Of a stretch of DNA of 64,000 nucleotides, positions 1-64,000 are shown one piece after another. The DNA is taken from positions 97,725 to 161,724 of the forward strand of contig CAZSHG010000004.1 in the NCBI GenBank assembly GCA_964606695.1, written 5' to 3'. The notes below the pieces were generated by a model. That model searched no databases. It was not told the origin of the DNA and saw only the letters and a program-made list of their open reading frames with translations. How positions within the stretch are numbered: position 1 is the stretch's first letter; each line of letters starts with the position of its first letter. The DNA is from an uncultured bacterium. GTDB taxonomy: Bacteria; UBP14; UBA6098. The translations under genes and the position numbers were made by a program.

Positions 1-484
1 TACGCGGATTGCCGTTACTTTCGTGGTATGCCCGAATCAGTAGCAGACCTGCGAATTCGCCGTGAGCGCCCGCCGCTGGTTGAAGCGTGATAGCGTCGTG
101 CCCAACTATCTCGCAGAGCATCTCCCCCAACTGCGCCATGAGTTCGATAGCGCCGGAAGCGAATTTGCTTCCCGTTAGCGGATGAAGTCCGGTAAAGCCC
201 TTGTTGGCGGCGGCGGACTCGTTCGCTTTGGGATTATATTTCATCGTGCAACTGCCGAGAGGATAGAATCCTTTGTCCACGTGATGATTCAGGTTGGACA
301 ACCTGACGAAATGCCGCATGACATCGATTTCGGCCAATTCCGGCAAGCCTATATCGCCCTTTCGACGCATATTATCTGGAATATTTTCCATAGTTTCCGG
401 GACGTCCAGTTCCGGCAAATTTGTCCCGCGAACGCCCGAACGTGAAAGTTCGAAGATCGTCTTTTCGATTATTCTATCCGCCAT
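1..484 (-). CDS. gcvPB: Glycine dehydrogenase (decarboxylating) subunit 2 (GcvPB), N-terminal part only. The gene runs off the window start, with the ATG at 484..482 on the minus strand.
   Basis: Manual minus-strand translation from 484 gives MADRIIEKTIFELSRSGVRGTNLPELDVPETMENIPDNMRRKGDIGLPELAEIDVMRHFVRLSNLNHHVDKGFYPLGSCTMKYNPKANE..., a typical GcvPB N-terminus. The start overlaps the upstream gene's stop (TAATG). It is not in the ORF track because the ORF is cut by the window edge. Confidence 0.75.
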   Translation of the reverse strand, partial: MADRIIEKTIFELSRSGVRGTNLPELDVPETMENIPDNMRRKGDIGLPELAEIDVMRHFVRLSNLNHHVDKGFYPLGSCTMKYNPKANESAAANKGFTGLHPLTGSKFASGAIELMAQLGEMLCEIVGHDAITLQPAAGAHGEFAGLLLIRAYHESNGNPR

Positions 485-2457
485 TATTCTACCTCTTCAG
501 GTTCTACATTTTTTTCCAGTATTATTTTCTCGAGTAATATCATCCGATTTTTCGGGGATTTATACGCCCGCAGTAAATCTCTCGCGACGGAGTAATCTTC
601 TGTCTCGATCCAGCAATCACTAATCTTAAGAGTTATGTCATAAGTAACGTAATCGCCGTCCTGAGAAGAATTTACGGTTATCTCGCCGAAATTATTTGAT
701 ATAGACATCGGTTCGCTGACCCATGCAATTCGATATCCCGGCGGGATTTTGACATCGAAATGATATTTCTCCTCGAAGGGCGTCGAGAGCACAAGAGGTT
801 CTTCGCGTTCGTCGAGGCTCGTAACGATTTCCATAGTCGCAAAATCCAGAGGGTTTTCCGGGAAATTGAAGATCATCATTTCATCCTGGATAAAGGCGTA
901 TTCTTCCGTTTCGAAATCGACTTTCAGTGTCGGTGTATCGCCGAGATTATCGATACCTTCAATCTCGAAAGGTTTTTCACCCACCAGTTTGCCTCCACCG
1001 AGATTGGACACGAAACTCTCGACTTTCTGTTCTCGTCTTCGCGGCGATGCGTCGTGGAAAATATCCCGGTAATCTATGGCATAATTGCCGAAGAAGGCGG
1101 CGGCCATACTTCCGGTCATCTCGCCCCTTTCACCTATTTCGATATCGAAACCGAGGACAATATTATTTTCCCCGGAATTTATTTTCGGCACCTCGACGAG
1201 TTCGCCTTTGCCTGGACTGACCAGCAGTGCGGTCTCGCCGTCAAAGCCGGGTAAGTAGCCTGCTGGCGTGTATTCGTCCTCCGTCCAGAGCCAGATTCTC
1301 TCGCCGTTATCCGGGTCGTTTACGGTAACTATCATCCTCGATAACTGCCCTATGGCCGGAACGTCTTTTTCAATTTGCACGTTGCGCGGCGAAAGCAGTG
1401 CGATTTTCGGATCGAAACCACTTGCTTTCAGCAATGCAGAAAGGACTACGGTTCTGTCGCGAGTATCGCCGTAGCCGTTTTCGAGGACTGTGGAAGCTTT
1501 GTTTGGTATATATCCAGCGTCGCCGAGTTCCAGCTCGATGAACTTGATATTCCGCGCCACCCAGTATGTAAGCGAGTCTATGGCCGTTCTACCCGCGAGA
1601 GTTCCCAGAATCTCATCCGTTTTGGCCTGCACAGTCTCATCCACGAGAATCTTCGGTGCAACCCGCTTCTGGATATAGTCCGCGGCGAGTGTCCAGTTCT
1701 TTATCGTTGTGTAATACACCGCCGGGAATACGTTCCTGCCGCGCGGTCCTTGCGGTTCGGGCACAAAGCCATCGTAATCCTCGATTGTCCATGTATATAT
1801 GTTACCTTCTATCATCGGTTCCGGCGCGCCGTTGGCCGATTTGAAAATAAGTTTCCGACCTTCAGGGACGATTATCGTGAGCTTGTAAAATAGAATCGGA
1901 GTCTCCTGAGCGAGTATCTCGATGCCGCCGAAGGGCTTTTTAGGCGTGTCAGTCGTGATTATCTCCGCGCCGATATCGACTATGGACGAATCGTCCACGC
2001 CGGGTAAAGTTACAACGCGCTGTTGAAGGCTGGCATAGATTCCAGCTCCGGATAATCCGGGCGGTGTGATGTCGTTGATTTCTGTTTCATCGCTAACAAC
2101 CACAGTGAAAATCGAATCGACGGCGGGTGTTATACTTCTTGCGCGTGTGATATTAATCGATTCGAAATCCGTATCGTAGGTGTATTTGACATTGGACATC
2201 TCCTTTTTGCCCATGAAAGTCAGAACCTGCGTTACGTTACGCCACTCAATCTTATATCCGCCGTCCGGGAGAAGCTCGATAGTCTTCTCGCCCCATAAAA
2301 GGACGTGTTTGGCATCGGTGTAATCCTCGCGTGTAGGCGCATCGATCGCCATATCGAACGTCTTTTCGTCGAGAACAGTGTCGGCCTGAGAGGGCACCGC
2401 GTAAATTCCGGATATGATAATCGCGATTGAGAATAGTATAATAATCGTCCTTCTCAT
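484..2457 (-). CDS. Secreted transglutaminase-like / DUF3857-type protein (657 aa), with the expected catalytic Cys position substituted.
   Basis: N-terminal signal peptide MRRTIIILFSIAIIISGIYAVPSQA. The region GYGDTRDRTVVLSALLKASGFDPKIALL aligns with the transglutaminase-core G-x-C-x-D...L-R-x-x-G motif of the neighbouring paralog but has T in place of C. The ORF is translationally coupled on both sides. Confidence 0.55.
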   Translation of the reverse strand: MRRTIIILFSIAIIISGIYAVPSQADTVLDEKTFDMAIDAPTREDYTDAKHVLLWGEKTIELLPDGGYKIEWRNVTQVLTFMGKKEMSNVKYTYDTDFESINITRARSITPAVDSIFTVVVSDETEINDITPPGLSGAGIYASLQQRVVTLPGVDDSSIVDIGAEIITTDTPKKPFGGIEILAQETPILFYKLTIIVPEGRKLIFKSANGAPEPMIEGNIYTWTIEDYDGFVPEPQGPRGRNVFPAVYYTTIKNWTLAADYIQKRVAPKILVDETVQAKTDEILGTLAGRTAIDSLTYWVARNIKFIELELGDAGYIPNKASTVLENGYGDTRDRTVVLSALLKASGFDPKIALLSPRNVQIEKDVPAIGQLSRMIVTVNDPDNGERIWLWTEDEYTPAGYLPGFDGETALLVSPGKGELVEVPKINSGENNIVLGFDIEIGERGEMTGSMAAAFFGNYAIDYRDIFHDASPRRREQKVESFVSNLGGGKLVGEKPFEIEGIDNLGDTPTLKVDFETEEYAFIQDEMMIFNFPENPLDFATMEIVTSLDEREEPLVLSTPFEEKYHFDVKIPPGYRIAWVSEPMSISNNFGEITVNSSQDGDYVTYDITLKISDCWIETEDYSVARDLLRAYKSPKNRMILLEKIILEKNVEPEEVE

Positions 2458-4466
2458 TACGCATCACCCCCTTTTTCGAGTATAATCATCCCCTGACCGG
2501 CATTCTCCATTCGTTTGACCGCCTTTCGATAATCTGGATATTCGTCGGCAGGAATCACAGGCTTTTTAATCATAAAGGACGATTTATAAGTAACGACGTC
2601 GCCCTCCAATGTGTAATCCATTGCGAATGAAGATGGAGCTTCATCGAGCATAATCCTATCGGGAAGCGATTTTGCCGCGTAACCTCCGGGAAGCACGATT
2701 GTCTCTTCCAATATACTGCCAATTGTAAACTGTATGTTCAGGGGAAATTCCCTCTCCGTTAGAGTCGTTGTTTGGGTCAATAATAAACCGATTATATCGA
2801 AAGCGTAAGTCGATAGGGGCGATTTCACCAGAAGATAATCCCCCGCGACAATCGCGTAATCGGGTATCTCGTATTCGATCGTCATGTTCACGGGTTCCCA
2901 GAGGTTATCGATAGGCTCAGGGGAAACTTCGAGTTTTGTGATTTTTGCCGAGGGATGCACGGCATTCTTGACCATCTGCGTCCAGAATCTTTCCTGTTGG
3001 GTAGGTTCCATTTGCTGGAATATCAGTCGCAGAACCTGATCGTAAAAGCCTTTGGCGTTGATAGTTACAGCGCTCTTAAACGTTCCGTCGGGGAAGATTT
3101 CGCTGTTCGCTGTAATTTTGCCCGCCTGCGTTTCCGGCGGTAGAATCGGATGATACATCAGGTCCTCGCCCTCCGGCGTGCATATCAACGCGGCTTTCTT
3201 CATGTGATAGGCCGGAAGCATATCCATGCAAAGGGCGTCCGTAGGATCCATCCAGTGCTCGTTGCCCTCGCGGTCGTAACAAACGACTATCATGTGGTTG
3301 AACTGGTTCGCCGCAACCTCTTTATGCACGTGATTTAACGGATTCGATAACGCCACGTAGGATTTAAATCCCGCTTCTTCTAACATAACCGCCAGCAGGG
3401 CGGATTTGTCTTTGCAAACTCCGGCCTGTGCCTCGAAAGTCTCGCAAACGTCGTGCGGGGTGATCCCCTCCTTCGCACCGAGTGAAAGCCCGATGTAACG
3501 AATATCCTGCGCTGTGTAATACGCTATAGCGCGAATACTGTCGATGTCGCTTTTCTGATCCTTCACCAGTTCGGCCACTTTAGCTACTATAACTTCGTTA
3601 GCTATCATATTCGGTTGAGAAAGTTCGTAAACCTTGCGCGAATATTCCTGCCAGGTTACGTTCGATGCGAGGATTTTTGTCAGGAATTCGCTTACTGGCG
3701 GCATTCCGTCCTCGGTGATAGCCATCGGGAAACTGTCGCCTTCCCAATGGTAAATCCGCAGGGAATCCTCGATAATCTTTTCGGCGAAACTCACTCGTCC
3801 TTCCGGGTCATTGTATATTTTCCAGTTCATTTCCTCGGAATATGGCACCACGAGTGCGGCCTCCGCGTGCATTACGGGTTCGGTGCTCTGGAAACCGGCG
3901 CGGTAATCCATCATATCTTCCAACATTGGTTGGACGGTTTCGAACCTTATAGCGAACTCCAACCCGCATCCAACCTCGAGTTCCGGCAGATGGATCACCT
4001 TCTGGCGTAGGTTCGACCAGTAGATGTCCATCTCGGCGTAACCTTCGAGAGTTTCGTCGGTTATGTCCTCTTCCCCGACCGTTACTACGCTGGAATCGGG
4101 ATATATAACGCGGACGTAAATGATATCCAGCGTCATCTGCTGTGTATCGTAACCGATGGGAATCGTCGTGTAATCCTTGGTAGCTTTCATAGTGAGTAAT
4201 TTCGTCAGAGAGTAAGATGACGAAACCTGGTTGCCGTCTGGATGGAAATAGGAAGAATCGGACTGAAACACGGTAACTGTATGGGCATTCGGCCAATCGT
4301 GGCGCGCCCCGGCGGACTCAAGGAGTTGCATAATTTGCGGGGAAGCTTTAGTTACAGGCTCTCTCGACCATCGATCGATGAGGAACGCTTTGCCCCCACC
4401 ACAACCGGCCAGTATGAACGCCAGCGTAATAGCGATAAGGATTAGACAATTATTTCTCTTAAGCAT
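2457..4466 (-). CDS. Transglutaminase-like cysteine-protease-fold lipoprotein (669 aa, DUF3857-like N-terminal region).
   Basis: Lipoprotein signal with lipobox (LAFILAGCGGG). Transglutaminase-like core motif GVCKDKSALLAVMLEEAGFKSYVALSNP. The start overlaps the gcvPA stop by 8 nt. Confidence 0.65.
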   Translation of the reverse strand: MLKRNNCLILIAITLAFILAGCGGGKAFLIDRWSREPVTKASPQIMQLLESAGARHDWPNAHTVTVFQSDSSYFHPDGNQVSSSYSLTKLLTMKATKDYTTIPIGYDTQQMTLDIIYVRVIYPDSSVVTVGEEDITDETLEGYAEMDIYWSNLRQKVIHLPELEVGCGLEFAIRFETVQPMLEDMMDYRAGFQSTEPVMHAEAALVVPYSEEMNWKIYNDPEGRVSFAEKIIEDSLRIYHWEGDSFPMAITEDGMPPVSEFLTKILASNVTWQEYSRKVYELSQPNMIANEVIVAKVAELVKDQKSDIDSIRAIAYYTAQDIRYIGLSLGAKEGITPHDVCETFEAQAGVCKDKSALLAVMLEEAGFKSYVALSNPLNHVHKEVAANQFNHMIVVCYDREGNEHWMDPTDALCMDMLPAYHMKKAALICTPEGEDLMYHPILPPETQAGKITANSEIFPDGTFKSAVTINAKGFYDQVLRLIFQQMEPTQQERFWTQMVKNAVHPSAKITKLEVSPEPIDNLWEPVNMTIEYEIPDYAIVAGDYLLVKSPLSTYAFDIIGLLLTQTTTLTEREFPLNIQFTIGSILEETIVLPGGYAAKSLPDRIMLDEAPSSFAMDYTLEGDVVTYKSSFMIKKPVIPADEYPDYRKAVKRMENAGQGMIILEKGGDA

Positions 4467-5811
4467 TAAGAACCTCCGTCGCGACCTCGACGAAATTATC
4501 CATTTCGAAACGCGATCTCTTTTCAGTTACTGCAATCAGTAACTCGTTTTCCCTTTCGGGATAGAACTTTCGCATTGGAATGCCCGCCAGAAAACCCTCC
4601 GCCGCCATCGTCTCTACGAATTCCGTCGCAGACATGGGTAGTTTTACAGCGAATTCGCGGAAGAAGGGATCGTCGTGGAGTAATTCGATTCCATTTATTT
4701 CGGTGAGCTTTTTCGCGAGGTAATGCGCCTTATGATAGCACTGCGAGGATATTTCCACGAATCCTTTTTCGCCTACGAGCGACATGTAAACGGTTACCGC
4801 GAGAGCGCACAGAGCTTCGTTCGTGCAGATATTGCTGGTTGCTTTCTCGCGGCGTATATGCTGTTCGCGGGTTTGGAGCGTCATAACGAAACCGCGGGTG
4901 CCTTTGTCGTCCGTGGATGCGCCTATAAGGCGCCCGGGCATCTTGCGGATGTGCTTTTCCCTCGCACCGAAGAAACCGATATAGGGTCCTCCGAATCCGA
5001 CAGGATTGCCCATCGACTGGGCTTCGCCGACGGCGATATCCGCGCCGTATTCGCCCGGTGGTGTCAGCATACCCAGCGAAATCGGATCGACCGCGGCAAG
5101 AAGTTCCGCGCCGGATTCCTCGATGGCTTTATCAAAAGCGAAACCGTCCTCGATACATCCGACAAAATTCGGATTCTGGATTATCGCCGCGGCTATCGTA
5201 TTGTCGGCCATTTCGGCGAGTTTCGCGTAATCCGTAACGCCGCCCTTCGCGGGCACAGTAATCAGATCGATTCCGGTGGGATATGTATATGTCCGCAGGA
5301 CTTTCAAATAATGGGGATGAAGATGTTCGGGCACCAGGATTTTTTCGCGGCGTTTCTCGCCTACCGCCATCAACACGGCTTCCGCGAGTGCCGTCGGGCC
5401 GTCATACATGCTGGCGTTGGCCACGTCCATCCCGGTTAATCTGGCAATCAGCGACTGGAACTCGAATATCGCCTGAAGGGTTCCCTGCGATACCTCCGCC
5501 TGGTAGGGAGTGTATGCCGTCGCGAATTCCGGTCTCGAGGTTATATGTTCCACCGCCGCCGGGATATAGTGATCGTAAGCCCCCGCTCCGAGGAAACTCA
5601 CGAAAGCGTTCGAATCTGCATTTGTCGCCGATAACGCCCAGGCTTCGGCAAGAGCTTCCATTTCGCTTATCGGCTCGGGAAGTTTCGGTAATCGTTGCGA
5701 TATTAGTTCATCCGGGACGGCATCTCGAATGAGTTCTTGAATCGAACCATAGCCCATCGCCTCGAGCATCGCCTTGCGGTCCTCGGGCGTGTTTGGTATG
5801 TATCCCATAAT
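4459..5811 (-). CDS. gcvPA: Glycine dehydrogenase (decarboxylating) subunit 1 (GcvPA). The likely true start is MGYIPNTPEDRKAML at 5811; the ORF track extends it to 5904.
   Basis: Strong family-level similarity across the whole ORF (MGYIPNTPEDRKAMLEAMGY..., PLP-dependent fold). The ATG at 5811..5809 lies 5 nt after the gcvH stop. Confidence 0.9.
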   Translation of the reverse strand: MMGYIPNTPEDRKAMLEAMGYGSIQELIRDAVPDELISQRLPKLPEPISEMEALAEAWALSATNADSNAFVSFLGAGAYDHYIPAAVEHITSRPEFATAYTPYQAEVSQGTLQAIFEFQSLIARLTGMDVANASMYDGPTALAEAVLMAVGEKRREKILVPEHLHPHYLKVLRTYTYPTGIDLITVPAKGGVTDYAKLAEMADNTIAAAIIQNPNFVGCIEDGFAFDKAIEESGAELLAAVDPISLGMLTPPGEYGADIAVGEAQSMGNPVGFGGPYIGFFGAREKHIRKMPGRLIGASTDDKGTRGFVMTLQTREQHIRREKATSNICTNEALCALAVTVYMSLVGEKGFVEISSQCYHKAHYLAKKLTEINGIELLHDDPFFREFAVKLPMSATEFVETMAAEGFLAGIPMRKFYPERENELLIAVTEKRSRFEMDNFVEVATEVLNA

Positions 5812-5815
5812 ACTC

Positions 5816-6190
5816 CTACTCGATAAGATCCGTGTAATCTTTCGCGGAAAGAAGCTCGTCCAGTTCGGTAGTATCGGACATCTTAACCTTGATGAACCAG
5901 CCACCCTCGTAAGGCTCCTGGTTGACCAATTCGGGTGTTCCCTCGAGAGATTCGTTTATCTCCATAACCTCTCCGGAAACAGGCGCGTAAACGTCATTTA
6001 CGGCCTTTACCGCCTCAATCGTTCCCATCGATTCGAACTGGGTAACCATATCTCCTATTTCGGGTAACTCGACGTAAACGACGTCGCCCAACTCGCTCTG
6101 GGCATAATCCGTAATACCGATTGTGGCGATATCGCCATCGACCTTTACCCATTCATGTTCTTTGGTGAATTTTAGATCCTGAGGAACCAT
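5816..6190 (-). CDS. gcvH: Glycine cleavage system H protein (lipoyl carrier).
   Basis: 124 aa with KFTKEHEWVKVDGDIATIGITDYAQSELGDVVYVELPEIGD and the lipoyl-lysine context ESMGTIEAVKAVNDVYAP, typical of GcvH. Confidence 0.9.
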   Translation of the reverse strand: MVPQDLKFTKEHEWVKVDGDIATIGITDYAQSELGDVVYVELPEIGDMVTQFESMGTIEAVKAVNDVYAPVSGEVMEINESLEGTPELVNQEPYEGGWFIKVKMSDTTELDELLSAKDYTDLIE

Positions 6191-6311
6191 GTCTCCTCCT
6201 CTTCTGGTTATATGACCTATCGGTCATTTTCAACTCATTTAGAACCTTAAATATAGGAATCGTTTTATTAATTGCAAAGTATTTTTCGGCAAATATATCG
6301 CTAAAAACATC

Positions 6312-6341
6312 TTGCGAATCCCGGTAATCGAATTATATAAT
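6312..6341 (+). promoter_or_regulatory. Candidate sigma70-like promoter (TTGCGA, about 17-18 nt spacer, TATAAT) for the small-ORF/comEC operon.
   Basis: TTGCGA at 6312-6317 and TATAAT at 6336-6341 sit in the divergent intergenic region between gcvH and the comEC operon. The match is to the E. coli consensus, which may not hold for this lineage. Confidence 0.2.
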
Positions 6342-6367
6342 TAAATGTCAACGATTAGACCCTGGAA

Positions 6368-6634
6368 ATGGAACCGAAAATGAGACGTGAACAATTATTA
6401 CAGGCCCTTGAAGAACTTGCCGCAAAAATCGGCATCGAAGTCCGTTATGAAAAAATGGGCACGATTTTGGGTGGGCTTTGTCGTATCCACGACGGTAAAG
6501 TTATACTCATCAATAAAAACCTTTCCGACGCGTCCAGGGTCGAATTGCTTTCCTCCGAACTTGCGCTGGAAAGCGAAAAACTCGAAAAGGTCTATGTTCT
6601 TCCTGAGGTTCGCGAAATACTTGGTCTGTCGTGA
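6368..6634 (+). CDS. Hypothetical small protein (88 aa), translationally coupled to comEC.
   Basis: ORF with no recognisable motif. Its stop overlaps the comEC start (ATGA at 6631-6634). Confidence 0.4.
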   Translation: MEPKMRREQLLQALEELAAKIGIEVRYEKMGTILGGLCRIHDGKVILINKNLSDASRVELLSSELALESEKLEKVYVLPEVREILGLS

Positions 6635-9087
6635 AACCCGCCAGGACTCCCCCAACACCTTTACTTATGGCCTTTGGTCTAATAGCGGTCGGTATCGTCT
6701 TAGCCAGGATGATATTTCCCCAGAGCGAAAAGGGCATTATCGTATTCGGTGCGATATCCATTCTCGCCTGCGTTGTAGCAATTCTGACGGCTTCATTCAG
6801 TAAAGGGAAAATCAAGCTGGCCGCCTTTATTACCATCGTTATTGGATTAATTTCGTTCGGCGGTTATCGTTACGAGCTGTGGAGCCGAATTCCAGAAAGC
6901 GACGTCAGTCGTCTCAACGGACGTGAAGTGCGGTTATACGGCGCAATCACAAGCGACATCGAACTTAGCGAAGATCGTCAGCGGTTCGAATTATCGGCCG
7001 ATTCGGTCGAAATCCAGGATACTATGGTCATCGCCATTGGTAAAATCCGCATTTATCTTTATCAGGCAAGACCACTCGCTTACGGCGATTATATAGCTAT
7101 TAACGTGAAACTCCAGGAACCCTGGCGCGCGACAAACCCTTATGCCTACGATTTCAAAAAATCCCTGGAATCCAAAGGAATCCGTTCGATTGCTTTCGTC
7201 TATCGGGATAGGAATGTTAGACTTCTCGATAGTTCCGGCGGAAGCTTCTTTTTATCGGACATCGTCAATCCCCTGCGCCGGCACATTGAAAAGACAATAG
7301 ACGCCAATCTTCACGGCGACTCGGCGGCACTGTTGAAAGGCCTTATGCTGGGGCTTGGACGAAAGCTCCCCGACGATGTCCGCGACGCTTTCGCAGATTC
7401 TGGAACGGTGCACATCCTTGCTGTCAGCGGTTTGCACGTCGGCATTATAGCCGGATTGGCGTGGTTACTTTTCGCTTCGATAATCCGTATTCCACGGGGA
7501 ATAAGCGCGGTTATGACAATCGTGTTGCTCGCGGTTTTCGCCGGGCTGGTTGGAGGAAGGCCATCAGTTCTACGTGCGGCTTTCATGTTCTCGATTATTA
7601 TCGTCGGTGCTTCGCTAAATAAGCCCCCCAATTTACTTAATTCGATAGGTGCGGCAGGCGCGGTTCTGCTCGCAATAAAGCCAATCTGGATAGGCGACAT
7701 AGGCTTTCAGCTTAGTTTCGGCGCTACGCTCGGAATAGCCTATTTATTGCCAAAATTCCAATCCTGGCTACCGGAAAAATATCAGAAAGCGAATTTCGCA
7801 GGAACATGGATCATTTCCCCATTCCTGGTTTCGCTTTCTGCAACCCTTGGCACCGCGCCGCTTGTGGCCTGGCATTTCCACCGTTTCCAGCTAATTGGCC
7901 CCATAGCCAACCTTGTCGTCCTACCGCCGCTTGGAATAATTATTGGTTACGGAATCCTGGCTGTGATATTCCAACCGATTTTGCCTTTTTTAACGAAACT
8001 TTTCCTCGCCGTAGATTGGTTATTCTTGAGGATTTACCTGCTTAATGCCGTGAAGTTTTTCGCGTCGTTACCATTTGCTTATTTGACATTTCCCCACCCC
8101 TCTTTTACCTGGGTGGTTTTCTATTATGTAGTCCTCGTCGCAAGCCCGGTATTGCTCCAGAAACTCAACCGAAAATATCTCGCGGCGATAGGTTACATAG
8201 CAATTACCGCGTTAGCCCTGTTGTTGGGCAGGATAACTTCGGTCGAGAGACTTGACGAGGACATTCGCGTAACATTTTTCGACATAGGCCAGGGCGATTG
8301 TGCATTGATTGAATTCGACGACGGGCGTGAGATGCTTATCGACGGCGGTCAACCAGGTAACGTGGATTTCAGTGTTGTGCCATATCTACAAGCACGGGGA
8401 TTAAAACGAATCGACGCAGTTGTGATGACCCACTCCGATGCCGACCACGTCGGCGGGTTACGCGACCTGCAAAACGATTTCGAATACGGCACGATCTATG
8501 TCCCATACGCAACTTACACCAGCAACCTGCATCGCCGTTTCATCGAATACGCCGATTCGCTCGGCACACTTGTCGAACTGCTTTCCCTCAGTGAACATAT
8601 CCACGATTTCCCGGAATTGGAAGTCCTCTGGCCGGATACGTTATCCGTATCGCCGGAAGGATCCCTTCTGGTGAATGCCAACGAGGGATCTATCGTTCTC
8701 ATGTTGAAATCGGGCGAAGCGGAAGTTTTCTTTGCAGGAGATATCGGTATCCCCACCGAACGAAGTATAGTCGAATTGGCGGACATCGAATGCGATGTCG
8801 TGAAAGTCCCTCATCACGGAAGTAAATACTCCACCGCCGAAGAGATGGTCAAAGAAACAACTCCTCTTCTGGCGGTAATCTCAGTCGGAGCTAAAAACCG
8901 TTTCGGTCATCCGGCGGATAGGGTTATCGAAGACTACAGAAAAGCCGGCAGTGAAGTCCTCCGCACCGATAAGCATGGCGCGGTGATTCTATCAATCGAT
9001 AAGGGTAAGATTAAATACCGAAGCTATCTTGGCAAATCCGGAGTCTTTAACGCAACCGACCAACCTCATCAAACAAACGTCGAATAA
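6631..9087 (+). CDS. comEC: DNA internalization-related competence protein ComEC/Rec2 (polytopic membrane channel plus C-terminal metallo-beta-lactamase domain).
   Basis: 818 aa with multiple TM helices. The competence-domain region (HILAVSGLHVGIIAG) and C-terminal MBL motif (VVMTHSDADHVGG ... VKVPHHGS) match the canonical ComEC architecture. Confidence 0.85.
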   Translation: MKPARTPPTPLLMAFGLIAVGIVLARMIFPQSEKGIIVFGAISILACVVAILTASFSKGKIKLAAFITIVIGLISFGGYRYELWSRIPESDVSRLNGREVRLYGAITSDIELSEDRQRFELSADSVEIQDTMVIAIGKIRIYLYQARPLAYGDYIAINVKLQEPWRATNPYAYDFKKSLESKGIRSIAFVYRDRNVRLLDSSGGSFFLSDIVNPLRRHIEKTIDANLHGDSAALLKGLMLGLGRKLPDDVRDAFADSGTVHILAVSGLHVGIIAGLAWLLFASIIRIPRGISAVMTIVLLAVFAGLVGGRPSVLRAAFMFSIIIVGASLNKPPNLLNSIGAAGAVLLAIKPIWIGDIGFQLSFGATLGIAYLLPKFQSWLPEKYQKANFAGTWIISPFLVSLSATLGTAPLVAWHFHRFQLIGPIANLVVLPPLGIIIGYGILAVIFQPILPFLTKLFLAVDWLFLRIYLLNAVKFFASLPFAYLTFPHPSFTWVVFYYVVLVASPVLLQKLNRKYLAAIGYIAITALALLLGRITSVERLDEDIRVTFFDIGQGDCALIEFDDGREMLIDGGQPGNVDFSVVPYLQARGLKRIDAVVMTHSDADHVGGLRDLQNDFEYGTIYVPYATYTSNLHRRFIEYADSLGTLVELLSLSEHIHDFPELEVLWPDTLSVSPEGSLLVNANEGSIVLMLKSGEAEVFFAGDIGIPTERSIVELADIECDVVKVPHHGSKYSTAEEMVKETTPLLAVISVGAKNRFGHPADRVIEDYRKAGSEVLRTDKHGAVILSIDKGKIKYRSYLGKSGVFNATDQPHQTNVE

Positions 9088-9144
9088 ACCAAATTTAAAA
9101 TTATTTCACTTCTAAATTGACAGGGAGAGGTATTTCATATAATA

Positions 9145-10431
9145 TTGAATATTATGAAAGAAAATCACCGCAAAACGGTTTTAGACAATGGGATTACTGT
9201 CCTATCGCTTCCTATGGCAGGCAGAGCCGGAGTTGCAGTCGGCGTCTGGCTGGATGTCGGTAGCAGAGACGATCCGCCCGGACGCGAGGGCATGGCTCAT
9301 CTCGTCGAACATCTTATGTTTAAAGGCACCGAGAAACGGACATCACTGCAAATAGCTCGAGAACTCGAATATGTCGGTGGGAGCGGCGATGCCTACACCT
9401 CCCGTGAAGAAACCTGCTACTACGCCTATGTCCCCTCGCGTGAACTTCCTAAAGCACTGGATATTATCGGCGATATGATAGCTCACTCACGCATCGACGA
9501 GGTCTCTTTCCAGCGAGAAAAAAGCATCGTCCTGGAGGAGATGGCGGAAGTTCAGGATTCGCCTCAGGAGATAGCGCAGGAGTATTTCCCCTCGATTCTG
9601 TTCGGCAATCATCCGCTTGGCCAATCGATATTGGGAAGCCCAGAAGGTGTGAAAGCAACTAAGCGGAACGATGTAATCGACTTCATGAACGCCAATTATA
9701 CCGCCGAAAAAACGTTAGTCGCGGCAGTTGGGAAAATCGAACATGGTGAACTCTGCGAACTCGCCGATAAATACATAAATCTTCCAAAGGGCATTTCAAC
9801 AACCTCTCAGCCCGCACCACCCCTAAAGCCGATAGGGGAAATCGGATTATTGAAAAAACCAGCCGCGCAGGTAAATATTATAATCGGCGGGAGACTTTTC
9901 CCTTTCAAAGACGAACTAAGATATCCCTTCGCAATACTCAATAAAATACTCGGGCAAGGGGCGTCGAGTTTGCTGTTTCAGAGGGTTCGCGAAGAAGCCG
10001 GTATCGGTTACGACGTCCATTCTTTCGACGAATATTTCAAAGATTCCGGCATGTGGGGCGTTTTTGGAGCTTTCGAATCGAAATCGGTTATGAGTTTCCT
10101 CAATATTCTCAGATCGACTATGGATGAGATTAATGACGGTCTTATCGATGAACAAATTCTGCGCGATACTATTAACGGGCTTTCCGGCAACGCGGTTCTC
10201 CAGAAAGATTCCATAAGCTCGATGCTGAACAGGCTCGCGGAAAACGAACTCCAATTAGGCCGATTTATCCCGGTAGAAGAGAGTATCAACAGGCTGAGAG
10301 AAGTAACGCCTGAACAGATTCGTGAACTCGCATCCGATTTATTCAACCCCATATCACTGGGCGGAATTGCAGTAGGGACTATACATCCAAAGGACTCGCC
10401 GAATTGGTTGAAATGGAAGGATATGGCATGA
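9145..10431 (+). CDS. M16 family (pitrilysin/insulinase-like) zinc peptidase.
   Basis: Inverted zinc-binding motif HLVEHLMFKGT (HxxEH). Length of 428 aa and overall M16 N- and C-domain layout. Confidence 0.85.
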   Translation: MNIMKENHRKTVLDNGITVLSLPMAGRAGVAVGVWLDVGSRDDPPGREGMAHLVEHLMFKGTEKRTSLQIARELEYVGGSGDAYTSREETCYYAYVPSRELPKALDIIGDMIAHSRIDEVSFQREKSIVLEEMAEVQDSPQEIAQEYFPSILFGNHPLGQSILGSPEGVKATKRNDVIDFMNANYTAEKTLVAAVGKIEHGELCELADKYINLPKGISTTSQPAPPLKPIGEIGLLKKPAAQVNIIIGGRLFPFKDELRYPFAILNKILGQGASSLLFQRVREEAGIGYDVHSFDEYFKDSGMWGVFGAFESKSVMSFLNILRSTMDEINDGLIDEQILRDTINGLSGNAVLQKDSISSMLNRLAENELQLGRFIPVEESINRLREVTPEQIRELASDLFNPISLGGIAVGTIHPKDSPNWLKWKDMA

Positions 10432-10874
10432 CTATTGCGCCGATTGTCAGAGTTAAACTGCTTCGCGACTGCGCATATGCACCCGAATTCATGAGTGACG
10501 GCGCGGCTGGAGCGGATTTGAGAGCATGTTTGAATGAGAGTATCGTTCTCGAACCCGGGGAACGTGCGCTTGTTCCAACCGGGATTATAATCGAGATGCC
10601 GCCGGGTTACGAGGGGGAGATCCGCCCGAGGAGCGGGCTTGCTGTTCGATATGGAATTTCACTGGTCAACTCGCCAGGCACAATAGATTCCGACTATCGA
10701 GGCGAATTAAAGATTATTATGATTAATCATGGCTACGAATCTTACGAGATAAACAACGGCGACCGAATCGCGCAACTTCTCATAAATAAAATCGAAAGAC
10801 CGAGATTTGAAATCGTGGATGAATTGACAGACACAGAACGAGCGAGTGGCGGTTTCGGTAGTTCCGGAAAGTAG
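10428..10874 (+). CDS. dut: dUTP diphosphatase (dUTPase). The likely start is MTIAPIV at 10428, an ATGA overlap with the M16 stop.
   Basis: Conserved dUTPase motifs (AGADLRA..., RSGLAVRYGISLVNSPGTIDSDYRGEL, C-terminal SERASGGFGSSGK). Confidence 0.9.
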   Translation: MTIAPIVRVKLLRDCAYAPEFMSDGAAGADLRACLNESIVLEPGERALVPTGIIIEMPPGYEGEIRPRSGLAVRYGISLVNSPGTIDSDYRGELKIIMINHGYESYEINNGDRIAQLLINKIERPRFEIVDELTDTERASGGFGSSGK

Positions 10875-10879
10875 GCAAA

Positions 10880-12100
10880 ATGTTAGAGACATTAAAAAAG
10901 ATTGCCTTTGAAAGGGTCGGCGGAACGCCGGAGGAATTAGAAGCTTTTGAAATCCTTGCCGGTGAAGTCGGTAAAAGGGATGTGAAAACTCATATGGAGC
11001 CTTTCAAAGTGCGCACATTTCGACTCGGTGAGGGTTCGGTTGAAATTCTATCCGATCCACCTCAGAATTTCAAAGCCAATCCTATCGGCCTAACCGGTTC
11101 GGTGGACACGACGGCGGCGGCACGATATGTCGAAATCCCCAACCTCGATAATATGGACTCCGCAGAGGGTGAAATTTTGTTGCTCCATAAAAGAATGACC
11201 TACGATATCTACCGTAACCTGACTCGCCTGAAACCCGAAGCCTTCATCTTGATTAACGAACCCGGTAAAACCCCCGGCTATCCGATAGTTAAAGAGTCAC
11301 TTATCGATGAATTCGGCAAAATTCCCGGCGCGGTTATGAGTTACGAGGCCGCGATAAAGGTGATTTCCGCAAAGGATGAAAAAATCAGACTCAAACTCGA
11401 ACAGAGCGATTTCGAAGGCACCAGCCACAACCTTATAGCCGAAATCCCCGGCGAAATCGAGGAGGAGATAATCGTAATCGGCGCGCACGCGGACAGCGTG
11501 GCCAGCTCCCCCGGCGCTGTCGATAACGGCGCTGGATGCGTCGAATTGCTCGGTCTTATCGGCCATTTCGCAAAGGAGAAACCCCGCAGAACTTTGCGTT
11601 TCTGCTTCTTCGGAAGCGAGGAACTGGGATTGCTGGGAAGCCGCGAATATGTCCGCGCACACGAGGACGAACTGGACAAAATCCGCCTGATGGTCAACCT
11701 GGACATGGGCGGCGATATTTTCGGCGAGGACAAGGCGATTGTCACCGGAGCCAACGAGCTCGCTAACTACATCGACTCGCGCAATAAGCTGGTGGGCATG
11801 GGATTACGCGTTTCTCGAGGCACATACTCCAGCGACAATATGCCCTTCGCCCGTGAGGGCATCCCTGCGGTCAGTTTCGGCAGATCCGGCCTTGGCGCAA
11901 GCCTGGGCCATTCTCGTGACGACGACATGCGCAATGTCGATGAGGAATCCCTCCGCTCGATGGCAAATATCGCCCTCGCTTTCGTCAAGGAAATAGCCAA
12001 CGCCCGCACTATCCCCTTCGAACGCACCGTCCCGGACGACATTATGGAGAAAATCGACGAATATTTCTACAATAAAACCGGCGAGAAGAGGCAAAAGTGA
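10880..12100 (+). CDS. M28 family aminopeptidase (PA-domain type).
   Basis: Zn-ligand context IGAHADSVASSPGAVDNGAGCVELLGLIGHF ... FFGSEELGLLGS ... NLDMGG, typical of M28. Confidence 0.8.
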   Translation: MLETLKKIAFERVGGTPEELEAFEILAGEVGKRDVKTHMEPFKVRTFRLGEGSVEILSDPPQNFKANPIGLTGSVDTTAAARYVEIPNLDNMDSAEGEILLLHKRMTYDIYRNLTRLKPEAFILINEPGKTPGYPIVKESLIDEFGKIPGAVMSYEAAIKVISAKDEKIRLKLEQSDFEGTSHNLIAEIPGEIEEEIIVIGAHADSVASSPGAVDNGAGCVELLGLIGHFAKEKPRRTLRFCFFGSEELGLLGSREYVRAHEDELDKIRLMVNLDMGGDIFGEDKAIVTGANELANYIDSRNKLVGMGLRVSRGTYSSDNMPFAREGIPAVSFGRSGLGASLGHSRDDDMRNVDEESLRSMANIALAFVKEIANARTIPFERTVPDDIMEKIDEYFYNKTGEKRQK

Positions 12101-13695
12101 GATTCACGCCATATATAATTGCACTGGTCATATCCTCGACTCTATTCGGTATCGTCTGCGGACTGCCGGAAATCGCCAGGCGACGCGCACCTTTGATGAT
12201 GCCCCGCCCTACTTCTCTGCTATATTTTTACGACTCACCGGATAGCAATTTCAGAATATGGTATAATCCCAAATCCGAGGACGAGGTAAACGGCATAGAC
12301 GCTACCGATTGCGATGCCAGCGGTTACCCGGACTGGGTGGAACATGCCGGACAATATCTCGAAAAAACCCGTGCTTATTTAGTCGATACCCTCGGCGCGA
12401 GACCGCCTATCCCCGATTCGGGACGTGGCGGGGACGACAAAACCGACGTATATTTCGTCAACCTCGGATCCAGTCTATACGGCATGACTTACACCGACGG
12501 CACTCTCCCGGACGGCACGGCGTCGGCCTTCGTGGAAATAGAAAACGATTTCGCGGGACACACCGAATATGCCGGAAGAGAAACCGATGCTCTGGCGGTA
12601 ACATGCGCACACGAATTCTTCCATACCATTCATTTCGCATATACCACCGAAATGAGCAATGTCTGGTGGATGGAAGCCACGGCGGTCTGGTCGGAAGAAC
12701 AGAATTTCCCGGAAATTAACGACTATCTGAACTACCTCGATTATTTTCAGGACTACCCCTCAACCGCCCTCAACGACGACACGCCATCGGGTAGGATTTA
12801 CGGCACAGTGTTGCTCCCGATATTTATCGGAATGAACTACGGCGAACGCGCCGTTATCGATATCTGGGAACGTGTTTTCGACATGAACATCTATCAGGCT
12901 CTGGAAGACTGGGCGGATTCCGTAGGCGTAAATCTGAACGACTTTTACGGCGAATTTGCGCGATGGAATTTTTTCGTTGGCGATAATTATCGCGGGTGGG
13001 GCTACGATGACGCTGAGATAATGCCCGAACCCGCGATAGTCGATACTCATAATATCCCCGAAACATTGCCCGGTGCAGGTGCCGCAACTTATATTGATCT
13101 TTCAATCTTCCTGGATGATTGGGGCGAAGATTACACTGGCGGTTTCTGGGTTGAACTTTCAGGCGGCGACAGCGTAGGTGCCCTTATGGTAGGGCTTCCG
13201 CCCGCCGAAAATTCCGATACACCTGACACAAATGTCAATATTCTGAACGTCCCGGACACTATACCGGGAATATGGCGTTACGATGCCGTCGTTGCATCGA
13301 TTGGACATGTGAAAAGCCAGTTTATCGTCCCGGCACACCTCGGCGACCTTCTTACCGGCCCGGCGACTTCGGCAAAGGTCGAGAGATTCCATAGCATCGA
13401 AGAGCCACCTTATCCAAATCCTTTCTACTACGGCGGCGAAAGCGAATATGTCTATTTCCCTTACAGCCTCACCGAAAACAGCGACATCGCCCTTTATGTC
13501 TGGACATCCGCCGGAGACCTTGTATATTATATGGAAAACGCAACCAGCCGGGGGCTTCATCTCACAACAAGCGGCTCCCTGGGTTGGCAACCGCGAAATA
13601 TGCACGGAGAAAGACTCGCAACCGGTGTTTACGTCTATCGACTCGCAGTCGAAACCGACGAATACATCGGGAAAATATCGATAATAAATCCATAA
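12097..13695 (+). CDS. Secreted putative zinc metallopeptidase (HExxH) with a C-terminal T9SS-type (Por_Secre_tail-like) sorting domain.
   Basis: GTG start overlaps the M28 stop (GTGA). N-terminal signal peptide. HEFFH motif (TCAHEFFHTIHF). C-terminal about 80 aa begins YPNPFYY ... VYVYRLAVETDEYIGKISIINP, typical of the T9SS C-terminal domain. Confidence 0.55.
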   Translation: MRFTPYIIALVISSTLFGIVCGLPEIARRRAPLMMPRPTSLLYFYDSPDSNFRIWYNPKSEDEVNGIDATDCDASGYPDWVEHAGQYLEKTRAYLVDTLGARPPIPDSGRGGDDKTDVYFVNLGSSLYGMTYTDGTLPDGTASAFVEIENDFAGHTEYAGRETDALAVTCAHEFFHTIHFAYTTEMSNVWWMEATAVWSEEQNFPEINDYLNYLDYFQDYPSTALNDDTPSGRIYGTVLLPIFIGMNYGERAVIDIWERVFDMNIYQALEDWADSVGVNLNDFYGEFARWNFFVGDNYRGWGYDDAEIMPEPAIVDTHNIPETLPGAGAATYIDLSIFLDDWGEDYTGGFWVELSGGDSVGALMVGLPPAENSDTPDTNVNILNVPDTIPGIWRYDAVVASIGHVKSQFIVPAHLGDLLTGPATSAKVERFHSIEEPPYPNPFYYGGESEYVYFPYSLTENSDIALYVWTSAGDLVYYMENATSRGLHLTTSGSLGWQPRNMHGERLATGVYVYRLAVETDEYIGKISIINP

Positions 13696-13705
13696 CGGAG
13701 GAAAT

Positions 13706-14740
13706 ATGAACTGGAAACTTCTGGAAGAGCTTTGTAATACCCCCGGAGTCCCCGGGCACGAGCGCAAGGTGGCCGAGATTTTCAAGCGCGAAGCCGAGGG
13801 GATCGCGGTGGAATCGTGGTTCGATAACGTCGGCAACTGCATAGTGCACGTCGGCGGGGAAGGCCCGGTAGTGGCGCTGGACGCCCACACCGACGAGGTC
13901 GGTTTCATCGTCTCGCACGTCGATGACGAGGGCTTCATTCGCGTGGTCCCGCTGGGGGGCATCGACCCGCGAGTTTTTTACGCGCAACGCGTCGTCGTCC
14001 ACGGCACCGAGGATTTGCCGGGCGTTGTAGGCGCGGTTCCGCCGCATCTTCTGAACAAAAACGCCGACCGCGACAAGGCAGTGCCCATCGAGGACGCCTT
14101 CATCGACCTGGGCCTCCCCGGGGATAAGGTCAAACAGAAAGTCCGCATAGGGGACGTGGTCACCTTCGACAGCAAGTTCGAGGATTTAGGGGACGTGGTC
14201 ATCGGGAAGGCGTTCGACGACCGGCTGGGCCTGTTCGTCATCCTCGAGGCTATTAAAAAAGCTAAGAAAATCGCCTGCGACCTCTATCTGGTGGCGACGG
14301 TTCAGGAGGAACGCGGCCTCCGGGGCGCGACCTGCGCGGCTTTCACCGTCAACCCGGACATCGCCATCGCACTGGAGGGGACTTTTGCGAACGACCTGCC
14401 GGGAGTGCCTTCGCACAAGCGGCTGGCCACGCAGAACAAGGGCGCAGAACTCCGCATCACCGACCGCGCCGTCATAGCCGACCGCGCGCTGGTGGACTAC
14501 CTGGCGGAAATCGCCGACGGCGGCGGCATCGACCACCAGTTCGTGGTGAAAAACGCCGGCACCACCAACGCCACCGCCATCGAGCTTGCCTCCGGAGGCA
14601 CCCGCGTGGCGGCAATCTCCGCGCCGGTGCGATATATTCACAGCCCCATCGGCATGGTCAACAAGCACGACATCGAATGCCAGATAGACCTCCTGGCGAA
14701 ATACCTGGAAGTCGCCGACAAAACCCCGCCGCGGCGGTAG
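13706..14740 (+). CDS. M42 family (FrvX/CelM-like) aminopeptidase. The gene is distinctly GC-rich compared with its neighbours.
   Basis: 344 aa with M42 architecture (GHERKVAEIF..., ALDAHTDEVGF, GKAFDDRLG, EERGLRGA). Its last about 70 bp and terminator are duplicated downstream. Confidence 0.8.
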   Translation: MNWKLLEELCNTPGVPGHERKVAEIFKREAEGIAVESWFDNVGNCIVHVGGEGPVVALDAHTDEVGFIVSHVDDEGFIRVVPLGGIDPRVFYAQRVVVHGTEDLPGVVGAVPPHLLNKNADRDKAVPIEDAFIDLGLPGDKVKQKVRIGDVVTFDSKFEDLGDVVIGKAFDDRLGLFVILEAIKKAKKIACDLYLVATVQEERGLRGATCAAFTVNPDIAIALEGTFANDLPGVPSHKRLATQNKGAELRITDRAVIADRALVDYLAEIADGGGIDHQFVVKNAGTTNATAIELASGGTRVAAISAPVRYIHSPIGMVNKHDIECQIDLLAKYLEVADKTPPRR

Positions 14741-14798
14741 TTACGCTACCCCTAAAAATTTCCCCCGGCTCCCGCGCTCCGCGTGGGGGCCTTTTTTA
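14668..14798. repeat. Direct repeat copy 1 (131 bp, identical to 15711..15841). It covers the 3' end of the M42 gene, its stop and a rho-independent terminator.
   Basis: Base-by-base reading shows an identical 131-bp string (cgacatcgaatgccagatagacc ... gcgtgggggcctttttta) at both positions. Confidence 0.85.
14762..14797 (+). terminator. Rho-independent terminator of the M42 gene (GC-rich stem CCCCC...GGGGG followed by T6).
   Basis: cccccggctcccgcgctccgcgtgggggcc followed by tttttt. The same structure recurs at 15805..15840. Confidence 0.6.
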
Positions 14799-14993
14799 TG
14801 CTCGTATTCTTCTTTTCGAGATAGTAATCTGTTTACTGGAGGAGCGAAATGCACATAACAACGGGGAAAAGGGGCGATCACAAGGAATCGCCCCTACGGT
14901 TCGCACGAAGCGTCTTATCCGGTCGCGAATCCACCGGAGGTGGTTGAGCACAAACGGCTGCGGCCCTGCCGCCGGCTGGCTGGAAATTGAATC

Positions 14994-15021
14994 TTGACAG
15001 AGCTGAGAACAACGCTAAATT
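14994..15021 (+). promoter_or_regulatory. Candidate promoter for the MNT/HepT cassette (perfect TTGACA -35, 16-nt spacer, TAAATT -10).
   Basis: TTGACA at 14994-14999 and TAAATT at 15016-15021, with the ATG at 15031. Confidence 0.3.
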
Positions 15022-15030
15022 ATTATTAAG

Positions 15031-15327
15031 ATGAAAAATAAGGAACAAATAAAATCTCTGATCTCGGCAAACCTGGCGACAATCAAAAAGCGGTTTGGCG
15101 TTTCCTCCATCGGCGTGTTCGGATCTTATGTTCGCGGCGAACAGACCGAAAACAGCGACCTCGATATAATTGTCGTTTTCGAGCCGGGACACAACGACCT
15201 GTTCAATTATTCCCGCCTGAAGACCTATCTTGAGGAATTATTCGGTCTGGAGATCGATCTGGTAATTCAAAACGGCATTAAGCAAGAACTTCGGGATAAC
15301 ATACTCGGAGAGGTTCAATATGCCTGA
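15031..15327 (+). CDS. mnt: Nucleotidyltransferase-domain protein (MNT-type), the antitoxin partner of HepT in type VII toxin-antitoxin systems.
   Basis: 98 aa with the minimal nucleotidyltransferase motif GVFGSYVRGEQTENSDLDIIV (GS...D.D). It overlaps the downstream HEPN gene by 8 nt. Confidence 0.85.
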   Translation: MKNKEQIKSLISANLATIKKRFGVSSIGVFGSYVRGEQTENSDLDIIVVFEPGHNDLFNYSRLKTYLEELFGLEIDLVIQNGIKQELRDNILGEVQYA

Positions 15328-15673
15328 CAGCAGGAGAACCGACCTCCATTTTATTGAAGACATCCTGGTTGCGATTGAGAAGATCGAGCGCTATGTTGGG
15401 GATATGGATTTCGAGAGTTTCGACGCTAACGATATGGCCAAAGACGCGATTATAAGGAATTTTGAGGTGATCGGGGAAGCGGCGCGGAATATTTCGGATG
15501 AGATGCGCGCCAGATATCCTTTTGCCGAGTGGAAAGAGATGACCTCCTTTCGGAATGTTCTTATTCACGGCTATTTCACCCTGAGCACCGAGACGATCTG
15601 GGATACGGTAAAAAAGAACCTCGAACCGCTGAAAGCCCACCTGTTAGAGATTAAAAAGGCCGAAACAAGATGA
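15320..15673 (+). CDS. hepT: HEPN-domain toxin (HepT/DUF86 family) with the R-x4-HxY motif.
   Basis: 117 aa with FRNVLIHGY (Rx4-6HxY HEPN RNase motif). Paired with the MNT gene in the canonical antitoxin-toxin order. Confidence 0.85.
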   Translation: MPDSRRTDLHFIEDILVAIEKIERYVGDMDFESFDANDMAKDAIIRNFEVIGEAARNISDEMRARYPFAEWKEMTSFRNVLIHGYFTLSTETIWDTVKKNLEPLKAHLLEIKKAETR

Positions 15674-15680
15674 CCATATA

Positions 15681-15783
15681 ACCCGGCGACGCCCAATTCG
15701 CCGACGGCGGCGACATCGAATGCCAGATAGACCTCCTGGCGAAATACCTGGAAGTCGCCGACAAAACCCCGCCGCGGCGGTAG
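15681..15783 (+). pseudogene. Degraded duplicate of the 3' end of the M42 peptidase gene, in frame through the TAG at 15781-15783. It probably carries an internal deletion relative to the intact copy.
   Basis: The stretch ttcgccgacggcggcgacatcgaatgccag fuses two sequences that lie about 150 bp apart in the intact M42 gene (atcgccgacggcggcggcatcgac at about 14507 and cacgacatcgaatgccag at about 14665). The identical last 24 codons and stop follow. Confidence 0.5.
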
Positions 15784-15841
15784 TTACGCTACCCCTAAAA
15801 ATTTCCCCCGGCTCCCGCGCTCCGCGTGGGGGCCTTTTTTA
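15711..15841. repeat. Direct repeat copy 2 (131 bp, identical to 14668..14798), including the duplicated terminator.
   Basis: Identical string on direct reading. It is immediately followed by an RBS and ATGCACATCACAA, the start of the next gene. Confidence 0.85.
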
Positions 15842-15891
15842 ATTCTTGCACTCAATACCACTATGCTGTATTTTGTTTTCAGGAGGCCATC

Positions 15892-16788
15892 ATGCACATC
15901 ACAATCGAACAAAACAAAGTCATCGTCAACCTCGACGAAAACGAGTTCCCAGCCTTCGAGGCGATGTTTCGGAACCTCGAACTGGACAAATTCGTCCAAT
16001 GCGATTTTCGGGATTTCGATTTCGGGGATTACGGATCGAAGCGAAAGCTCCTGCCTATGCACCTATGCCGAACAATCGGCGAGGCGAACCTTGGAAGCGA
16101 CCCCTTCGCAACCGTGTCGCTCTATCCCTTCTGGAAACACGGTTTTGCTTTTGGGGCGGATGATAACCTGATAATCGCGCCGGGAGTGGAGGACCCACAC
16201 AAGAAAGCCGTTGCCGCGGACGAGTTCGGCATGGGCTTCTGTTGCTGGGCGATGGAGGAGCTGTTCAACTGCGACACCTGGGCGGACTGTTCCGCGCTGA
16301 TAAAGATGGGCGCGGTGTTTCCGGTGGGAACGAAACGCCCGGATTTCGTATGCACCCTCCCCGACGGCTCCCTCGGCGTGTTCGAGGCGAAGGGCACGAC
16401 CGGCACGGCGGGCAACCTCGCGCTAAGTCAGGGCAAAATCCAGACTCAGGGCATAACCGCAGACGACCCAATCTCCCTGCGCGTGGTTGTAGGATGCGCT
16501 CTCGGCGGCGACACCACGCGAATAGTTCTCCTCGACCCGCCCCCCTCGACTCCCCTCGGGGACCGGCCCTCGAACGGAGAACGGGACGAAAGGTCGTTGA
16601 GCGGAGCCGAAACGAACGGTGTGAAAACCAACCTGACCGCCGACCTCGTAAAACGCGCGGCGAAAGGGATGCGCACCCAGACCCAGACGCTGCAAACCGT
16701 ATTCCGCTCCCCCACCGCCGAACTCAACCTCAAACGCAAGGATTACAAAGACGACAAAGGCCACGGCTGGCTGGAGATTAATCGATAA
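15892..16788 (+). CDS. Hypothetical protein with a PD-(D/E)xK nuclease-like core and a GC-rich, Pro/Thr/Arg-rich C-terminal tail. The likely start is MHITIEQ at 15892; the ORF track extends it to 15826.
   Basis: The motif arrangement AADEFGMGF ... RPDFVCTLPDGSLGVFEAKGTTG fits E ... PD ... ExK of the restriction-endonuclease fold. This is a pattern-level inference with no family assignment. The 3' third of the gene (about 16400-16790) is very GC-rich. Confidence 0.4.
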   Translation: MHITIEQNKVIVNLDENEFPAFEAMFRNLELDKFVQCDFRDFDFGDYGSKRKLLPMHLCRTIGEANLGSDPFATVSLYPFWKHGFAFGADDNLIIAPGVEDPHKKAVAADEFGMGFCCWAMEELFNCDTWADCSALIKMGAVFPVGTKRPDFVCTLPDGSLGVFEAKGTTGTAGNLALSQGKIQTQGITADDPISLRVVVGCALGGDTTRIVLLDPPPSTPLGDRPSNGERDERSLSGAETNGVKTNLTADLVKRAAKGMRTQTQTLQTVFRSPTAELNLKRKDYKDDKGHGWLEINR

Positions 16789-16848
16789 ACAATGGTATGT
16801 TAATAGCTTCGATGAGAATGGATTAAATATATAAACTTCATAAACAGC

Positions 16849-16877
16849 TTGACATTTGTTTTTAAGGAAAGTAACTT
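16849..16877 (+). promoter_or_regulatory. Candidate promoter for the methyltransferase gene (TTGACA, 17-nt spacer, TAACTT).
   Basis: TTGACA at 16849-16854 and TAACTT at 16872-16877 in the AT-rich spacer between the GC-rich upstream gene and the AT-rich methyltransferase gene. Confidence 0.25.
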
Positions 16878-16886
16878 TGAATTAAG

Positions 16887-19766
16887 TTGGTTCCAAAAGG
16901 GGTTTTCCAAATGAGCAGTCCACATCAATGGCTTTTAGATTTCCAGGAAACTGGAAATACGACTATTGAAGGGATTGTCTCGGTCGATAACTATTCCCTA
17001 AACGACTTGCCTCCCGATTCTATCCCTATAATGGAAAAAGCCGAGGAATACGGAGCAAAAGCCGTATTCTTTGAAAAGGAGCGGGAAGGCAGACCTCCAA
17101 TTGCACAAGCCTTCATCTTTGTTTGCGACGAACAGGCCGATAAAGAAAGATTTGCTAAACTGCACCAGCGGATGTGGAGCTGGGGCGGCGTTCCTCTGGT
17201 CTATAGAGTTACACCGGGCAAGGTAGAGTTGTTCCGGTGTGCCCATAAGGCGGATTTCGAAAAAAACGGTGAAATCAGTTATAAAGCCTACAAGACTTTA
17301 AAAACTGCTGCAAAGATTGCGAATGATCCGTGGTGGGATTCTGACCGCCTTTATTATGGAAGTATATGGGACGATCCGACAGCTTGCAAAAAACTCCTAT
17401 CAGGTAGCCGGGCGGCGCAGAATACTTTGATTAAAGAGGTAAAAGCCCTCAACACTAAATTAGAGGAAAAAAGCCACTTAGATAGGCCACTTCAGCGCAA
17501 ACTACTTATTTTGTCTTTGATGATCGCATACCTCGAAGAACGGAAGGTCCTTACCGAAGATTATTTCTATAAGTTTAAATCCGGGGCAAACGAATTTTTT
17601 GAAATACTTAAAGATGGCGAAGCGCTGGTAAATCTCCTTGAAAATCTCGAAGAGAGATTCAACGGCCAGATTTTCACTTTATCGCCGGAGATGAAAACGG
17701 AGCTACGGGAAAATCCTGACCTTAGCGAATTCGTGAGGCTTATCGAAGGAATAGAAGACACAAGCGGACAATTAAATCTTTGGAAAAGGTACTCGTTTGC
17801 CGATTTACCAGTCGAATTAATAAGCCACGTTTACCAGCTTTTTGTCGAAGATAAAGACACTGCCGTTTATACCCCGCCTTTCCTCGTGAAATTAATGTTA
17901 GGAGAAGTTCTCACCAAAGAACGGCTGGATAGACTAATAAAAGAGGAAGAGATTATTCTGGACCCGGCTTGCGGCTCTGGCGTCTTTTTAGTCGAAGCTT
18001 ATAAACGCCTTGTGCTACATTGGAGGGCCGAAAAAAATTGGGAAGAGAAACCAGGTGAAGATGACTTAAAAGAACTTTTAACGAAATACATCTATGGCAT
18101 TGATAAAGATAAAGGGGCGACGGAACTAACCGCTTTCAGCCTTTGCCTTGCGCTTTGCGATGCACTTAAACCGGACGAGATTAGTGATAGTAGAAAGATA
18201 TTCCCTCCACTTCTGGGCAAAAACGTTTATGCCATGTGTTTCTTCGAAGCGAGAGAACAGAACAAGATAGAAAAGGACGTCGGGATAATTGTCGGAAATC
18301 CGCCCTTTAAATCTGAATTAATGACTGATGGGGCTAAGAGCGCCTATGAACGATACAACAAGGAATATGCAGATGAAAGAGGCAAATTACCCGACAAGCA
18401 AATAGCCTATCTCTTTCTCCATAAATCGATGGAGATGCTAACTCCGGGCGGTGTTCTCTCGATGCTCCAACAATACAGCTTCTTGTATAACGAACAATCG
18501 ATAAGTTTCCGGAAGAAGTTTTTCGAGAAATGGGATGTTCGAGAAATCCTCGACATGGTTTCTATAACCGGCCTTTTTAAAAAAAGTAAAAAGAACACAA
18601 AGGTTGTTGTTATCGTGGCTGAGGCGAAAGAACCATCTCCAGAGCGAAAGATTCTGCACGCTACTTTCCGACGTAGCGGTAGAACTCATGCCGAACAAGG
18701 TTTCAATATTGATTACTACGATTTACATTGGTTAAAACAGGAAACTGCCGTTGAAAGCCCCTGGATTTGGCGTTCGGATTTGTTTGGAGGTGGTCGAGTT
18801 TTTAATCTAATTGAGAGATTGAAAGAGTACCGGACTCTAGAACAATATGCAAATGAACAGGATTGGGACCATGGGGAAGGCTTCATCAAGGGAGGAAAAG
18901 TAAAAAGAAAACCAGCAAAACATATAACCGGAAGCTTATTAATTAGACCTTATCAATTAGAAGAAGAAGAGATTAACATTGAGACTTTACAAAAGGTAGA
19001 AGAAACGAATTTTAGGTCGGCTTATTCTAAGAAGCGATTTACTGCTCCTATGGTTCTTGTTCGAGAAAACGAAAACCTTGCGGTTAAGTACTTTTCATCT
19101 GGTTATTATACTTATGAAGATAAAATCGTAGGCTTCTGTGTCGGAGATGGGAAAGATGATAATTTATCTTTGTTATTTAATTGGTTTAAAAGTAATCGTG
19201 AAACACTTATAGCCTTGGTTTGTGCAGGAGGAACTACCAACTTTACTCAAAGAGATTCGCAATTAAGCTTATCTGATATACGAAGCTTACCGTCCCCTGA
19301 CATCGACTTGGATTTATCGTTTACCGAGAAAATCGTCGTATCTGATATTGTCGAATATTACCGTGAGTTAATTAGAAAGGGCCAAAATTCGGACGCGATG
19401 ACAAAACCGGGCATAGATGCCCTCCCTGATTTCAATGGAATCTATACCGGTCAGATAAACGCGATCTATAAAGAGAAAAAACTAAAGGCACTCGAACCTC
19501 AAACATGGGCGGGGTTCCTATGCCAGCCCTATGTTTTTGGCGATGGGGAAGTCGATTGGTCGGGTTCGGACGGACTGAAAGACAAATTAGAAAAACTAAT
19601 GAAGGAAAAACGGCCTTATGGCCTGAATATTTATCGAATAGCACGGATTTATGACGGCCCATTCATTTTTCTCTTAAAACCAAACGTTTTGCGTTATTGG
19701 CTGAGGTCTATTGCCCTACGCGATGCCGACGAAACCTTGTCCGATTTATGGAAGCAGGGCTTCTGA
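16887..19766 (+). CDS. Large (959 aa) gamma-class N6-adenine DNA methyltransferase fusion protein. It has an about 330-aa N-terminal domain, a methyltransferase core and an about 340-aa C-terminal, presumably target-recognition, region. The size class matches Type IIG/IIL (Eco57I/MmeI-like) enzymes.
   Basis: Motif X AVYTPPFLV preceded by LISHVYQLF, motif I ILDPACGSGVFLVEAY, motif IV IIVGNPPF. The size and domain order resemble single-chain RM enzymes, but no convincing nuclease motif could be confirmed by eye in the N-terminus. About 41% GC versus about 60% in flanking genes. Confidence 0.8.
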   Translation: MVPKGVFQMSSPHQWLLDFQETGNTTIEGIVSVDNYSLNDLPPDSIPIMEKAEEYGAKAVFFEKEREGRPPIAQAFIFVCDEQADKERFAKLHQRMWSWGGVPLVYRVTPGKVELFRCAHKADFEKNGEISYKAYKTLKTAAKIANDPWWDSDRLYYGSIWDDPTACKKLLSGSRAAQNTLIKEVKALNTKLEEKSHLDRPLQRKLLILSLMIAYLEERKVLTEDYFYKFKSGANEFFEILKDGEALVNLLENLEERFNGQIFTLSPEMKTELRENPDLSEFVRLIEGIEDTSGQLNLWKRYSFADLPVELISHVYQLFVEDKDTAVYTPPFLVKLMLGEVLTKERLDRLIKEEEIILDPACGSGVFLVEAYKRLVLHWRAEKNWEEKPGEDDLKELLTKYIYGIDKDKGATELTAFSLCLALCDALKPDEISDSRKIFPPLLGKNVYAMCFFEAREQNKIEKDVGIIVGNPPFKSELMTDGAKSAYERYNKEYADERGKLPDKQIAYLFLHKSMEMLTPGGVLSMLQQYSFLYNEQSISFRKKFFEKWDVREILDMVSITGLFKKSKKNTKVVVIVAEAKEPSPERKILHATFRRSGRTHAEQGFNIDYYDLHWLKQETAVESPWIWRSDLFGGGRVFNLIERLKEYRTLEQYANEQDWDHGEGFIKGGKVKRKPAKHITGSLLIRPYQLEEEEINIETLQKVEETNFRSAYSKKRFTAPMVLVRENENLAVKYFSSGYYTYEDKIVGFCVGDGKDDNLSLLFNWFKSNRETLIALVCAGGTTNFTQRDSQLSLSDIRSLPSPDIDLDLSFTEKIVVSDIVEYYRELIRKGQNSDAMTKPGIDALPDFNGIYTGQINAIYKEKKLKALEPQTWAGFLCQPYVFGDGEVDWSGSDGLKDKLEKLMKEKRPYGLNIYRIARIYDGPFIFLLKPNVLRYWLRSIALRDADETLSDLWKQGF

Positions 19767-20497
19767 TGTGCAGGAGAATGCTGTCTGATATTGAGCCCAT
19801 TGCACATTCGGGCAGAATAGGGGAAGAGGTCCTTGCACGGAATACAATTCGATTCGAGCTTATCGAATTTATTAGAACGGAATTACCAAAATGGCGCGAT
19901 GACCCGGAAAGGCCTATGGAACATGCCGAGACAGTTTTAACCAGCCAGCTTTGTAGCCATATGAATAGCGTATCAAGAATATCAGAAGCATGGCATAGGA
20001 TTCAATTTGGAACAGAAATCCGAGATGAGAATAATAAAAGAGGGACAATCGACTTTGCACCAAAACCATGTTCTGTGGTTTTGATAATTGAAGGTCGCAA
20101 ATATACTCATTTTGATATGATTTTCCCAATCGAGTGTAAACGCTTACCTACTCCGGCCGGTACAAAAAGAGACGAAAAAGAATATGTAATTGTGGATAGT
20201 GGGTCTACGGGTGGGATCCAACGATTCAAGTTCGGTTTTCACGCATCGGATCATGATTTTGGTGCAATGATAGCCTATGTTCAGGATGCCATTGGTTTTA
20301 GCCGATGGCTGACCAGAATAAATGGATGGGTTCACGACCTCGGGCAAGCTACTGATTCTGTTTGGTGCGACGAAGATCGTTTGGAGCTTTTAGAAGAAGA
20401 TACGGATAACCGTGTTTGTTCATTGAAATCGAATCATCATCGCCAAAACGGCCTCGACGACATCGAGCTCCGACATTTATGGATTGATATGAATTGA
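19767..20497 (+). CDS. Hypothetical protein (about 243 aa) with a possible PD-(D/E)xK-like nuclease motif. The likely start is the ATG at 19767 (MCRRML; TGATG overlap with the methyltransferase stop); the ORF track starts at 19697.
   Basis: GTIDFAPKPCSVVLIIEGRKYTHFDMIFPIECKRLP contains D ... E.K spacing compatible with a restriction-endonuclease-like core (weak). About 43% GC and tightly coupled to the methyltransferase gene. Confidence 0.3.
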
Positions 20498-20696
20498 AGT
20501 AATTCGCGGGGAGCGAAATTCCCCTTGACAAATGACAGTTCGTATTTTAGCTTTTGTGTAGCGGTTTGGTTATGTGGATGGTCTTTGATAATGTTAAGTG
20601 TTCTCGGGGGGTGGAAAATCACCTTTTTTGGGATTTTGGGAGCGAAACTGGGGGTTTTTACGTAAGTGGTTGATTTATAACGTGTAGGAGCGGAAA

Positions 20697-20923
20697 ACAC
20701 GGGCGCTTTTTGATGGACACGCGCACTTTTCGTTAAAACACGAGCATATTCAAGAAAACATGGGCGCTTTCTCCAAATACATTAGCATTTTCTCCAAATA
20801 CACGGGCACTCTACCAAAATACATTGGCACTTTCGGGAAATACACGCGCACATTTCAGAAAACACGAGCACTTTGCTCAAATACATTGGCACTTTCGCCA
20901 AAAACATTAACGCTTTTGTAACC
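20697..20923. repeat. Tandem array of 11 imperfect repeats of 20-21 bp (consensus about ACAYNRGCRCTTTCNNNAAAT), ending 11 bp before the start codon at 20935.
   Basis: Units read directly: acacgggcgctttttgatgg / acacgcgcacttttcgttaaa / acacgagcatattcaagaaa / acatgggcgctttctccaaat / acattagcattttctccaaat / acacgggcactctaccaaaat / acattggcactttcgggaaat / acacgcgcacatttcagaaa / acacgagcactttgctcaaat / acattggcactttcgccaaaa / acattaacgcttttgtaacc. The period equals two helical turns, with an A-tract in each unit. Confidence 0.8.
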
Positions 20924-20934
20924 GGGGAGAGATC

Positions 20935-21936
20935 ATGGCCAAGAAAACAAGAGAACCAGCAAGGTTAGGGCACGCGGACTATTGCAAGTGGTTCGAGCAG
21001 ATGATCGGATTCAAGGAAGATCGTATTGCCGACGGAACCTGGCCGACTCATCTAAACGCAAATTTCCAGGCACTGTTCAATGAATTATGGGACGCCTGGG
21101 ACACTTACGATCGTTTGAAAAATGAGCTTAAAGGGACGACATACAAGGCGTATGACGATGCCTCGAAGCCGGTTTATGATCGGTTAGTCTCGCTTCGAGA
21201 GCTAATTCCGACGCTTTTCGACGGCGACGACGCGGTTCTCGGCGAATTCGGCATGGCTCGAAAAGTGCCTCGCGACAAAGAGGATTTGTTCACGATGGCG
21301 AGCGGGTGCCTGGAGCATTGGGACGACATCACTGACCCGGACGTCCCGCCCGAATATGCGCCCGTTGCGGATATGTTCGCGGAGTTTCAGGATGAATACG
21401 ACACGTTTCAGGCCGCTTACACGGCGTATATCGCCAAAACGCGAGATGTCGAGGAGGCTCAGAATTTATTGCTCGAGAAACGCGAGCTTTGCCATCACAA
21501 GGAGCGTCTAATTTTCCACTGGTTCAAGGGATTACATAAGGACGGCGAGGCTGAATGGTGGACCGCGACGCTCTGGGGCAGGACTGGTGGCGGTTCTGGC
21601 GGCGGGGAGGAGCCGGGGCCGAGTAGCTGGGAGGATGCGCCGACGAATTTCGTCTTGAAAGAGGGTGTTGCGGGGTCGGCGTTGCTTCAGGCGGATGTCC
21701 ATGCCGATGCCGACGGATGCGCGGTGTTCATGGCCGAGACGGAACTGGGCGTGGCGGAACCGCCTATGCGTCCGGGCGAGCCTCTCGAGCCGCTGATTAC
21801 GCCAATCGAACCCGGAAAGTTTTCCTATAATTTGAATATTACGCCGAACCGTCGGGTGTGGTTTTGGATCTGCCATGTCAAGGACGGCGCATGGGGCGCG
21901 ATTGCGGGGCCGGAGTGGATCGAGATCGAGAAATAA
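20935..21936 (+). CDS. Hypothetical cytoplasmic protein (333 aa). Acidic helical N-terminal domain, Gly-rich linker (GRTGGGSGGGEEPGPSS) and C-terminal domain of about 110 aa.
   Basis: Clear RBS (GGGGAGAG) 4 nt upstream of the ATG. No recognisable catalytic motif. Preceded by the 21-bp array and followed by a perfect palindrome. Confidence 0.5.
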   Translation: MAKKTREPARLGHADYCKWFEQMIGFKEDRIADGTWPTHLNANFQALFNELWDAWDTYDRLKNELKGTTYKAYDDASKPVYDRLVSLRELIPTLFDGDDAVLGEFGMARKVPRDKEDLFTMASGCLEHWDDITDPDVPPEYAPVADMFAEFQDEYDTFQAAYTAYIAKTRDVEEAQNLLLEKRELCHHKERLIFHWFKGLHKDGEAEWWTATLWGRTGGGSGGGEEPGPSSWEDAPTNFVLKEGVAGSALLQADVHADADGCAVFMAETELGVAEPPMRPGEPLEPLITPIEPGKFSYNLNITPNRRVWFWICHVKDGAWGAIAGPEWIEIEK

Positions 21937-21960
21937 TATAGAATTTATAATGTAGAATGG

Positions 21961-21990
21961 CGTAGGGGCAATTCATGAATTGCCCCTACG
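21961..21990. repeat. 30-bp perfect palindrome cgtaggggcaattcatgaattgcccctacg, 25 bp after the stop of the orphan gene.
   Basis: Self-complementary on direct reading. It could be a stem-loop terminator, although no T-run follows, or a dimeric protein-binding site. Confidence 0.8.
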
Positions 21991-22067
21991 ATTAGTTTAT
22001 AGGCGGCTCGAGGTGGTCGTCTTTTTTTATCCCTCGTCATTGCAATGTTATATTTTAACATTAAAAG

Positions 22068-22105
22068 ATCGAGCGTCTCGCTCGATGTGCGGCGAGACGC
22101 CGCAC
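22068..22105. repeat. Two adjacent GC-rich hairpins (atcgagcg-tct-cgctcgat and gtgcggcg-aga-cgccgcac).
   Basis: Inverted repeats read directly from the sequence, each with a 3-nt loop. Possible terminator or insulator between the accessory stretch and the TonB-receptor operon. Confidence 0.6.
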
Positions 22106-22254
22106 CTATTAATTTCATAAACCTATTATATTAGAACCCTCCGGCCTTCGGACATCTCGCTTGTTGAGGGAGGCATAAGATTGGATTCGCGATCGGGTCG
22201 GGAATGACAGATGTCAGGAAGTTTTTTAGCTATCCTGAGGAACGCTCCGATTAA

Positions 22255-22590
22255 GTGGCGATGGCAGAAATATTTCCTTGCCCTCAAGTTCTTTGTGCCT
22301 ATATTGAATTCATGAGTCGAAGACGAGAAATATTATCCATTCTGCTTGCGTTCTATCTATTGTTCATAGTCGTTTTTGCGGCTGTTCACACCCACGAAGA
22401 CGGCAGGCACCATTCGGAATGTCAGCTATGCCAGATAGCTGTGTTATCTATCCTTCCGATATCTACATTCATTCTTACGACCAATTTCAGGCGTTGCTAT
22501 TCGACTTTCAATTTGGAAAACCAACTTGTCGAAGACCATCGCCCTACATTTGTCTCCAACCGTTCGCCACCGAAGCCTTTCGATAAATAA
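22255..22590 (+). CDS. Small membrane protein with a His/Cys-rich motif (HTHEDGRHHSECQLCQ), upstream of a TonB-dependent receptor.
   Basis: 111 aa with one predicted TM helix. The metal-ligand-like motif is HxH...HH..CxxC. The arrangement resembles small metal-related accessory proteins often found beside TonB receptors; this is inference. Confidence 0.4.
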   Translation: MAMAEIFPCPQVLCAYIEFMSRRREILSILLAFYLLFIVVFAAVHTHEDGRHHSECQLCQIAVLSILPISTFILTTNFRRCYSTFNLENQLVEDHRPTFVSNRSPPKPFDK

Positions 22591-22623
22591 GCTGTCTTAA
22601 ACACAATTATCGAAAGGAAAAAC

Positions 22624-24828
22624 ATGAGAATACGTATGTTATTATGTGTGTTCGCCATTGTTTGTTCTGTCGTCAGCGGCTTCGATGGAAGCGTTTTTGA
22701 CGGGCAGAGCGGCGAACCGTTGGCCGGTGCCAATATACTGGTAATCGGCACAAATATCGGGACTACAACTAATATCGACGGCAATTTTACCCTCGATATC
22801 GAATTGCCGGCGGAGATTTCCGTATCCTTCGTCGGTTACAAAACAAAGGTAGTCGATGTTACGGAAACCGACATAAAAATCGAGGTTCACCCGACCGCCC
22901 TCGGAGGTTCCGAGATAGTTGTAACCTCGACGCGTGGTGCGGCGGAATCGTCGAAATCGCCTCAGCCGACGTCCAGCATAAATTCAAGGCAGATGGCGAT
23001 GCGAAATATTATCACACTCGACGACGCTCTACGGGGCAGTGCCGGTCTGACATTGAACACAACCGGTTCAGGGAGTATTCGCCCCACGATTCGAGGGCTT
23101 TACGATTCCCACGTCCTGACGCTCATGGACGGTATCCCTCTTATGGACCTTCGCCCCGGCGGCGATCATGTCCTGCTTATTGAACCAAGCCAGCTTGGGC
23201 GAATCGAGATAGTTCGAGGCCCGGGATCGGTTCTTTACGGCTCGGACGCTATCGGCGGGGTCGTTAATTTCATCAGCAAGGAATTTGAACCCGTGAATGA
23301 CGGCACGGGGATTTCGGGCGAATTACGCGCGGGATATTCCTCCCTCGGCGACGGCTACAATGCCGACGTGTCGATAGAGAAGCCTCTGGAAAAGGCGAAT
23401 ATCGGCGCGGGGTTCGGTTACAGATCCAACGATGATATATCGGATCCGAACGGCGAGATTCCGAGTAGCGATTACTCCGGCTACCACGCCGATTTATCCG
23501 CAAGCGGCAGTTTCGGATCGAATAGACTATCTTTCGGTGCGCATTATATATCCGCTGACGTCGGAGTGCCGATTAGCCCGAGTATCGAGAGTTCGCATTT
23601 CGAAGGGGAATCGCAGTTGCTAAGCCTCGTCAAATACGAGGGCGTGAATATATCGGCCTTCAAAACCCTACAGGCGAATTTTTCCTGGCAGAAGCACCAT
23701 CGGCATTTCCATAAGATATGGCCTTCGGGCGATCCGAACATGGACGCACAGGTTTGGGTCGATGTCGATGGCTTGACCTTCCAGCTCCTGCCCATGCTTG
23801 ACCTGAAGGGCTTCGTCATTCAGCCGGGAGTAGATGTTACTTATCAATTCGCCTCTTCCGACAGAGTCGTGCAAATCACGGCAAGCGGCGACACGATCCT
23901 CGACAGTCCTGTTATCCCGAATTCGGATAGACTACTCGGCGGATTTTTCGTGCAGGCGAGCAAACCGGTCGGGGCTTTCGACTTCGCGGCGGGGGCAAGA
24001 TACGACGTCGTAACTTCGCATGCCGATGCCCGTGCGCCGGAGGACCCTTTCCAATCAGATGAGTATGATGTTACCGACGCGGATTTTTCCGGAAATCTTT
24101 CATTGCGATACGAACACGAAGATGGGATATTTGCGATAGCTTCTGTGGGAAGGGCTTTTCGCAGTCCGACACTGCTCGAACGATATTTTCGGGGGCCGCA
24201 TACGACCGGCGTCGATCAGGGCAACCCGGAATTGAAATCGGAAACCTCGTTTAATTTCGACCTCGGACTCGGATGGAGCTCGGATATTGTTAATACGAGG
24301 CTCTCGGGTTTCCGTAATCAGGTCGATAATTATATTTTCAAGGAGAATTCGGGCGATACCACCTCGGATGGTGCGGAGATATGGGAATGGAAAAACGAGG
24401 GCAAAGTCGAACTTATCGGTTTCGAAGCTGAGGTAAAAATCTCGCCCTCTGACTGGTTCGGCGCGTCGGGAAATCTGTCCTATGTCGAGGGCAAAGACGA
24501 GAATGACAATTATATGCCGAACATCCCGCCCTTAAACGGCAATCTTGATTTGCGCTTTGAGAAATGGGGTTTCGCTACGGATTTGTTCTGGCTGTTCGCG
24601 GTAAAACAGGATAAGTTAGCGGATAGCGAAACTGCTACAGACGGCTGGCTTACCCATAATATCAGTCTCTCCTACGACCTGTCCAAACACATTCCCATTG
24701 ACGCGGAGATAATTCTAACCGGGAAGAATCTCACGAACGAGGTTTATTACAATCATCTATCCCGAATCAAGGATTACTGGGCCGAAAGCGGAAGAAGTTT
24801 CACGATTTCGTTCGGTATGCAATTCTAA
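22624..24828 (+). CDS. TonB-dependent outer-membrane receptor with an N-terminal carboxypeptidase-regulatory-like domain.
   Basis: Signal peptide. CarboxypepD_reg-like N-terminus (GANILVIGTNIGTTTNIDGNFTL). Plug-region motifs (TLDDALRGSAGL ... IEIVRGPGSVLYGSDAIGGVVNFISK). C-terminal terminal aromatic residue (F). Confidence 0.85.
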   Translation: MRIRMLLCVFAIVCSVVSGFDGSVFDGQSGEPLAGANILVIGTNIGTTTNIDGNFTLDIELPAEISVSFVGYKTKVVDVTETDIKIEVHPTALGGSEIVVTSTRGAAESSKSPQPTSSINSRQMAMRNIITLDDALRGSAGLTLNTTGSGSIRPTIRGLYDSHVLTLMDGIPLMDLRPGGDHVLLIEPSQLGRIEIVRGPGSVLYGSDAIGGVVNFISKEFEPVNDGTGISGELRAGYSSLGDGYNADVSIEKPLEKANIGAGFGYRSNDDISDPNGEIPSSDYSGYHADLSASGSFGSNRLSFGAHYISADVGVPISPSIESSHFEGESQLLSLVKYEGVNISAFKTLQANFSWQKHHRHFHKIWPSGDPNMDAQVWVDVDGLTFQLLPMLDLKGFVIQPGVDVTYQFASSDRVVQITASGDTILDSPVIPNSDRLLGGFFVQASKPVGAFDFAAGARYDVVTSHADARAPEDPFQSDEYDVTDADFSGNLSLRYEHEDGIFAIASVGRAFRSPTLLERYFRGPHTTGVDQGNPELKSETSFNFDLGLGWSSDIVNTRLSGFRNQVDNYIFKENSGDTTSDGAEIWEWKNEGKVELIGFEAEVKISPSDWFGASGNLSYVEGKDENDNYMPNIPPLNGNLDLRFEKWGFATDLFWLFAVKQDKLADSETATDGWLTHNISLSYDLSKHIPIDAEIILTGKNLTNEVYYNHLSRIKDYWAESGRSFTISFGMQF

Positions 24829-24910
24829 ATGTAGAGGATTGTTTCGCACTGCTATTAATAGTCATCGGGAATGACATAAAAGAACCGCGCCCTCAAGGAT
24901 GCGGTTTAGT

Positions 24911-24940
24911 AAGGCCGCCCGAAAAGGCGGCCTTTTCGTT
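24911..24940. terminator. Bidirectional rho-independent terminator between the convergent TonB-receptor and SagB-like genes.
   Basis: aaggccgcc-cgaaaa-ggcggcctt hairpin (9-bp stem) followed by a T-rich stretch, with a second weaker hairpin (aaccgc...gcggtt) just upstream. Confidence 0.6.
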
Positions 24941-24955
24941 AGTATTCGCGATTTT

Positions 24956-25597
24956 TTATTCCCTCGGGCCGAGGGGCATTAGATAGAGCGGCGCGCCGGG
25001 GACATCGAAGAGCTCCGCGACTTTGTCGTCGTGGAAGGCGCCTATCATCACCGTCGAGAGGTTCAGGCCCTCGGCAATCAGATGGACATTCTGGCCGATG
25101 TGGCCGGCTTCCATGTGGACATAACGTTCCGCGCGGTCGCCGTAACGTCCTGCTGTCCGTTCGTAGATTCCGAAAAGGGCGACTACCGCCGAGGCCTCTT
25201 TCAGCGCGGGCTGGCCAAGAGCTGAAGTGGCCAGGTCGAGGATGAAGTTCCCCGATTTCACCAGTTCCAGCGCGTGGTCCTGTTCGATGTATTTGTAGAT
25301 TCCCGGTTCGATGCCGTCGATATTGCCTGCGACGAGGTAGGTGTCCATCGGGTATGTCGCGCCGGCGCTTGGAGCGGCTCTGAACCTGCCTCTACCGGTG
25401 ATTCCCGCCGCCGACCACATGATTTCGCTTGCCTGATTGATGGTCAGGCCGCCATCGCCGTAACTGCGTCTGCTACGGCGATTGGCGATGGCGTCGTGCA
25501 CGGAAAGCTCCGCGCCGGGGGGTTCGGGGAGTTGAATTGTCTGAGCCATTATGCCTCCAATGAGCATTAATCCAAGGATAGTTCCGAGTTTCAGCAT
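24956..25597 (-). CDS. SagB/ThcOx-type nitroreductase-fold dehydrogenase, secreted or periplasmic.
   Basis: 213 aa with an N-terminal signal peptide and nitroreductase-like core (AIANRRSRRSY ... APSAGATYP ... MEAGHIGQNVHLIAEGLNL). Confidence 0.6.
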   Translation of the reverse strand: MLKLGTILGLMLIGGIMAQTIQLPEPPGAELSVHDAIANRRSRRSYGDGGLTINQASEIMWSAAGITGRGRFRAAPSAGATYPMDTYLVAGNIDGIEPGIYKYIEQDHALELVKSGNFILDLATSALGQPALKEASAVVALFGIYERTAGRYGDRAERYVHMEAGHIGQNVHLIAEGLNLSTVMIGAFHDDKVAELFDVPGAPLYLMPLGPRE

Positions 25598-25611
25598 AGG
25601 CTAACTCCCTA

Positions 25612-26208
25612 TTAGTCCAGGACTTCCACCTTTTCCATGACGATGGTGGTCTGGGGGACATCCGAGGGGAAGGGCGATTTCGGGCCGGTGGGGGTTTCGG
25701 CTATTTTATCGACAACGTCCATGCCGTCGATGACCTTGCCGAAAACCGCATATCCCCATCCTCGGGCGTTCTCGCCGGTGAAGTTCAGGAAAGTGTTGTC
25801 TTTGTGATTGATGAAGAACTGGGCCGTCGCCGAGTGGGGATCGTTGGTGCGTGCCATGGCGATTGTGCCCCGGTCGTTTTTGAGGCCGTTGTTGGCTTCG
25901 TTCTTGATTGGGTCGTGAGTGTCCTTTTTCTGCAGATCCGCGGTGAATCCGCCTCCCTGAATCATGAAATCTTTGATTACACGATGGAAAATCGTGCCGT
26001 CGAAATAATCCTCCTCGACATAGGTGAGGAAATTTTCCACGGTGATTGGAGCTTTTTCCGGGTAGAGTTCGACATCGATGTTGCCCATGTTGGTCGTGAT
26101 TCGGACTACCGGGTTGTTACCAGCTTCCATTTTCGCCTCCGATTCTTGCGCAAAAGCCACCCCGAAAGCCAGCATTGCGATTATGATGGTTGTTAGAATT
26201 TCTCTCAT
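25612..26208 (-). CDS. ppiB: Cyclophilin-type peptidyl-prolyl cis-trans isomerase, periplasmic.
   Basis: Signal peptide plus cyclophilin signature [16 protein letters not shown] ... [21 protein letters not shown]. Confidence 0.9.
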
Positions 26209-26241
26209 TTTGTTCTCCTTTTGTTTTTGAGGGAAACCGAA

Positions 26242-28779
26242 TTACGGCGTCCCCTCGTATTTATCAATTTTATCTCTTGCTAAAGCTACTATCGAATCGT
26301 TGTCCGAGGTCTCTATCATCCAATGCCACACCATTTTGGCATCGGGGATACGTTCGCGGAACTCCAGAGCCAGAGATAAACTATACAATGCATCCTGGTC
26401 GTCGCTTCCGGCGCAGGCTAATGTATCCCCCGGCATTGGCAACAGAAGTTTCAAAGCCTCATCGACTTCTCCTAATCTAACAGCAATCTTGCCAAGTTGC
26501 TCTCCGAGTTCGCATCGAAAATCTCCCGGTGGCAGAGTATCATATACTTCGCGGGCGATATCAAAACCTCTCTCGTATTCCGCCATCTTATAATAAACAC
26601 GCACGAGTCCCATGAAGGCGTTAGTTCTGAGTGTCTGTGTCGCACCTGGATTGTCTCGGAGGTTATTGAACAGTATTCGAGCTTCGGGGTATCTGCCGAG
26701 TTCTTCGTAAGTCACGGCGAGTCGATATTCCGCGATGTTTAACTGCGTGGTGTCCTGCGCCTTTTCGATGACCTCGTTGTAGGCCTCCATCGCGCGGTCG
26801 ATTTCGTTCTGTTCCATGAAAAAATCGCCGAATGCGATCATCCCGCGCACAGCCACCGGATAGTATGGGAATTCGCCCAGCAACTGCGAGAAGATCTCCT
26901 CCGCCGCGGACGTATCCCCCAGGCCGAGATAGCATAGCCCCATGCGATAACTGGCCTCAACCCAGATTGAGTCCGGGATGCTACGCATTCGCAGTCGGTC
27001 GAAAGTAATAGCGCCCTTTTCGTAATCGCCGATTTCGCAGAGATAACTTCCGACATCCAGCAATATCTCGCCGACTAAAGGCGAATCCGGGTATTTTTCC
27101 AGGAAATTCTCTGTTATCTGCATCGGGTCTTCGTAGATACCCAGGGCGTAACGGGCGCGTTCGGCGGAAAATCTTACCCTATCCGCAGTTTCTCTGGAAA
27201 CCGAATAGAGTTCGATATCGTCGGATAGGCGGATAATATCTGAATATTGTTTGCGGGCAAGGAGCATGTCGTTCAATCGCGCTACGACATTATCGGCTCT
27301 GCGATTACGTCGATAGATGGATAGGAAATCCCAGCTCCTGTCTATTACTCGAAGCGTATCGCCCATGGCGTCGTAGCATAGGATGAGGTCGTAAAGGGCT
27401 TCGTCGCAGACCACGCCACGACAGGTTTTCAGAAAATCCTGCAACTCCTGAGCGGCTCTTCCGGGACGTCCCTCGGTCAAAAACGTTTCGGCATATATCA
27501 GCCGCGCGTGTTCAGCGAAATCGTCCTCATGGCCGGAGAAGATGGCGGAGAGATAGATTCGCGCGTCGTCGTAGCGGCGATTGCGGATATGGCACCACGC
27601 GATTCCCCAACTCGATTCGCGTTTACGATCTTCGGTATAATCGTAGGTAAGCTGGAAAAACGACATCGCCTCCCGATATCTGCGCCTTTGATAAGCCGAT
27701 TCCCCGGCGAATAGATATCCTTCTCCCTTTAAATCCGAACTCTCGGCGACTTCCGCCGCCCGGATAAAATTATTCTGTGCGGCGGACAATTCGCTATCCT
27801 GCAGGAACAGATACCCGATTCGTAGAAGGACGTCGGCCTTTAAATCGGGTGCGAGATTGGCTATAAGAACACTGTCCTGATCGGCACGAGTGGCTTTAGT
27901 CTCGATCTCCCCGAGAAGCGAGAGGTAAGGCAGTCTGCCGATGTATGGTGAATCGGGGAATCTCTGCCGAAGCCTGCCGAACTCTCGCATCGCAACCAGA
28001 TGCCTGTTCTCCATAAAATCGACAGCGCCGAGTAAAAACAGAGCCTCGTCCGCCCACCAATGCGCGGATTTGCGCGAGGAATTATCATAGAACTTCATCG
28101 CGGATTCCAATCGATGGCGGCAACCCGCCCAATCGGCCTGTGTAAAATCGATTGATCCCATGCGGTAATTTATTTCACCCTCCAAAAGATTTCTCGGATA
28201 TTTGTCCAGCAGGTTTTCGAAGACCTTTTCCGCGCGTTCCGCCGATCCCATTCTACTTAAGGACAATCCCTCGAAATATCCTGCCATAAGCCGCATTATC
28301 GCCTGTCCCTGGATACCGTTTGCCAGCGGATGGAATATCGTCGATGAAGAATCGTAATCTCCTATAACAAAATGCCATACGCCCAACCAGAACCTTCCCC
28401 AGGGGGGGCTTCTAACGGAGAAGACTTCGCGGAGATATTCCTCCTGTCCGCTTTGGTGAATAATGTCTCCGATCCAGAAGGCGGCCCAATCGGAATAGGG
28501 ATCGGAGTAAGGAGGTTTTATCGCGGAAGAATAACTCTCTATGGCACGGCGATTCCATTCGAGGGCCTGGTAGCTATATCCTCTGATCAAGGCCTCGCGC
28601 GCGCTCACTTCTCCGTCAAGATCACAGCCGACGAAGTAATGCGCCACACCGGGGTCGTTACGGATTATCTCCCGTGCCCAGTAGTCTTCAAATGTCTGAT
28701 TCGATTGGGATTGTGCGAAGCATAACGAGATAAAACACAGCGCAAGCGCCTTAATCAGGCCGCTCGAGCGCGGTGTCAT
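26242..28779 (-). CDS. Large tetratricopeptide-repeat (TPR) protein, secreted. The likely start is the internal Met (MTPRSSGLIKALALCF) at about 28779.
   Basis: About 845 aa of repeated TPR-like helical hairpins with many A/Y/L-rich 34-aa units. N-terminal signal peptide. Confidence 0.65.
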   Translation of the reverse strand: MTPRSSGLIKALALCFISLCFAQSQSNQTFEDYWAREIIRNDPGVAHYFVGCDLDGEVSAREALIRGYSYQALEWNRRAIESYSSAIKPPYSDPYSDWAAFWIGDIIHQSGQEEYLREVFSVRSPPWGRFWLGVWHFVIGDYDSSSTIFHPLANGIQGQAIMRLMAGYFEGLSLSRMGSAERAEKVFENLLDKYPRNLLEGEINYRMGSIDFTQADWAGCRHRLESAMKFYDNSSRKSAHWWADEALFLLGAVDFMENRHLVAMREFGRLRQRFPDSPYIGRLPYLSLLGEIETKATRADQDSVLIANLAPDLKADVLLRIGYLFLQDSELSAAQNNFIRAAEVAESSDLKGEGYLFAGESAYQRRRYREAMSFFQLTYDYTEDRKRESSWGIAWCHIRNRRYDDARIYLSAIFSGHEDDFAEHARLIYAETFLTEGRPGRAAQELQDFLKTCRGVVCDEALYDLILCYDAMGDTLRVIDRSWDFLSIYRRNRRADNVVARLNDMLLARKQYSDIIRLSDDIELYSVSRETADRVRFSAERARYALGIYEDPMQITENFLEKYPDSPLVGEILLDVGSYLCEIGDYEKGAITFDRLRMRSIPDSIWVEASYRMGLCYLGLGDTSAAEEIFSQLLGEFPYYPVAVRGMIAFGDFFMEQNEIDRAMEAYNEVIEKAQDTTQLNIAEYRLAVTYEELGRYPEARILFNNLRDNPGATQTLRTNAFMGLVRVYYKMAEYERGFDIAREVYDTLPPGDFRCELGEQLGKIAVRLGEVDEALKLLLPMPGDTLACAGSDDQDALYSLSLALEFRERIPDAKMVWHWMIETSDNDSIVALARDKIDKYEGTP

Positions 28780-29557
28780 CCTCTTCTTCTTCTCGGTTGG
28801 GAGCATAGAGTTGTGAAATGCCTGCACTTATTGAAGTTTCGTCTTTGCCAAAATATGTGGCTTCAAGTGAGATAACATAACCTTTTCCAACGTCGATGTC
28901 AAGCCCCAAGAGCGGTTTAGGATATTGCCCCGGGTCGGTGAAAAGTTGTGTCGTCGAGGCGTATGGTTCGGGGTTTGACGAGAAATAATCGATATATTTT
29001 CGACCGGTGATATAGGTCCAATGGACGCCGACGTAAGGCTTGATTCTGCCGAATTCCCAGCTTCCGTAGAGAGAAAGATCGATGTTCTGGAATCGATAAT
29101 TGACGTTCGTATGTCGAGTTGTTCCGAAGGGGATAGTCCCGGACGTTTTTGTGGTTAGCCACGTTGCGGCGGCATACCAGCGAATGGGATAATAACATGT
29201 CTGACATCCGAGGTTCGGGTAAAAGACGGCGTAGTGTAACCGCGTGCCAAGACCGAATGCCATCTCGCCGCTACCATTGAAATCGCTCTGGGGTATATTC
29301 ATATCGGTAACGCCGATATAACCGTAAAGATCGAGGAACTTCAGGATACCGAGAGACGGTTTGGCCAGAATCCTCTGCGAAGTTATTTTGAAATCCGTTC
29401 CGGGATAACGGATTTTCCACTTCTCATAGGTATATTCGACGGCCATGCCGAAACGTTCGTGTGGCGTTTCGGAAGTCGGGTTTGCGACCATAATCGCCTT
29501 AAGCGGCATTGCCAGAGCGATTACACCTAATACTATGAGGATAGTCTTTTTCAACAT
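28751..29557 (-). CDS. Small outer-membrane beta-barrel protein (about 268 aa), immediately downstream of the giant adhesin gene. The likely start is MLKKTILIVL at 29557.
   Basis: Signal peptide. Alternating amphipathic beta-strand pattern. C-terminus is a non-aromatic Asp (…LERPD), which is atypical for OMPs. Confidence 0.45.
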   Translation of the reverse strand: MLKKTILIVLGVIALAMPLKAIMVANPTSETPHERFGMAVEYTYEKWKIRYPGTDFKITSQRILAKPSLGILKFLDLYGYIGVTDMNIPQSDFNGSGEMAFGLGTRLHYAVFYPNLGCQTCYYPIRWYAAATWLTTKTSGTIPFGTTRHTNVNYRFQNIDLSLYGSWEFGRIKPYVGVHWTYITGRKYIDYFSSNPEPYASTTQLFTDPGQYPKPLLGLDIDVGKGYVISLEATYFGKDETSISAGISQLYAPNREEEEDDTALERPD

Positions 29558-29606
29558 ATCACTCCAATCCACCGGCGGGAGCCAAAGCCCCCGCCGGTTG
29601 AGCTTA

Positions 29607-32600
29607 TTAATCCTCTTCTCGGATATAGAACTCGTTTCTTCTTATCACGGCCCTTTCAGGAACCGTAGCTGAATCGGAAACTTCGGGGTCGTATTCCGGC
29701 CGCCGTCTTCTCGATACGTATGTAACCGATGTATTAATAACGGCACCCGTGCTATTTATGGTTACCATCAGGACATCGGTGCTCGGAGCGGTGGAATCTG
29801 GGGCTGTCAGTGTCCAGCTCGTCTCGCCGGTTGCGCCGGTTACTGCGTTACCGCCGCCGGATGCGCTTGCCGCGGAAAGCGTTACGCTCTCGCCGGCAAT
29901 TGGGTTATCCCATTGATCGACGATACGCGTGCTGACCAGATATGAAGTATTATATGGAACTTCAGACGGAGCCGTTATCGACGAATGACTGGAATTCGGT
30001 AGATCGTGCTTCAGATATACAACATTATTAGCAGTAACACCGCCAATATTAGCCGTAACGTCCACTATACGAGCCGTATCCTGGTTTGCGTAATCATCCC
30101 GGAACAGGTTAGCGCCGGTATAATTACTAATTGCGTAACTGCCGTAGCATTCGTTAATCGAGGTAACCGGCGAGGACGCCGTTCCCCAATCCGCGATAAC
30201 ATTCACGCTGGTTCCGTTAACTACGGGACGGCGGTTAACGTCCCAAATCGAGACCTGGATTTCCGCCGTTCCGGTAGCATCGGCATATACCATATATGGC
30301 GAGATGGAAATACTAATCGAGTCCGCCGGGCCGCTGTTGTAGAAGAAAGTAGTATCGGCACGGGTTCCGGATGTATCTCGTGTTTCGGCGGAGATAGTTA
30401 CGATGCCGCTATCCCTCGGCGACGATGAATACCAGGTAGCGAAAGCGAATCCGGAATCGTCCGTCACCGACGATGTTGTAACCGCGCCCTGTAACGCGGT
30501 GAACCATACTGCCGTTCCGGGCGCAACCGGGTTATCGTAAACATCGGTAACGATTGCCATCACTGAGTTCGCTACGCCGTCGGTATCGAAACCCGGAACA
30601 TTGCAATCGCCTACGGAGACCGAAACATGATACGGTAATCCGCTTCCTATAGTAATCCTCGGCGCACGCGAATCGATAGATCCGCCGGCAGGAATATATG
30701 CCACCGCCTCGATGACCATAGACCCAGATCTGTCGCCGCTTCGTGCCGCGACGCTGGCGCGACCGGCCATCGTATATACCGTATCGCTGACCAATCCGCC
30801 GCCTGGAATAAGTTCCGGATTGATAGAGCCACCGATCGGGTAATCGACGATTCGGAATATTACTGCGCAACTATCGCGAACCGGATTATCGTATTGATCG
30901 AATATTACCGCCTCTATAACCGCCTGGTCTATTTCGCCTACACCGCGGATATAAATAAAGTCTCTACTGACATCGATATCCATCGTATGAGGTGGGCCTG
31001 CTTTAAGGAGAATATTTGCGTGCGCTGTGATTTCATCGACGGTCGCCGTAACACCGGTCATACCTGCTTTCAGGCCGGGCGTGTAGAACGTCGAGAAGTA
31101 ACCGCTGTCATCGACTGCGACTATCGGATCGGCGATACTACCCGTTCCGATGCTATCGACAGTGAGATATACATAAGTTCCCGCCGCGACGGGATTTCCC
31201 ACGCCGTCGGTTACCATACCGCTAACCACACTCGACGTTGTGCTTCCGACTGTAGCCGTATCGGGCACAACGGATAACTCGATATCCGCTGGCGAGCCGG
31301 CTTCGTAGGTAACAGCGACCCTGGACGTTTCTCCCAGGCATGTCGCCTTTATAGTATCCACGCCGCTTGTATCGGCGGCTACCAATAAGGCTTCCGCGAT
31401 ACCTCCCGATAGATAATCGAAAGGAGTAATCAGGCCGAGATCCGCCGTAAATCTCACTATAACTCCGTTTGCAATCGGATTACCATCGGAGTCGAGAACT
31501 AGCGCTCTGACATCCGCAGTTGAAGATCCGTCGGCAGGCAAGCCTCGCGGAGTAATGCTGAGGATTATCGTATCTACCGAATCTGGCACGAAGTCGATAG
31601 GCAGATAACCTGTCGCTCCGCCGCTTGTAGCCATCAGATATGTCGAGCCCACAGAATCGGGAGAGGTAATTCTGAATCTAACTCCGCCGTTGCCGTCCGT
31701 AACCGCTATCGGTGGGCTTACGTATCCGAATTCGAGTGTGAAGTTCACCGCCTGGTCGGGGATGGGATTGCCAAAGGCATCCTCTACCCAGGCGGAATCG
31801 CTGAGCGTATCCGCGCCATCCGCAATTAATTGGACGAAACTCGTATCGAAACGCACAACTGCCGCTTCACCGGGACTGAAGTAAACGGACTGCGTATCCG
31901 AACATACGGTATCGCTTCCCATTGGTATATATGCATAAACATAAGTGCTTCCCGCTATGGTTGGTGCGTAAAGTTCGACGGTGGCCTGTCCGCCTTCTGT
32001 GTCCTGCCTGTTCGGGACTATTAAAGCCTCTACGTTTCCCGGCGGGACGAGTTGCGTGAATCGCACAATCGTGCCGTCGGCTATCTCGAAACCGGTCGAG
32101 TCCGTTACGAAGGCTCTAACGTTCGTGCTCGAAATACCGTCGGCATCCATGTATCTTGTGTCTATCGAAAGGCCGATATCCGCTACGGTAGTCGGCATGA
32201 GTTCTACCTGCGTTATACCTGTTGCCGAACCACAGTTAGCGGTAATTACGGCCATTCCCGCATATCTACCTGCTCTGAATCTTATATCGAAAGCTCCGGT
32301 ATCGTTTGTAGCGGTAACAGGTGTAATCGTGCCGTAATCAGATGGATTGATGCTCAAATTAACTATTTGTCCCGCATTCACCGGATTGCCTTCTTCGTCG
32401 TAAACGACTCCGTAAATACGCGTTGTATCCGTTTCATTGGCAAGTAGCGATGAATCTGCCGGCCACATGCGTATCAGATACGGATCGCCAGGCACGAATT
32501 CTATTGATACTGTGTCGGTGGAATCGCCGCTGGTGGCGACGAGGGTATCCCACCCAACGCTTGTATATGAAGTAACAGTCCCATAAACTACGCCATCGAC

Positions 32601-35600
32601 AGTAGTGGCAAACAACGGCGAAATACTGCCGAGATTCAATTCACTGAATCTCACGGGGGTGCCGTCCGAAACGGGGACACCAACGGTATCCAGGACATAA
32701 CAGGTAACTCCCGCCGTCGATGTTCCGTCGGCTGTCAACCTGGACGGCGACACCGTGAGTAACACGTCGCCGACGTCGGTGGGCGCAAATTCGATAAGTA
32801 TATTCGCGCCCGTGGCACCCGCACTTGCGGTTATGTTACTGAAACCGGCGGACGTTCCGGATAGTAGTCTCGCTCTGGCTCTGCCCAGCGTATCGGTATA
32901 TGCGGTCGATGGAATAGTTCCCAGTGAAGCTGAGAAATTAACTGCAACTCCACTACCGACCGAATTACCGAATATATCCTGAACATAGACCATTATCGAT
33001 GTTGTGTCCGCCCCATTAGCGACGATAACCGTGTCGGAAGCTTCTATATACATAATTTCCGGCGGACCTGGGATAAATCTCGCCATAGTCGTATCTACCG
33101 CGGTCGTTCCCGCACTTGCGACCACGAATACGGAATCGGAAGGCGTAGTGCTGGCGATGAGCGTGCTGGTAGCAACGCCTCCTGCCGTATAACCAATCAC
33201 CGGCGAGACAATACCGTCTGAGGTTGAGAATTTAACGATAGTCCCATCCGAAACGGGGTAGCCCGACGTATCGAATACTACTGCAGTCAAATCCGCGTTA
33301 TCCGAACCGTTCGCCGTAAGTGTAGGAGGATTGACCACAAGATACAGTGTATCGGCTATCAACGGGATGAAATTCAATGTAGCGTAACCCGCGGCACCTC
33401 CGCAGGTAGCGGAAATACTCGCCGTTCCGAAATCGGCGCTGGAAACTACTACAGCAGAGGCTCTTCCAAGAGTGTCCGTTGCAGATGGGGAAGTTATACT
33501 TCCAATCGTTATCCCGAAGTTTACGGACAGACCAGGCGAAACCGTGTTTCCGAAGGCGTCGGTTATTTCTACCGTAACGAGTTGTGTATCCGCACCGTCG
33601 GCATACATATCGCGTATCGGCGGGATAAAGGAGACTATAGCCGGCGGTCCGGGAGTAAACTCAACAACCGCTGTATCCGCAAGCGTAGCGCTAACGCTGG
33701 CTATAACAGTGTCATAACCGGCGATAACACTCGATAATAAGGCCGTGGTTACTTTGCCGCCTTCGGTATAACACGTTGTAGGACTCAATATTCCGCTTCC
33801 AATATTCTGGAAAGTAACAGGCGTATTATCAGACACAGGTCTTGTTCTTCCCAGGGAATCGATATTGAATACCGTTGCCAATACATTACTCGTAGATACG
33901 CCGTCCGCCGTAAGTCGCACGGGATTTGCGACTATGCTAATTAGATCCGCATCGAGTGTTGTAAACTCGTAAGGTTTACTTGCCACCGCTCCCTCACTTC
34001 GTGCTGTGATAAATGCAGGACCGGCTTCCGTGCTCGAAACGAGCGTCCTCGCCGAACCGCTGGTCGAGTCCACCGCAACGGGCGAAATTATTTCTCCCCG
34101 GCTCGTCTCGAATGTAACAGCGGTTCCAATATCCACGGGGTTAGTGTATTCATCGTAAACGTGGACAACGACGGGATAGCCTGAACCGTCGGCAGGCAGA
34201 GTCGTGGTATACATCGTATCGAAGATTATTATAGCAGGTTCGCCCGCCTGATAGGTTACCTCGAAGGTATCCGCGACAGTAGCGCCGACGTTGGCGATTA
34301 TCCTGCCCGTTCCGACGCCGATTGGCGCGGTAAGTTCGACATGCACCGTGCCGGCGTCCGTGAATACTATCCGTGGGGTTATAATCCCTCGAATGAAGCT
34401 ACCTGAAGTGTCCTGTGTGAACGATACCCTCGTGCCGTCGGAGACGTAAAGCCCACTGGAATATACCCATGCCTTAACATTGGCAGTCGATGTTCCGTCG
34501 CCCTGGAGAATTGCGGGATTGATAGTCATTACTATTTCATCCGCGATGAGCGAATCCAGCCGAACATCGACGAATTGAATCGCTTCCTGACAACGGATTG
34601 TTATAAGCGCGTCGCCAACTTCGGTTCCGGCGGTAAGTCTGGTGAATACATAACCAGCGGAATTCGTATATCCTGTCGGTATAACCGAGCCGAGAGTCGT
34701 CTCGAAACTAACCGGAGTGCCCGGTCTAACGGGATTAGAGAACCGGTCGTAAACTGTGCATTCCACTGCGGTAACTGAAGCGCCGTCGGCATACAACACC
34801 GAATCCTGGGCATAAGCGATTATCCTGTTGGCGACACCGGGATCGAGTCTTATGTTGACTGTTCCTGTATCGTCGTCGGCTATGGCTAGAATCTGCACAC
34901 TACTTGCGGCTATCGTATCCGCTCTTATAGTTGTTATCGCTATCCCACTGTCGGTATATGCTTCATTAGGTTCGGCATAAGCGAGCCCCGACGGCACGAC
35001 GAAATCCACGAGAGTCTCATCGGACACGAGGTAACCGCCCGGCGAGTAAACATGCGCGCGAACCGAAGTCGAAGAAACGCCGTCCGCCGTAAGCGAACTA
35101 CTGTCCGAATATACGATTATATTAGATACAGTGGTAGGCCTGAAATTAATCTGGTTGTAACCTACAGCCGATCCGGAATGCGCCATTATAACAGCGTCTC
35201 CAGGATTAAGACCGGACGTAAGGACAACTCTCGCAATACCACTCGTATCCGTAATCGCGCTTGAGGTAATCGTGCCGAGGCTAGTTGTAAATGTAACTTC
35301 TTGACCGGCTCTCAAGTGGTTGCCGTATTGGTCGTTCACGCGGGCATATACATACATGTGATCCCATCCGTCGGCGTTTAGGGTATCTTGTGGAACGTGA
35401 GTTGAATCTCCCCAGATTTCTATTGTCGCCGCGGAACCGGGATGTATAAATACGCGGACGCTGTCCATAATCGAGTCGCCCGGCGTGTAAACTTTGCCTA
35501 CAATCCATGCCTCGCCGTAGCCGACATCGGTACTCGACGTGAAGCTGGTAACGCACGAACCGCCCAGAGTTAGTTTGGGCGAAACGACCGTCCCGCCGGT

Positions 35601-38600
35601 ATCGGCCGGATGCACCTGGAAATAAACCTCGGTGCCGTCCGATGCCGGACTACCCTCCGTATCGTAAACGTCGCACGTGAGGACAGATTGCGACATACCG
35701 TCAGCCGTTACTACTACCGGATCGGCCGTCATCAGGAGATACCCGACGTCGCTTTGCCGTATGGTTATCGGTGTAATCTCGAATGCGTCTCCGCTACTCG
35801 CCCATACACGGGCAGTTCCGGGATCGGTTCCCGCGGTAAGCGTGGTGAAAGCCTCTCCGACGGAATTCGTCATCGTAGAGGTCGGGTAAATTGACCCGAG
35901 ATCGGTGCCGAAAGAAACGTTATGCCCGGACATAAGTGGATTATTGAAATCGTCGTATAACGTAGCCGTGAGGCCGGTATTATCCCGTCCGTTCGCCGCG
36001 ATTACGTCTGTATCCGGGATAAAGGTGATATATGAAAGATCACCCGGAAGAATCTGGACGAGCACCGAATCGCGGACGGAATCCACCGCCGCGCCTACTG
36101 CGCCTTTAATCCAGACCCTGCCTCTGATAGTCTTCACGCGGAACGTTGTATTTGCTTCGCCACTCTCTGTGTATCCGACTTCTGGAATCAAGTTTCCGAA
36201 AGTATCCGCTGGCGTGGGCGGAGATGTAAAACCGTCGGGAATCATCGAGAAATCGACACGGGTTCTATCGCTCATCGGATTTCCGAGAGTATCATATACA
36301 TTGGCTTGAACGGCCGTTTGCGAGAACCCATCCGCCTGTAGAATCGGGTTTTCGACTGTAATCGCGATATCATTCACCGCGGAATCGCTACGGGTGAACT
36401 CGACGAAGGTATCACCGCGCGCGTCGCCCGCCCTTGCGGTTACCCTGGCGACACCCACGTTATAAGTGCTCATCAGGTCGAAAATCACCATGCCGCGCGA
36501 ATTCGTTTCGTCCGAAGTCCTCGAAAGGATGCCCATACTGGCCTCGAAATCGACCTCGGTGCCGGCGGTCATAGCGTTGTAATATCTATCGTAAACATAT
36601 ACACTACAGGTCGCCACCGAGAAACTATCCGCGGGAATAACCGCAGGCGTTGGCCAGATGTCTATAATATGCGGATCGCCCGGGATAAGCTCGCACCACG
36701 TCGTATCGGCGATTGTATCGTTGCCTATATAAACCTCGGCGACGATATCGCATACACCCGCAGTAGTATCCGCACTAAATTCGGTTACGAATTCGCCGCT
36801 GTCGGTATAAACGGTCGCGGGAGAAATAAATCCGTAATTCGTGCCTGCGCTATCCGGTATCGGATAGAGGTGCACAGGTGTCATATACATAATAGGATTA
36901 CCGATAGAATCACGAACCACACCGCTAATCGTAGCGGTTGAATGCCTGTCCGCCGGGATTATATCCGGTTCGATGGACACGAAAACGTCGCCGATACCAA
37001 AGGGCACGAAATCGATATGTCCGATACCAATAGCTCCCTCGCAGGTTGCCGTAATCACGGCGGTTCCCGGAGTTGTGCCGCTTCTGAGCAGAACGGTCAC
37101 TACTCCTGTGCTATCGATCAGAGTATCGGTAACCGTAACGCCCAGCGTATCTATTGTTCCCAGATTCGATTCGAATATGACAATCTTCCCGTTTTTGACA
37201 CGATTGCCCTGGACATCGCGAACTATCGCAGTTACAGAGCATGTGTCCATTCCATCGGCGATAAGACTCAATTTGGATGGGGTTACCTCGATAACATGTG
37301 GCGGACCAGGAACGAAATTAATAAGGGTCGTATCCGCGACAGCCATGCTGTCCGTCGGATCCCAGGGATCTCCGACGTATGCGATTATCGTATCCGGCTC
37401 GAGATTCGATCGAGACGGGCTTCTGAGAGTAACCACACCCTCGCCCATCGAACTGTATCCCACTCCCGGGAATATTGTTCCGCCCGATGAATAGAAATAA
37501 ATTGGTGTTGAATCCGAGACCGCCGTTCCTGAATCATTAAGCGCGTAAGCATGAACGAGACACGTGTTTAGACCGTTGGCCGTCATAGAAAGGCTGTCAG
37601 CGAATACGTCGATTTCTGCAACTTCGAGAGGCCTGAGTTCTATAAGTCCTGCACCGGTGGGCCCGCCCGAAACGTCCGCACTGATAACGGCTATTCCGGT
37701 AGATACTCCGGCCCTGAACGTAACGACGCTCGGAGCATCGTTATCTGTATAAACATAGGGCGGTATAACAGATCCCAGACTGGTGCTTGGACCGACCGTT
37801 ATATCTACTCTCGTCCCAGCCTCCACCAGGTTATCGTATTCATCCATGACTTTGATTGTGCATGCAGAGGCGCTGACGCCATCCGCTGTAAGAATCGGAT
37901 ACTCCGGGATAACCTCGACGTGATGCGGTGGTCCCGGCACGAACCAGACGTTGATTGTATCGCTGAGTGTCGTATCGATTCTTGCGGAAACCCATGCGGT
38001 TCCTGTGCTCGGTTCGGAATATAGAGATACTACGGCGTTTCCATCCGTAGTAGTTTCCAGTGTATCGATAACGCCGAAATCGGCCCCGGTGGAATCCACG
38101 GAATGGAACACGACTATCTGGCCGTCGCTGACGGGCTGGCCGAGTTCGTTGAGAACCCTCGCGGTAATAACCGAATAACTTTCACCGTCGGCGGCTATCT
38201 TGCGCGGACTTGCCCGTAAACTTAGATACGCCGGAGGTGAAATTCCTATATTTACGGTAACCACGGCATGTATTCCCTCGGCGGTAATATCCACTCTGGC
38301 AATTGTAGGAACACTTGTCGCAGTCAACACGGCGGTAACTTCGCCGCGCGAATTTGTATATCCATAAACTGGGCTTATATTTGCACCGGTCGCCGAAAAA
38401 TCTACTCGAACGCCTGAACCGACGGGATTATCATATCTGTCATACAGAATCGCATGGACAATAGTAAAGTCTTCGCCGTTGGCCACAAGAGCTGAATCTT
38501 CTGCCCAGGCATCGATACTGTCAACCGGGCCAGGCACCATATCTATAAATATGCCTCCGCAGGTAGTATCCACGGAATCGTGGGTGCAGGCTGTAAACCA

Positions 38601-41600
38601 CACCCTTCCCGTCTGCGTCGCGCTCCTCACCTGAACCGCGGCTTCTCCGGCGACAGTAAATCCCATAGTAGGCGACAGCATAGCCATAGTTGTATCCGAG
38701 GGCGATCCGGCAATCGTATCGATACTGAAATATACCGGCGTGCCGTCGGAAACGGGCATACCTACACTATCTGAAACAAACGCGCGCAGGAAGGTGGTGG
38801 ACATAGCGTCCGCGACGAGGGAACTGGTATCGGAAGTTAGAGTAACATAACTCGTCGCCGAATTTTCCAATACAATATAAGCTTCTCCGGTAGCGTCCTC
38901 GGCGTGAGCGCGTATTCGCGCTTCTCCGGGACGCCTTCCCGCCATAAATATTATATCGGCGTGACCACTGGAATTAGTCGTCTCATGGTCAGGATCGAGA
39001 TATCCCCTGTTAGCGTCGAAAGTTAGATCGATACCTGCACCAACGGGATTGGCGAATCTATCGAATACTTCGACATGGATATTCGTCGTAGAGAAACTAT
39101 CCGCGGGAAGAACGGAATCTTCCGGTTCTACCAGAATGCTATCGGGCGGACCGGGAAGTAATTCTACCATTACGCTTTCAACTACACCTCCGCCGGCATC
39201 TCCGACAATATAGGCAAGGCCCACATTGCGATTTGCAGTAAACACTGCCTCGAAATAACCGCTATCTGTATGGGCAGTCATCGGAGAGACTGAACCGTAA
39301 GGTCCTAACGAATCCGTCGTAACACTCAATAAAACCGGACTTCCATCGGAAATGGGATTCCCAATTGAATTGGTTACACGCCCCCAAACTCGCGCGGTAT
39401 CGCGTCCATCGGCTATAACTTCATTAGGATCGATATAGAGATACATGAACGCGGCGTTTGTATTCGTGAAATTCACTGTAGTCTGCCCAATAGCGGTTCC
39501 GGAAGTTGCCCAAATCACCGCTGTTCCGGGGGTAATACCGGCATACAGGAAAACCGTAGCTTCTCCAAGTGTATTAGTGTATGCGAGTGTATCGATGGTG
39601 CCGAGAGTAGTGGTAAAGGTAATTGGAACTCCGGCGTTTACCGTATTACCATTAATATCATAGGCCGTAACCAGTATCTGTGTGAATGTATCGCCGTTCG
39701 CAGGTATAGTCGTTGGAATAGCATCAATATCAATCGAAGCTGGAGGTCCCGGGATGAAATCGACGGTCGTTGTTCCAAGAACACTATCGCCTGCGTCCCC
39801 GGTGATAGTCGCTGTTCCTACGGTTGTTGCGCTTCTGAGAGTCGTTACTGCCTCTCCATCTATCGTATAAGCTATACCGGGGAATATAAATCCCAGATCG
39901 GTGGTAAACCTTATCGGCGTATTATCGGGAACGGCGACCATATCCGAATCCTGAACGACCGCATGTATAATCGTCGAACTGAGACCGTCCGCGTTCAATT
40001 GAGCTGAATCTGACATCAGGAATATATACGCCGCGACCAGTTCAGTGAAAGTAAGTTCAGCGTAATCAACATAAGAACCGCTCAGAATACTCGCCATAAC
40101 CGTAGTTGCACCGACCTCGTCAGAATACAGTTCCACCGAAATCTGGCCAAGACTATCCGTATTGCCTGTCGTATAAATGAAGGTTCCCAATGGGGTTGCG
40201 GCAAAGGTTACTGTAACTCTAGGGACAGGATTACCGTATTCGTCATAAACCGTTGCGGTTGCTGTAGCTCTTGAGAAACCGTCCGCAGGCACACTGTCGG
40301 GTGATACTTCGATATCGATTCCCGCCGGTTCTCCGGGTATAAACGATACAAGAGCGCTATCCTCAAGACCATATATACCACCAAAGACATGGGCATCTGC
40401 TGAAATAGTAGGTGCAACCCAATTCACATTTATCATTCCGCTTGTAGTAAAGGCTACATCCGGAATATCTCCAACCGGGCTTCCGTCGAGAACATTCTCG
40501 GTTCTAAAACTAACAATCGTGCCGTCTGCCACAGGATTGCCTGTTGAATCATAAGCCGAAGCCGTAACCACAGAGTAACTCGAACCGTCGGCCTGCACAC
40601 GGTTAGGTGAAGCTGTTACATTGATAAAGGAAGCGATAGGCGGTATCTGCTCGACATCGAACAATTGAGTAGCAGTAATCTGGTTACGGTCATAAGTTGG
40701 ATAATACGGTAAATCCCATTCGCCATAATCATCCGACACATGATTACCGTTACCGAAGAAAGCCTCCATTATTGCGGTTCCGACGTCGTTCGAGGCTCTG
40801 TATGTAGCCATAAATTGACCCTGGCTATCCACAATCGCAGGAGATGTAATGAAACCGGGGGCAATAGGTATATCTTCGTTTGCTTTTAATAAAATCGGCG
40901 TTCCTGGACGTGCGAAGTTTAGATAAACATCTTGAACCGTAGCATAAACGCGACTTCTGGATACGCCGTCTGCAAAGATAGTATCCGGGACAATGGAATC
41001 TATGTAGATATAGACCGGGCAGTCGGCAATGTAATGAACGAATATCGTATCCGCGATAGCTCCGCTATCCGCCGAAGCAATAATCGTATCTACAAGGGCA
41101 ACGGTTGTCGCGAACAATTGGGAAGTCGTGTATCCGTCTGCAGTAAACCCGAAGGGCGGATCTATTTCGCCACGCGCGGCTGTAAAATCGACTCGCGTAT
41201 CATCCGATATAGGTCTTCCACCTGCATCGAAAACGCTTGCACGTAAGCTCGTTGATGTTCCTACCGTTATCTTAATACTATCGGACGTAAGGACTATATA
41301 TGCCGGGCCCGTCGGGACGATTTCAATTGGCACCGTAGCGACAGCGTCGTCTATTGAAGCTCTAATAACAACACGGCCAATTACGGTTCCGCTGGTGAAC
41401 GTAGTCCGTGCGAAACCCGAGTCCGTCGCCATCGGCGAAATAATGCTACCCATAGTATCGGGGATAGCGTCGAATACTACGTCTCTGCCATCCTCGACGC
41501 GGTTGCCATAGGCATCGAAACATTCCGCGGTAATATCGGAAATCTCGCCGCCGACGGATAGCAGGGTATCCGGGTCGGCATCGAGTAAAATTGTCTCCAC

Positions 41601-44600
41601 AGGCCCCGGTTTGATACGAACGGTTTGCGTATCGGCAATACCTCCAATAGAAGCGATAACGACACACGTTCCGGCTAAAGTATCCGGCCGGAATTCAGCT
41701 ACCGCTTCGCCGCCCGCGGTTGATGGCCTCGGTGGGACTATATCCGCCATTCCTTCGGGTTCCACCCGCATCGAAACGAGTGTGCCGTCGCTTATCGGTC
41801 CTCCAGAACTATCATAGACTGTAGCCGTAACGTTCATCGTTCTGCCAATATGTATCGAAGTGCTGTCTATCGAGAGGAATATATCCTCTACAGGTAACGA
41901 GCCAACATAAACCACTTTCGTATCCGTTACTGCTCCTACAGTTGCAGTTACAAGACCGCTACCTTCCATAGTGTCCGAGCGGAATTCTGCCAGCGCCATG
42001 CCCGTATCCGTATCCACCGTAAACGGGACAACTCTTCCGATTTCCGGCGGGATTACGTCGAAATACACCGGCGTTCCGTCGCTAATTGGATATCCGGCGC
42101 TATCGAAGACTTCGGCTTTAACTCCCATCACACTCGACGGGGCTATACGAATGCTGTCGAGTGTCAATAGCACTGTCCCCGCGTGGCCTGCACCTATATA
42201 TACGTATTTCGAATCGGATACCGCGCCGGAAGTCGCTATTATCAGAGCCTCGCCGGATAAAGTCCCGGCCTCGAAACTCGCGGTGGCGATACCGTCCATA
42301 GTGGTCGCATGTTCGGGAGCTATGCTTCCCATTTCATCCGGTTCGACGCTGAATTCGACTATCGAACCGTCGCTGATATGCGATCCGGAAGTATCGAACA
42401 CCTCCGCCTGAATATTCATCGAACCTTCGATAGGCAGGTGTGTGCTGTCGGCCGTGAGATAGAGGAACCCCGATAAGGAACTTGTAAGCCAGATGCCTAT
42501 ATTATTGAAAACCGTCGGGTAAACGGATAATTTTGCTACAACCACTGCTTCTCCGGTAACAAAACGGCTTCGGAAAGTAGTTGTGCATGCGCTTTCAATA
42601 TTCGTGTTAATAGTCGGGCGGAGGATATCGCCCATTCCCTCGCTACCAGCTTCCAATTCAAATTCGACCGTGATTCCATCTCCAGCAGGGTTGCCATGTG
42701 CGTCTGTAACCAGAGCGGCTATTCTACTCGTGCTTGTGCTGTCGGCGGGTATCGTATCCGGTTCCGCCGAAAGATGTATCATTCGCGGAACATCGGGTTT
42801 GAAGGCTATCATCATACTGTCCGTAACATCTTCGGTGTCGCTTATAGCCACCGTCGCCTTGACCCATGTAGTGCCTATAGTAGTTGGAGCAATGAGATAT
42901 ATACGTGCGAAACCGCTTTCCGTAGTAGTGCTGAAAGTGTCGTCCATTGGTGAAAGGAACTCGCCCGGGACAAGCCCGCCATCGGTCGATCGAGGCGATA
43001 TCCTGCCGCGCGGCGACGTAGGTCTTTCAACGTCGTGAGAAATTCTGTTTTCCGCGTCGATCTTATTATCGGGTATATCGGGAGCCGGTCTGAATCTTGA
43101 TGAATATGGGAGGAACGTTCCCAATTCCGTCGAGAAAGTAACTTCGATTCCGTCCGAGCAGGGATTATCGTGCTCGTCCACGACGTAAACACTTATAAGG
43201 ACGCTATCCGCGCCGTTAGCCGTGGCCGAATCGAAATCGGCGAGCATACGTAGATCGCGTGGATAGACCGGGTAGAAATAAATATCGCCTATCCCCGCCA
43301 TCGCACCGGCGGAAGTTGCGGTTATCGTATGCCAACCGGTAACGCGGGAACTTGTGAGAACGGTTTGTGCCTGCCCGGATGCGTTAGTATTGTCGGAGGG
43401 GGGATTAACCGTCCCGCCGCTACCATCGGGGGTAAAGGCAACCGACTGTCCCGCGCCAACGGGGTTATCGTAGGCGTCGTAAACATCAGCCCAAACAGTG
43501 CATGTATCCTCTTCGTCCGCGCGAATACTATCCCGACTGAAGGCAACCTCTATTCTATCAGGTGTTCCCGAGAGGAAGGGAATATAAATCGTATCCGCCG
43601 CCGTTATCACTGTATCGGCAATTAGCGTATCATAAGTTTGATACCACGCGGCTACCATACAAGAGTCGGCCACATAACCGCTTGTCAACAGGACACTGCA
43701 GAAACCGTCGTCGGTGGTTGCTTCTCGATAATCTACCGTGTAAATATTTCTGGTTCTGTTGGTCAGTAAGGGCGTCGCCCTATCGAAACCGACTCCGGAA
43801 AGCGAGCCGAGATCGGTATAGAATTTGATCCGCACGCCGTCGGTAACCGGAGTATAGGCCGAGTCCAGAACCTCTGCGGTGATAGTCGATTGGCTGAGAC
43901 CGTCGGCGGGTAAGCTTGTCGGCGAGGCATTCAACTGTATATGGCGCGGTATAGTATTGGCTAAAAGGACTTCAGTATAACCCGATGCGCTCTGGCACGT
44001 GGCGGTGATTCTCGCATAGCCGGATATTGTGCCGCTGGTAAGCATGGTTGTTGCTTTTCCAAGTGAATCGGTAAGCGAACTGGAGGGGAAAAGGTCGCCC
44101 TTGTCCGTTGAGAAGCTTACGGTTAGTCCCGAGGAAACCGGGTTGCCATAGTCATCGAAAACCTGCGCAGTAATCTTTGTCGTATCAACACCGTCGGCCA
44201 TAATCTGGCTTCTTCCCGGCGTAACAACTATGCTATGCGGAGAACCGGCCACGAAAGTAACATAAGTCGTATCTGAGAGCGTATCGCTTGTTGAGAAAGC
44301 GCTGGCCGTGCATTCCACACGTCCGGCGGTAGTCGAACTCCGCAGTTTCACCCTGGCGTAACCCGATTCGGTATATGCGGTAATCGAGCTGTTGGGACTT
44401 GTATTCATTCCCAAAGTCCGATGGGTGGCTTTTCTGGAATTGACTAAATCGCCTTTGCCGGGCCTTAAGCTGGATAACGAATATTTGGAACCGGTATAGG
44501 GCAAAAGCGCGCCGTTATCGGAAGTGAAGTATATCTCGGTGCCGTCGGGGGCAGGCGCACCGGTTCCGCCGATTGTAACATAGGCGGAAAGCGTTAATTC

Positions 44601-45413
44601 AGATTCGCCGTCGGCGTCGATACTCGTAGGCGATGCCGAAAGGTCTATGAAATCTACGTCGGGGATATCGAGAACCCAAATCGTGGTTGTATCCGCGATA
44701 GAGTCCGCAGTGCCCACGACCGCCGCGGAAATAATGACTTCGCGGGAATCGTTCGGGGCGGTAAAGGTAGCCTCGACTTTTCCATCCGAACCAGTAATGG
44801 GACTCCCACCGGTGAAATCGAGGATCAGGTCGCCCATGTTCCCCTGAAGGAACTTGAAGGTAACGGTCTTATTTTGTAACGGCGTATAAAGGGAATCGAC
44901 GACTCGCGCGGTCAATAGAACCTGGCTGGTGCCGTCCGCATAAACCGTATCCGGCACCGCGGTGAGGAAAATGTATCCCGGATTGGTGAAGTTCGTGGGC
45001 AGGACGGTAATGGTTATCCGTTTAATCCTCTCCTGTTCCGCCGATACCTTTGCCGTTATCGTGATAGTATAGGTTCCGGAGCTGTCCGGCTCGGTCATAA
45101 TAGTCGTTCCCGCTATGCCTTCGTCGTTCGTAATCGGTTCTGGTGAGACAATCGAACCGCCGTTCGATGTAAACTCAACCGGAAGGTTTTTAGCTGGATT
45201 ACCAGAAGTCGCCCCTCTGACCATAACATAGATGTTGGTGAAATCGCCAGCGACAATAGTCGTCTGGTCCGCCCATATGCTGTCGATGATAAAATCCGTG
45301 TCGCCGCCCGGGTCGATATTGCCCTGTGAAGAACAACCTGAGAAGAAAACAACGCTTAGAGCGAGTATTAATACCGCCCCAAGAACGAATTTAAATCTAT
45401 TAGAGTTGGTCAT
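29607..45413 (-). CDS. Giant (5268 aa) surface lipoprotein made of about 45-50 tandem bacterial Ig-like (Big_1, intimin/invasin-type) domains. Putative adhesin.
   Basis: One uninterrupted 15.8-kb ORF. Lipoprotein signal (LILALSVVFFSGCSS). An about 95-100-aa unit with consensus ...TAxVxDxxGNPVxDGTxVxFxT... is reiterated throughout. Confidence 0.85.
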   Translation of the reverse strand: MTNSNRFKFVLGAVLILALSVVFFSGCSSQGNIDPGGDTDFIIDSIWADQTTIVAGDFTNIYVMVRGATSGNPAKNLPVEFTSNGGSIVSPEPITNDEGIAGTTIMTEPDSSGTYTITITAKVSAEQERIKRITITVLPTNFTNPGYIFLTAVPDTVYADGTSQVLLTARVVDSLYTPLQNKTVTFKFLQGNMGDLILDFTGGSPITGSDGKVEATFTAPNDSREVIISAAVVGTADSIADTTTIWVLDIPDVDFIDLSASPTSIDADGESELTLSAYVTIGGTGAPAPDGTEIYFTSDNGALLPYTGSKYSLSSLRPGKGDLVNSRKATHRTLGMNTSPNSSITAYTESGYARVKLRSSTTAGRVECTASAFSTSDTLSDTTYVTFVAGSPHSIVVTPGRSQIMADGVDTTKITAQVFDDYGNPVSSGLTVSFSTDKGDLFPSSSLTDSLGKATTMLTSGTISGYARITATCQSASGYTEVLLANTIPRHIQLNASPTSLPADGLSQSTITAEVLDSAYTPVTDGVRIKFYTDLGSLSGVGFDRATPLLTNRTRNIYTVDYREATTDDGFCSVLLTSGYVADSCMVAAWYQTYDTLIADTVITAADTIYIPFLSGTPDRIEVAFSRDSIRADEEDTCTVWADVYDAYDNPVGAGQSVAFTPDGSGGTVNPPSDNTNASGQAQTVLTSSRVTGWHTITATSAGAMAGIGDIYFYPVYPRDLRMLADFDSATANGADSVLISVYVVDEHDNPCSDGIEVTFSTELGTFLPYSSRFRPAPDIPDNKIDAENRISHDVERPTSPRGRISPRSTDGGLVPGEFLSPMDDTFSTTTESGFARIYLIAPTTIGTTWVKATVAISDTEDVTDSMMIAFKPDVPRMIHLSAEPDTIPADSTSTSRIAALVTDAHGNPAGDGITVEFELEAGSEGMGDILRPTINTNIESACTTTFRSRFVTGEAVVVAKLSVYPTVFNNIGIWLTSSLSGFLYLTADSTHLPIEGSMNIQAEVFDTSGSHISDGSIVEFSVEPDEMGSIAPEHATTMDGIATASFEAGTLSGEALIIATSGAVSDSKYVYIGAGHAGTVLLTLDSIRIAPSSVMGVKAEVFDSAGYPISDGTPVYFDVIPPEIGRVVPFTVDTDTGMALAEFRSDTMEGSGLVTATVGAVTDTKVVYVGSLPVEDIFLSIDSTSIHIGRTMNVTATVYDSSGGPISDGTLVSMRVEPEGMADIVPPRPSTAGGEAVAEFRPDTLAGTCVVIASIGGIADTQTVRIKPGPVETILLDADPDTLLSVGGEISDITAECFDAYGNRVEDGRDVVFDAIPDTMGSIISPMATDSGFARTTFTSGTVIGRVVIRASIDDAVATVPIEIVPTGPAYIVLTSDSIKITVGTSTSLRASVFDAGGRPISDDTRVDFTAARGEIDPPFGFTADGYTTSQLFATTVALVDTIIASADSGAIADTIFVHYIADCPVYIYIDSIVPDTIFADGVSRSRVYATVQDVYLNFARPGTPILLKANEDIPIAPGFITSPAIVDSQGQFMATYRASNDVGTAIMEAFFGNGNHVSDDYGEWDLPYYPTYDRNQITATQLFDVEQIPPIASFINVTASPNRVQADGSSYSVVTASAYDSTGNPVADGTIVSFRTENVLDGSPVGDIPDVAFTTSGMINVNWVAPTISADAHVFGGIYGLEDSALVSFIPGEPAGIDIEVSPDSVPADGFSRATATATVYDEYGNPVPRVTVTFAATPLGTFIYTTGNTDSLGQISVELYSDEVGATTVMASILSGSYVDYAELTFTELVAAYIFLMSDSAQLNADGLSSTIIHAVVQDSDMVAVPDNTPIRFTTDLGFIFPGIAYTIDGEAVTTLRSATTVGTATITGDAGDSVLGTTTVDFIPGPPASIDIDAIPTTIPANGDTFTQILVTAYDINGNTVNAGVPITFTTTLGTIDTLAYTNTLGEATVFLYAGITPGTAVIWATSGTAIGQTTVNFTNTNAAFMYLYIDPNEVIADGRDTARVWGRVTNSIGNPISDGSPVLLSVTTDSLGPYGSVSPMTAHTDSGYFEAVFTANRNVGLAYIVGDAGGGVVESVMVELLPGPPDSILVEPEDSVLPADSFSTTNIHVEVFDRFANPVGAGIDLTFDANRGYLDPDHETTNSSGHADIIFMAGRRPGEARIRAHAEDATGEAYIVLENSATSYVTLTSDTSSLVADAMSTTFLRAFVSDSVGMPVSDGTPVYFSIDTIAGSPSDTTMAMLSPTMGFTVAGEAAVQVRSATQTGRVWFTACTHDSVDTTCGGIFIDMVPGPVDSIDAWAEDSALVANGEDFTIVHAILYDRYDNPVGSGVRVDFSATGANISPVYGYTNSRGEVTAVLTATSVPTIARVDITAEGIHAVVTVNIGISPPAYLSLRASPRKIAADGESYSVITARVLNELGQPVSDGQIVVFHSVDSTGADFGVIDTLETTTDGNAVVSLYSEPSTGTAWVSARIDTTLSDTINVWFVPGPPHHVEVIPEYPILTADGVSASACTIKVMDEYDNLVEAGTRVDITVGPSTSLGSVIPPYVYTDNDAPSVVTFRAGVSTGIAVISADVSGGPTGAGLIELRPLEVAEIDVFADSLSMTANGLNTCLVHAYALNDSGTAVSDSTPIYFYSSGGTIFPGVGYSSMGEGVVTLRSPSRSNLEPDTIIAYVGDPWDPTDSMAVADTTLINFVPGPPHVIEVTPSKLSLIADGMDTCSVTAIVRDVQGNRVKNGKIVIFESNLGTIDTLGVTVTDTLIDSTGVVTVLLRSGTTPGTAVITATCEGAIGIGHIDFVPFGIGDVFVSIEPDIIPADRHSTATISGVVRDSIGNPIMYMTPVHLYPIPDSAGTNYGFISPATVYTDSGEFVTEFSADTTAGVCDIVAEVYIGNDTIADTTWCELIPGDPHIIDIWPTPAVIPADSFSVATCSVYVYDRYYNAMTAGTEVDFEASMGILSRTSDETNSRGMVIFDLMSTYNVGVARVTARAGDARGDTFVEFTRSDSAVNDIAITVENPILQADGFSQTAVQANVYDTLGNPMSDRTRVDFSMIPDGFTSPPTPADTFGNLIPEVGYTESGEANTTFRVKTIRGRVWIKGAVGAAVDSVRDSVLVQILPGDLSYITFIPDTDVIAANGRDNTGLTATLYDDFNNPLMSGHNVSFGTDLGSIYPTSTMTNSVGEAFTTLTAGTDPGTARVWASSGDAFEITPITIRQSDVGYLLMTADPVVVTADGMSQSVLTCDVYDTEGSPASDGTEVYFQVHPADTGGTVVSPKLTLGGSCVTSFTSSTDVGYGEAWIVGKVYTPGDSIMDSVRVFIHPGSAATIEIWGDSTHVPQDTLNADGWDHMYVYARVNDQYGNHLRAGQEVTFTTSLGTITSSAITDTSGIARVVLTSGLNPGDAVIMAHSGSAVGYNQINFRPTTVSNIIVYSDSSSLTADGVSSTSVRAHVYSPGGYLVSDETLVDFVVPSGLAYAEPNEAYTDSGIAITTIRADTIAASSVQILAIADDDTGTVNIRLDPGVANRIIAYAQDSVLYADGASVTAVECTVYDRFSNPVRPGTPVSFETTLGSVIPTGYTNSAGYVFTRLTAGTEVGDALITIRCQEAIQFVDVRLDSLIADEIVMTINPAILQGDGTSTANVKAWVYSSGLYVSDGTRVSFTQDTSGSFIRGIITPRIVFTDAGTVHVELTAPIGVGTGRIIANVGATVADTFEVTYQAGEPAIIIFDTMYTTTLPADGSGYPVVVHVYDEYTNPVDIGTAVTFETSRGEIISPVAVDSTSGSARTLVSSTEAGPAFITARSEGAVASKPYEFTTLDADLISIVANPVRLTADGVSTSNVLATVFNIDSLGRTRPVSDNTPVTFQNIGSGILSPTTCYTEGGKVTTALLSSVIAGYDTVIASVSATLADTAVVEFTPGPPAIVSFIPPIRDMYADGADTQLVTVEITDAFGNTVSPGLSVNFGITIGSITSPSATDTLGRASAVVVSSADFGTASISATCGGAAGYATLNFIPLIADTLYLVVNPPTLTANGSDNADLTAVVFDTSGYPVSDGTIVKFSTSDGIVSPVIGYTAGGVATSTLIASTTPSDSVFVVASAGTTAVDTTMARFIPGPPEIMYIEASDTVIVANGADTTSIMVYVQDIFGNSVGSGVAVNFSASLGTIPSTAYTDTLGRARARLLSGTSAGFSNITASAGATGANILIEFAPTDVGDVLLTVSPSRLTADGTSTAGVTCYVLDTVGVPVSDGTPVRFSELNLGSISPLFATTVDGVVYGTVTSYTSVGWDTLVATSGDSTDTVSIEFVPGDPYLIRMWPADSSLLANETDTTRIYGVVYDEEGNPVNAGQIVNLSINPSDYGTITPVTATNDTGAFDIRFRAGRYAGMAVITANCGSATGITQVELMPTTVADIGLSIDTRYMDADGISSTNVRAFVTDSTGFEIADGTIVRFTQLVPPGNVEALIVPNRQDTEGGQATVELYAPTIAGSTYVYAYIPMGSDTVCSDTQSVYFSPGEAAVVRFDTSFVQLIADGADTLSDSAWVEDAFGNPIPDQAVNFTLEFGYVSPPIAVTDGNGGVRFRITSPDSVGSTYLMATSGGATGYLPIDFVPDSVDTIILSITPRGLPADGSSTADVRALVLDSDGNPIANGVIVRFTADLGLITPFDYLSGGIAEALLVAADTSGVDTIKATCLGETSRVAVTYEAGSPADIELSVVPDTATVGSTTSSVVSGMVTDGVGNPVAAGTYVYLTVDSIGTGSIADPIVAVDDSGYFSTFYTPGLKAGMTGVTATVDEITAHANILLKAGPPHTMDIDVSRDFIYIRGVGEIDQAVIEAVIFDQYDNPVRDSCAVIFRIVDYPIGGSINPELIPGGGLVSDTVYTMAGRASVAARSGDRSGSMVIEAVAYIPAGGSIDSRAPRITIGSGLPYHVSVSVGDCNVPGFDTDGVANSVMAIVTDVYDNPVAPGTAVWFTALQGAVTTSSVTDDSGFAFATWYSSSPRDSGIVTISAETRDTSGTRADTTFFYNSGPADSISISISPYMVYADATGTAEIQVSIWDVNRRPVVNGTSVNVIADWGTASSPVTSINECYGSYAISNYTGANLFRDDYANQDTARIVDVTANIGGVTANNVVYLKHDLPNSSHSSITAPSEVPYNTSYLVSTRIVDQWDNPIAGESVTLSAASASGGGNAVTGATGETSWTLTAPDSTAPSTDVLMVTINSTGAVINTSVTYVSRRRRPEYDPEVSDSATVPERAVIRRNEFYIREED

Positions 45414-45582
45414 AATAAAACTCCTCGAAAAAGCTAATATACGAAAGTTCCTATATACCTTATGATTATACTAATTCTCTTGAAGTGATTTGTCAAGCAC
45501 TAATTCCAAATAATTAATGTTTTAATGTATTGTCCGTGTTTGAAGCGCTCCGAAATGGCACGGATTAAAGCGAGCACGCATC

Positions 45583-45600
45583 TATATTATATATATATAT
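45583..45600. repeat. (TA)n dinucleotide tract (tatattatatatatatat) in the upstream region of the giant adhesin gene.
   Basis: Read directly. It lies about 170-190 bp upstream of the adhesin start codon (minus strand) in the 312-bp intergenic region. Confidence 0.8.
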
Positions 45601-45725
45601 TGGGATTTTACAACTTTTCGGACTCGTTTATTGACGGCGCGAGGAACGCCTTCGTTGGAAATAGGCGTTCGAAGCCCAAAAAGGTCATAAACAGGCGATT
45701 TGCGTGATATAAACGTGATATAAAA

Positions 45726-46691
45726 TCAGAACTCGAGGCGGAGCGTATCGCGGAAAATTCCTTTAGCTCCGAAGCTTTCTTTGAATCGTGCAAGGCCAAA
45801 ATTCGGCTCCATATCGAGAGTATAGGTGCCGAAATCGAACCATGAAAAACCACGTTTACTCGCCCATTGGAAAATTTCCCAGAAAAGCAGATTTAACGGG
45901 CGATATTCCTGATGTTCCTGGCTGTGGCTTATATAAAAAGCAATAACCGCCCGTGGATTTACCTCCCAGACAGTAACGCCGGCGAGGATTTCGCCGTTGA
46001 GAATAGCGTTGAACTGGTGTATTCGATCCGTGAAACGCGACTTCAAATCGAGAAGCTCTTCGAGAGAATGGGTTGGAGTAACGTTGTGGCGAGCGTATAG
46101 ATTAGCTGATAAGACTTCATAGAATCCCGGAATATCGCCATTTAAGCTGATTTCAACTCCGGCTTTAATGGCTTTGCGCGTAGAGGTCCTCGCCGGCGGG
46201 CGAAACAGGGAGAAATTATCTTCGGAATCGGGGTAAATCCTGAGAACCGCAGTAAGTTCTCTCTTCACAAAACCGGCACCGCGAACGATCAATGCGAAAT
46301 CCTGATGCTCTTCCGGCAGATCGTGGTATATAAGCGGAACTCTGGTAAATTCTACGCCCTCGAAATCGTTCTTTTTAGCCCATTCGATCCACAATTCTAC
46401 CATTCGCGATGTCGCCTCGACACCGGCTTTACAGCTCAATGCGATACCGCCGAAACTGGCTCCGGGATGGCTCACATAAATCCTCTTGCCTTCGCGATTT
46501 CTTGTGGCTCCCGGGAGAACTCCCATCCAGCAATTCCGATGTTCAAAAACCAGATGTCGATGTTCGAATCTTTTCGGAGGATGATAGCCGAGAAATCTCT
46601 GCGTATGAAAAATCGTGCCGTTATTGGATTCCTCGACGAAGGCATCCCACTTTTTCGACATTTCGGGCTTGTATTCGACTATCTTCATCAA
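45726..46691 (-). CDS. FemAB-like / GNAT-fold acyltransferase (PF13480-like).
   Basis: 321 aa. The two-lobed GNAT-like pattern resembles peptidoglycan-bridge or aminoacyl-transferase-like proteins. Weak, fold-level call. Coupled to the upstream beta-propeller gene with a 4-nt overlap. Confidence 0.45.
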   Translation of the reverse strand: MMKIVEYKPEMSKKWDAFVEESNNGTIFHTQRFLGYHPPKRFEHRHLVFEHRNCWMGVLPGATRNREGKRIYVSHPGASFGGIALSCKAGVEATSRMVELWIEWAKKNDFEGVEFTRVPLIYHDLPEEHQDFALIVRGAGFVKRELTAVLRIYPDSEDNFSLFRPPARTSTRKAIKAGVEISLNGDIPGFYEVLSANLYARHNVTPTHSLEELLDLKSRFTDRIHQFNAILNGEILAGVTVWEVNPRAVIAFYISHSQEHQEYRPLNLLFWEIFQWASKRGFSWFDFGTYTLDMEPNFGLARFKESFGAKGIFRDTLRLEF

Positions 46692-48950
46692 TCGCTCCTT
46701 ATAAGAGCGACTTTGCCACGCGATACGACCTCGCCGTTATTGGCCACAACCACGTAAACGCCACTGGCTACTGCTTCACCTGCTTCGTTTCTACCGTCCC
46801 ATTCGGCATAGGCGAGTGAAACGCGTTCATCCGTTTCAATGGTCCTCACGAGAGAACCGTCCGGTGAATATATATAGACTTCGGCGTCAGAAGGAATTTG
46901 CGCTATTCTGACGTAATTACCGGCGAAACCGTCCCATATATAGGGATTGGGATATACGAGCAACTCCTGCCCCTGGTCGAATACACTTCCAATATGGAAG
47001 ACGCTGATTGCGTTCTCTCCGCAGAACCAGACATCGCCGGTAACGGGATTATATGCCGTGGCGTATAGTAGTTCTACAGCGAGATCGGTTCGTTCGTAAT
47101 CGTAAACGTCCTGGGCGAATTCGGTTCTAATCGCAATCCAGGTGCTATCCGCCCTCCTGAAAACGCCGGCACCGTTATCCGTCGATACCCATACGTTGTC
47201 GTCGTCATCTACGGAAACACCGCTGACAAAAGTAGAAAGATGTTCCGGCAAGACCTGCTCCGTAACCAGCCCCAGATATGGTTCGATAGAGACTACCCCG
47301 CCGGAAACTGCTACCCACGATATTCCTTCCGAATCCACGGCCACGCGATTGGCCATAGCTCCGGGGAGTCCGTCGGAATAGTTATGGACAAAATCGTCCG
47401 AATAGCTATAGATATCGTATCCCGGATCTATCAGGGTAACGCCCTCGTCTCTGAGAACCAGCCATATATCGCCGCCGGAAGCGGTTAACGACATTACATA
47501 ATTGTTCGGCATGGAAGCGGTTCCGGTATAATATTCCGCAATAGGCGAGGTAAGATCGTCACCGGGGTTGAAAGCCGCCGCTGAAAGCCCGCTGAGGTTA
47601 TCGTAGTTCGATATCCACATCAAATCGCGGGTTTCGTCGTAATCGAGCCCCCAACACAGCGGTGCGTCCGGATTCGCGGAGTATCCGTCGAGGATACTGT
47701 TAGTCTTATCGAAGATATCCCATCCTCCGGTTTCTGAATATCTAAACACTCCGTCGCCGGTCATCCCCAACCAGATGTTGCCGTTACCGTCGTATGCGCA
47801 CCTGTAAACGTGATGGATATTACTTCGCACCTGGGAATATACCGAATCGTCGTAGTCATAAGGCATATATTTCGCGGTGATATTTTCCCACTCGCCATCG
47901 CTGTAAACGCAAGCGCCCTGAGCATTACTAACTACCAAAACGTCTCCGTTCGGGGCAATCGCGATATCTTTGAATGCCTCTCCGCTGGGGCTGTTAACCG
48001 TTCTGTGCCGGACGGTATCCTGGCGAAGAACTCCAAAACCTATTTCCATGGCAAGATAAAGCGAATCTCCGACGGCAGAGCCTCCGTGAATCGCCCAATG
48101 TTCATCCAGGCGAACCCGAACGAAATCGTCCGGGGCGGCCATTTTGAACAGGCCGTCGTGGCCGTGCGCGTATAACTCGCCGTCGTAATAGAATATACCG
48201 TCGAGTCTCCTGCTCAACATGAATGAATCTTCAACGGTATCGACGACCTCGCCGTCGAAATAAAAAATGACCGGCACATCGTCCGCATCGTCGAGGACAA
48301 ACCAAACTCCGCCGGAATCGGCGAAAACATCGATAACAGCGCGATTAGTGGAGTCAATCGACCAGGCTTCCGGAACGAAGAGGTTACCGTCGAGGGCACC
48401 ATAAGCCAATCCGATATCCGTAGCGAGCCACAAAATCGAGTCTCCGGCGGAAACCGCATTTACGGGGTAATTTCTATCCAGTTCGCTGATTTTGTTGAAA
48501 TTTTCCGCGACTTCGAGGACCTGATTGCCGTATAACGGCCTGAGCTTGCTAACTCCCTGAATTGTAGCGACATATAGATAATCGCCGCCGACGGTGATGT
48601 CGTTGATGCCTACGTTATCCCGGAGCAGGTCCGGGAATATTTCCCACGAATCTCCTTTCAGCCTTCCAAGCGCGCCGTTGGAAGCGGCGTAATAAAGATC
48701 GCCCTCGTATTCTATAAGACCGCATACATCGAGGCCTCCAAGCCCGTGGACATTGGTCATGATTTCCCAATCCTCCGAGGGTTGACCGGGGATATATTTG
48801 ATTATACCCCCGCGCGTTCCGACGTAAAGAACGTCGTCGAAGCCTACGGTGCAGTTAGCGTAATTGGCGTCGCCGAAAGTCTCCCATGTTCCCGGAACCC
48901 GGGCGATTATAAGAGATATTGCGAGCAGGATTATTAGCTTGTATTTCACA
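46688..48950 (-). CDS. Secreted beta-propeller-repeat protein with a C-terminal T9SS-type sorting domain. The likely start is GTG at 48950 (GTGA overlap with the lnt stop); the ORF track extends it to 49018.
   Basis: Repeated about 40-50-aa units rich in W/Y/G/D, consistent with a propeller. Signal peptide after the GTG start (KYKLIILLAISLIIA). C-terminus VYPNPY ... GVYVVVANNGEVVSRGKVALIRSD, T9SS CTD-like. Confidence 0.5.
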
Positions 48951-50427
48951 GTTTTAGCAATAGTCCGGTTAAAATCAGAATCAGCGGAGAAGCAAAAAAG
49001 CTGCCATAACCCACCCAATCTCCAATTCTGGTAAAAATAGTCGTGTGCGACCTGACGGGAATATCACCGACGATTACGCCTTTCGTGTTAAGGGAAAGTT
49101 TCCGTGTGAATCTTCCCGTTTCGTCGCATATCAGCGATATACCGGTCTGAGCGGCGCGTCCCACGCCTAACCTGTTCTCGACCGCCCTGAATCGGACAAA
49201 ATTAGCGTGTTGATAGGGGCCTGGTGTCCTCCCGAACCATCCATCATTTGTGATATTAGTAAGGAATTCCGCGCCGGATAGCGCGTAATCACGAACCGTG
49301 TTACTAAACAAGATTTCGTAACATATAGGCGCGGAGAATTTCATGCCGTCGATATCGAACACGACCGCGGAATCTCCCATAGCGAAATGGCTCCCCCCGA
49401 CTTCGATTTTCCGGAGCGCTGGAATTTGATCCTGAAAGGGTATGTGTTCGCTTCCGGGCACGAGGTTAATTTTGTGATACACGGCCATAGCGCCCTCGCC
49501 TGTAAATAGCCCGGAAGCGTTGTAATACAGGCGTTTTCTATCGGCGGGATCGTAATCCAGAGTGCCGCTGAGAATGGGAGCGTCAACCTGCACCGATAGT
49601 TTCTTCAGTTTATCTACGACGAACGGGTAATCGCGATGATAATAGGCCGTGGCGGATTCCGGCAGGATTAACAGGTCGATATCGTCGGCGATGTCGCGTG
49701 CCATTTCGGCGTAGTAGTCGATATTTTTCCGCCGGAATGTCCTTTCCCATTTATTTTCCGCACTTATATTCCCCTGCAATAACGCTACTTTGATTTTCTC
49801 CGAAGGCAACGGCTGTGAAAGACGCCATAGGCCGTAAACGAAAGGCAATGTAAAGATAATCGCCAGAGCGAGAATATAAATCCACCGTCTTTTTTTCGCT
49901 ATTATTATGCCTATAATCAGGGAATTCAAGGCCACGATCCAGAAGCTGATTCCCCGATGCCCCACTACATCCGCCATCTGGATAATAATCCGGTAAACTC
50001 CCTGCGAATACCCGAGGTCCATCCAGGGGAAACCGAGCTGACCGTAGCCTCGAAGGAATTCCATACCCGTCCATAAAATGGGAGAAGCGGCGAGGGCGAT
50101 AGTATAACTGCGGCGCTCTAAAAAACAAAAACCCAGCCCGAAAAAACCGTTATATAGCGACGCAATTACAACGGCGGCTATCATGCCGGGGAGGGTTGGA
50201 ATAGCAATCCAGTATAACGAAATGAGATTCGACGTAAATCCCCAGAGGTAGCCAAGTAAAAACGCTCCACGACAGCTTTTGCCTTTCAAGGAGATGAAAA
50301 GCGGAACGAGGCAAAACCAGGCTAAAAACGATGTGTAATGCGGCGGTTGCGATGCCGAGAAAAAAACTCCACCGATTATCGCGTAGAGAATATCGTTTTT
50401 CGATATTCGCGTCCGAGGATCTTTCAA
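48946..50427 (-). CDS. lnt: Apolipoprotein N-acyltransferase.
   Basis: N-terminal polytopic membrane domain plus C-terminal CN-hydrolase domain (VALLQGNI ... PESA ... APICYEILF). 493 aa. Confidence 0.85.
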   Translation of the reverse strand: MKDPRTRISKNDILYAIIGGVFFSASQPPHYTSFLAWFCLVPLFISLKGKSCRGAFLLGYLWGFTSNLISLYWIAIPTLPGMIAAVVIASLYNGFFGLGFCFLERRSYTIALAASPILWTGMEFLRGYGQLGFPWMDLGYSQGVYRIIIQMADVVGHRGISFWIVALNSLIIGIIIAKKRRWIYILALAIIFTLPFVYGLWRLSQPLPSEKIKVALLQGNISAENKWERTFRRKNIDYYAEMARDIADDIDLLILPESATAYYHRDYPFVVDKLKKLSVQVDAPILSGTLDYDPADRKRLYYNASGLFTGEGAMAVYHKINLVPGSEHIPFQDQIPALRKIEVGGSHFAMGDSAVVFDIDGMKFSAPICYEILFSNTVRDYALSGAEFLTNITNDGWFGRTPGPYQHANFVRFRAVENRLGVGRAAQTGISLICDETGRFTRKLSLNTKGVIVGDIPVRSHTTIFTRIGDWVGYGSFFASPLILILTGLLLKL

Positions 50428-51464
50428 AGGTTCTTTCCCCTCAAAATCACGTTTCTATTTCCTTTGATTATCTCCCCGCAAACAACCGCTGAAACATCGT
50501 TCTGCGCCAGCGTTTCGACAGCACCAACGGAATCTTCCCCTTCGACGGCAATTACGTAACCGGCTCCCATATTGAATACGTCGAACATCTCGTCCATCTC
50601 GATTTCGCCTTCGCGACGGATTAATTCAAAAATTGGCGGCGCGGGTAGAGTCGAGACATCGAAGATAGCGTCACAATTACCCGGTAATATCCTCCTGAAA
50701 TTGCCACGCAATCCCCCGCCGGTGATATGCGCCATCCCTTTTATCTCGAAATTCGGCATCAATTTTTCAATTGGGCGAAGATAGCTCGGGTGAATTGCCA
50801 GTAACGCTTCGCCGATGGATTTGCCATCCAGGATTTCCGGCCTGTCGTCTATTTTGAATCGTCCATCGTCCAGGAGGACCTTTCGCGCCAACGAATAGCC
50901 GTTAGTCTGGAGCCCGTTGCTCAGGAGGGCAATTAGTTTATTTCCGGGAGTAATGTTATCACCGGTAATCAGTTCATCTTCGAAAGCCGTTCCCACGATG
51001 AATCCCACCAGATCGAATTCGCCCGGATTATATATCCCCGGCATCTGAGCCGTTTCGCCGCCGATAAGGGATACTCCGTTCGCGCTACAAGCTATACTCA
51101 AACCTTCGACTATTTTCGTTATACCGTCCGGTTCGATGTCCGAATAGCCTACGTAATCCAGAAAGAACAGGGGTTTTGCGCCGAGTGTCAGGATGTCGTT
51201 TACGCAATGGTTAACCAGGTCCTGTCCAACGGTATTGAGGACATTCATGGCGGAAGCTACCTTTAGCTTAGTTCCGACGCCGTCGGCAGAAGCAAGAAGC
51301 AGGCTTCTCGTTTCGGAGGGGAATCTATATACCCCTCCAAAAGCCCCTATTTCACTCGTGACGTTGGCGGAGAAAGTCGATTTAGCCAGTTCCGCGATTT
51401 TTTTTGTGGCGATTTCGGCGGAATCGAGATCGACTCCGGCGGATTTGTATGCTTTTCCGCTCAT
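50424..51464 (-). CDS. purM: Phosphoribosylformylglycinamidine cyclo-ligase (AIR synthetase).
   Basis: MSGKAYKSAGVDLDSAE ... GGFGGVY-like N-terminus and the PurM fold throughout. 346 aa. Confidence 0.9.
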   Translation of the reverse strand: MSGKAYKSAGVDLDSAEIATKKIAELAKSTFSANVTSEIGAFGGVYRFPSETRSLLLASADGVGTKLKVASAMNVLNTVGQDLVNHCVNDILTLGAKPLFFLDYVGYSDIEPDGITKIVEGLSIACSANGVSLIGGETAQMPGIYNPGEFDLVGFIVGTAFEDELITGDNITPGNKLIALLSNGLQTNGYSLARKVLLDDGRFKIDDRPEILDGKSIGEALLAIHPSYLRPIEKLMPNFEIKGMAHITGGGLRGNFRRILPGNCDAIFDVSTLPAPPIFELIRREGEIEMDEMFDVFNMGAGYVIAVEGEDSVGAVETLAQNDVSAVVCGEIIKGNRNVILRGKNL

Positions 51465-52126
51465 GCCAGTTTTACTCCGTTTATAACAAGTTCGAATTTC
51501 GCTTCAAAATGAAGCGCCGCCATCTGACAGGCGTTCATACGTTTGAGGAAAATCTCGAAATACTCCATGACAGTGGATACTTCCGGATCGACTATTATAT
51601 CGATTCCGATAATTTGTCCTTCTTTACCGATGTATAATTCGCTTTTTTTCGCGGCAAAATTCACGCGGTCGTGTATATCGCCGACGATATCCCCCGAAGC
51701 TCTAACTCGTGATTCCCTGACATCGGATTTATCCGCGAGTATAAGTCCTGCTGTGATATCCGATACGGGGTCCCCCTCGCCCTCGTGATGATTGCCTATT
51801 GCGGCAATTACCTCGTGGACTTCGTGCATGGGCATGCCAAGACGCAACAATATAGGTTTAGCGAGCAATGCCCCGTGCATAGCGTGATGTCTTCGATTTA
51901 TAGTATTTCCGATGTCGTGGATCAGACCCGCGATGGCGCAGAGTTCCGCCACTCTCGGTTCTCGTCCTAATTGAAGCAGAAGTTCCCTCGCCCTCGACGC
52001 TACGACCTCCGTATGACTGAAACCGTGATCCGTATATCCTACCTTTTCGAGGTTGCGGTTCGACGTCTCAACGAGGTCTATTATCTCGGGATCGTTTCGA
52101 ATAATTTCTATATTCACTTCCAACAT
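51461..52126 (-). CDS. HD-domain phosphohydrolase. The likely start is MLEVNIEI at 52126, preceded by GGAGG; the ORF track extends it to 52237.
   Basis: HD motif (GLIHDIGNTINRRHHAMHGA) and HxxEG motifs. Confidence 0.7.
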   Translation of the reverse strand: MLEVNIEIIRNDPEIIDLVETSNRNLEKVGYTDHGFSHTEVVASRARELLLQLGREPRVAELCAIAGLIHDIGNTINRRHHAMHGALLAKPILLRLGMPMHEVHEVIAAIGNHHEGEGDPVSDITAGLILADKSDVRESRVRASGDIVGDIHDRVNFAAKKSELYIGKEGQIIGIDIIVDPEVSTVMEYFEIFLKRMNACQMAALHFEAKFELVINGVKLA

Positions 52127-52277
52127 CTTACCTCCATTTTTTCCTATCTTCCGAAATATATAATCGACCGGCCATAAGTCAAGGTAAAGGCAACATGTAT
52201 TTTCAGAAGGATAAAGATTCTCAATATACACAAGCACGGGTTGACAAATCGGGTTTTGGGGTATTTATTTCGTTATT

Positions 52278-53342
52278 ATGACGCGAGTTTTATTTATAGA
52301 GCCTTATTACGGCGACAGTCATGCACACCTCGTGGATGGTTTGATGAAAAGGCTTCCATGCGAGTGCGAACTACTCAGTATGTCGCCCCGTAAGTGGAAA
52401 TGGCGGATGCGCGGCGGCACTATTTATCTGGCGAAAGAAGCGGGGAAGATCGCTCCGTGCGATATAATCTTCGCCGGTGATTTTCTCGATCTGCCCGTTT
52501 TTCTTGCTCTCGGGCCAAAATGGCTTTCCAACTGCCGTAAAATTGTCTATTTTCATGAAAACCAGCTTACATATCCGGTCCAGGTCGAGGACGAACGAGA
52601 TTTCCATTTTGGCCTTACGAACGTAACGACGGCGCTGACCGCGGATAGAATCGCTTTTAACAGCGAATTCCATCGAAGGGAATTTATCGAGGCAATAGGT
52701 GAATTTATAAAGAAATTCCCGGATTATCGTCCAAAGGACGTCGGAAAGGAAATTAAACTTAGATCGTCGATAAATCCGATTCCTCTCGATATACAGAATA
52801 TCCCCCGGAAAATAAATAGAACCGGTCGGCTTCGTATCCTCTGGAACCAGCGATGGGAATTCGATAAAGCGCCTGAGACGTTGTTTGAGATTTTGTTTTC
52901 GCTGGTCGATGCCGGAGTTGAATTCGAGATTGTAGTTGCCGGGGAGGTTTTTAAGGATTATCCGGAGATATTCGACGTTGCCGAAGGAAGGTTACGGAGC
53001 AGGATTGTGTCCTGGGGATATATCGAAAATAGGCGGAAATACCTGGAGACTTTAGCCGACTGCGACGTAGTGGTTTCCACCGCTATTCACGAATTTTTTG
53101 GGATAGCCGTAGCGGAAGCTGTAGCGGCTGGATGTCGCCCGCTACTACCGAGAAGACTCGCCTACACCGACATTTATCCCGATGAATTCCTATATTCCGA
53201 CGAGGACGATTTTCAGGAACAGCTTCGGAAAATGGCGACTTGCCCGGAGATACTGAGAAATGACGATTACAGGAAATTAGTAGAACACCTCGATTGGCGG
53301 GAACAAATTCAGCTTTATGAGGATCTCATATTGAATTGGTAA
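52278..53342 (+). CDS. Glycosyltransferase, GT4-like / DUF3524 family.
   Basis: 354 aa. N-terminal DUF3524-like region (LFIEPYYGDSHAHLVDGL) plus C-terminal GT-B motifs (EFFGIAVAEAVAAGCRPLLP). Confidence 0.5.
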   Translation: MTRVLFIEPYYGDSHAHLVDGLMKRLPCECELLSMSPRKWKWRMRGGTIYLAKEAGKIAPCDIIFAGDFLDLPVFLALGPKWLSNCRKIVYFHENQLTYPVQVEDERDFHFGLTNVTTALTADRIAFNSEFHRREFIEAIGEFIKKFPDYRPKDVGKEIKLRSSINPIPLDIQNIPRKINRTGRLRILWNQRWEFDKAPETLFEILFSLVDAGVEFEIVVAGEVFKDYPEIFDVAEGRLRSRIVSWGYIENRRKYLETLADCDVVVSTAIHEFFGIAVAEAVAAGCRPLLPRRLAYTDIYPDEFLYSDEDDFQEQLRKMATCPEILRNDDYRKLVEHLDWREQIQLYEDLILNW

Positions 53343-53358
53343 TTCAGGAAGTAAATTC

Positions 53359-54000
53359 TTATTTCCTGGATAGGCCTTCGAAGACTATATCGAGTATGCC
53401 GTTTGCGTGTTCCTCCAGCGATTTCCGGCTCTCGCCGTCAATGCCGTAATAATCGCCCATCGCGGGACTCACGGTAGCCTGTTGAAATCCCGTTATCAGG
53501 ACGACGAGCTCGAACACGACCATATCCATATCAATATCCGCCCTGATTTCGCCTCGTTGCTGAGCCTTTTTTATTATTTCCCTCATATAATTCAACGAAG
53601 GTTCGGTCATAATACGGCTTATCTCGTTATCGAAGGGTATGCTTGTATCACCGACCATAGCGAAATAAAAATGCACCTGCGCCGGATAATTTTCCTGGAA
53701 TTCCCGGAAGAATAACATGGTGCGCAATAGGGTCTCGCGGAAAGGCTGTTTTGCGACATTGCCCACAAATTCCGCCCGATGGGACATATAGGATTCTTTG
53801 ACGTAGGAAACGAGGTATAGGTAGAAGTCTTTTTTGTCGTCGAAATATTGATAAATACTGCCTTTAGCGATATCGGCACGGTCAACTATCGAGTTTATGC
53901 TGGTCTGCGCGTAACCGTTCGCCGCGAATTCCTCTATCGCCGCGTCGATAATTTTTTTCCGTTTCTCATCTGGCAAGTTGAAAAATGTTTGTTTAGGCAT
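53359..54000 (-). CDS. TetR/AcrR family transcriptional regulator.
   Basis: N-terminal HTH (YAQTSINSIVDRADIAKGSIYQYFDDKKDFYLYLV). Confidence 0.8.
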   Translation of the reverse strand: MPKQTFFNLPDEKRKKIIDAAIEEFAANGYAQTSINSIVDRADIAKGSIYQYFDDKKDFYLYLVSYVKESYMSHRAEFVGNVAKQPFRETLLRTMLFFREFQENYPAQVHFYFAMVGDTSIPFDNEISRIMTEPSLNYMREIIKKAQQRGEIRADIDMDMVVFELVVLITGFQQATVSPAMGDYYGIDGESRKSLEEHANGILDIVFEGLSRK

Positions 54001-54113
54001 TATATTCGGTTTCGTTTAGTTTATTCTTTTCTATTTTAAGTTCGTGAATTTACTCAATTGGCGGTTCAAGTCAAGGTTTTTTTGAGTTATTGCATATATG
54101 ACCGGGCGGAAAT

Positions 54114-54860
54114 ATGGGATTCGACAGCATCGAGAACGCGGTGAATAATAATCCCGATTTGCTATATAGGCTTCTTCGGGATGAGACCGTCGATATTCGG
54201 CTTATCGCTTTCGACACTTTTTTGAGACTTCTCAACAGGGAAGATTCGAGTGCAAAAAAGGTCTTTTCGGATATTCTGACCGTCATCCGCGTGGAGCTGA
54301 TACCCAACCTATCGGACGAGTCCGACCTGGACAAACGTGGCGGGTTGATCCACGTTCTCGATGGGATTCAGGGACTTTGTTGTTCGACGTTCAACGGCGG
54401 GAATTTCGTGCCGTTTATAGATACCTGTTTCGAATTGACAAAACACCCGTTCCCAAAGGTCAAGGCCTCCGCCCTACGAACACTGGGGAAACTCTTCATG
54501 CGGAATCCCGACGAACTCGACGATACGCGGGCAAATAAGATGTTACGCTTCTTCAGTTCCAACGAAGGCGTAGTTCGCACTGCGGCGGTGGGAGCCTGGA
54601 GCGATCTGTCGATTTCTGCTGTAGAAAAGGCGGTCGAGGCAATCAGCCCAATATATCGGCTTCTTCAGGATGATGACGCCGAAGTTCGCGCGGAAGCGGC
54701 GGGGTTCTTCCATAGCCTGGCCGATGCCGGTTGCGACCAGTGCGCGGTGGCACTCCCCCTACTAAGGCAAATTAAGAATTCCGATACGGATGATTTCCCA
54801 CGGGAAAGGGCGGGTGCCGCAGTGCAGGCTATCAATAATTCACTCGGTAAATTAATCTGA
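54114..54860 (+). CDS. HEAT / PBS-lyase-type repeat protein.
   Basis: Recurrent about 30-aa helical repeats with ...VR..A..AL... periodicity (RLIAFDTFLRLL ..., SALRTLGKLF ..., VRTAAVGAWSDL ..., VRAEAAGFFHSL ...). Confidence 0.55.
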   Translation: MGFDSIENAVNNNPDLLYRLLRDETVDIRLIAFDTFLRLLNREDSSAKKVFSDILTVIRVELIPNLSDESDLDKRGGLIHVLDGIQGLCCSTFNGGNFVPFIDTCFELTKHPFPKVKASALRTLGKLFMRNPDELDDTRANKMLRFFSSNEGVVRTAAVGAWSDLSISAVEKAVEAISPIYRLLQDDDAEVRAEAAGFFHSLADAGCDQCAVALPLLRQIKNSDTDDFPRERAGAAVQAINNSLGKLI

Positions 54861-54905
54861 GATAATTTCGCTTTCGTAACGGTCGATTCTCACTAAATTC
54901 TACTT

Positions 54906-55619
54906 ATGCGTAATAAATTCAAATCGCTACATGCAGTCCTGAATACGCTCGGTTCGATTCTCGTCGCGTTGAGCTGGGTAATACTCATATCTACCGTTAT
55001 AGTTTTATTTCACAATGAGACTGTATTATATCATTATAGAACTTTGATAGCGTTCATATTTTCCGCGGCGATAGCACTTATTATCGGATTGCTTTTGAAG
55101 ACTTTTTCCCGCAAAGTGGGATTAAACCTCGTTCACGCGATGTTGGTTTGCAGTATCAGCTGGCTGGTTTGTTCTATAATCGGTGCCGTTCCTGTTATGA
55201 TTATCGTCTGTCTCGCGACGGCCCGAAAGCGCCTTTCGATAACGTCGAAATGCTTTACTGGCGGGGTTTGTAGAAAGGCTTGTGAAGGCTAGTTAATGCC
55301 AACCGACGGCTACGCTCTCAGCCATCAGGGCGTTCTGAAACAACTGGAGTATAATTTTTGGGCGATTCTCTTTCAGGTCATGTCGATTCTCACCACAACC
55401 GGTTTCGGGACATCGGATATTGGAGGACCTTTTTTCGGTTATGTCGCGAAGCAATTGTTTCTTATAATGATGGTAATCGGAGGTTGTATCGGTTCCACCG
55501 GCGGCGGGATAAAGGTCTTGCGGGTGGCCATTCTTATCCGCATTTTAGAGCGCGATTTCGTGCCGGGTTCCGAGCTTATGGAAAGTTTCAAGCTGATTAT
55601 GGAGAGGGAGTCGGGTTGA
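54906..55619 (+). pseudogene. TrkH/KtrB-family K+ transporter remnant. Two collinear ORFs are separated by a single in-frame TAG at 55293-55295, and the total length is less than half of a normal TrkH.
   Basis: The second ORF carries the diagnostic TrkH segment SILTTTGFGTSD ... IGGCIGSTGGGIKVLRV. The first ORF is in the same reading frame (54906 plus 3x129 gives 55293). Confidence 0.45.
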
Positions 55620-55679
55620 GATAGCACAATCCGTGCTTGACATTTGGGGTGTTTATAAATAATTTACAAGGTTGTATTT

Positions 55680-55753
55680 CGGGGCGTGGCGCAGCCTGGT
55701 AGCGCGCCTGCTTTGGGAGCAGGAAGTCGTAGGTTCAAATCCTATCGCCCCGA
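55680..55753 (+). tRNA. tRNA-Pro (anticodon UGG).
   Basis: Manual cloverleaf. Acceptor stem CGGGGCG/CGCCCCG with the C1:G72 pair typical of bacterial tRNA-Pro. D-arm GCGC-AGCCTGGTA-GCGC. Anticodon arm CCTGC-TTTGGGA-GCAGG with anticodon TGG at 55714-55716. T-arm GTAGG-TTCAAAT-CCTAT. Discriminator A; CCA not encoded. Confidence 0.9.
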
Positions 55754-55830
55754 TGTTTTGATGCAATCAACCTAACTTGAAATTACTTTATATTGGATTT
55801 AATATTTAGAATCGAAAACGAAGGATACGG

Positions 55831-57186
55831 ATGTCGAAATCTAAGGATATTATGAAAGAAATCACCGCGCTGACCAAGAGACGCGGTTTTATTTTCCAAT
55901 CGAGCGAGATATATGGCGGCGTGGCATCGACATACGATTACGGCTCGCTGGGAGTCGAATTGAAACGAAACGTGAAAGAACTCTGGTGGCGCGAGATGGT
56001 GCAACTCAGGTCGGATATCGAAGGCATCGATTCTGCGATTATAATGCATCCCGAGGTTTGGGTTGCAAGCGGCCATGTAGATGAATTCGTCGATCCGCTG
56101 GTCGAATGCAAGCAATGTCACCATCGTTTCAAGGCGGACGATCTCGACAATCCCGTCCAATGTCCCGATTGCGGCACGCGCGATAGTTTCACCGAGCCGA
56201 GGTTGTTTCACCTTATGTTCCAGACTTATATGGGGCCGGTTCAATCCGAGGATAATATCGCCTATCTCCGTCCAGAAACCGCGCAGGGAATATATGTAAA
56301 TTACGAAAACGTCCGCACGCCAGCGCGGCAAAAAGTCCCATTCGGCATCGCGCAAATAGGCAAGGCTTTCCGCAACGAGATTACTCCCGGCAACTTCACG
56401 TTCCGAACCAGGGAATTCGAACAAATGGAGATGCAGTATTTCGTCCATCCGAAAGAAGCCGATAAATGGTTCGAGCATTGGAAAGAAGAGCGCCGGAAAT
56501 GGTATATGGGGTTGGGTTTCAAGATGGAGAATCTTCATTTTCATGAACATGAGAAGCTGGCTCATTACGCCAAAGCGGCTGTAGATATCGAATACGATTT
56601 TCCTTTCGGAAGAAGCGAACTCGAAGGTATCCACAATCGGGGCGATTTCGATTTAACACACCATCAGGAACATTCCGGCAAGAGCATGGAGTATTTCGAC
56701 CAGGCCAACGATGAACGGTATATCCCATATATAATCGAGACCTCTGGCGGCGTGGACAGGTGTATCCTCGCCCTACTTATCGACGCTTACGAGGAGGAAC
56801 CGGAACCGGATGATCCCAACAAAACCCGCACGGTATTGAAATTCCATCCGAAGGTAGCGCCGGTGAAGGTCGGCATATTCCCGCTTGTTAAACGTGAAGG
56901 GATGCCGGAAATAGCCCGCGAAATAGAAGCCGATCTTCGGAAACACTTTATGGTGTTTTACGACGACGGCGGTTCAATTGGCAGGCGTTATCGAAGGCAG
57001 GACGAAGCGGGAACGCCTTTCTGTGTTACCGTCGATGGGCAAACTCTCGAGGACCGCACAGTAACCATTCGTGAAAGGGATACGATGGTGCAGGTTCGCG
57101 TAAATATCGACGATATCCCGAAAATGGTTAGAGAATATATCGAAACCTGGGAACGAAACAAGGGACTTGCCGTAGAAAATGCTTAA
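55831..57186 (+). CDS. glyQS: Glycine--tRNA ligase (class II, homodimeric GlyQS type).
   Basis: 451 aa. N-terminal hallmark ...RRGFIFQSSEIYGGVASTYDYGSLGVELKRN..., class II motifs (FRNEITPGNFTFRTREFEQMEM), C-terminal anticodon-binding domain. Confidence 0.9.
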   Translation: MSKSKDIMKEITALTKRRGFIFQSSEIYGGVASTYDYGSLGVELKRNVKELWWREMVQLRSDIEGIDSAIIMHPEVWVASGHVDEFVDPLVECKQCHHRFKADDLDNPVQCPDCGTRDSFTEPRLFHLMFQTYMGPVQSEDNIAYLRPETAQGIYVNYENVRTPARQKVPFGIAQIGKAFRNEITPGNFTFRTREFEQMEMQYFVHPKEADKWFEHWKEERRKWYMGLGFKMENLHFHEHEKLAHYAKAAVDIEYDFPFGRSELEGIHNRGDFDLTHHQEHSGKSMEYFDQANDERYIPYIIETSGGVDRCILALLIDAYEEEPEPDDPNKTRTVLKFHPKVAPVKVGIFPLVKREGMPEIAREIEADLRKHFMVFYDDGGSIGRRYRRQDEAGTPFCVTVDGQTLEDRTVTIRERDTMVQVRVNIDDIPKMVREYIETWERNKGLAVENA

Positions 57187-57275
57187 TCATAGGGGCAACA
57201 CGGTTTCCCGATAAATAAAAATACCGTTTGCGCAAAGCTTATTTTGATATTAAATTGAATTGATGAGGTAATGTT

Positions 57276-57560
57276 ATGATAACATGGGCATTAATAATAT
57301 TTATTCTCGACGCGATACTTTACTATAGCCTCGTTTCCGGGAAATGTGGGCAACAGTGTTCTCTGTTTTTTTGTATCGGTATCGCGGTTGCGGCCCTCGG
57401 TATCCTCATCAGGACTTTTGTCAAGATTCGCGCGGGACGTTTCGAGCAAATGGATAAAGAATTACGGCGGATGAAAGATGATAACAAAGAGTTATTGGAA
57501 AGGATCTCGAACATCCGCGAACAACAGATAATAGACCGCACCGACAAAGACCTTATCTAA
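57276..57560 (+). CDS. Hypothetical small membrane protein with a C-terminal coiled-coil (94 aa).
   Basis: Two N-terminal TM segments followed by a charged helical tail (MDKELRRMKDDNKELLERISNIREQQIIDR). Confidence 0.35.
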   Translation: MITWALIIFILDAILYYSLVSGKCGQQCSLFFCIGIAVAALGILIRTFVKIRAGRFEQMDKELRRMKDDNKELLERISNIREQQIIDRTDKDLI

Positions 57561-57606
57561 AATCAATAAAAAATATTTTCAGGAATCCTGTCTTCGCGAA
57601 CTACTT

Positions 57607-58008
57607 CTATGCAAAGATACTGTTAAGTATAGGGATCAGATCGTTAGATATTTCCCTGGAATACAATCTGACTACACTCGATGTAATTCCGGTGTCCGCT
57701 ATTGCGACAATGAACGCTTCCGGCATGATGCTATGAATATGCAGGTTTTGGTGAGTCCCCTGGTAACTTGTTGCGGCGAATTTTTTCTCTCCCAGAGCGG
57801 ACGCCAGCGCTTGAGTGCTCGATAGTCCCGCCGTAGCGAGAACCGCGAGAGAATTCACGTTAACGCCGGAGAAATCCCCGGCCTGGCTCAGGATAAAACC
57901 GCTTCGGCTGACCAGAACAACGGATTTAGCCCCGGTATCGCTCAAATATGTTACGAGCAGTTCGGTTAATTTCCTGCTGTCTTCTCCCTGAATAACTACG
58001 TTCTTCAT
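57607..58008 (-). CDS. mglB: Roadblock/LC7-domain protein, MglB-like GTPase-activating partner of MglA.
   Basis: 133 aa roadblock/LC7 fold pattern (VVLVSRSGFILSQAG ... AIADTGITSSVV). Sits 4 nt downstream of the mglA-like gene. Confidence 0.7.
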   Translation of the reverse strand: MKNVVIQGEDSRKLTELLVTYLSDTGAKSVVLVSRSGFILSQAGDFSGVNVNSLAVLATAGLSSTQALASALGEKKFAATSYQGTHQNLHIHSIMPEAFIVAIADTGITSSVVRLYSREISNDLIPILNSIFA

Positions 58009-58012
58009 AGTT

Positions 58013-58618
58013 TTAATTCCTCGGTTTGATATCCTCTAAAAGCTTCCTGACGCATATCCTGCAAACAGCGTTGAGCGTATCGAATACTTTCGTCCCGTTT
58101 ATCGCTATCGATTCGAAAACGGGAACCGGGTTTGGGACATTATTCAACAACTCATCCATGGATTCTATTTTCGATATCTGTTCAAGATCGCGTTTATTGT
58201 ATTGCAGGACGTAGGACATATCCGTAAGTAGAATCCCGAAATCCGCCAGGTTGTCTATGAGGTTTTGAAACGATTCCGCATTCGCTTTCTGTCTGTTCCA
58301 TTGGGAATCCGCTACAAAAACGACCGCATCGGCTCCCTGAAGGACGAGTCGTCTCGTTGCATTATAATGAACCTGTCCGGGGACTGTATATAACTGAAAT
58401 TTAGTTGTGAACCCGGGGATTATTTTCGATTGTATCGGAAGGAAATCGAAATAAAGCGTCCTGTCACCCTCGGTTGAAATCGATATCATTTCCGACGCTT
58501 CCTTGCAGGATATCTTCTTCCTAATATACTCCAGATTCGTGGTTTTCCCGGACATAGCCGGTCCATAATAAACGATTTTGATGCAAATCTCTTTGTCAAC
58601 TACGTTTACTTGAGCCAT
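58013..58618 (-). CDS. mglA: Ras-like small GTPase MglA.
   Basis: KIVYYGPAMSGKTTNLEYI P-loop, characteristic of MglA, with switch/G3-G5 regions. 201 aa. Confidence 0.85.
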   Translation of the reverse strand: MAQVNVVDKEICIKIVYYGPAMSGKTTNLEYIRKKISCKEASEMISISTEGDRTLYFDFLPIQSKIIPGFTTKFQLYTVPGQVHYNATRRLVLQGADAVVFVADSQWNRQKANAESFQNLIDNLADFGILLTDMSYVLQYNKRDLEQISKIESMDELLNNVPNPVPVFESIAINGTKVFDTLNAVCRICVRKLLEDIKPRN

Positions 58619-58654
58619 TTTAATCTATGTATCTTTCAAAACGCATTTAGTTTC

Positions 58655-60712
58655 CTATCCGAAGGACGGTAAATCATCGTTGCCGCTATCGATCCAGGAG
58701 GATTCCGATTCGTCTTCCCCGCCGGATTTCAACAGTGAAGGATCTACCTGTGGCGCTATATCTTCCATCGGTAGCTGGACCTTGAGTTCCATTATGTTCG
58801 GCCCCTGTTGCGCGGCGATGAAATTCACGAGTTCTATCGGCACCATATTATATATGAAATCTACAGTAACTTCGACTTTCCCGCTAGGTAACTGGTCGAT
58901 TATCATCCTCAGGGGGATTTTGAGATTATGGTCGGAACCTTTTCTAATCAATTTATCGAGAACGGCACCGCTCTCCGATCCCGCATTGTAACTGATTATC
59001 TTCCTCACGGATATTTCTATCTTGTCGGCCGGGTCGCTTGCGAGATTCATAGCCTCGGCCGGTGGCATTTCGGGTTGTTTTTCCTCTTCCTTTTTTTCCG
59101 ACTCTTCCATGGCCTTCCTGAGTTCGTCCTCGGTGAATTCCCCCTTTTCTTTCTTTTCTTTGCCCGGAGCTTTTTCTTCAGGCTTTCCAAGCCCGTCCAG
59201 TTCGCTCACTATCTCCGCGATTCCTTCTTCATCGATCTTCTTCCTCCCGGGCTTTTTGCCTTCTTCTTCGTCGCCCGCCGGTTCCGCTTTCTCTTCGATT
59301 TCGACGCCGAGGTCTTCGAGAAGTTCACCTAAATCAGGGTCGAGGTCGTCCGGCAAATCTTCATAATCTTCAATAAGATCTTCCTTGAAATCAGAGACTG
59401 TTTCGATTTCAGGTTCCTCCCTTTTCTTTCTATGCGGTTTGTTTATCTCGGCAGTCTCTTCGGTTTCTTTTTCCTCCTCTTTCTGTTCAACCTTTTCCGG
59501 TGGAATTTTCTCCTCCGCTTCTTCGGGCTCGGGTTGAGGTTCTTCTTCTACTTTTTTCTCTTCCGGTTGTTCGGGTTTTTCCGTTTCATCCCCAGAAACT
59601 TTTTCGATAACTGGAGTTTCAGGTTTCTCCTCGGTTTCCTCTATTCCGGGTTCAATCAGTTTTTCTATATCCGCCATTCCACCGATATCTTCGATTTCCG
59701 GCTCGAGTTCTTCTTCGACAATGGGTTCTTCGACAACCGATTCCCCGGTTTCCATTGTCTCCATGGTTTCATGTCCTTGTCCTCGTTCGGTAACGATATC
59801 CTCGACGAGTTCTTCCGCAGATTCCGTAATTTCTTCGATTTCGGGTTTTTCTACAATCGGTTTCGGGATGATTTTCGGCTCGATTTCTTCAGTGGCTGTT
59901 TCCTTTTCCTCTTCAACAATATCTAACTCCGGCTCTTCGCTTTCGCCGGCCTCTTCACTTTCTTCGGTCTGCGATTTACTAATTTTGAGAAGTTCATCTA
60001 AGGTTTCGCCGCCTTTCTCCTCCAATCCCTCCGCTAAACCCGCATTAATAGAAGTAAGCCCTCCCGTATCGATTTCCGATTCTTCCCCTGAAACGCCTTC
60101 TTCCACTTCACTCAGGAATTTATCGAAAAGTCCGATATCCTCGATATTAGGTTCGCTACTCCACAGGTCTGTTTCGTCTTCTTCGGTCTCGGATATGGCT
60201 TCGTGGGTAAAGAATTCGGCGGGAGGCGGCGATTCTACAGTTCTTTTAGGGGATTCAGTTTCTTCCTCTTCTTTTTCGAGTAATTTTTTTTCTTCCTCGT
60301 GCCCCAGCGAGTGGATGAGGATAGGAAAAGCGAGAGCCGGGGAGAGAATCACCTGGAATACGAAAGTTGGCGTGTAGTCAAAAAGAGCGTTACGGAAAGA
60401 TTCGAACAGAAAAAGTTCGGAACGGTTGAAGAAAAAGAAAAATATAAGGCCGTTGCCGAGAGCGAGTAATATCCAGAAAATTAAGATAACTATCAATCCT
60501 TTAAACCAGAGAAACGGCTCGAAACGATGATTCGAATAGAGAAAAAGCGCCAGGATAAAGACCGCTACGGCAAACGCTACTTTGATTTGCCACGGAATAA
60601 ACAGTTCCGGGATGCTATCTCGCAAATCGTAGAGCAACGAACTCACGCCCACTCCGGCCACGAATAGGACGAGAATAAGTATTATTGCCGATTTTGTCGA
60701 TATCTCTCTCAT
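58655..60712 (-). CDS. Membrane-anchored, extremely acidic low-complexity protein (685 aa). It has about 4 N-terminal TM helices, then an about 350-aa Glu/Lys/Pro-rich disordered region, then a conserved-looking C-terminal domain of about 150 aa. Co-oriented with mglAB, 36 nt upstream.
   Basis: Direct reading of the translation. EEK/EPE/EIE-type repeats (…EEEKKLLEKEEEETESPKR…EEKPETPVIEKVSGDETEKPEQPEEKKVEEEPQPEPEEAEEK…). The opposite-strand ORFs in the track are Ser/Phe-rich artefacts of the same repeats. Confidence 0.55.
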   Translation of the reverse strand: MREISTKSAIILILVLFVAGVGVSSLLYDLRDSIPELFIPWQIKVAFAVAVFILALFLYSNHRFEPFLWFKGLIVILIFWILLALGNGLIFFFFFNRSELFLFESFRNALFDYTPTFVFQVILSPALAFPILIHSLGHEEEKKLLEKEEEETESPKRTVESPPPAEFFTHEAISETEEDETDLWSSEPNIEDIGLFDKFLSEVEEGVSGEESEIDTGGLTSINAGLAEGLEEKGGETLDELLKISKSQTEESEEAGESEEPELDIVEEEKETATEEIEPKIIPKPIVEKPEIEEITESAEELVEDIVTERGQGHETMETMETGESVVEEPIVEEELEPEIEDIGGMADIEKLIEPGIEETEEKPETPVIEKVSGDETEKPEQPEEKKVEEEPQPEPEEAEEKIPPEKVEQKEEEKETEETAEINKPHRKKREEPEIETVSDFKEDLIEDYEDLPDDLDPDLGELLEDLGVEIEEKAEPAGDEEEGKKPGRKKIDEEGIAEIVSELDGLGKPEEKAPGKEKKEKGEFTEDELRKAMEESEKKEEEKQPEMPPAEAMNLASDPADKIEISVRKIISYNAGSESGAVLDKLIRKGSDHNLKIPLRMIIDQLPSGKVEVTVDFIYNMVPIELVNFIAAQQGPNIMELKVQLPMEDIAPQVDPSLLKSGGEDESESSWIDSGNDDLPSFG

Positions 60713-61010
60713 TTAGCCTTTCTATGACAACTTATAATATTAATAAAGATATACGGGGATGTCAACGTATTTGACTTCGGGTAAGCTGAAAAATCGGGGG
60801 AAGCCTTTTTTTTTGACGCTTGAGAATGCGCCTATACGAATATTTGAAAGTGCTCGCTCATAACCAAACGATAACTGCAATATGGTCAGAATAATTTCAT
60901 GCACACGTGTTCCATTTTTATTACTAATTAAACTAAAAAAATCGATTCTTGCCTTGATTTAATAACCGCCTATCGATATTTTCCGATAAATAATCAACTG
61001 GAGGTTCCAG

Positions 61011-62528
61011 ATGAGATATCGAATTTTAGTAATACTAATCCTCGTTTTCGTTTTTATCGGTTTTGCGCAATGGACGCCGGATCCGCGTTATCACACGGTG
61101 GATGATGTTATCGACGAAGTGTTAGCGCTTGCGGATACTTTTTCCAGCTATTGCCATATCGAAACACTCGGCACCGGCCCGTGGTTCGGAAAACCAATCC
61201 TGGCAATGCGGATTTCCGAGAATCCCACGGTCGATGAAGACGAGATCACTATCGAGATCCACGGAGGGCAACACGCCGACGAACCTCAGGGGGTCGAAAC
61301 CTGTATGTGGATGATAAAGGATCTTCTTCACCGAATCGACGAGGGGGATAGCTCCGCGACATTATGGTGGCAAACCTATGAAATCTGGATAATCCCACAA
61401 GTTAACACCGACGGCAGAATTATGTGCCTGGATTCATGCTATAACGAATGGCGAAAAACCTGCAATGACCTTGATTCAAATGGCATTCTCGACGCTTACG
61501 ACGACGGGGTCGATCCAAATCGAAACTGGGATTACGAGTGGGAAGAATACACTCCCGAAGATTACGACAATACCAAAGGTCTCTTCCCGTGGAGTGAACC
61601 GTGCGTGGTAGCTATGCGAGATTTCTTTGAAAGAGAACGGCCGCTGTTTATCGTAGATCTGCATTCCCCCGATTACACGGGTGGAAATAAACTCTGGACA
61701 TGCTGGTATTTCGAGGGCGGCCCCTGGGATGCAAGTTATACTCCCGAGGGCAGTGAATCTTTTGACGAAATCCGATATTACCTTTCGCAGGCTATTCGCG
61801 ACGAGGAGGGCGATCCTTACGAAGGATTATGGGCGAACCAGAACAAACCCAAACTTCAGAACTGGTGCTATTATAACCTCGGACACTGTCCAATATTGAT
61901 CGAGATTACCAACCAGTGCTTCTGGCACGCCGACACGATCGATACTATTGCGGCGCGAGTCGGGCACGGACTTTATTATCTGATGGAACGTCCGATGGAA
62001 AGGCTTCTGGTCGTCCACGTCGTGGATACACTCGGCGAACCGGTTTTAGATGCGGGCGTAGATATAGTGGAGTTACAACACGATTATCTCCCCGTGCGGA
62101 CAGTCGATCCGGTATTCGGCACCTGCAGGAAACTTGTGCGCGATAATAGATATTATACTCTCGAAATCACCGCCCCGGGAATGCCTACCGAAGTCCACGA
62201 TTCGATATATATCCCACCGGATTCTCCTCCTTTGCATAGGACAATTATCATGGGCGACGCGTCGATAGGCGAACCGAAATTGCCCGAAAGGCTGGAAATG
62301 CGAGCCTATCCGAATCCCTTTAATTCGGCTGTTCGTATCGAACATGCCCCAGATTATGATAGCCGGCTGGATATTTACGATATTTGCGGCAATCGGATCG
62401 TGCGGTTAGATATGAGTGCCAATGGCGAGACTTTATGGCGGCCCGATCACAGCGTCAATTCGGGATTATATTTCGTTAAGATAGTCGGGTCGGACGAGGG
62501 CGCTATCAGGATGGTCTTTCTTAAATAG
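61011..62528 (+). CDS. Secreted M14 family zinc carboxypeptidase with a C-terminal T9SS-type sorting domain.
   Basis: Signal peptide. M14 zinc ligands (EIHGGQHADEPQG, that is HxxE ... H). C-terminus MRAYPNPFNSAVRIEH ... GLYFVKIVGSDEGAIRMVFLK (Por_Secre_tail-like). Confidence 0.8.
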   Translation: MRYRILVILILVFVFIGFAQWTPDPRYHTVDDVIDEVLALADTFSSYCHIETLGTGPWFGKPILAMRISENPTVDEDEITIEIHGGQHADEPQGVETCMWMIKDLLHRIDEGDSSATLWWQTYEIWIIPQVNTDGRIMCLDSCYNEWRKTCNDLDSNGILDAYDDGVDPNRNWDYEWEEYTPEDYDNTKGLFPWSEPCVVAMRDFFERERPLFIVDLHSPDYTGGNKLWTCWYFEGGPWDASYTPEGSESFDEIRYYLSQAIRDEEGDPYEGLWANQNKPKLQNWCYYNLGHCPILIEITNQCFWHADTIDTIAARVGHGLYYLMERPMERLLVVHVVDTLGEPVLDAGVDIVELQHDYLPVRTVDPVFGTCRKLVRDNRYYTLEITAPGMPTEVHDSIYIPPDSPPLHRTIIMGDASIGEPKLPERLEMRAYPNPFNSAVRIEHAPDYDSRLDIYDICGNRIVRLDMSANGETLWRPDHSVNSGLYFVKIVGSDEGAIRMVFLK

Positions 62529-62574
62529 ACTGACAAAAAACGGGCTATCAAGGGAGGACACAGTTCCTCCCTTT

Positions 62575-63168
62575 TTATTGGATACGTCGCGCTCCCGCGA
62601 ACCTGGTGTCGTAATATGGGTCGTCCAGCGAGCTGATAGTTACGCCAAGGCTGGAACTGGCGTGGGCGAACCTCTTACCCCCCAGGGCTATACCCACGTG
62701 ATCTACCTTGCGTCCGTCCATTCGGAAGAAAACCAGATCGCCGAACTGCGGATTAGATATGGACGATCCCACTTCGTATTGTTCGCGGCTGGTTCGAGGT
62801 AAATCTATCCCGGCCTGTCCGAAGACATTGTGCACGAAACCGGAACAATCCACGCCGTCGAATCCATTGCCGCCGTAAAGATAGGGCGTTCCGATGTAGA
62901 GGTTGATTGCGCCGAGAAGGGCTTCGCCGTCGAATCCGGAACCGCCGGCACCCAATGAATAAGCCGGTTTCCCCGACTGAGAAGGTGTAGTAGAAGAACG
63001 AACCACTTCTTTCGTTCCCTTCGCCGTCGAATCCGGTTGTTCCGTATGGGGCCGTTCAACCTTTTTCTCCATCGACGGGCGCGCATGGCCTATGTATCTG
63101 GGGGAAGGAGTGCAACCGGAGAAAATAGTCGCGCCGACTGCTATTAAGAAGATGAGTGTTTTATAGTG
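62575..63168 (-). CDS. NlpC/P60 (C40) family cell-wall peptidase lipoprotein. The N-terminal boundary is uncertain because it is fused in frame to the upstream uvrC reading frame.
   Basis: Lipoprotein signal ...KTLIFLIAVGATIFSGCTPS. NlpC/P60 catalytic context DCSGFVHNVFGQAGIDLPR ... GDLVFFRMDG..VDHVGIALG. No canonical start codon lies between the uvrC HhH domain and the signal peptide; the nearest candidates are CTG or ATC. Confidence 0.65.
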   Translation of the reverse strand, partial: HYKTLIFLIAVGATIFSGCTPSPRYIGHARPSMEKKVERPHTEQPDSTAKGTKEVVRSSTTPSQSGKPAYSLGAGGSGFDGEALLGAINLYIGTPYLYGGNGFDGVDCSGFVHNVFGQAGIDLPRTSREQYEVGSSISNPQFGDLVFFRMDGRKVDHVGIALGGKRFAHASSSLGVTISSLDDPYYDTRFAGARRIQ

Positions 63169-64000
63169 GGATAACTCGCGCAGGATTTTCTCAGCCAGCT
63201 CGATCGGGATCTTTCCCGCTTTTGATACCTTTTCCGGCGTGGAGTTGACTATTTCCTGCAGTGATTCAAACTCATTCAGCAAACGTTTTTGACGTTTCGG
63301 TCCGATACCTTGCACGGAGGCGAGTTCGGTAGCCTGGAACGCCTTAGTCCTTCGTTTTCGCTGGTATTGCACCGCAAACCTGTGGGCTTCGTTGCGGACA
63401 CGCATAAGCAACCTCAACGCGGCGGAGTCTCTGGGCAACATTATCGACCGGTCGAATTGTGGGCGAAATACCTCTTCCATGCGTTTTGCTATCGAAGTTA
63501 ATTCGATCTTACCTTCCGCATCGAATTCATCTACCGCCTTTTTCGCCGCGGAAAGTTGGCCCTTTCCGCCGTCGATTAGTAACAGGTCGGGAAAACTTTT
63601 ATCCTCCTTGTTAAGCCTTTTGAGACGCCGGGATACGACCTCGTGAATCGAGCCGTAGTCGTCCCCCGGTTGAGCGGATTTTATCATAAACCGGCGATAA
63701 CCCCGGCTATATTTTTTGCCATCGCGGAAGGTTACCAGCGACGCCACTGCATTCGTGCTCTGCAGGTGCGATATATCGATTGCCTCGATAAGGCGCGGCG
63801 GTTTGTCGAGTTTAAGTTCCTTCTGAAGCTCTATAACGGCGTAAGGCAGATGCACCTTGTTTTTCTGATGGACGAGTTCGGCCAGTAAAAGCTCGGCGTT
63901 TCGTTCAACTAACTCGATGAATTCGCGTTTCTGGCCGCGCTGTGGTCTGCGTATATCCACCGACGTTCCGCGTCGGTCGGAAACGAAATTCGATATATCC
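63169..64000 (-). CDS. uvrC: Excinuclease ABC subunit C (UvrC), C-terminal part covering the RNase-H-like endonuclease domain and the (HhH)2 domain. The gene continues beyond the window end.
   Basis: ...IEAIDISHLQSTNAVASLVTFRDGKKYSRGYRRF ... LLLIDGGKGQLSAAKKAVDEF ... ELASVQGIGPKRQKRLLNEFESLQEIVNSTPEKV is typical of the UvrC C-terminal half. The reading frame continues without a stop into the NlpC/P60 gene. Confidence 0.75.

Follow-up and report, generated by a model that had tools for sequence, protein, structure and literature searches.

Two transglutaminase-like, predicted envelope proteins encoded between the glycine dehydrogenase subunit genes gcvPA and gcvPB in an uncultured bacterial lineage

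In a 64-kb stretch of DNA from an uncultured bacterium (hereafter the window), the genes for the two subunits of the glycine-cleavage P-protein, a heteromeric cytoplasmic enzyme, are separated by two genes for predicted envelope proteins, here called TG1 and TG2. This raises the question of whether the arrangement ties an extracytoplasmic function to glycine catabolism, or whether it represents a conserved peculiarity of gene order in one lineage.

Gene order, junctions and upstream region

The minus strand carries all five genes, with gcvH first, followed by gcvPA, TG1, TG2 and gcvPB. The leading gene, gcvH (5816-6190), is preceded by a strong AGGAGG Shine-Dalgarno sequence and encodes the lipoyl carrier H-protein, which matches TIGR00527 (171.8 bits, cut-off 115.85) and PF01597 (1.5e-46) and carries the lipoyl-lysine motif EAVKA in its translation (...TIEAVKAVNDVYAP...). 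The product of gcvPA (4459-5808), subunit 1 of glycine dehydrogenase (aminomethyl-transferring), matches the equivalog model NF001696 over its full length (1-447; 610.4 bits, cut-off 364) and PF02347 at 9e-135, and its ATG at 5808 agrees with the N-termini of orthologs (MGYIPNTPEDR). The subunit 2 gene, gcvPB (1-484), runs off the window, and its 161 N-terminal codons match NF003346 (E = 1.1e-57; 195.8 bits, cut-off 441) at model positions 7-163 only. This fragment is 86% identical to the start of the full-length 488-aa ortholog of locus L001, and the ortholog at the same position in locus L081, also of 488 aa, contains GDC-P, Aminotran_5 and GcvP2_C domains. Together with the recurrence in relatives described below, these coordinates and family matches bear out the original prediction that TG1 (2457-4466) and TG2 (484-2457) lie between gcvPA and gcvPB. 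That gcvT is missing upstream of gcvH was likewise correctly anticipated, and no gcvT-like sequence was found in the whole 64-kb window. Near the related loci with the embedded pair gcvT was found in 0 of 15 cases, compared with 36 of 80 background loci; the gene may reside elsewhere in the genome.

The junctions between the genes are narrow. Read from the sequence, the stop codon of gcvH (TAG, 5818-5816) and the start codon of gcvPA (ATG, 5808-5806) are 7 nt apart, and not 5 nt as had been proposed, while the remaining junctions were seen as predicted, i.e. an 8-nt overlap of gcvPA with TG1 (ATGCTTAA, 4466-4459) and 1-nt overlaps of the TAATG type at 2457 (TG1/TG2) and at 484 (TG2/gcvPB). Shine-Dalgarno sequences of the GGAG/GAGG type are located before the start codons within the preceding gene, all reading frames of the operon are intact with exact overlaps, and a consensus scan detected promoter- or terminator-like sites inside the operon no more often than expected from shuffled sequence. 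These observations support a tight coupling of the arrangement, and the five genes most likely constitute a single operon, which would be read as one transcript and translationally coupled at the overlaps.

Upstream of gcvH the consensus scan identified a putative sigma-70-like promoter (6250-6278, minus strand; -35 TTGCAA, -10 TATATT), whose TTGC and TATAnT cores do not vary among seven aligned gcvH upstream regions with a mean column identity of only 58%. Between this promoter and the gene, at 22-37 nt before the start codon of gcvH, lies a perfect 16-bp palindrome, ATGACC-N4-GGTCAT (6212-6227). It is present at the same position in loci L001-L004, L081 and L082, where the arms are invariant and the spacer varies, has only two matches elsewhere in the 165 loci, and is absent from the distant subclades with the embedded pair. 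In the window the perfect palindrome occurs as a single copy, and a second convincing site, as a sign of a regulon, was not found there. As RNA, the palindrome would form a 6-bp hairpin in a leader with a minimum free energy of -12.7 kcal/mol (z = -2.6), and it may represent an operator-like site in the DNA or else a hairpin of the 5' leader. For a factor that would bind to it, the PadR and HTH_3 genes are candidates, which are conserved downstream of gcvPB in L081, L001, L003 and L004. No Rfam family, including the glycine riboswitch RF00504, was matched in the window at the gathering score, and none at 6150-6700 even at E <= 1. With regard to the proposed co-regulation with the gcv genes, the overlaps are most naturally read as expression from one promoter, and the conserved promoter and palindrome agree with this; shared regulation appears probable from the DNA itself.

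A predicted hydrolase/pseudoenzyme pair

TG1 consists of a DUF3857 domain (76.5 bits), a Transglut_core domain (PF01841; 27.2 bits, cut-off 23) and a DUF3858-like part, which at 18.4 bits scores below its cut-off of 27 and still matches structure 3KD4 in fold when the protein is compared over its whole length. In TG2, Pfam matches were obtained to DUF3857 (72.1 bits) and DUF3858 (44.7 bits), and none to PF01841. Both proteins are paralogs (23% identity over ~620 residues, E = 1e-36). The Cys351-His391-Asp407 triad of TG1 is invariant in 45 of 45 orthologs from tandem pairs, and a Cys is absent from the catalytic position in all 45 TG2 orthologs of these pairs; in the window TG2, a Thr (GDTRDRT) is aligned with the Cys and an Arg with the His of TG1. 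Moreover, in 22 mostly PVC-labelled genomes TG1 and TG2 are fused into a single protein, and all 22 of these fusions have the Cys, His and Asp in the N-terminal half and lack the Cys in the C-terminal half. The two proteins had been described as transglutaminase-like paralogs with a protease fold, of which the paralogy holds for both, whereas Transglut_core and the catalytic residues are kept by TG1 only. Hence, TG2 is predicted to be an inactive homolog of TG1, and of the two only TG1 can be catalytic, presumably as a proteolytic enzyme. Because other phyla have the two joined in a single chain, TG2 is probably a non-catalytic partner of TG1.

The N-terminus of TG1 (...FILAGC|GGG) contains a LAGC lipobox, and a Cys at this N-terminal position is found in at least 90% of 20 aligned TG1 homologs as well as in the N-termini of relatives. 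TG2 begins with a signal-peptide-like stretch ending in SQA|D (MRRTIIILFSIAIIISGIYAVPSQA|D). The earlier description of the pair as secreted proteins or lipoproteins can accordingly be divided into a putative lipoprotein, TG1, and a putatively secreted protein, TG2, both localisations being deduced from sequence alone.

The AF2 model of TG1 (pLDDT 88, with a low-confidence N-terminal helix) has a sole whole-length match in the PDB, 3KD4 (Foldseek E = 1.7e-35, TM 0.81 on the target); its core also matches structure 3ISR, and Foldseek returned no characterised whole-length relative. Partial matches to M1 aminopeptidase N-domains and to OST subunits were rejected because they cover the beta-sandwich only. 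Sequence searches of the PDB gave no match with TG1 alone, and 3KD4 as the only match both with a TG1 profile and with TG2. 3KD4 (BDI_1141, a 'putative protease' of Parabacteroides distasonis) is the structural-genomics entry that defines DUF3857/DUF3858 and has no assigned function. It shares the three-part architecture of TG1, but carries Thr-Pro in place of the catalytic Cys and is therefore the counterpart of the dead TG2-type paralog. In the literature searched, DUF3857, DUF3858, 3KD4 and the Pfam accessions were mentioned only in passing, and no functional study was found. 3KD4 and LapG (4FGQ) have been placed in the same superfamily (PMC4866520). The LapG-type bacterial transglutaminase-like cysteine proteinases (BTLCP), periplasmic proteases that cleave the LapA adhesin, have the transglutaminase-like/papain-like core and the Cys-His-Asp triad in common with TG1, and both are predicted to be extracytoplasmic. 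However, TG1 differs from LapG in its DUF3857 beta-sandwich and DUF3858, in having no context of the LapD/LapA type and in showing no sequence-level match to LapG. A Big_1/Invasin repeat protein of 5268 aa is encoded 25 kb away in the window, and nothing ties it to TG1.

Distribution and history of the embedded pair

The gcvH-gcvPA-TG1-TG2-gcvPB unit was recovered from about 15 further independent contigs (loci L001-L004, L006, L008, L009, L011-L013, L081, L082 and L163-L165) originating from NCBI MAGs, JGI metagenomes and Logan assemblies, and in almost every one of them its genes are separated by short gaps. The 12 embedded GcvPA proteins form an exclusive clade among 80 sequences, just outside of which branch those of L005, L007 and L014, where the TG pair is located away from gcv. 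In neighbour-joining trees, calculated without support values, embedded GcvPA, TG1 and TG2 make up one clade each with a matching three-subclade structure, the order among the subclades not being identical. Because each of the three proteins forms one clade with a similar internal topology, these trees point to one ancient insertion that was vertically inherited. The unit is kept down to ~49% GcvPA identity, and the genes flanking it vary from subclade to subclade. In one subclade (L008, L013, L164 and L165) a gene for an S41/PDZ protease of the C-terminal processing type is found between TG2 and gcvPB; the window and its close relatives lack this gene in their operon. Locus L009 has retained gcvH-gcvPA-TG1-TG2-S41 with no gcvPB behind. 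The labels of member loci at NCBI include UBP14 and Zixibacteria, and T9SS sorting domains in neighbouring genes are consistent with an FCB-type organism; the publications found on UBP14, and on Zixibacteria with glycine cleavage, contain passing mentions only and address neither function nor this gene order.

These data leave a negligible probability that the arrangement is an artefact or a recent event, be it a misassembly, a frameshift or a recent, strain-specific gain of foreign genes that brought promoters of their own. The only weak point in this respect is that the window is a metagenome-type contig whose edge cuts gcvPB. The same gene order recurs in independent assemblies of several projects and pipelines, the reading frames are intact and the overlaps exact, which rules out misassembly. 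TG1 and TG2 match the host genes in GC content, GC3 and codon usage, and this native composition rules out a recent horizontal insertion; in addition, TG1 and TG2 co-diverge with GcvPA, and the overlapping junctions are too tight to accommodate promoters. Of the alternatives originally offered, a conserved lineage-specific arrangement is therefore borne out by the independent contigs and by the co-divergence of the three proteins.

How unusual a split of gcvPA and gcvPB is can be judged from the metagenome matches listed for the GcvPA profile (43-52% identity). Among these, 70 loci were informative, of which 51 have gcvPB directly downstream of gcvPA, three have intervening genes and 16 have no gcvPB in the downstream flank. 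Adjacency is thus the majority habit, as had been assumed, and stating it as a rule was an overstatement. A thioredoxin-like/TPR gene lies between gcvPA and gcvPB in L095 and L150, and a TG insertion was not observed in any background GcvPA locus among the matches listed. The DUF3857-transglutaminase-DUF3858 family is itself represented by many loci labelled FCB- or PVC-group, among others. In other phyla the TG1-TG2 module adjoins unrelated housekeeping genes, frequently in the same orientation and at small gaps, with neighbours such as RluB-like, NadA, DnaG, PyrD/PyrK, GlnA, HemN-like and PPDK-like genes; such settings were found in Bacteroidales, Victivallaceae, Eisenbacteria and others. 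TG1-TG2 is a widespread, self-contained module, and with such varied neighbours the suggested functional tie of the extracytoplasmic proteins to glycine catabolism is not supported.

Origin and possible roles of the linkage

The explanation that we consider probable is that a lineage-specific operon arose by hitch-hiking with obligatory co-expression, and that this architecture is ancient and has been passed on vertically within a single deep-branching uncultured lineage. A self-contained envelope module, comprising a lipoprotein hydrolase of the transglutaminase-like Cys-His-Asp type (TG1) and a catalytically dead secreted protein (TG2) as its presumed interaction partner, would have been inserted once between gcvPA and gcvPB. 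A single promoter upstream of gcvH would transcribe the five genes, with the overlaps coupling their translation, and production of the P-protein would consequently always entail that of the envelope pair. We infer that the module was retained because its removal from between the subunit genes of an obligate heteromer would be hard without uncoupling gcvPB from its promoter. The link to glycine would then most likely be historical and regulatory, rather than biochemical. In one subclade a second insertion, that of the S41 C-terminal processing protease, would have followed later, and this accretion suggests that the module works in envelope proteolysis. The unit without gcvPB in L009 implies that trapping between the two subunit genes is not the whole reason for the linkage, and the retention of the unit down to ~49% GcvPA identity despite scrambled flanks may just as well result from selection for functional co-expression.

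An alternative that we regard as rather unlikely is a functional regulon for the catabolism of protein and amino acids. TG1 and TG2, with S41 where present, would be extracytoplasmic peptidases that liberate peptides or amino acids, and their co-expression with gcv would match this supply to the breakdown of the glycine set free. The persistence of the unit across deep divergence, the gain of a second protease gene in the same gap and the papain-like triad kept by TG1 all speak for it. A peptidase-rich neighbourhood would also fit a theme of protein and amino-acid catabolism: a divergent cluster beside the operon in the window encodes M16, M28 and M42 peptidases, and in L165 a C10 peptidase gene adjoins gcvH. 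However, the neighbours of the module in other phyla show no amino-acid theme, the sister lineages L005, L007 and L014 have the pair away from gcv, and the operon contains neither a transporter nor another catabolic gene. Furthermore, an enzyme with a dead partner would resemble a specific processing enzyme more than a bulk nutritional protease, and the PDB, Foldseek and literature searches yielded no characterised homolog.

A different physiological link would be the repair of the envelope under glycine stress, in which gcv removes excess glycine and TG1/TG2, again with S41 in some lineages, edit glycine-damaged cell-wall components. Excess glycine harms bacteria via the cell wall, where it replaces alanine residues in the stem peptide of peptidoglycan, and in Escherichia coli and Pseudomonas aeruginosa peptidoglycan hydrolases are controlled by the S41 proteases Prc/CtpA with lipoprotein partners. 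The toxicity of excess glycine to bacteria is reportedly also the subject of a 2026 preprint. The joining of an S41 gene to TG1/TG2 within the gcv gap, and the conserved operator-like palindrome as a hint of specific regulation, are in line with this scenario. Nevertheless, it is entirely circumstantial, with peptidoglycan as a conjectural substrate of TG1; in other phyla the module is linked neither to gcv nor to S41, the S41 cluster occurs in only three of 80 genome loci, and the Rfam search revealed no glycine riboswitch in the window. We regard the scenario as very improbable. Scarcely more credible is its specific form, a glycine-responsive envelope-protection unit in which a transcription factor binding at the putative site ATGACC-N4-GGTCAT induces gcv and the TG pair (plus Ctp in some lineages) to act on glycine-affected cell-wall or envelope proteins. 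If true, it would constitute the first physiological role for the DUF3857-transglutaminase-DUF3858 pair.

With hitch-hiking as the favoured reading, the arrangement would have little consequence for glycine metabolism and would represent a stable, lineage-defining variant of gene order, in which envelope genes hold the subunit genes of a heteromeric cytoplasmic enzyme 4-6 kb apart. It could serve as a synapomorphy-like marker of this uncultured clade. The pair of enzyme and pseudoenzyme offers a better lead than the operon, as a catalytic and a dead protein encoded in fixed order, and sometimes fused, strongly predict a heteromeric envelope hydrolase, for which the occasional S41 accretion provides a first functional hint.

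Among known systems, the gcvT-gcvPA-gcvPB operons of the Bacillus/Thermus type are similar to the window in that they combine a split P-protein and GcvH with co-oriented, tightly packed genes. In contrast to these operons, in the window gcvH leads, gcvT is unlinked, the glycine riboswitch often present in the former is lacking, and 4 kb of envelope genes part gcvPA from gcvPB. A second comparison concerns NlpI-Prc of E. coli and LbcA-CtpA of P. aeruginosa, which follow a lipoprotein-adaptor/Ctp logic. The subclade that encodes the predicted lipoprotein TG1 and its presumed partner directly beside a PDZ-S41 protease resembles this logic, but TG1 is a transglutaminase-like enzyme and not a TPR adaptor.

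Gene order and predicted promoter region of the gcv-TG unit

On the minus strand of the window the H-protein gene gcvH (6190..5816; TIGR00527, 171.8 bits, cut-off 115.85) is followed by gcvPA (5808..4459; NF001696, 610 bits, cut-off 364), the genes of a 669-residue transglutaminase-like predicted lipoprotein, TG1 (4466..2457; DUF3857, Transglut_core and weak DUF3858), and its 657-residue, putatively secreted paralog TG2 (2457..484; DUF3857 and DUF3858), and finally gcvPB (484..<1), of which the first 161 codons lie within the window (NF003346, E = 1.1e-57, model positions 7-163). Reading the junctions from the sequence confirmed the original prediction that the TG pair sits between the two P-protein genes with overlapping junctions, namely 8 nt between gcvPA and TG1 (ATGCTTAA) and 1 nt (TAATG) at both TG1/TG2 and TG2/gcvPB, while the gap between gcvH and gcvPA, previously put at 5 nt, measured 7 nt. 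A GGAG-type Shine-Dalgarno sequence lies within the upstream gene ahead of each start codon of the operon. As predicted for the vicinity of gcvH, no gcvT-like gene was found across the 64-kb window. An Rfam search found neither a glycine riboswitch nor any other Rfam family near the operon, and promoter and terminator consensus matches inside it showed no excess over shuffle expectation.

In an alignment of the regions upstream of seven gcvH genes of the window's subclade (column identity averages 58%), the -35 TTGC and -10 TATAnT cores (window 6278-6250) proved invariant. Between the conserved -10 box and the Shine-Dalgarno sequence lies a perfect palindrome, ATGACC-N4-GGTCAT (6212-6227, 22-37 nt before the gcvH ATG), with a variable spacer and invariant arms in the aligned regions. 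The window contains no other perfect copy, and among the 165 loci the palindrome occurs at the gcvH position in L001 (5242-5255), L002 (3637-3650), L003 (5193-5206), L004 (227-240), L081 (8244-8257) and L082 (1603-1616), in addition to two scattered matches, as chance allows; it was not found upstream of gcvH in the distant subclades of embedded loci, i.e. those with the TG pair inside the gcv unit. As RNA the palindrome is computed to form a 6-bp hairpin leaving the Shine-Dalgarno sequence free, and it could represent either an operator or a leader hairpin; since the arms are invariant without compensatory changes, a protein-binding operator is favored over a purely structural RNA. Together with the conserved -35 and -10 cores, the palindrome supports a single regulated promoter that would serve the whole unit in the window's subclade. 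Downstream of gcvPB, L081 carries an NYN-domain gene, a PadR-family regulator and an HTH_3 regulator (15683-17581), and ORF clusters matched to these by homology, not by Pfam scan, at the same position in L001 (12667-13830), L003 (12503-13674) and L004 (8274-8810) indicate that this block, which lies outside the window, is conserved in the subclade. The PadR-family and HTH_3 regulators are candidate binders of the palindrome.

Divergent from gcvH runs a plus-strand cluster (6368-14740), its order kept in L081, that encodes an 88-residue protein (weak IrrE/M78-like match), ComEC, an M16-peptidase match, a dUTPase-sized ORF, an M28 match, a 532-residue ORF and an M42 match, the first two genes being assigned by scan and the remainder by their correspondence to L081 genes in order and length. 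In composition the 344-residue ORF at 13706-14740, equated on the basis of position and length with the annotated Peptidase_M42 gene of L081, stands out from its surroundings (GC 0.63, GC3 0.81, versus a window GC of 0.50 and a neighbors' GC3 of ~0.55); it may have been acquired recently or be very highly expressed. Elsewhere, an Eco57I/MmeI-type restriction-modification methylase gene of 959 residues (16887-19766, plus strand) has a GC of 0.42, suggesting a mobile defense gene, and a single 5268-residue ORF (29607-45413, minus strand) with dozens of Big_1 and Invasin_D3 Ig-like repeats encodes a giant adhesin-like surface protein.

Recurrence and age of the arrangement

A TG1 profile search of genomes sampled at one per GTDB species yielded 80 loci, in which the five window proteins were then compared by tblastn. 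Gene order in relatives, the check proposed with the original prediction, matched gcvH-gcvPA-TG1-TG2-gcvPB in L001-L004 (TG1 65-79% identical to that of the window; L003 labelled UBP14; the L002 contig ends inside TG1) and in L006, labelled Zixibacteria (43%), with variants in L008, L009 and L011-L013 (35-40%). Exact-protein look-up added further loci with the unit, L081 and L082 (JGI and Logan), L163 (NCBI GCA_015657875.1), and L164 and L165 (JGI). Nearly all junctions in the related units are overlaps or gaps below ~125 nt, the exceptions being L165 (228 and 385 nt) and L008, with an apparent 259-nt gap ahead of a gene for a PDZ-S41 C-terminal processing protease (S41).

Neighbor-joining trees of TG1 and of TG2 each placed all embedded loci in one clade, with L005, L007 and L014, which carry the pair away from gcv, just outside it. 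Likewise, the 12 embedded GcvPA formed an exclusive clade in a tree with 68 background sequences, and its subclades (window, L001, L002, L003, L004; L006, L163; L009, L011, L165, L013, L164) match those of the TG trees, although the branching order of the three differs among the TG1, TG2 and GcvPA trees. GcvPA identity falls to ~49% within the embedded clade and is 43-52% to unrelated lineages among the matches listed; since the divergence within the clade comes close to that from unrelated lineages, the arrangement is old. Flanking genes change from subclade to subclade as the gcv-TG unit itself remains intact, none of the 15 embedded loci has gcvT, which is present in 36 of 80 background loci, and TG1 and TG2 resemble neighboring genes in GC, GC3 and codon usage. 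These comparisons point to a single ancient insertion that would have been inherited vertically, in agreement with the predicted conserved, lineage-specific gene order. An assembly artefact or a recent strain-specific insertion, both considered in the original prediction, is refuted by recurrence of the order in independent loci, native composition and the single clade of embedded loci.

Among the matches listed, 70 informative metagenome loci with GcvPA relatives served as background: gcvPB lies directly downstream of gcvPA in 51 (73%), downstream with other genes intervening in 3, and was not present in the downstream flank in 16, and TG or S41 genes were found in none. Adjacency, which had been expected for most bacteria, is therefore the majority state but no rule. 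In two interrupted cases, both in unrelated lineages, gcvPA and gcvPB flank a thioredoxin-like/TPR (YfiO-like) gene (L095, 2470-3108; L150, 10278-11078), a recurrent interruption showing that the junction took other inserts in other lineages. The gap in L150 also contains two small ORFs.

In one subclade of the embedded loci, an S41 gene directly follows TG2 in L008 (4245-5957), L009 (11015-12739), L013 (10966-12702), L164 (12987-14723) and L165 (13193-14941), and by parsimony on the GcvPA tree was probably gained once. In four of these five loci it lies upstream of gcvPB, so that gcvPA and gcvPB stand three envelope genes apart. In L009 no gcvPB was found within 3 kb after S41, and a 4'-phosphopantetheinyl transferase (ACPS) gene (12787-13170) takes its place behind gcvH-gcvPA-TG1-TG2-S41, which indicates that the link to gcvH-gcvPA is able to persist without gcvPB.

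Company of the TG module and readings of the operon

In other phyla the TG module adjoins unrelated housekeeping genes, often co-oriented and with small gaps. Loci labelled Bacteroidales have NadA, a MORN-repeat protein and an RluB-like pseudouridine synthase upstream and DnaG downstream, those labelled Victivallaceae/Lentisphaerae an MBL-fold protein, PyrK and PyrD, and Eisenbacteria-type loci a PPDK-like response-regulator protein, while GlnA is the neighbor in L014 and a HemN-like radical SAM protein in L047 and L074. The module seems to be habitually embedded among core cytoplasmic genes. The operon architecture implies co-expression of the TG pair and the P-protein, but because the module keeps such different company elsewhere, a biochemical link to glycine is not indicated, and the suggested tie between an extracytoplasmic function and glycine catabolism was not upheld. 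A true functional regulon for protein and amino-acid catabolism, to which the long retention of the unit, the added protease gene and the peptidase-rich surroundings would be congenial, appears rather unlikely, as no recurrent glycine or amino-acid theme was found around the module in other phyla. A glycine-stress response coupling glycine removal to envelope editing is speculative and highly improbable. As a whole, the arrangement is probably best explained by a single insertion of a hitch-hiking module: the ancestor of the lineage would have acquired, in one event, an envelope enzyme/pseudoenzyme module between gcvPA and gcvPB, and the module would since have travelled with the P-protein genes, sharing their transcript and being coupled to them in translation.

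An ordered active/dead pair

The operon layout itself holds modest interest; more is gained from recognizing that the TG genes make up a phylogenetically broad pair in fixed order, one member active and the other dead, with fusion of the two in some phyla. TG1 and TG2 share 23% identity (E = 1e-36), and from their N-termini TG1 is predicted to carry a lipobox (LAGC) and TG2 a signal-peptide-like segment. Loci that contain the tandem (e.g. L038, 6932-10743) bear labels including Bacteroidales, Cloacimonadota, Eisenbacteria and Marinimicrobia. A fused form, with both proteins in one ORF in the same order and mostly of ~1250-1330 residues, occurs in 22 loci whose labels include Verrucomicrobiota, Kiritimatiellia, Planctomycetota and Lentisphaerae (e.g. 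L030, 6932-10690; L021, 6956-10807). Such natural fusions argue that TG1 and TG2 may act jointly. Cys351, His391 and Asp407 are present in the upstream protein of all 45 tandem pairs, and the catalytic Cys is absent from the downstream protein of every pair (replaced by T, P, S, E, I and A, among others), in which R, E, D, K, N and Q are commonest at the His position. The fusions agree: in 22/22 the N-half has all three residues, and in 22/22 the Cys is missing from the C-half. This consistent split in pairs and fusions thus defines the module as an ordered enzyme/pseudoenzyme pair.

Our best guess is that the pair acts as a specific envelope hydrolase, either a protease or an amidase, and the accretion of S41 hints at a role in envelope proteolysis. 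The active/dead pair offers a concrete handle on an uncharacterized envelope system. The confident AlphaFold2 model of TG1 (pLDDT 88, pTM 0.84) has a core also similar to 3ISR and a sole whole-length structural relative, 3KD4, an uncharacterized structural-genomics 'putative protease' with Thr-Pro at the Cys position and so of the TG2 type. The searchable literature on DUF3857 and DUF3858 consists of passing mentions and one bioinformatic paper, in which 3KD4 and LapG are grouped as transglutaminase-like cysteine proteases (PMC4866520).

Follow-up and report, generated by a model that had tools for sequence, protein, structure and literature searches.

A two-gene module of a DNA methyltransferase and a putative nuclease with a predicted split Type IIG-like layout in an uncultured UBP14 bacterium

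Background

Single-chain Type IIG restriction-modification (R-M) enzymes carry their nuclease in the N-terminal ~200 aa. In a 2014 review, the nuclease is N-terminally fused in every Type IIG organization listed (PMC3874165). The Type IIB enzymes BcgI and BsaXI are two-polypeptide, ATP-independent R-M enzymes built on a gamma-class methyltransferase, in which R and M are fused and S stands apart. In Type I R-M systems (HsdM/HsdS/HsdR), a constant nuclease is steered by a methyltransferase/specificity unit whose recognition domains can be swapped. The heterodimeric Type IIS enzymes R.BspD6I, BtsI and BsrDI have a non-specific small subunit and, as their large one, a nicking endonuclease instead of a methyltransferase; methylation comes from separate genes. 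BREX systems contain PglX/BrxX, a large Eco57I-type adenine methyltransferase with its own specificity domain.

Here we describe a locus in a 64,000-nt window (the whole stretch of DNA that was analyzed) from an uncultured bacterium of the UBP14 lineage (contig CAZSHG010000004.1), with three neighboring genes termed g1, g2 and g3. The methyltransferase g2 resembles the Type IIG/IIL enzymes MmeI, DrdV, Eco57I and BpuSI in its gamma class, its size of ~950 aa and the lack of an ATPase, in the order of its parts (N-terminal domain, methyltransferase, variable specificity domain, conserved C-terminus) and in a specificity that appears to diversify through changes in the variable domain. However, its N-terminus is without a conserved catalytic motif, a separate putative nuclease gene, g3, is always present, and alignment to solved Type IIG structures is weak and restricted to the catalytic domain. 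Compared with BcgI and BsaXI, which g2/g3 would resemble as a two-polypeptide, ATP-independent enzyme on a gamma-class methyltransferase, the fusion is different: here M is joined to a specificity segment and R is apart. Unlike Type I systems, with which the constant nuclease and swappable recognition segment would be shared, the pair has neither a helicase/translocase motor nor a separate HsdS, and its nuclease candidate is just 239 aa long. It also differs from the Type IIS heterodimers, and from BREX, to which g2 is linked by its type and by weak motif I matches but which has no dedicated PD-(D/E)xK partner like g3. An arrangement with M fused to a specificity segment, R separate and no motor is not listed in a 2014 survey of Type I relatives, and no described split Type IIG or comparable two-subunit system was found in the literature.

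Results and Discussion

Gene layout and boundaries

Reading of the sequence located three same-strand ORFs at or near the coordinates of the original prediction (Table 1), which had described a methyltransferase flanked by two nuclease-fold proteins beside a toxin-antitoxin cassette. This co-oriented layout was borne out, and the upstream cassette is of the MNT/HepT type (Pfam NTP_transf_2, 9.5e-19; HepT-like, 2e-29). Judged by the large or clear homologue families found for each, g1, g2 and g3 are genuine genes and not chance ORFs. The predicted jump in GC content was found as well: g1 has 58.6% GC, g2 42.2% and g3 42.9%, a step of 16 points from g1 to g2, and the low-GC pair is set within housekeeping surroundings.

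Table 1. Positions of the genes and domains of the locus in the window
Feature	Coordinates	Strand	Description
g1	15892..16788	+	298 aa; outside the g2/g3 module
AT-rich spacer g1-g2	16789..16910	+	~120 nt; left edge of the low-GC insert
g2	16911..19766	+	951-aa gamma-class N6-adenine DNA methyltransferase with its own putative specificity segment
g2 N-terminal domain (aa 1-315)	16911..17855	+	conserved blocks and invariant residues; no fold assigned by sequence
g2 methyltransferase catalytic domain	17856..18800	+	motifs invariant across homologues
g2 variable segment (aa 661-810)	18891..19340	+	putative target recognition domain
g2 C-terminal domain (aa 811-951)	19341..19766	+	highly conserved; co-varies with g3 (rho 0.69, 0.74)
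g3	19778..20497	+	239 aa; predicted PD-(D/E)xK restriction-endonuclease-fold protein, obligate partner of g2

An AGGAGG motif is located 6 nt 5' of the g1 ATG. For g2, the TTG start at 16887 that had been proposed (959 aa) is possible, but the ATG at 16911 is more likely, and the deposited protein P0121 has the same length, 951 aa, as g2 read from that ATG. The spacer between g1 and g2 contains a perfect -35-like TTGACA (16849-16854), followed after a 17-nt gap by a weak -10 TAACTT (16872-16877). This TTGACA-17-TAACTT site fell below the thresholds of a promoter scan, with 3 of 6 positions matching in the second hexamer, and we therefore regard it as suggesting, rather than establishing, a promoter of g2's own. 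At the g2/g3 boundary the expected TGATG junction is present; its ATG, however, is at 19766 and not at 19767 as predicted (the length of 19767-20497 cannot be divided by three). This ATG, which overlaps the g2 TGA, and position 19748 of the deposited annotation are alternative starts of g3. Homologues of g3 begin with 'ML', corresponding to 19778 here, typically 12 nt past the methyltransferase stop.

Pairing of g2 and g3

Genome loci were located through g3, and in 80 of 80 a homologue of the methyltransferase stops a few bases 5' of g3 on the same strand. In metagenome loci found via the methyltransferase, g3 is directly downstream in 77 of 80, the other three being interrupted by the contig end. 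The two are thus paired in 157/157 testable loci, and no locus with room for g3 was without it. The gap between them is 2-15 nt in 76 of the 77 metagenome loci, with a mode of 12. Fusions of g3 with a methyltransferase were not seen among the best 150 representatives, all of which are standalone proteins of ~100-400 aa. In two loci the g3 ORF is intact and the neighboring methyltransferase is truncated, by an IS insertion (L063) or by decay (L060). Both agree with a nuclease that is harmless when its partner is absent; loss of g3 expression could equally account for them.

Clustering of all flanking ORFs in 80 loci revealed no conserved third gene. Homologues of g1 were present in 0 of 160 methyltransferase/g3 loci, and so was the 333-aa gene located downstream (20935-21936). 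This gene was ruled out as a third partner by ORF clustering and tblastn, as were the variable 126-aa or 301-310-aa genes found downstream in loci L001-L006. As far as these neighborhoods indicate, the module is formed by two genes, g2 and g3, not three. Hence the proposal that nuclease-fold proteins flank the methyltransferase on both sides within an operon was not supported, g3 alone being paired with the methyltransferase (80/80 and 77/77 testable loci). Methyltransferase homologues that never occur with a flanking gene had been named as evidence against the module; the neighborhood comparison found this for g1 and clearly the opposite for g3.

The g1 family is small and lineage-restricted, with 107 homologues. 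The E...PD...ExK pattern that had been noticed in g1 is conserved in the family (E...PD...E-A-K), where E122, P150 and D151 do not vary and at least 90% of the members retain E165 and K167. A single member gave a faint HSDR_N match (E 0.015). The neighbors of g1 homologues vary between genomes and are often defence genes, while no relatives of g2 or g3 were found in the six contexts examined. On this comparison g1 is an unrelated neighbor, a nuclease-motif protein that is not part of the g2/g3 module.

The methyltransferase g2

More than 3000 homologues of g2 were found, with 55-62% identity. The profile searches proposed with the original prediction gave Type IIG-type matches for g2, none for g3 and, for the g1 family, the faint match mentioned above. 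Pfam matches of g2 above the cut-offs are Eco57I (4.5e-15), N6_Mtase (1.7e-13) and MmeI_Mtase (3.2e-08). The best PADLOC match is REase_MTase_IIG PDLC03603 (2.3e-44, aa 91-731), a single-chain Type IIG profile; the beginning of its alignment at aa 91 counts against a split reading. The motifs reported earlier are present and invariant across homologues: YTPP (aa 320-323, 17868-17879), motif I DPACGSG (aa 351-357, 17961-17981) and motif IV NPPF (aa 463-466, 18297-18308). In a PDB profile search, matches were confined to the catalytic domain, the best being CamA (1.4e-09) and RM.BsaXI (8.3e-09), followed by weaker ones to BrxX, BpuSI (0.003), MmeI (0.22) and HsdM.

In alignments of homologues, no invariant D...(D/E)xK was found in aa 1-330 of g2. 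The nearest pattern is P95-L96...Q106-L-F108, in which the catalytic positions are substituted, a candidate degenerate motif. The N-terminal domain gave no match in PDB or Pfam, including MmeI_N or any other nuclease family. It also gave none to the g3 profile in hhalign, so that no duplication of g3 can be recognized in it. It may be a docking platform or a dead nuclease.

Membership in described multi-gene systems was considered. The NCBIfam PglX profile scores 52 bits on g2 against a cut-off of 500, and with no other gene conserved beside the pair in 80 loci BREX was ruled out. The original prediction had also judged the locus not to be BREX, and this agrees with the lack of a conserved third gene in 160 loci and of any partner match in the window ORFs scanned: pglZ, brxC, brxL and PADLOC BREX matches were absent among ten large ORFs, which lie before 48946 and are other than the giant ORF at 29607-45413. 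MADS/DISARM was rejected, since the mad2 match covers the methyltransferase domain only (35 vs 720 bits) and conserved partner genes are lacking. Type I R-M was ruled out as well, with two conserved genes only and a g3 without ATPase.

The candidate nuclease g3

Candidate catalytic residues of g3 are E51 (19928), D92 (20051), E119 (20132) and K121 (20138). E51, D92 and E119-x-K121 do not vary in a set of 60 diverse g3 sequences, nor in 66 independent ones. The motif of g3 had been called the weaker and ambiguous one, but its D...ExK is the one that is invariant, and the ranking of the two nuclease candidates is reversed, with g3 the conserved partner and g1 not. A structure model built on an alignment of 60 diverse sequences (pLDDT 92.5) replaced an earlier one from 31 close homologues (pLDDT 57.6), which was dropped. 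In this model g3 shows the alpha-beta-beta-beta-alpha-beta core of the PD-(D/E)xK superfamily, with E51 in helix 51-68, D92 in strand 90-97 and E119 and K121 in strand 118-123. The structure prediction suggested as a check thus supports a restriction-endonuclease-like fold for g3, although the accompanying Foldseek search of the model against PDB returned noise only (E >0.3).

The folds nearest to the model are those of the Type IIP enzymes BamHI, BglII, BstYI and OkrAI, at 7-11% identity, and no kinship with them was detected at the sequence level. These enzymes read their own palindromic site, whereas g3 shows no specificity-linked variation. Sequence and profile searches of g3 in Pfam, PADLOC, NCBIfam, PHROGs and PDB gave no match, and no ATPase was found in it. 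From the model, g3 is probably a small PD-(D/E)xK nuclease with a remote BamHI-like fold, for which cleavage is predicted. Its identity across phyla is 42-57%.

The putative specificity segment

The stretch aa 661-810 is the least conserved of g2 and its sole hypervariable, recombining segment. Between pairs of systems it is 22-98% identical, with no coupling to the identity of the remaining g2 (rho 0.12), and 23 types were distinguished among 65 systems. The GC content of its coding stretch is 35.3%, vs 43-44% elsewhere in g2. These data show that the segment is swapped between systems via recombination, and from its position and behavior we infer a role in recognition.

The identity of g3 follows that of the g2 N-terminal domain (rho 0.78/0.81) and catalytic domain (rho 0.76/0.79), but does not track aa 661-810 (rho 0.13/0.29). 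Co-variation with the segment was also absent from every 20-aa window of g3 (partial rho <=0.19). In L012 and L013, g3 is 92% identical and the segment 41%; in L029 and L043, the values are 86% and 26%. Specificity thus seems to be carried by g2 and not by g3, and g2 is the predicted targeting and modification subunit.

Proposed mechanism and alternatives

The prediction of a restriction or defence-type module is supported: it is built around a gamma-class methyltransferase whose size and domain order are like those of Type IIG enzymes, and its layout differs from the textbook Type II and Type IIG ones. We think it probable that g2 and g3 constitute a two-subunit, ATP-independent R-M system with a split Type IIG/IIL layout. 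The g2 protein would recognize a DNA site through the exchangeable segment aa 661-810 and mark host DNA there by adenine N6 methylation at its NPPF active site. The constant g3, without specificity of its own, would be recruited or licensed by g2 at unmethylated sites and would cut at or near them, and the ~330-aa N-terminal domain of g2, without conserved catalytic D/E/K, would most likely dock g3. A physical complex, methylation and cleavage are inferred from these comparisons, and so are the position of the cut, a function against phages and the part played by the N-terminus. More tentatively, and with a chance that we put somewhat below even, the locus may represent a widespread enzyme class in which a plug-in-segment methyltransferase programs a separate, specificity-free BamHI-like nuclease with no ATPase. 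The g2 N-terminus would then derive from the nuclease domain of a Type IIG ancestor, its P-D...E-x-K having become P-L...Q-L-F, and would persist as a dead pseudo-nuclease paired with the live one. If so, targeting and cutting would be on separate polypeptides and the family naturally programmable.

Other readings of the locus were weighed. In one, g2 would by itself be a full Type IIG/IIL enzyme, a single chain whose N-terminal domain is an active nuclease of non-canonical type, and g3 an accessory such as a second-strand cutter or modulator. This is unlikely: aa 1-330 contain no conserved D...(D/E)xK, the nearest pattern being P-L...Q-L-F with its catalytic positions replaced, neither MmeI_N nor another Pfam nuclease or PDB match covers the N-terminus, and an accessory role would not predict strict pairing in all 157 testable loci. 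A conventional Type II system, with g3 as an independent sequence-specific endonuclease and g2 as its cognate methyltransferase, would fit the nearest folds of g3, which belong to sequence-specific Type IIP enzymes, and a gene order and tight M/R coupling that are common in such systems. However, we consider it quite unlikely. The recognition segment is swapped while g3 stays 86-92% identical, without co-variation in any part of g3, and an independent endonuclease would therefore cut unprotected host sites. Moreover, an identity of 42-57% across phyla is unusual for independent endonucleases unless they are isoschizomers, a version that clashes with the number of segment types, and an intact g3 is retained beside a broken methyltransferase in two loci.

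A role outside defence was also considered, in which g2 would methylate DNA for epigenetic or regulatory purposes, and g3 would be either a nuclease of repair or recombination or a toxin that only stabilizes the element by post-segregational killing. Orphan-like gamma-class methyltransferases such as CamA are indeed the best PDB matches of the catalytic domain, and the pair is found on plasmids, where addiction modules are common. Against this, diversifying segment exchange is a hallmark of restriction systems under phage pressure, the patchy cross-phylum spread and low GC point to mobility and not to housekeeping, and addiction behavior belongs to R-M systems anyway and needs no separate mechanism, so that a non-defence role seems quite improbable. 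Least credible, and highly improbable, is a three-gene system in which g1, g2 and g3 cooperate, the methyltransferase being placed between two nucleases. The three genes are adjacent and co-oriented here, the g1 family keeps its E...PD...ExK, and defence genes are often beside g1 homologues; yet g1 is missing from all 160 g2/g3 loci, its own six contexts hold no g2/g3 relative, and between g1 and g2 there are a ~120-nt spacer and a drop in GC from 58.6% to 42.2%.

Distribution and annotation

If the split model holds, one polypeptide would recognize DNA and another would cut it, and dozens of naturally occurring specificity variants would share a nearly constant scaffold. This would be attractive for engineering cutters, as the MmeI family has been used. 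It would also mean that a large family is currently mis-annotated, the best PADLOC match for g2 being a single-gene Type IIG profile. The strict adjacency of g2 and g3 offers a simple detection signature for genome annotation.

As for carriage by phages, no match was found in 50,697 phage records, and one was found in IMG/VR. The pair is horizontally mobile and does not look like a housekeeping locus, given its patchy cross-phylum spread and low GC. The g3 family comprises at least 809 clusters at 50% identity and ranges over Verrucomicrobiota, Planctomycetota, Acidobacteriota, Armatimonadota and Proteobacteria. Among cultured bacteria, the pair is carried by Labrenzia sp. THAF187b (on plasmid pTHAF187b_b), Gluconobacter cerinus NBRC 3267, Agrobacterium vitis S00303 and Halopseudomonas pelagia CL-AP6. 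The g2/g3 pair is present on 20 plasmids, conjugative plasmids included, and is labeled in RefSeq as 'N-6 DNA methylase + hypothetical protein'.

Gene content of the region

Three co-oriented ORFs, here called g1, g2 and g3, are present as originally predicted. The GC content drops from 58.6% in g1 to 42.2% in g2 and 42.9% in g3 (whole window 49.9%), in agreement with the predicted jump, and the toxin-antitoxin cassette expected upstream of g1 is of the MNT/HepT type. Two gene starts were revised. The 959-aa version of g2, read from its listed TTG start at 16887, is a real ORF, but the ATG at 16911 gives 951 aa, the length of the homologues, and the deposited protein P0121 is 100% identical to this reading. 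The predicted TGATG overlap of g2 and g3 exists at the junction (...TTC TGA TGT GCA GGA GAA TGC TG...), but its ATG lies at 19766, not 19767, and g3 homologues begin with ML(A/S)D, a start that falls on the ATG at 19778 in the window. A distance of about 12 nt between the methyltransferase stop and the g3 start is the commonest spacing in other loci.

Features of the region, in window coordinates
Feature	Position	Length	Remarks
ComEC-type competence protein	6631-9087		Competence, DUF4131 and metallo-beta-lactamase domains
Direct repeat, two copies	14668-14798; 15711-15841	131 nt	perfect; copy starts 1043 nt apart
MNT/HepT cassette	15031-15673		flanked on both sides by the repeat
g1	15892-16788	298 aa	AGGAGG 6 nt upstream of ATG
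g2, methyltransferase	16911-19766	951 aa	
g2 N-terminal domain		aa 31-330	conserved
g2 catalytic domain		aa 331-660	conserved
g2 segment	18891-19340	aa 661-810	hypervariable; 35.3% GC versus 43-44% for the remaining gene
g2 C-terminus		aa 811-951	conserved
g3, nuclease-like	19778-20497		
Degenerate tandem array	20693-20927	21-nt unit	about 7-10 copies
Mechanical ORF	20760-20921	53 aa	heptad repeats; overlapped by the array
Orphan gene	20935-21936	333 aa	
Giant ORF	29607-45413	5268 aa	minus strand

The surroundings of g2 and g3 in the window are housekeeping genes (glycine-cleavage P protein, ComEC, M16/M28/M42 peptidases, TonB-dependent receptor and nitroreductase). No further defence system was found among the ten large ORFs scanned, a set taken up to 48946 and without the giant ORF. 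The metallo-beta-lactamase domain of the ComEC protein gives spurious PADLOC matches to LmuA, DRT and PDC-M48B models, at the domain level only. The direct repeat is made up of the M42 peptidase gene's final 73 nt and its terminator hairpin; it looks either like the trace of a small unit that integrated there via recombination or like an artefact of assembly.

g2 and g3 form a two-gene unit

There are at least 1600 homologues of g3 (about 238 aa) and more than 3000 of g2 (about 947 aa), and contigs of identical length turn up among both sets of matches. The pairing was checked in both directions, with 80 genome loci reached via g3 and 80 metagenome loci via g2. A methyltransferase homologue ends just 5' of g3, on the same strand, in all 80 genome loci; the match is partial in eight, six by contig end and two by truncation in place. 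In the metagenomes g3 lies immediately 3' of g2 in 77/80 loci (complete in 71 and running off the contig in 6), and all but one of these 77 have a gap of 2-15 nt; the remaining three leave no room for g3, and none with room lacks it. When the flanking ORFs of 70 aa or longer were all clustered against one another, only the g2 and g3 families emerged and no third conserved gene. Other ORFs shared across loci are shadow ORFs within g2/g3, the next real family occurs in only 4 loci, and flanking genes differ between individual neighbourhoods. In RefSeq the two proteins are annotated as "N-6 DNA methylase" and "hypothetical protein".

Neither g1 nor the 333-aa gene occurs in any of the 160 g2/g3 loci. 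The original prediction joined g1, g2 and g3, which do stand co-oriented here, in one module; comparison of the methyltransferase neighbourhoods upholds g3 as a partner but not g1, and such a three-gene system is very hard to credit. The finding is real and worth pursuing in corrected form: g2/g3 is strictly a two-gene unit, a methyltransferase and a nuclease-like protein of split Type IIG-like design, which in the window has as neighbours a toxin-antitoxin cassette and a gene that carries a nuclease motif but is unrelated to the unit.

The 333-aa gene has no link to the pair and was ruled out as a partner; it has no family match in Pfam, PADLOC, NCBIfam, PHROGs or PDB sequences. The tandem array in the spacer upstream of it has the consensus ACATGGGCACTTTCCCCAAAT.

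The g1 family is small and lineage-restricted, with 107 matches labelled only "bacterium", Zixibacteria or Aenigmarchaeota. The nuclease motif predicted for g1 is reasonable, since the pattern E...PD...EAK is conserved in the family (E122, P150 and D151 invariant, E165 and K167 in at least 90% of members), but it stays at pattern level: g1 has no match in Pfam, PADLOC, NCBIfam, PHROGs or PDB sequences, and HSDR_N matches one family member faintly. Various defence or toxin-antitoxin genes stand directly beside the g1 homologue in five of the six contexts examined. It lies 3' of Fur-catalase and 5' of a RelE/MqsA-like pair (L007), is followed by small genes and then Dam and an Mrr-like gene (L008, L009), precedes a C5 methyltransferase, a UvrD-PDDEXK protein and Vsr (L092), or stands between type I-C cas genes and SNIPE/HEPN genes (L093); the surroundings in L094 are not defence. 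g1 looks like an independent gene tending toward defence islands and is not a partner of g2; it may act as a defence nuclease in its own right or mark a hotspot of integration.

Architecture of the two proteins

The gamma-class motifs YTPP, DPACGSG and NPPF were all found in g2, as predicted. Its Pfam matches are Eco57I, N6_Mtase and MmeI_Mtase and its best PADLOC match is the Type IIG R-M fusion profile PDLC03603 (2.3e-44, aa 91-731). Scores against the NCBIfam BREX PglX, MAD2 and Alw26I-type models are far under the cut-offs. The catalytic domain (about aa 316-562) is the one part of g2 that aligns to solved structures, those of CamA, RM.BsaXI, BrxX, BpuSI, HsdM and, weakly, MmeI. The division of g2 into parts comes from conservation measured block by block in 65 systems. 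Invariant positions of the N-terminal domain are E42, Q66, H85, WSWGG-P95, Y98, R99, L107, F108, R109, C110 and H112. The domain matches nothing in PDB or Pfam, its profile shows no resemblance to that of g3, and a D...(D/E)xK motif is not conserved in it. The closest pattern is P95-L96...Q106-L-F108, which could, by inference, be a decayed PD...ExK; position 106 is E in the window and in 2/66 sequences overall.

No match to g3 was found in Pfam, PADLOC, NCBIfam, PHROGs or PDB sequences. When 1.84 billion representatives were searched by profile, at least 809 clusters emerged; the best 150 of these contain no fusion to a methyltransferase, all being standalone proteins of about 100-400 aa. A 60-sequence alignment reaching down to about 30% identity has invariant E51, F77, D92, E119, K121, E135, Y136, G145, R149, S218, R222 and H233 (numbered from 19778), and in an independent metagenome set, too, the four catalytic-type residues do not vary. 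The AlphaFold2 model from a diverse alignment has pLDDT 92.5 and pTM 0.88 (a shallow alignment gives only pLDDT 57.6). In this model helix 51-68 begins with E51, strand 90-97 carries D92 and strand 118-123 carries E119-x-K121, a predicted residue layout that is canonical PD-(D/E)xK. The similarity of the g3 fold to known nucleases is remote.

Seat of specificity and proposed mechanism

The key comparison for telling a conventional Type II pair from a nuclease guided by its methyltransferase was that of pairwise identities over all pairs of 65 genome systems. Identity of g3 follows that of the N-terminal domain, catalytic domain and C-terminus of g2 (Spearman 0.78, 0.76 and 0.69) and does not correlate with that of the hypervariable segment, the putative target recognition domain (0.13), which is decoupled from the remaining g2 as well (0.12). 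At 60% identity the segment falls into 23 types and g3 into 8 clusters, and no 20-aa window of g3 co-varies with the segment (partial rho at most 0.19). Modular exchange is seen in single pairs of loci: L012 and L013 share 92% identity in g3, 95% in the N-terminal domain, 97% in the C-terminus and 41% in the segment, and L029 and L043 share 86% in g3 and 26% in the segment. The independent metagenome set has the same pattern (0.81, 0.79 and 0.74 for the constant parts, 0.29 for the segment), and segments are less than 50% identical in 4/17 of its pairs with g3 at least 85% identical. The low GC of the segment fits recombination from another source.

The simplest reading of these sequence comparisons is that g3 would have no specificity of its own and be directed by g2, because a self-reading nuclease could not survive segment swaps in the methyltransferase that protects from it. 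A conventional Type II pair, contradicted by segment exchange without a matching change in g3, is therefore improbable. Two loci with an intact g3 ORF and a broken methyltransferase agree weakly with a specificity-free g3 aimed by g2: in L063 (6095-7992) the methyltransferase is truncated by an IS3-like element, with a P4-type integrase-like gene adjoining, and in L060 (6998-8729) it is decayed and frameshifted. That g2 is a single-chain Type IIG enzyme complete in itself, g3 being an accessory, has in its favour that the PADLOC fusion profile aligns from aa 91, within the N-terminal domain; we consider it unlikely. A role of the pair outside defence also has a low probability. On balance we favour a split Type IIG-like mechanism, with methylation directed by g2 and cleavage by g3. 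We infer a complex of the two proteins acting in defence, in which g2 would attach to its target site via the exchangeable segment and methylate adenine using SAM. At or near unmethylated, foreign sites the complex would cut with the g3 active site, and the N-terminal domain, in the place of the fused nuclease of Type IIG, probably holds g3.

Related arrangements are known. In BcgI and BsaXI the separate subunit is S, so that these enzymes are split elsewhere than g2/g3, with S detached. Type I systems have a constant R steered by M/S, with a motor, and heterodimeric Type IIS enzymes such as R.BspD6I illustrate that a small specificity-free PD-(D/E)xK subunit can rely on a recognising partner. 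The g2/g3 pair would work like a Type IIG/IIL enzyme but probably lacks the fused nuclease that defines them, and we class it as a variant of Type IIG/IIL and not a member. A 2014 survey of Type I systems and relatives describes Type IIG as gamma-class methyltransferases whose N-terminal cleavage domain is "permanently present", and R is fused to M in every organisation tabulated there (PMC3874165). No published description of the g2/g3 pair was found in the literature; REBASE may hold a putative annotation.

Distribution and mobility

The pair is carried by Verrucomicrobiota, Planctomycetota, Armatimonadota, Acidobacteriota, Alpha-, Beta- and Gammaproteobacteria and former Deltaproteobacteria, cultured strains among them. 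It is mobile and is found on 20 plasmids, of which 16 are predicted to be conjugative or mobilizable. In phages it is nearly absent. The unit in the window is horizontally acquired. On the mobilizable plasmid pTHAF187b_b of Labrenzia sp. THAF187b (L090), a divergent four-gene cluster (710-4329) directly 5' of the pair encodes a radical SAM protein, a 3'-5' exonuclease, an AAA ATPase and an HD-domain protein, and looks like another defence-type operon.

Follow-up and report, generated by a model that had tools for sequence, protein, structure and literature searches.

Background

The wider GTAG REP superfamily was defined by Di Nocera et al. 2013 (PMC3733652). Its Proteobacterial representatives, the GTAG REPs and BIMEs of E. 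coli, Pseudomonas and Stenotrophomonas, carry GTAG at the base of a GC-rich hairpin of 20-40 bp and favour the space after unidirectional or convergent genes, and their mobilisation by RAYT has been proposed (PMC3733652). In these classical REPs the GTAG is unpaired and present at one end only, and the elements, imperfect and specific to a species, mostly occur as inverted dimers. The TnpA-REP protein of E. coli is an HUH/Y1 enzyme; its substrate is the hairpin with its GTAG foot in single-stranded form, which it recognises, cleaves and rejoins, a reaction that is thought to spread REPs (PMC6006769, PMC3479197, PMC8266576). REPINs (Bertels and Rainey 2011), pairs of REPs that fold into a hairpin, are likewise non-autonomous and rely on a single-copy RAYT.

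The closest described system is subclass 2.4 of Quentin et al. 2018 (BMC Genomics 19:475, PMC6006769), whose TnpA-REP proteins are characterized by the motifs NH[IFV]H, WQ and YIxNNP (Table 1 of that work). The REPs of this subclass are long, have three G-C pairs at the stem base and come in a canonical or a 'double foot' form, the latter defined by a 5′ GT[AG]G plus a 3′ C[TC]AC; the same authors suggest that a double-foot REP can be derived from a REPIN through loss of its centre. [quoted passage not shown] Bertels et al. 2017 found the equivalent Group 4 in 17 bacterial classes.

Here we analyse a perfect 30-bp palindrome in a 64-kb stretch of bacterial DNA (the window, by which we mean the whole stretch analysed). 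The palindrome follows the last gene of an accessory stretch, and an earlier note had offered for it the roles of a terminator, a binding site for a dimeric regulator or recombinase, and an island boundary or attachment element. We find that it is a further copy of a published REP class, and very likely a double-foot REP of subclass 2.4.

Results

A self-complementary 30-mer past the end of a 333-aa gene

The features at the centre of the analysis are the following.

20935 to 21936, plus strand: gene of the 333-aa protein, with an elongated N-terminal helical bundle, a Gly-rich linker and a C-terminal FN3 domain.
21961 to 21990, no strand applicable: palindrome CGTAGGGGCAATTCATGAATTGCCCCTACG, read here as a double-foot REP in the 3′ UTR of the 333-aa gene.
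21962 to 21989: core of the palindrome, GTAG-GGGCAATTCATGAATTGCCC-CTAC, which one extra C/G pair extends to 30 bp.
22068 to 22086 and 22087 to 22105, no strand applicable: two abutting GC-rich hairpins with 8-bp stems.

The gene, the palindrome and the two further stem-loops at 22068-22105 are all present as first described. The 30-mer is self-complementary throughout (15+15) and starts 24 nt after the TAA of the open reading frame. Its GTAG foot occupies 21962-21965 and its CTAC foot 21986-21989, and three G-C pairs form the base of the stem, GGG at 21966-21968 pairing with CCC at 21983-21985. About 1e-4 perfect palindromes of 30 bp would be expected by chance in 64 kb, in agreement with the initial judgement that such a structure is improbable by chance. 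The sequence is unique within the window even when three mismatches are allowed, with 0 matches in 100 shuffles. As DNA the palindrome folds at -14.9 kcal/mol (z -7.9), and as RNA it forms a hairpin of -20.9 kcal/mol. The tail on its 3′ side, ATTAGTTTAT, is T-rich and terminator-like by a loose scan, but holds no U-run. The two inverted units and spacer of a REPIN are not seen: the element is one unbroken palindrome of 30 bp, and the nearest 2 kb contain no second unit. Rfam returned a tRNA alone for the whole window at the gathering threshold and, for the palindrome region with E up to 5, a single miRNA match on the palindrome, which is meaningless.

The tops of the twin hairpins further downstream, CGTCTCG and CGAGACG, are mutual reverse complements, and a weak T-rich tract lies behind each of them, on one strand for one hairpin and on the other strand for its twin. 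These hairpins were considered as a repeat family and rejected as such: the window holds no further copy, and 150 loci gave a single match, an unrelated one.

The palindrome is dispersed across bacterial phyla

A set holding one genome per species was scanned with the 26-nt core of the palindrome, leaving the 4-nt loop free. The core matches at least 120 loci, against a chance expectation of about 0.07, and the matches listed fall into some 17 phylum-level lineages, including Cyanobacteria, Chloroflexota, Planctomycetota, Nitrospirota, Omnitrophota, Patescibacteria, Zixibacteria, Balneolota, Ignavibacteria, Acidobacteriota, Spirochaetota and Gammaproteobacteria. Hosts among the matches listed comprise Nostoc, Chamaesiphon, Pseudanabaena, Tychonema, Anaerolineae, Dehalococcoidia, Brocadiaceae, Scalindua, Thermogutta, Gracilimonas, Pedobacter, Terriglobia, Coxiellaceae, Binatia and Sumerlaeota, among others, and the palindrome is also present on five cyanobacterial plasmids. 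Some assemblies hold several copies: one Chamaesiphon contig accounts for four loci, and one Anaerolineae MAG has five copies over four contigs.

Among the matches listed, the 28-nt core GTAGGGGCAATTCATGAATTGCCCCTAC is nearly invariant and the flanks are unrelated; the loop reads CATG in 111 of the 122 copies. Approximately 86% of the copies listed are intergenic, mostly shortly past gene ends. Where such a copy separates co-directional genes it lies at a median of 69 nt from the upstream stop and 129 nt from the next start, and convergent contexts outnumber divergent ones by 22 to 8, again among the matches listed. The expectation that the palindrome would be specific to the island is not borne out by these unrelated loci in many phyla, and the check for membership in a widespread family of extragenic repeats, with many unrelated copies, has a positive outcome. 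Because the palindrome belongs to such a family, spread over many phyla, we reject its reading as an island boundary or attachment element.

As a separate observation, the flanks are extended as locus-specific inverted duplications in 25 of 110 copies, nearly a quarter. A literature search with the palindrome sequence and its peptide returned chance primer matches only; the sequence is absent from the Di Nocera supplements, and the exact 28-mer was not found in the searchable literature.

REP-type Y1 transposase genes accompany the palindrome in five loci

All open reading frames of the 120 listed 8-kb loci were clustered in search of a partner. One protein of about 180-200 aa recurs, in five of the at least 120 loci and in five different lineages (Chamaesiphon L010, Zixibacteria L017, Anaerolineaceae L067, Gracilimonas tropica L091 and Dehalococcoidia L098). 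All five proteins match Pfam Y1_Tnp above the cutoff. The best NCBIfam match of these transposases is REP_Tyr_transpos, at 64-67 bits compared with 19-23 for IS200, a score that lies under the curated equivalog cutoff (67 vs 80 bits). They carry the motifs MPNH(V/I/F)H, WQRNYYE and YI(V/I)NNP or YIExNP.

Each of the five Y1 genes either contains the palindrome, or a close variant of it, or has one no more than 200 bp away. In L010, L017, L067 and L091 the palindrome or a variant with two mismatches is found within 200 bp of the Y1_Tnp gene, and in L010 and L091 variants stand on both sides of it. In L067, L091 and L098 the palindrome is also found in frame within the gene, where it encodes VGAIHELPL(Q/R) or a variant directly after the HUH motif and before the Tyr; L017 has a sister palindrome at the same intragenic place, after the HUH motif. 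The G. tropica protein shares the peptide AIHELP with 79 of its 120 best homologues, a count that is biased upward because the query carries that peptide and the search is word-seeded; many of the other homologues have VGAIHESPLQ, often nested or in tandem. The JGI name of several homologues of the G. tropica protein is 'REP element-mobilizing transposase RayT'. By tblastn, the 64-kb window itself contains no RAYT gene.

The palindrome lies between the stop codon and a probable older terminator

Three further elements surround the palindrome.

21935 to 21944, plus strand: AATATAGAAT, a degenerate second copy of AATGTAGAAT.
21949 to 21958, plus strand: the AATGTAGAAT motif, just past the stop codon.
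22001 to 22029, plus strand: a weakened hairpin that includes G-U pairs and has T7 after it, probably the 333-aa gene's intrinsic terminator.

Comparison with loci that carry homologues of the 333-aa gene places the palindrome in a pre-existing 3′ UTR. The AATGTAGAAT motif is found directly past the stop codon also in L121 (one copy) and L122 (two copies). The hairpin at 22001-22029, which begins 11 nt on the 3′ side of the palindrome, was scored terminator-like by the scan and has an RNA free energy of -9.2 kcal/mol; its homologue in L121, GGCGGC..GCCGCC-T7-ATCCC, reaches -15.5 kcal/mol as RNA, and the T7 is kept in the window version. In the alignment, the palindrome stands between AATGTAGAAT and the terminator in the window only. 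It is absent past the homologous genes in four loci (L121, L122, L125 and L128), and L121 has an unrelated 9-bp repeat in its place.

Because it separates the stop codon from an older terminator that can still be recognised, we regard the palindrome as an inserted 3′-UTR hairpin; on this alignment, it is not part of the 333-aa gene module. The suggested terminator without a U-tract holds in modified form: the position is terminator-like, but the true intrinsic terminator is more likely the hairpin with T7 at 22001-22029, homologous to that of L121, than the palindrome.

A second REP in the window

One more member of the superfamily was found in the window.

14871 to 14897, minus strand: single-foot REP GTAGGGGCGATTCCTTGTGATCGCCCC of the same superfamily, with an 8-bp stem and an 8-nt loop.

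This copy folds as RNA at -15.3 kcal/mol, and its 5′ arm, as read from the sequence, matches the copy at 21962 in 12 of 13 positions. Apart from this copy and the palindrome, the window has no GTAGGGGY site and no hairpin with a foot of the GTAGGGG type; a scan for GT[AG]G hairpins gave an additional weak and unrelated match at 53148. The window therefore holds one double-foot and one single-foot REP, and the loci of relatives contain 19 canonical GTAG-GGG REPs in 192 kb. Both REPs of the window are situated at edges of the accessory stretch, the palindrome at the right edge and the 14871-14897 copy near the left. With two elements this arrangement is indistinguishable from chance, but a role connected with the boundary keeps a small chance.

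The 333-aa family, its repeat array and the neighbouring cargo

The predicted architecture of the 333-aa protein agrees with the helical N-terminal half, Gly-rich linker and beta-rich C-terminal domain that had been described, the last being an FN3 domain, and the 21-bp array reported ahead of the gene is present as well. The label of orphan no longer holds, since about 88 relatives at cluster level make this a small uncharacterised family: eight close homologues were found, and a set of 1.8 billion proteins holds 88 representatives at 50% clustering. The N-domain of protein P0003 is 86% identical to that of the window protein and its C-domain 20%, and for P0005 the figures are 33% and 81%; by this comparison the N- and C-domains of the family have separate histories. 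The protein has no match in Pfam or NCBIfam, nor in the viral contigs, phage genomes and plasmids of IMG/VR, INPHARED and PLSDB.

Several roles for this protein were considered and set aside. Membership of a defence system was suggested only by a weak PADLOC match to Csx1 (E 0.0024, 15 bits), which was taken as noise. An iteron-regulated Rep initiator was rejected on the lack of a winged-helix Rep fold or signature and of any plasmid or phage match. Acidity is shared by the whole local proteome, so that of this protein says nothing for a DNA mimic or against DNA binding. Paralogy of the two flanking genes was rejected.

The genes and repeats on the left of the 333-aa gene are as follows.

15892 to 16788, plus strand: conserved 'left' partner gene, 298-320 aa, with a PD...EAK nuclease-like motif.
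16887 to 20497, plus strand: variable cargo, encoding a 959-aa restriction-modification enzyme of type IIG and an uncharacterised protein of 266 aa.
20693 to 20920, plus strand: array of 11 phased units of 20-21 bp with the consensus AAAWACAYGGGCACTTTCnnn.

The array ends 14 bp ahead of the ATG of the 333-aa gene. Arrays are found 50-400 bp upstream of 17 of the 21 homologous genes, with a period of about 21 bp or its multiples (about 42, 63 and 84); their sequence varies from clade to clade and the period is retained. That the period retained equals two turns of the helix suggests proteins bound in phase along the DNA. A role at the RNA level, like that of a type III antitoxin, was discarded: the RNA fold of the array is not significant (z -1.95), and the period favours the DNA level.

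Homologues of the left gene, about 55-66% identical, lie upstream of the 333-aa family gene in L128, L133, L137 and L138. The homologue in L149 is weaker and partial (43% over 192 aa), and that of L144 lies downstream of the 333-aa family gene. The left gene has no match in Pfam, PADLOC, NCBIfam or PDB. The 959-aa enzyme matches Pfam Eco57I, N6_Mtase and MmeI_Mtase, and PADLOC REase_MTase_IIG with an E-value of 2e-44. Many loci have defence-type genes in this cargo position, upstream of the array, and their kind varies:

Window and L122: type IIG restriction-modification.
L137: NotI and D12 methylase.
L128: Dam, Mrr and ParE.
L125: PAPS-reductase, ATPase and a PP_RS20740-family protein.
L149: AAA and subtilase.
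L130: HicA.

Ordinary genes occupy the cargo position in L136, L142 and L146. Defence cargo is often preceded by the left gene of about 300-320 aa with its PD..EAK motif, and the chromosomal neighbours of the module are different in every locus. Judged by Por_Secre_tail domains, the source is probably a T9SS-bearing bacterium of the FCB group.

Discussion

All the sequence-level features that define subclass 2.4 REPs are observed in the window palindrome and its associated genes: GTAG and CTAC feet, three basal G-C pairs, a long stem, an extragenic position after genes, cognate Y1/HUH genes flanked by the REP and carrying an in-frame copy between HUH and Tyr, and a patchy presence in Cyanobacteria, the Bacteroidota group and many other phyla. 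The window copy departs from the published descriptions in being solitary, with no tnpA-REP gene in 64 kb, and neither the identical copies at 120 or more loci across phyla nor the inverted flank extension (25/110) is mentioned in the papers on the subclass. Unlike classical REPs, it is a perfect palindrome with both feet paired, a singleton, and identical across phyla; unlike REPINs, it has no spacer or pair of separate REP units and measures 28-30 bp in all. By analogy with these systems, the palindrome would very probably be recognised by a genome-wide RAYT, an HUH/Y1 nuclease related to the IS200 transposase, and not by an island integrase or a dimeric regulator. Of the suggested recombinase or dimeric-regulator site, the RAYT link thus makes the hairpin of a recombinase-like enzyme very probable, and the island integrase and the dimeric regulator fall away.

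That the palindrome is instead an attachment site or boundary of the island, or a locus-specific site for a dimeric recombinase or regulator, is a most improbable reading. A perfect dyad is what many operators and recombination sites look like, and the two GTAG REPs of the window do lie at or near opposite edges of the accessory stretch, the palindrome on the right; the left copy, however, is a single-foot variant without a repeat match to the right one. The stretch holds no integrase or recombinase gene, four loci have the same gene module without the palindrome, and the same sequence recurs at 120 or more unrelated loci in many phyla. Comparison of homologous loci yields no boundary role, and neither the island boundary nor the attachment element proposed at the outset is borne out.

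Evolution of the palindrome in situ, as a terminator or mRNA-stabilising hairpin of the 333-aa gene unrelated to mobile REPs, also appears quite unlikely. The distance of 24 nt from the stop, the stability of the RNA hairpin (-20.9 kcal/mol) and the terminator-like score with a T-rich tail speak in its favour, but a proper U-tract is missing right after the stem, homologous loci use a different conserved terminator that is still there 11 nt downstream in the window, and independent evolution cannot explain 28 nt of identity across phyla. This reading is compatible with a secondary role that the inserted REP has acquired. It is scarcely credible, finally, that a RAYT gene decayed here and left only its intragenic copy behind as the palindrome, which would then not be a dispersed REP. 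RAYT genes of the subclass do contain the same palindrome internally; against this, tblastn with two RAYT proteins aligned only the 10-11 residues encoded by the palindrome, with no flanking similarity, and both the 24 nt upstream and the downstream sequence align with homologous loci that are not RAYT genes. The double-foot REP of subclass 2.4 is accordingly the reading that we retain.

As such a REP, the palindrome would have been inserted in the 3′ UTR, between the stop codon and the original intrinsic terminator. With GTAG, stem and CTAC in succession, the foot reads identically on either strand. Following the E. coli example, this copy may have arrived by the cut-and-rejoin route of TnpA-REP, or with horizontally acquired DNA. 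It would then be co-transcribed with the 333-aa gene, and a stable 3′ hairpin is probably its sole action; this hairpin may retard 3′ exonucleases or aid termination, a suggestion we hold with much less confidence than the REP identity. On this model it would neither mark nor mobilise the accessory stretch.

The module beside the palindrome recalls plasmid Rep iterons and type III toxin-antitoxin systems (ToxIN), which share with it a short direct-repeat array directly upstream of a gene, here of about 330 aa. The likeness extends to an array that varies in sequence between clades at a constant period, and to a position among defence genes. It is limited in that the units of the window array measure 21 nt as opposed to 34-40 nt. 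The fold of the 333-aa protein, a helical bundle with FN3, differs from both the winged helix of Rep and the RNase of the ToxN type; there is no plasmid or phage homologue, no terminator between array and gene, and no significant RNA structure in the array. We put forward, as a speculative and on balance doubtful proposal, that the 333-aa protein, the array of about 21 bp and the left gene may frame an undescribed cargo site or small mobile module for defence genes in T9SS-bearing bacteria of the FCB group. In such a module the array would be a DNA platform for cooperative protein binding, the shuffled N- and C-domains would reflect two fast-evolving partners, the REP would be a passenger, and the cargo would comprise type IIG and type II restriction-modification, Dam with Mrr, ParE, HicA, the PAPS-reductase/ATPase set and AAA with subtilase.

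Recognising the palindrome as a REP avoids misreading a generic repeat as an island boundary, operator or att site, a trap that is likely to recur given that the exact 28-mer is scattered over Cyanobacteria, Chloroflexota, Planctomycetota, the FCB group and candidate phyla. The inverted flank duplications seen in nearly a quarter of these REPs may inform how such hairpins insert or grow. These duplications, and the conserved pairing of a phased array of about 21-bp period with a helical/FN3 protein at the ends of variable stretches of defence genes, could matter more than the palindrome itself.

Domain organization and upstream arrays of the 333-aa family

The N- and C-terminal domains of the 333-aa protein (20935-21936) have recombined independently. 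One homologue, P0003, is 86% identical to the window protein over the N-domain and 20% identical over the C-domain, while in a second homologue, P0005, the corresponding values are 33% and 81%. The domains are mosaic across the Gly-rich linker.

Upstream of 17 of the 21 genes in the family lies a phased tandem array with a period of approximately 21 bp or multiples thereof (~42, 63, 84), instances of which were located in the window and in loci carrying homologues of the 333-aa gene, including the following:

Phased tandem arrays upstream of 333-aa family genes
Window, 20693-20920
L121, 4960-5195
L125/L128, 5800-5937
L146, 5415-5635

The core motif of the array varies by clade, with ACAYGGGCAC, GGTCGAAC, TGTAGCA, AAAAGCCT and GTCTGGAAGG among the forms observed. 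Roughly 400 bp 5′ of the ATG, a TTGACA box is present in the window (20525-20530), L122 and L125, and TTGACC occupies the matching position in L128.

Elements downstream of the 333-aa gene

Directly 3′ of the stop codon, one or two copies of a AATGTAGAAT motif are kept in three diverged loci, and this motif could constitute a 3′-UTR or protein-binding element:

Sites of the AATGTAGAAT motif
Window, 21935-21958
L121, immediately past 6241
L122, immediately past 7011

The tops of the twin hairpins (22073-22079 and 22094-22100) consist of inverted CGTCTC/GAGACG, the recognition site of Esp3I/BsmBI. The neighboring type IIG restriction-modification gene (16887-19766) matches the Alw26I/Eco31I/Esp3I methyltransferase family weakly (E 2.8e-9, far below cutoff), and the concurrence of an Esp3I-type site with an Esp3I-family match is probably coincidental.

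Other features of the window

A single 5268-aa ORF with a pI of 4.1 spans 29607-45413 on the minus strand. The composition of 59001-60000 is strongly anomalous (AT skew -0.51, GC skew -0.21); this segment falls within a 685-aa ORF (58655-60712, minus strand) and may represent a low-complexity or repetitive coding stretch.

Inverted flank extensions of REP copies

Among REP copies in other genomes (L001-L120), locus-specific flanks lengthen the palindrome by 4-19 bp in 25 of 110 cases, when 0.43 would be expected. In the L010 copy the flanks add 19 bp per side, yielding a 66-bp perfect palindrome, and nested or partial copies occur in L120 and L079. Either palindrome centers are targeted, or insertion or repair copies the flank in inverted orientation.

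Left gene and toxin-antitoxin cassettes

The left gene (15892-16788) encodes an uncharacterized product of ~300 aa that carries a restriction-nuclease-like PD...EAK motif; comparison with Pfam, PADLOC, NCBIfam and PDB sequences gave no match. In several loci, homologues ~55-66% identical to it sit at the end of the variable cargo opposite the 333-aa gene family.

Near this gene, a 131-bp perfect direct repeat (14668-14798 and 15711-15841), comprising the final 73 nt of an M42 peptidase gene and its terminator, encloses a 1043-bp insert that contains the single-foot REP and a toxin-antitoxin pair:

15031-15673, nucleotidyltransferase/HepT (MNT-HEPN) toxin-antitoxin pair, inside the 1043-bp insert

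The same arrangement is found in L128, where a 75+89-aa gene pair is enclosed by a duplicate of the 3′ end of the left gene (an 82-aa ORF, 90% identical). This shared bracketing pattern suggests that small toxin-antitoxin cassettes insert with long target duplication, which could arise, for example, through single-crossover integration of a circle.

What the first reader, a model, noticed from the sequence alone, without database searches (positions are those of the whole stretch)
29607..45413. 15.8-kb gene for a 5268-aa Ig-like-repeat lipoprotein, followed by a separate small beta-barrel gene
A single ORF occupies one quarter of the window and encodes a lipoprotein with dozens of Big_1-type (intimin/invasin-like) domains. 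In type Ve inverse autotransporters, the Big-domain passenger is fused to an N-terminal outer-membrane barrel. Here the repeat protein has only a lipobox, and a separate 268-aa barrel-like outer-membrane protein is encoded 35-50 nt downstream. This hints at a two-component arrangement, with the barrel acting as anchor or exporter for the giant repeat protein. A TPR protein, a cyclophilin and a SagB-like dehydrogenase follow in the same orientation and may belong to the same surface-assembly locus.
Basis: partly seen in the sequence, partly recalled or inferred. Interest (0 to 1): 0.5.

Follow-up and report, generated by a model that had tools for sequence, protein, structure and literature searches.

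The report
Giant Ig-repeat lipoprotein with partner barrel
An uncultivated sediment bacterium encodes a 5268-residue lipoprotein made of about 50 immunoglobulin-like domains, and directly downstream a small, uncharacterised outer-membrane barrel that sat next to such a lipoprotein gene in every relative whose upstream DNA could be read, so the two probably work together, although no experiment yet shows how.

Summary
One ORF (29607-45413, minus strand) encodes a 5268-aa protein with a conserved lipoprotein signal (FFSGC) and about 50 divergent Big_1/Invasin_D3 domains. A 268-aa gene follows 49 nt downstream, then TPR, cyclophilin and SagB-like genes.

The 268-aa protein is predicted to be a 10-stranded outer-membrane barrel of OmpT/OpcA-like architecture. 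It belongs to a rare family without a name: 52 clusters among 1.84 billion representative proteins, none of them fused to anything.

- **Gene pairing.** Wherever the upstream DNA of a family member could be read, a Big_1 protein gene lay directly upstream. This holds down to 17-26% barrel identity and for partners from 697 aa to 6710 aa.
- **Accessory genes vary.** Lineages with partners of 5000 aa or more carry the TPR gene, and where the contig reaches further also cyclophilin and, in all but one, SagB-like genes. Other lineages carry secretin/T2SS-like genes or an ABC ATPase instead.
- **Families ruled out.** The barrel is neither an intimin/invasin barrel nor a Slam (DUF560) barrel.

Whether the barrel anchors or exports the fibre remains inferred. 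I file it as a new variant of known surface Ig-repeat lipoproteins (InvL-like, Lig-like), with a partner barrel I found no description of.

The parts
45414..45725 (-). Upstream intergenic region of the giant gene. It holds perfect TTGACA (45491-45496) and TATAAT (45465-45470) hexamers, but 20 nt apart.
   Evidence: Read directly from the sequence. The spacing is not canonical and promoter function was not tested.
29607..45413 (-). Gene for the 5268-aa Ig-repeat lipoprotein.
   Evidence: ORF list and translation; Pfam Big_1/Invasin_D3; collinear orthologues.
45333..45413 (-). Signal peptide with lipobox FFSGC; the lipidated Cys would be residue 27.
   Evidence: PS51257-like pattern match, also present in orthologues L021-L024 and in the distant 697-aa partner protein of L014.
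45285..45335 (-). Short tether after the Cys (CSSQGNIDPGGDTDFII), carrying the recurring motif C-x3-G-x-[IVF]-[DN]-P, usually followed by x-G.
   Evidence: The motif is seen in the window, in most close orthologues (L024 has S in place of D/N), in L014, and in Big_1 proteins P0066, P0067 (whose N-terminus is incomplete) and P0069. P0066 has the motif only as far as the Pro. A functional role is inferred.
29772..45284 (-). Array of about 50 Big_1/Invasin_D3 Ig-like domains with a period of about 100 aa.
   Evidence: Self-built HMM finds 50 domains. Mean pairwise identity is 30% and the maximum 48%. There is a weak two-domain periodicity.
29610..29771 (-). 54-aa C-terminal tail that is not Ig-like (SRRRRPEYDP...EFYIREED).
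   Evidence: The RRRP motif and the acidic end are shared by close orthologues only. This tail and domains 49-50 are the most variable parts of the protein.
29571..29598 (-). 12-bp G+C-rich RNA hairpin between the giant gene and the barrel gene, with no U-tract after it.
   Evidence: Centroid energy -27.5 kcal/mol (minimum free energy -28.8), z-score -4.2. Hairpins of different sequence sit at the same place in L004, L006 and, more weakly, L012.
28751..29557 (-). Gene for the 268-aa signal-peptide protein predicted to be a 10-stranded outer-membrane beta-barrel, the conserved partner.
26242..28827 (-). Gene for an 861-aa TPR protein with a signal peptide. Its start overlaps the 3' end of the barrel gene.
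   Evidence: Pfam and NCBIfam TPR hits (YbgF-, BamD- and PorW-like, all below the family cut-offs). The overlap with the barrel gene is kept in L001, L004, L006 and L008.
25612..26208 (-). Gene for a cyclophilin-type peptidyl-prolyl isomerase with a signal peptide (PpiA-like).
   Evidence: Pfam Pro_isomerase, E 2.5e-49; NCBIfam PpiA/PpiB-like. Kept in L001, L004, L006 and L008.
24956..25597 (-). Gene for a SagB-type nitroreductase-family protein with a hydrophobic N-terminus. It is the last gene of the conserved block.
   Evidence: Pfam Nitroreductase; TIGR03605 at 108 bits against a cut-off of 78. Kept in L001, L004 and L008.
24920..24938 (.). Terminator-like hairpin between the convergent SagB-like gene and the TonB-dependent receptor gene.
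   Evidence: Consensus scan. It is a pattern match only.

Best explanation
The locus encodes a two-gene surface module.

- **The fibre.** The giant protein is exported by Sec, lipidated at Cys27 and tethered by its N-terminus. Its roughly 50 Ig-like domains form a very long fibre that projects from the outer membrane and most likely acts as an adhesin. The variable C-terminal end would be the distal tip.
- **The partner barrel.** The 268-aa protein encoded directly downstream is a dedicated 10-stranded outer-membrane barrel. I think it most likely docks or holds the short N-terminal tether, or the first Ig domain, at the membrane. It may also help bring the fibre to the surface.
- **Accessory proteins.** In lineages with proteins of 5000 aa or more, a TPR protein whose gene start overlaps the end of the barrel gene and a periplasmic cyclophilin are the likely scaffold and folding helpers for this very long substrate.

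Shown here: gene structure, domain content, a conserved lipobox, the predicted barrel fold, and conserved adjacency across divergent lineages. Inferred: surface exposure, physical contact between barrel and lipoprotein, and the roles of the TPR and cyclophilin proteins.
For: - **Lipobox.** It is conserved in orthologues and in a distant 697-aa partner protein.
- **Domains.** There are 50 Big_1/Invasin_D3 domains.
- **Barrel fold.** A usable model (pLDDT 73) best matches 10-stranded membrane barrels.
- **Rare, standalone family.** The barrel family has 52 clusters with E <= 1e-3 among 1.84 billion representatives, all 126-295 aa long.
- **Adjacency.** Every member with readable upstream DNA follows a Big_1 gene directly:
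  - the window's own clade;
  - P0013 at 34% identity, with a 6710-aa partner overlapping by 4 nt;
  - P0015 at 29%, with a 5163-aa partner;
  - P0020 at 23%, with a 697-aa lipoprotein;
  - P0024 at 26%;
  - P0037 at 19-22%;
  - the 249-aa protein of L025, with hhalign probability 96.9%.
- **Breakdown of flanking synteny.** Downstream of the block the genes differ between loci. In the distant loci the accessory genes differ too, while the pair persists.
- **Gene overlap.** The barrel and TPR genes overlap in all clade members examined.
- **Orientation.** Domains 49-50 and the C-terminal tail are the most variable parts (0.38-0.53 identity in four of the five comparisons, against 0.61-0.91 elsewhere; the sixth, D49 against L012, is 0.75). 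A distal tip would behave like this.
Against: - There is no experimental or structural evidence of contact. A co-fold of barrel and tether could not be run.
- A 10-stranded barrel is narrower than the 12-stranded type V barrels. I know of no separately encoded barrel this small that passes another protein.
- In L025 and L018 the pair or the barrel sits among secretin/T2SS-like genes. L026 has a Big_1 lipoprotein beside a secretin and no barrel. Export may therefore not need the barrel at all.
- Only about eight lineages had readable context.
- Close relatives also share upstream synteny, so their agreement adds little.
- The organism's taxonomy, and whether it has a T2SS elsewhere in its genome, are unknown.
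Confidence: 0.55

Rival explanations
1. The barrel is the translocon. In this reading the system is a split, type-V-like or Slam-like device. The lipoprotein's tether is captured in the barrel lumen during BAM-mediated assembly. The unfolded chain is then threaded out and pulled by the sequential folding of its Ig domains. The TPR protein and the cyclophilin keep it export-competent in the periplasm.
For: - The gene pairing is strict.
- TPR plus barrel next to a lipoprotein cargo gene mirrors the Slam layout.
- Two-partner inverse autotransporters (ZirT with ZirS and ZirU) are a precedent for Ig-like cargo encoded apart from its barrel.
- The window's 64 kb holds no secretin, T1SS or T9SS signal for the giant protein.
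Against: - The barrel has 10 strands, not 12 or 14, and shows no sequence relation to IAT_beta or DUF560.
- No fused ancestor exists among 1.84 billion representatives.
- Distant pairs sit inside secretin clusters.
Confidence: 0.2
2. Export runs through a T2SS-like secretin, as for Acinetobacter InvL and Klebsiella PulA. The small barrel is then only an accessory, for example a surface dock, a stabiliser, or a factor unrelated to transport. In the window's organism the secretin genes would lie elsewhere in the genome.
For: - InvL is a Big-domain lipoprotein without a barrel whose surface display needs the T2SS.
- L025 reads PilM-PilO-T2SSB-like-secretin, then a 3495-aa Big_1 protein with a lipoprotein-like N-terminus, then a barrel-family protein, then two T2SSE genes.
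- L018 reads barrel, then T2SSB-like, secretin and T2SSE genes.
- L026 reads PilMNOP-secretin followed by Big_1 lipoproteins.
- Giant genes beside T2SS-like loci and a peptidyl-prolyl isomerase are reported in Omnitrophota.
Against: - No secretin or T2SS gene lies in the 64-kb window or within about 10 kb downstream in orthologous loci.
- This rival does not explain why the barrel, and not the secretin, is the invariant neighbour.
Confidence: 0.2
3. The pairing reflects co-regulation only. The barrel would be a generic small outer-membrane protein of the OmpX/OmpW/OmpA-like class with its own function, such as membrane stability or small-molecule passage, that happens to ride in the same operon.
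For: Ten of 30 family members give weak to moderate hits to the generic Pfam family OMP_b-brl. A strong hairpin separates the two genes in several loci, which could uncouple their expression.
Against: Adjacency persists where barrel identity falls to about 20% and the rest of the neighbourhood has changed completely. No family member was seen with a different upstream neighbour.
Confidence: 0.05

Closest known systems
Inverse autotransporters (type Ve: intimin, invasin, FdeC, YeeJ)
   Same: The passenger is built from tandem Big_1/Invasin_D3 domains. The protein is anchored at its N-terminal end and the C-terminal end is variable.
   Different: In type Ve a 12-stranded IAT_beta barrel is fused N-terminally to the passenger. 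Here there is no fusion, the anchor is a lipid, and the separately encoded barrel has 10 strands and no IAT_beta signature.
Two-partner inverse autotransporters (Salmonella ZirT with ZirS/ZirU; Heinz et al. 2016, PMC4943183)
   Same: A barrel and its Ig-like cargo are encoded as separate neighbouring genes.
   Different: ZirT has an IAT-family barrel. Here the barrel belongs to another family, lies downstream of its partner, and the partner carries a conserved lipobox.
Slam / type 11 secretion (Neisseria Slam1/2 with TbpB, fHbp, HpuA; PMC5449769)
   Same: An outer-membrane barrel, a TPR module and an adjacent lipoprotein cargo gene occur together, and the link was first noticed through gene adjacency.
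   Different: Slam is one polypeptide with an N-terminal TPR domain and a 14-stranded DUF560 barrel, described in Proteobacteria. Here the barrel has 10 strands and no DUF560 match. The TPR protein is a separate 861-aa product and is missing from several lineages that keep the pair.
InvL of Acinetobacter baumannii and other T2SS-dependent surface lipoproteins such as PulA (PMC9245377)
   Same: InvL is an invasin-like Ig-domain protein that lacks a barrel and is anchored as a lipoprotein. Distant relatives of this module lie among secretin/T2SS-like genes.
   Different: InvL is 492 aa and the paper (as read) mentions no partner barrel. The window protein is 5268 aa, has an invariant barrel neighbour, and has no T2SS genes within 64 kb.
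Leptospira LigA/LigB (from my own knowledge, not tested here)
   Same: These are lipoproteins made of tandem bacterial Ig-like domains and serve as surface adhesins.
   Different: Lig proteins use Big_2 domains, have 12-13 repeats, and I know of no dedicated barrel gene beside them.
Giant T1SS adhesins such as Salmonella SiiE (53 Big domains, about 5559 aa; from my own knowledge)
   Same: Size and overall build are much alike: a fibre of about 50 Ig-like domains.
   Different: T1SS substrates have no N-terminal Sec or lipoprotein signal and need adjacent ABC, MFP and OMF genes. Here the lipobox is conserved and the conserved block has no T1SS genes.

Membership tests
Inverse autotransporter (type Ve) | 12-stranded IAT_beta barrel (Pfam PF11924) | tested here: not met
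Inverse autotransporter (type Ve) | Barrel and passenger in one polypeptide, with the barrel N-terminal | tested here: not met
   The genes are separate and each has its own signal peptide. All 52 barrel-family hits are 126-295 aa long.
Inverse autotransporter (type Ve) | Passenger made of Big_1/Invasin_D3 domains | tested here: met
   Pfam E-values of 1e-129 to 1e-142 for each half; 50 domains.
Slam / T11SS | 14-stranded DUF560 barrel | tested here: not met
   No member hits DUF560, and the model has about 10 strands. The definition comes from PMC5449769.
Slam / T11SS | N-terminal TPR domain fused to the barrel | tested here: not met
   The TPR protein is a separate 861-aa product whose gene overlaps the end of the barrel gene. 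It is absent from L016, L018 and L025.
Slam / T11SS | Adjacent gene for a lipobox-bearing cargo | tested here: met
   A lipobox is present in the window's protein, its orthologues and the L014 partner.
T2SS-dependent surface lipoprotein (InvL/PulA type) | Lipoprotein signal on an otherwise soluble exported protein | tested here: met
T2SS-dependent surface lipoprotein (InvL/PulA type) | A T2SS (secretin, GspE and others) that the protein depends on | not testable with these tools
   The window has none and the rest of the genome is not available. Secretin clusters do flank distant relatives. Dependence can only be shown by experiment.
T9SS cargo | C-terminal sorting domain (TIGR04183 / Por_Secre_tail) | tested here: not met
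   The last 400 aa hit no NCBIfam family, and Pfam shows only Ig domains. Other window proteins do carry such a domain.
T1SS giant adhesin (SiiE/LapA type) | No N-terminal signal peptide, and adjacent ABC, MFP and OMF genes | tested here: not met
   An N-terminal lipoprotein signal is conserved. The conserved block has no such transporter genes.
Generic OMP_b-brl superfamily (Pfam PF13505), for the 268-aa protein | Match to the family profile | tested here: inconclusive
   Ten of 30 family members match (best E 1.1e-6). The window's own protein does not.

The most novel reading that the evidence does not exclude
The small barrel family is the outer-membrane component of an undescribed, dedicated display system for Ig-repeat lipoproteins. 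It would be functionally comparable to Slam or to a split type V system, built on a 10-stranded barrel, and found in uncultivated bacteria whose taxonomy is unresolved (the window's organism has T9SS-type genes). It would work together with TPR and cyclophilin helpers or with secretin-type machinery, depending on the lineage.
Probability: 0.3. Interest if true: 0.75.

Novelty: new variant of a known kind. Interest (0 to 1): 0.55.

Why it matters
How lipoproteins reach the cell surface is still an open question for most bacteria outside the Slam, T2SS and LptDE examples.

This finding offers a rare, strictly paired barrel family as a concrete candidate component. It also offers a small natural pair for direct testing in E. 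coli: the 697-aa lipoprotein with its 255-aa barrel in locus L014. If the barrel proves necessary, that would add a new route for anchoring or exporting very long adhesin fibres. If it does not, the locus is still a well-defined giant adhesin operon of uncultivated sediment bacteria.

Tried and rejected
- **Intimin-type barrel:** rejected.
- **Slam/DUF560:** rejected.
- **T9SS cargo:** rejected, because the giant protein has no C-terminal sorting domain, although the organism has T9SS-type proteins.
- **T1SS adhesin:** rejected on the conserved lipobox and the lack of transporter genes.
- **Split from a fused ancestor:** no fused form exists among 1.84 billion representatives.
- **Assembly artefact or recent repeat expansion:** rejected. 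There are no DNA tandem repeats, the domains are 30% identical on average, and orthologues are collinear.
- **Profile against solved-structure sequences:** only chance-level VDAC and porin hits.
- **Genome scan with the broad alignment A2:** failed for lack of a conserved stretch. The scan with the narrower alignment A1 returned three MAGs named only 'bacterium'.
- **Taxonomy:** not resolved.
- **Protein search with the first 2000 aa of the giant protein:** missed the close orthologues, but the distant Big_1 proteins it returned led to the loci that sit beside secretin genes.
- **Second word-indexed search with A2:** added only two usable proteins.
- **AlphaFold-database fold search:** library not available.
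- **L009's '810-aa' partner:** an artefact of scaffold gaps.
Full report
**Observation**

The window holds a single ORF at 29607..45413 on the minus strand that encodes 5268 aa.
- Its N-terminus, MTNSNRFKFVLGAVLILALSVVFFSGC, fits a PROSITE PS51257-type lipobox pattern. So do four orthologues fetched from metagenomes: LFTGC in three and FISGC in one.
- Pfam gives Big_1 and Invasin_D3 with E-values of 1e-129 to 1e-142 for each half of the protein.
- An HMM built from the protein's own repeats finds 50 domains with a period of about 100 aa between residues 43 and 5214. A 54-aa tail that is not Ig-like follows.
- The domains are old and divergent. Mean pairwise identity is 30% and the maximum 48%. 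Even lags are slightly more alike than odd ones, which indicates a two-domain super-repeat.
- There is no DNA tandem repeat.
- Orthologues of 5029-5394 aa occur in independent assemblies. One full-length orthologue aligns collinearly at 75% identity, domain by domain. The gene is real and stably inherited.

**The downstream gene**

From the ATG at 29557, which has a GGAG ribosome-binding site, the gene encodes 268 aa and starts 49 nt after the giant's stop codon. The product has a type I signal peptide.
- Pfam gives only a sub-threshold match to the Autotransporter beta-domain (19 bits, E 1.2e-3), and NCBIfam gives nothing.
- An AlphaFold2 model built on 12 homologues has pLDDT 73 and pTM 0.65, and is almost entirely beta-strand.
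- DSSP lists eleven strands. I read 200-208 and 214-224 as one kinked strand, which gives ten. Strands 5 to 8 are 20 residues or longer, as in OmpT and OpcA, whose strands project beyond the membrane. This reading is an inference from the strand list, because I could not inspect the coordinates.

**The barrel family and its neighbours**

The word-indexed search found only 12 clusters at 48-97% identity. An exhaustive profile search of 1.84 billion representatives found 52 with E <= 1e-3. All are 126-295 aa long, so none is fused to anything. Ten of 30 aligned members match the generic Pfam family OMP_b-brl, and none matches IAT_beta or DUF560.

Gene context is the key result:

| Barrel | Identity to the window's barrel | Directly upstream | Directly downstream |
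|---|---|---|---|
| Window's clade (L001-L007, L012) | 52-82% | Big_1 protein of 5029-5394 aa where the gene call gives a full length (otherwise cut by the contig or locus end) | TPR; further on, cyclophilin and SagB-like where the contig reaches (no nitroreductase ORF identified in L012) |
| P0013 (L008) | 34% | 6710-aa Big_1 protein, overlapping the barrel gene by 4 nt | TPR, cyclophilin, nitroreductase |
| P0015 (L019) | 29% | 5163-aa Big_1 protein | TPR protein |
| P0020 (L014) | 23% | 697-aa Big_1 protein with its own lipobox (IWVGC) | contig ends |
| P0024 (L015) | 26% | Big_1 protein cut by the contig end | contig ends |
| P0037 (L016) | 19% in alignment A2, 22% by BLASTP | Big_1 protein of at least 1363 aa | ABC ATPase |
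| 249-aa protein of L025 | 17% to the family profile; hhalign probability 96.9%, E 1.8e-10 | 3495-aa Big_1 protein with a lipoprotein-like N-terminus (LLIHC, not a canonical lipobox), preceded by PilM, PilO, a T2SSB-like gene and a secretin | two T2SSE genes |
| P0064 (L018) | 21% | not readable, contig edge | T2SSB-like, secretin, T2SSE |

No family member was seen with a different upstream neighbour. The pair is therefore a conserved module, while the accessory genes vary.
- The converse does not hold. L026 has a Big_1 lipoprotein next to a secretin cluster and no barrel.
- Within the window's close clade the upstream genes are syntenic too: AIR-synthase-like, Lnt, PorZ-like and FemAB-like. 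Agreement among close relatives therefore says little, and the distant loci carry the argument.

**Other features**

- After the lipidated Cys, several partner proteins share a short motif, C-x3-G-x-[IVF]-[DN]-P, usually followed by x-G. Examples are CSSQGNIDPGG in the window, CGKKGSVDPGK in L014, CSKKGTINPVA in P0066 (motif only as far as the Pro) and CDEEGVFNPAG in P0069. Only about 13-16 residues separate the Cys from the first Ig domain.
- The barrel's mature N-terminus carries a nearly invariant NP motif.
- The TPR gene start overlaps the end of the barrel gene in all clade members examined. This suggests coupled expression.
- The close clade has a conserved RRRP motif and an acidic end in the giant's tail, and an acidic tail on the barrel. 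Neither is found in distant members.
- Against the two closer orthologues, domains 49 and 50 are the least conserved domains (0.38-0.53, against 0.61-0.91 elsewhere) and the tail is comparably low (0.41-0.48). The tail is also low (0.42-0.50) against the two more distant ones. This fits a distal tip and N-terminal anchoring.
- A 12-bp G+C-rich hairpin (centroid -27.5 kcal/mol, minimum free energy -28.8; z-score -4.2) lies between the giant and barrel genes. Hairpins of different sequence occupy the same place in L004, L006 and, more weakly, L012. None is followed by a U-tract, so they look like mRNA-stabilising or attenuating elements, not full terminators.

**How it most likely works**

I think the giant protein is a Sec-exported, lipid-anchored fibre displayed on the cell surface, and the barrel is its dedicated outer-membrane partner. 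Of the specific roles, a dock or anchor seems likeliest to me. The barrel is small. Four of its strands are long, as in barrels whose strands project beyond the membrane. In some lineages the pair sits inside secretin clusters that could do the exporting, as shown experimentally for the barrel-less, invasin-like lipoprotein InvL.

A translocon role is not excluded. It would resemble a split type V system, or Slam with its TPR-plus-barrel build. It fits the absence of any other export system in the window and the coupled TPR gene. The TPR protein and the cyclophilin accompany proteins of 5000 aa or more, so they are plausible periplasmic helpers for very long chains. Giant-gene loci with a conserved peptidyl-prolyl isomerase and T2SS-like genes have been reported in Omnitrophota. 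I have no explanation for the SagB-type protein.

**Comparison with known systems**

The system works like the surface Ig-repeat lipoproteins (InvL, Lig) and resembles two-partner arrangements (ZirTSU, Slam). It fails the defining features of type Ve (IAT_beta barrel, fusion), Slam (DUF560 barrel, fused TPR domain), T9SS cargo (C-terminal sorting domain) and T1SS adhesins (no N-terminal signal). In the papers I searched I found no description of this barrel family or of its pairing with Big_1 lipoproteins. That is a limited search, not proof of absence.

**Verdict**

I rate it a new variant of a known kind, of moderate interest. The main value is a testable candidate for a lipoprotein display or anchoring component, with the compact L014 pair well suited to experiments.

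Noticed in passing
window 29571-29598 (-); also L004, L006, L012 between the giant and barrel genes: A stable G+C-rich hairpin without a U-tract sits between the giant gene and the barrel gene. The structure recurs in orthologous loci with a different sequence. It may stabilise the giant gene's transcript or attenuate read-through.
   Followed up: partly
window 46688-49018 (-) and 61011-62528 (+): A PorZ-like protein with a T9SS type A sorting domain, and an M14 carboxypeptidase with Por_Secre_tail. The organism therefore appears to have a type IX secretion system, yet the giant protein lacks the sorting domain.
   Followed up: partly
window 45726-50427 (-): A FemAB-family gene (weakly PEP-CTERM-associated type), the PorZ-like gene and Lnt (apolipoprotein N-acyltransferase) lie directly upstream of the giant lipoprotein gene. 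They are syntenic in close relatives (L021, L024). Any functional link to lipoprotein maturation is untested.
   Followed up: partly
window 24956-25597 (-): The SagB-type (TIGR03605) nitroreductase-family protein has a hydrophobic, signal-like N-terminus. It is kept at the end of the block even in the locus with 34% barrel identity (L008). I know of no reason for a flavoenzyme of this type to sit in a surface-protein operon.
   Followed up: no
window 58655-60712 (-): A 685-aa membrane protein with a long, extremely glutamate-rich low-complexity region and no Pfam match. It accounts for the strong AT and GC skew at 58-60 kb.
   Followed up: partly
window 16887-21936 (+): An Eco57I/MmeI-like type IIG methylase-type gene sits in a low-GC stretch (0.415 at 18-20 kb). 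Two ORFs without family matches follow. This may be a mobile or defence islet.
   Followed up: no
window 484-4466 (-): Two tandem paralogous genes for DUF3857 proteins. One also carries DUF3858 and the other a transglutaminase-like core.
   Followed up: no
L025 1959-20085, L026 2215-20249, L018 848-4625: In distant relatives, giant Big_1 proteins with lipoprotein-type signals sit immediately after a PilM/N/O/P-secretin gene set and before T2SSE ATPase genes. This is a recurrent layout joining a secretin with an Ig-repeat lipoprotein, and it deserves its own census.
   Followed up: partly
L023 (NPID01000815.1) and L008 (NPID01000336.1): The same NCBI assembly (GCA_015657875.1) holds two different versions of the module. 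One has a giant N-terminus 71% identical to the window's, and the other has a barrel only 34% identical. Either one organism carries two paralogous systems or the assembly mixes organisms.
   Followed up: no
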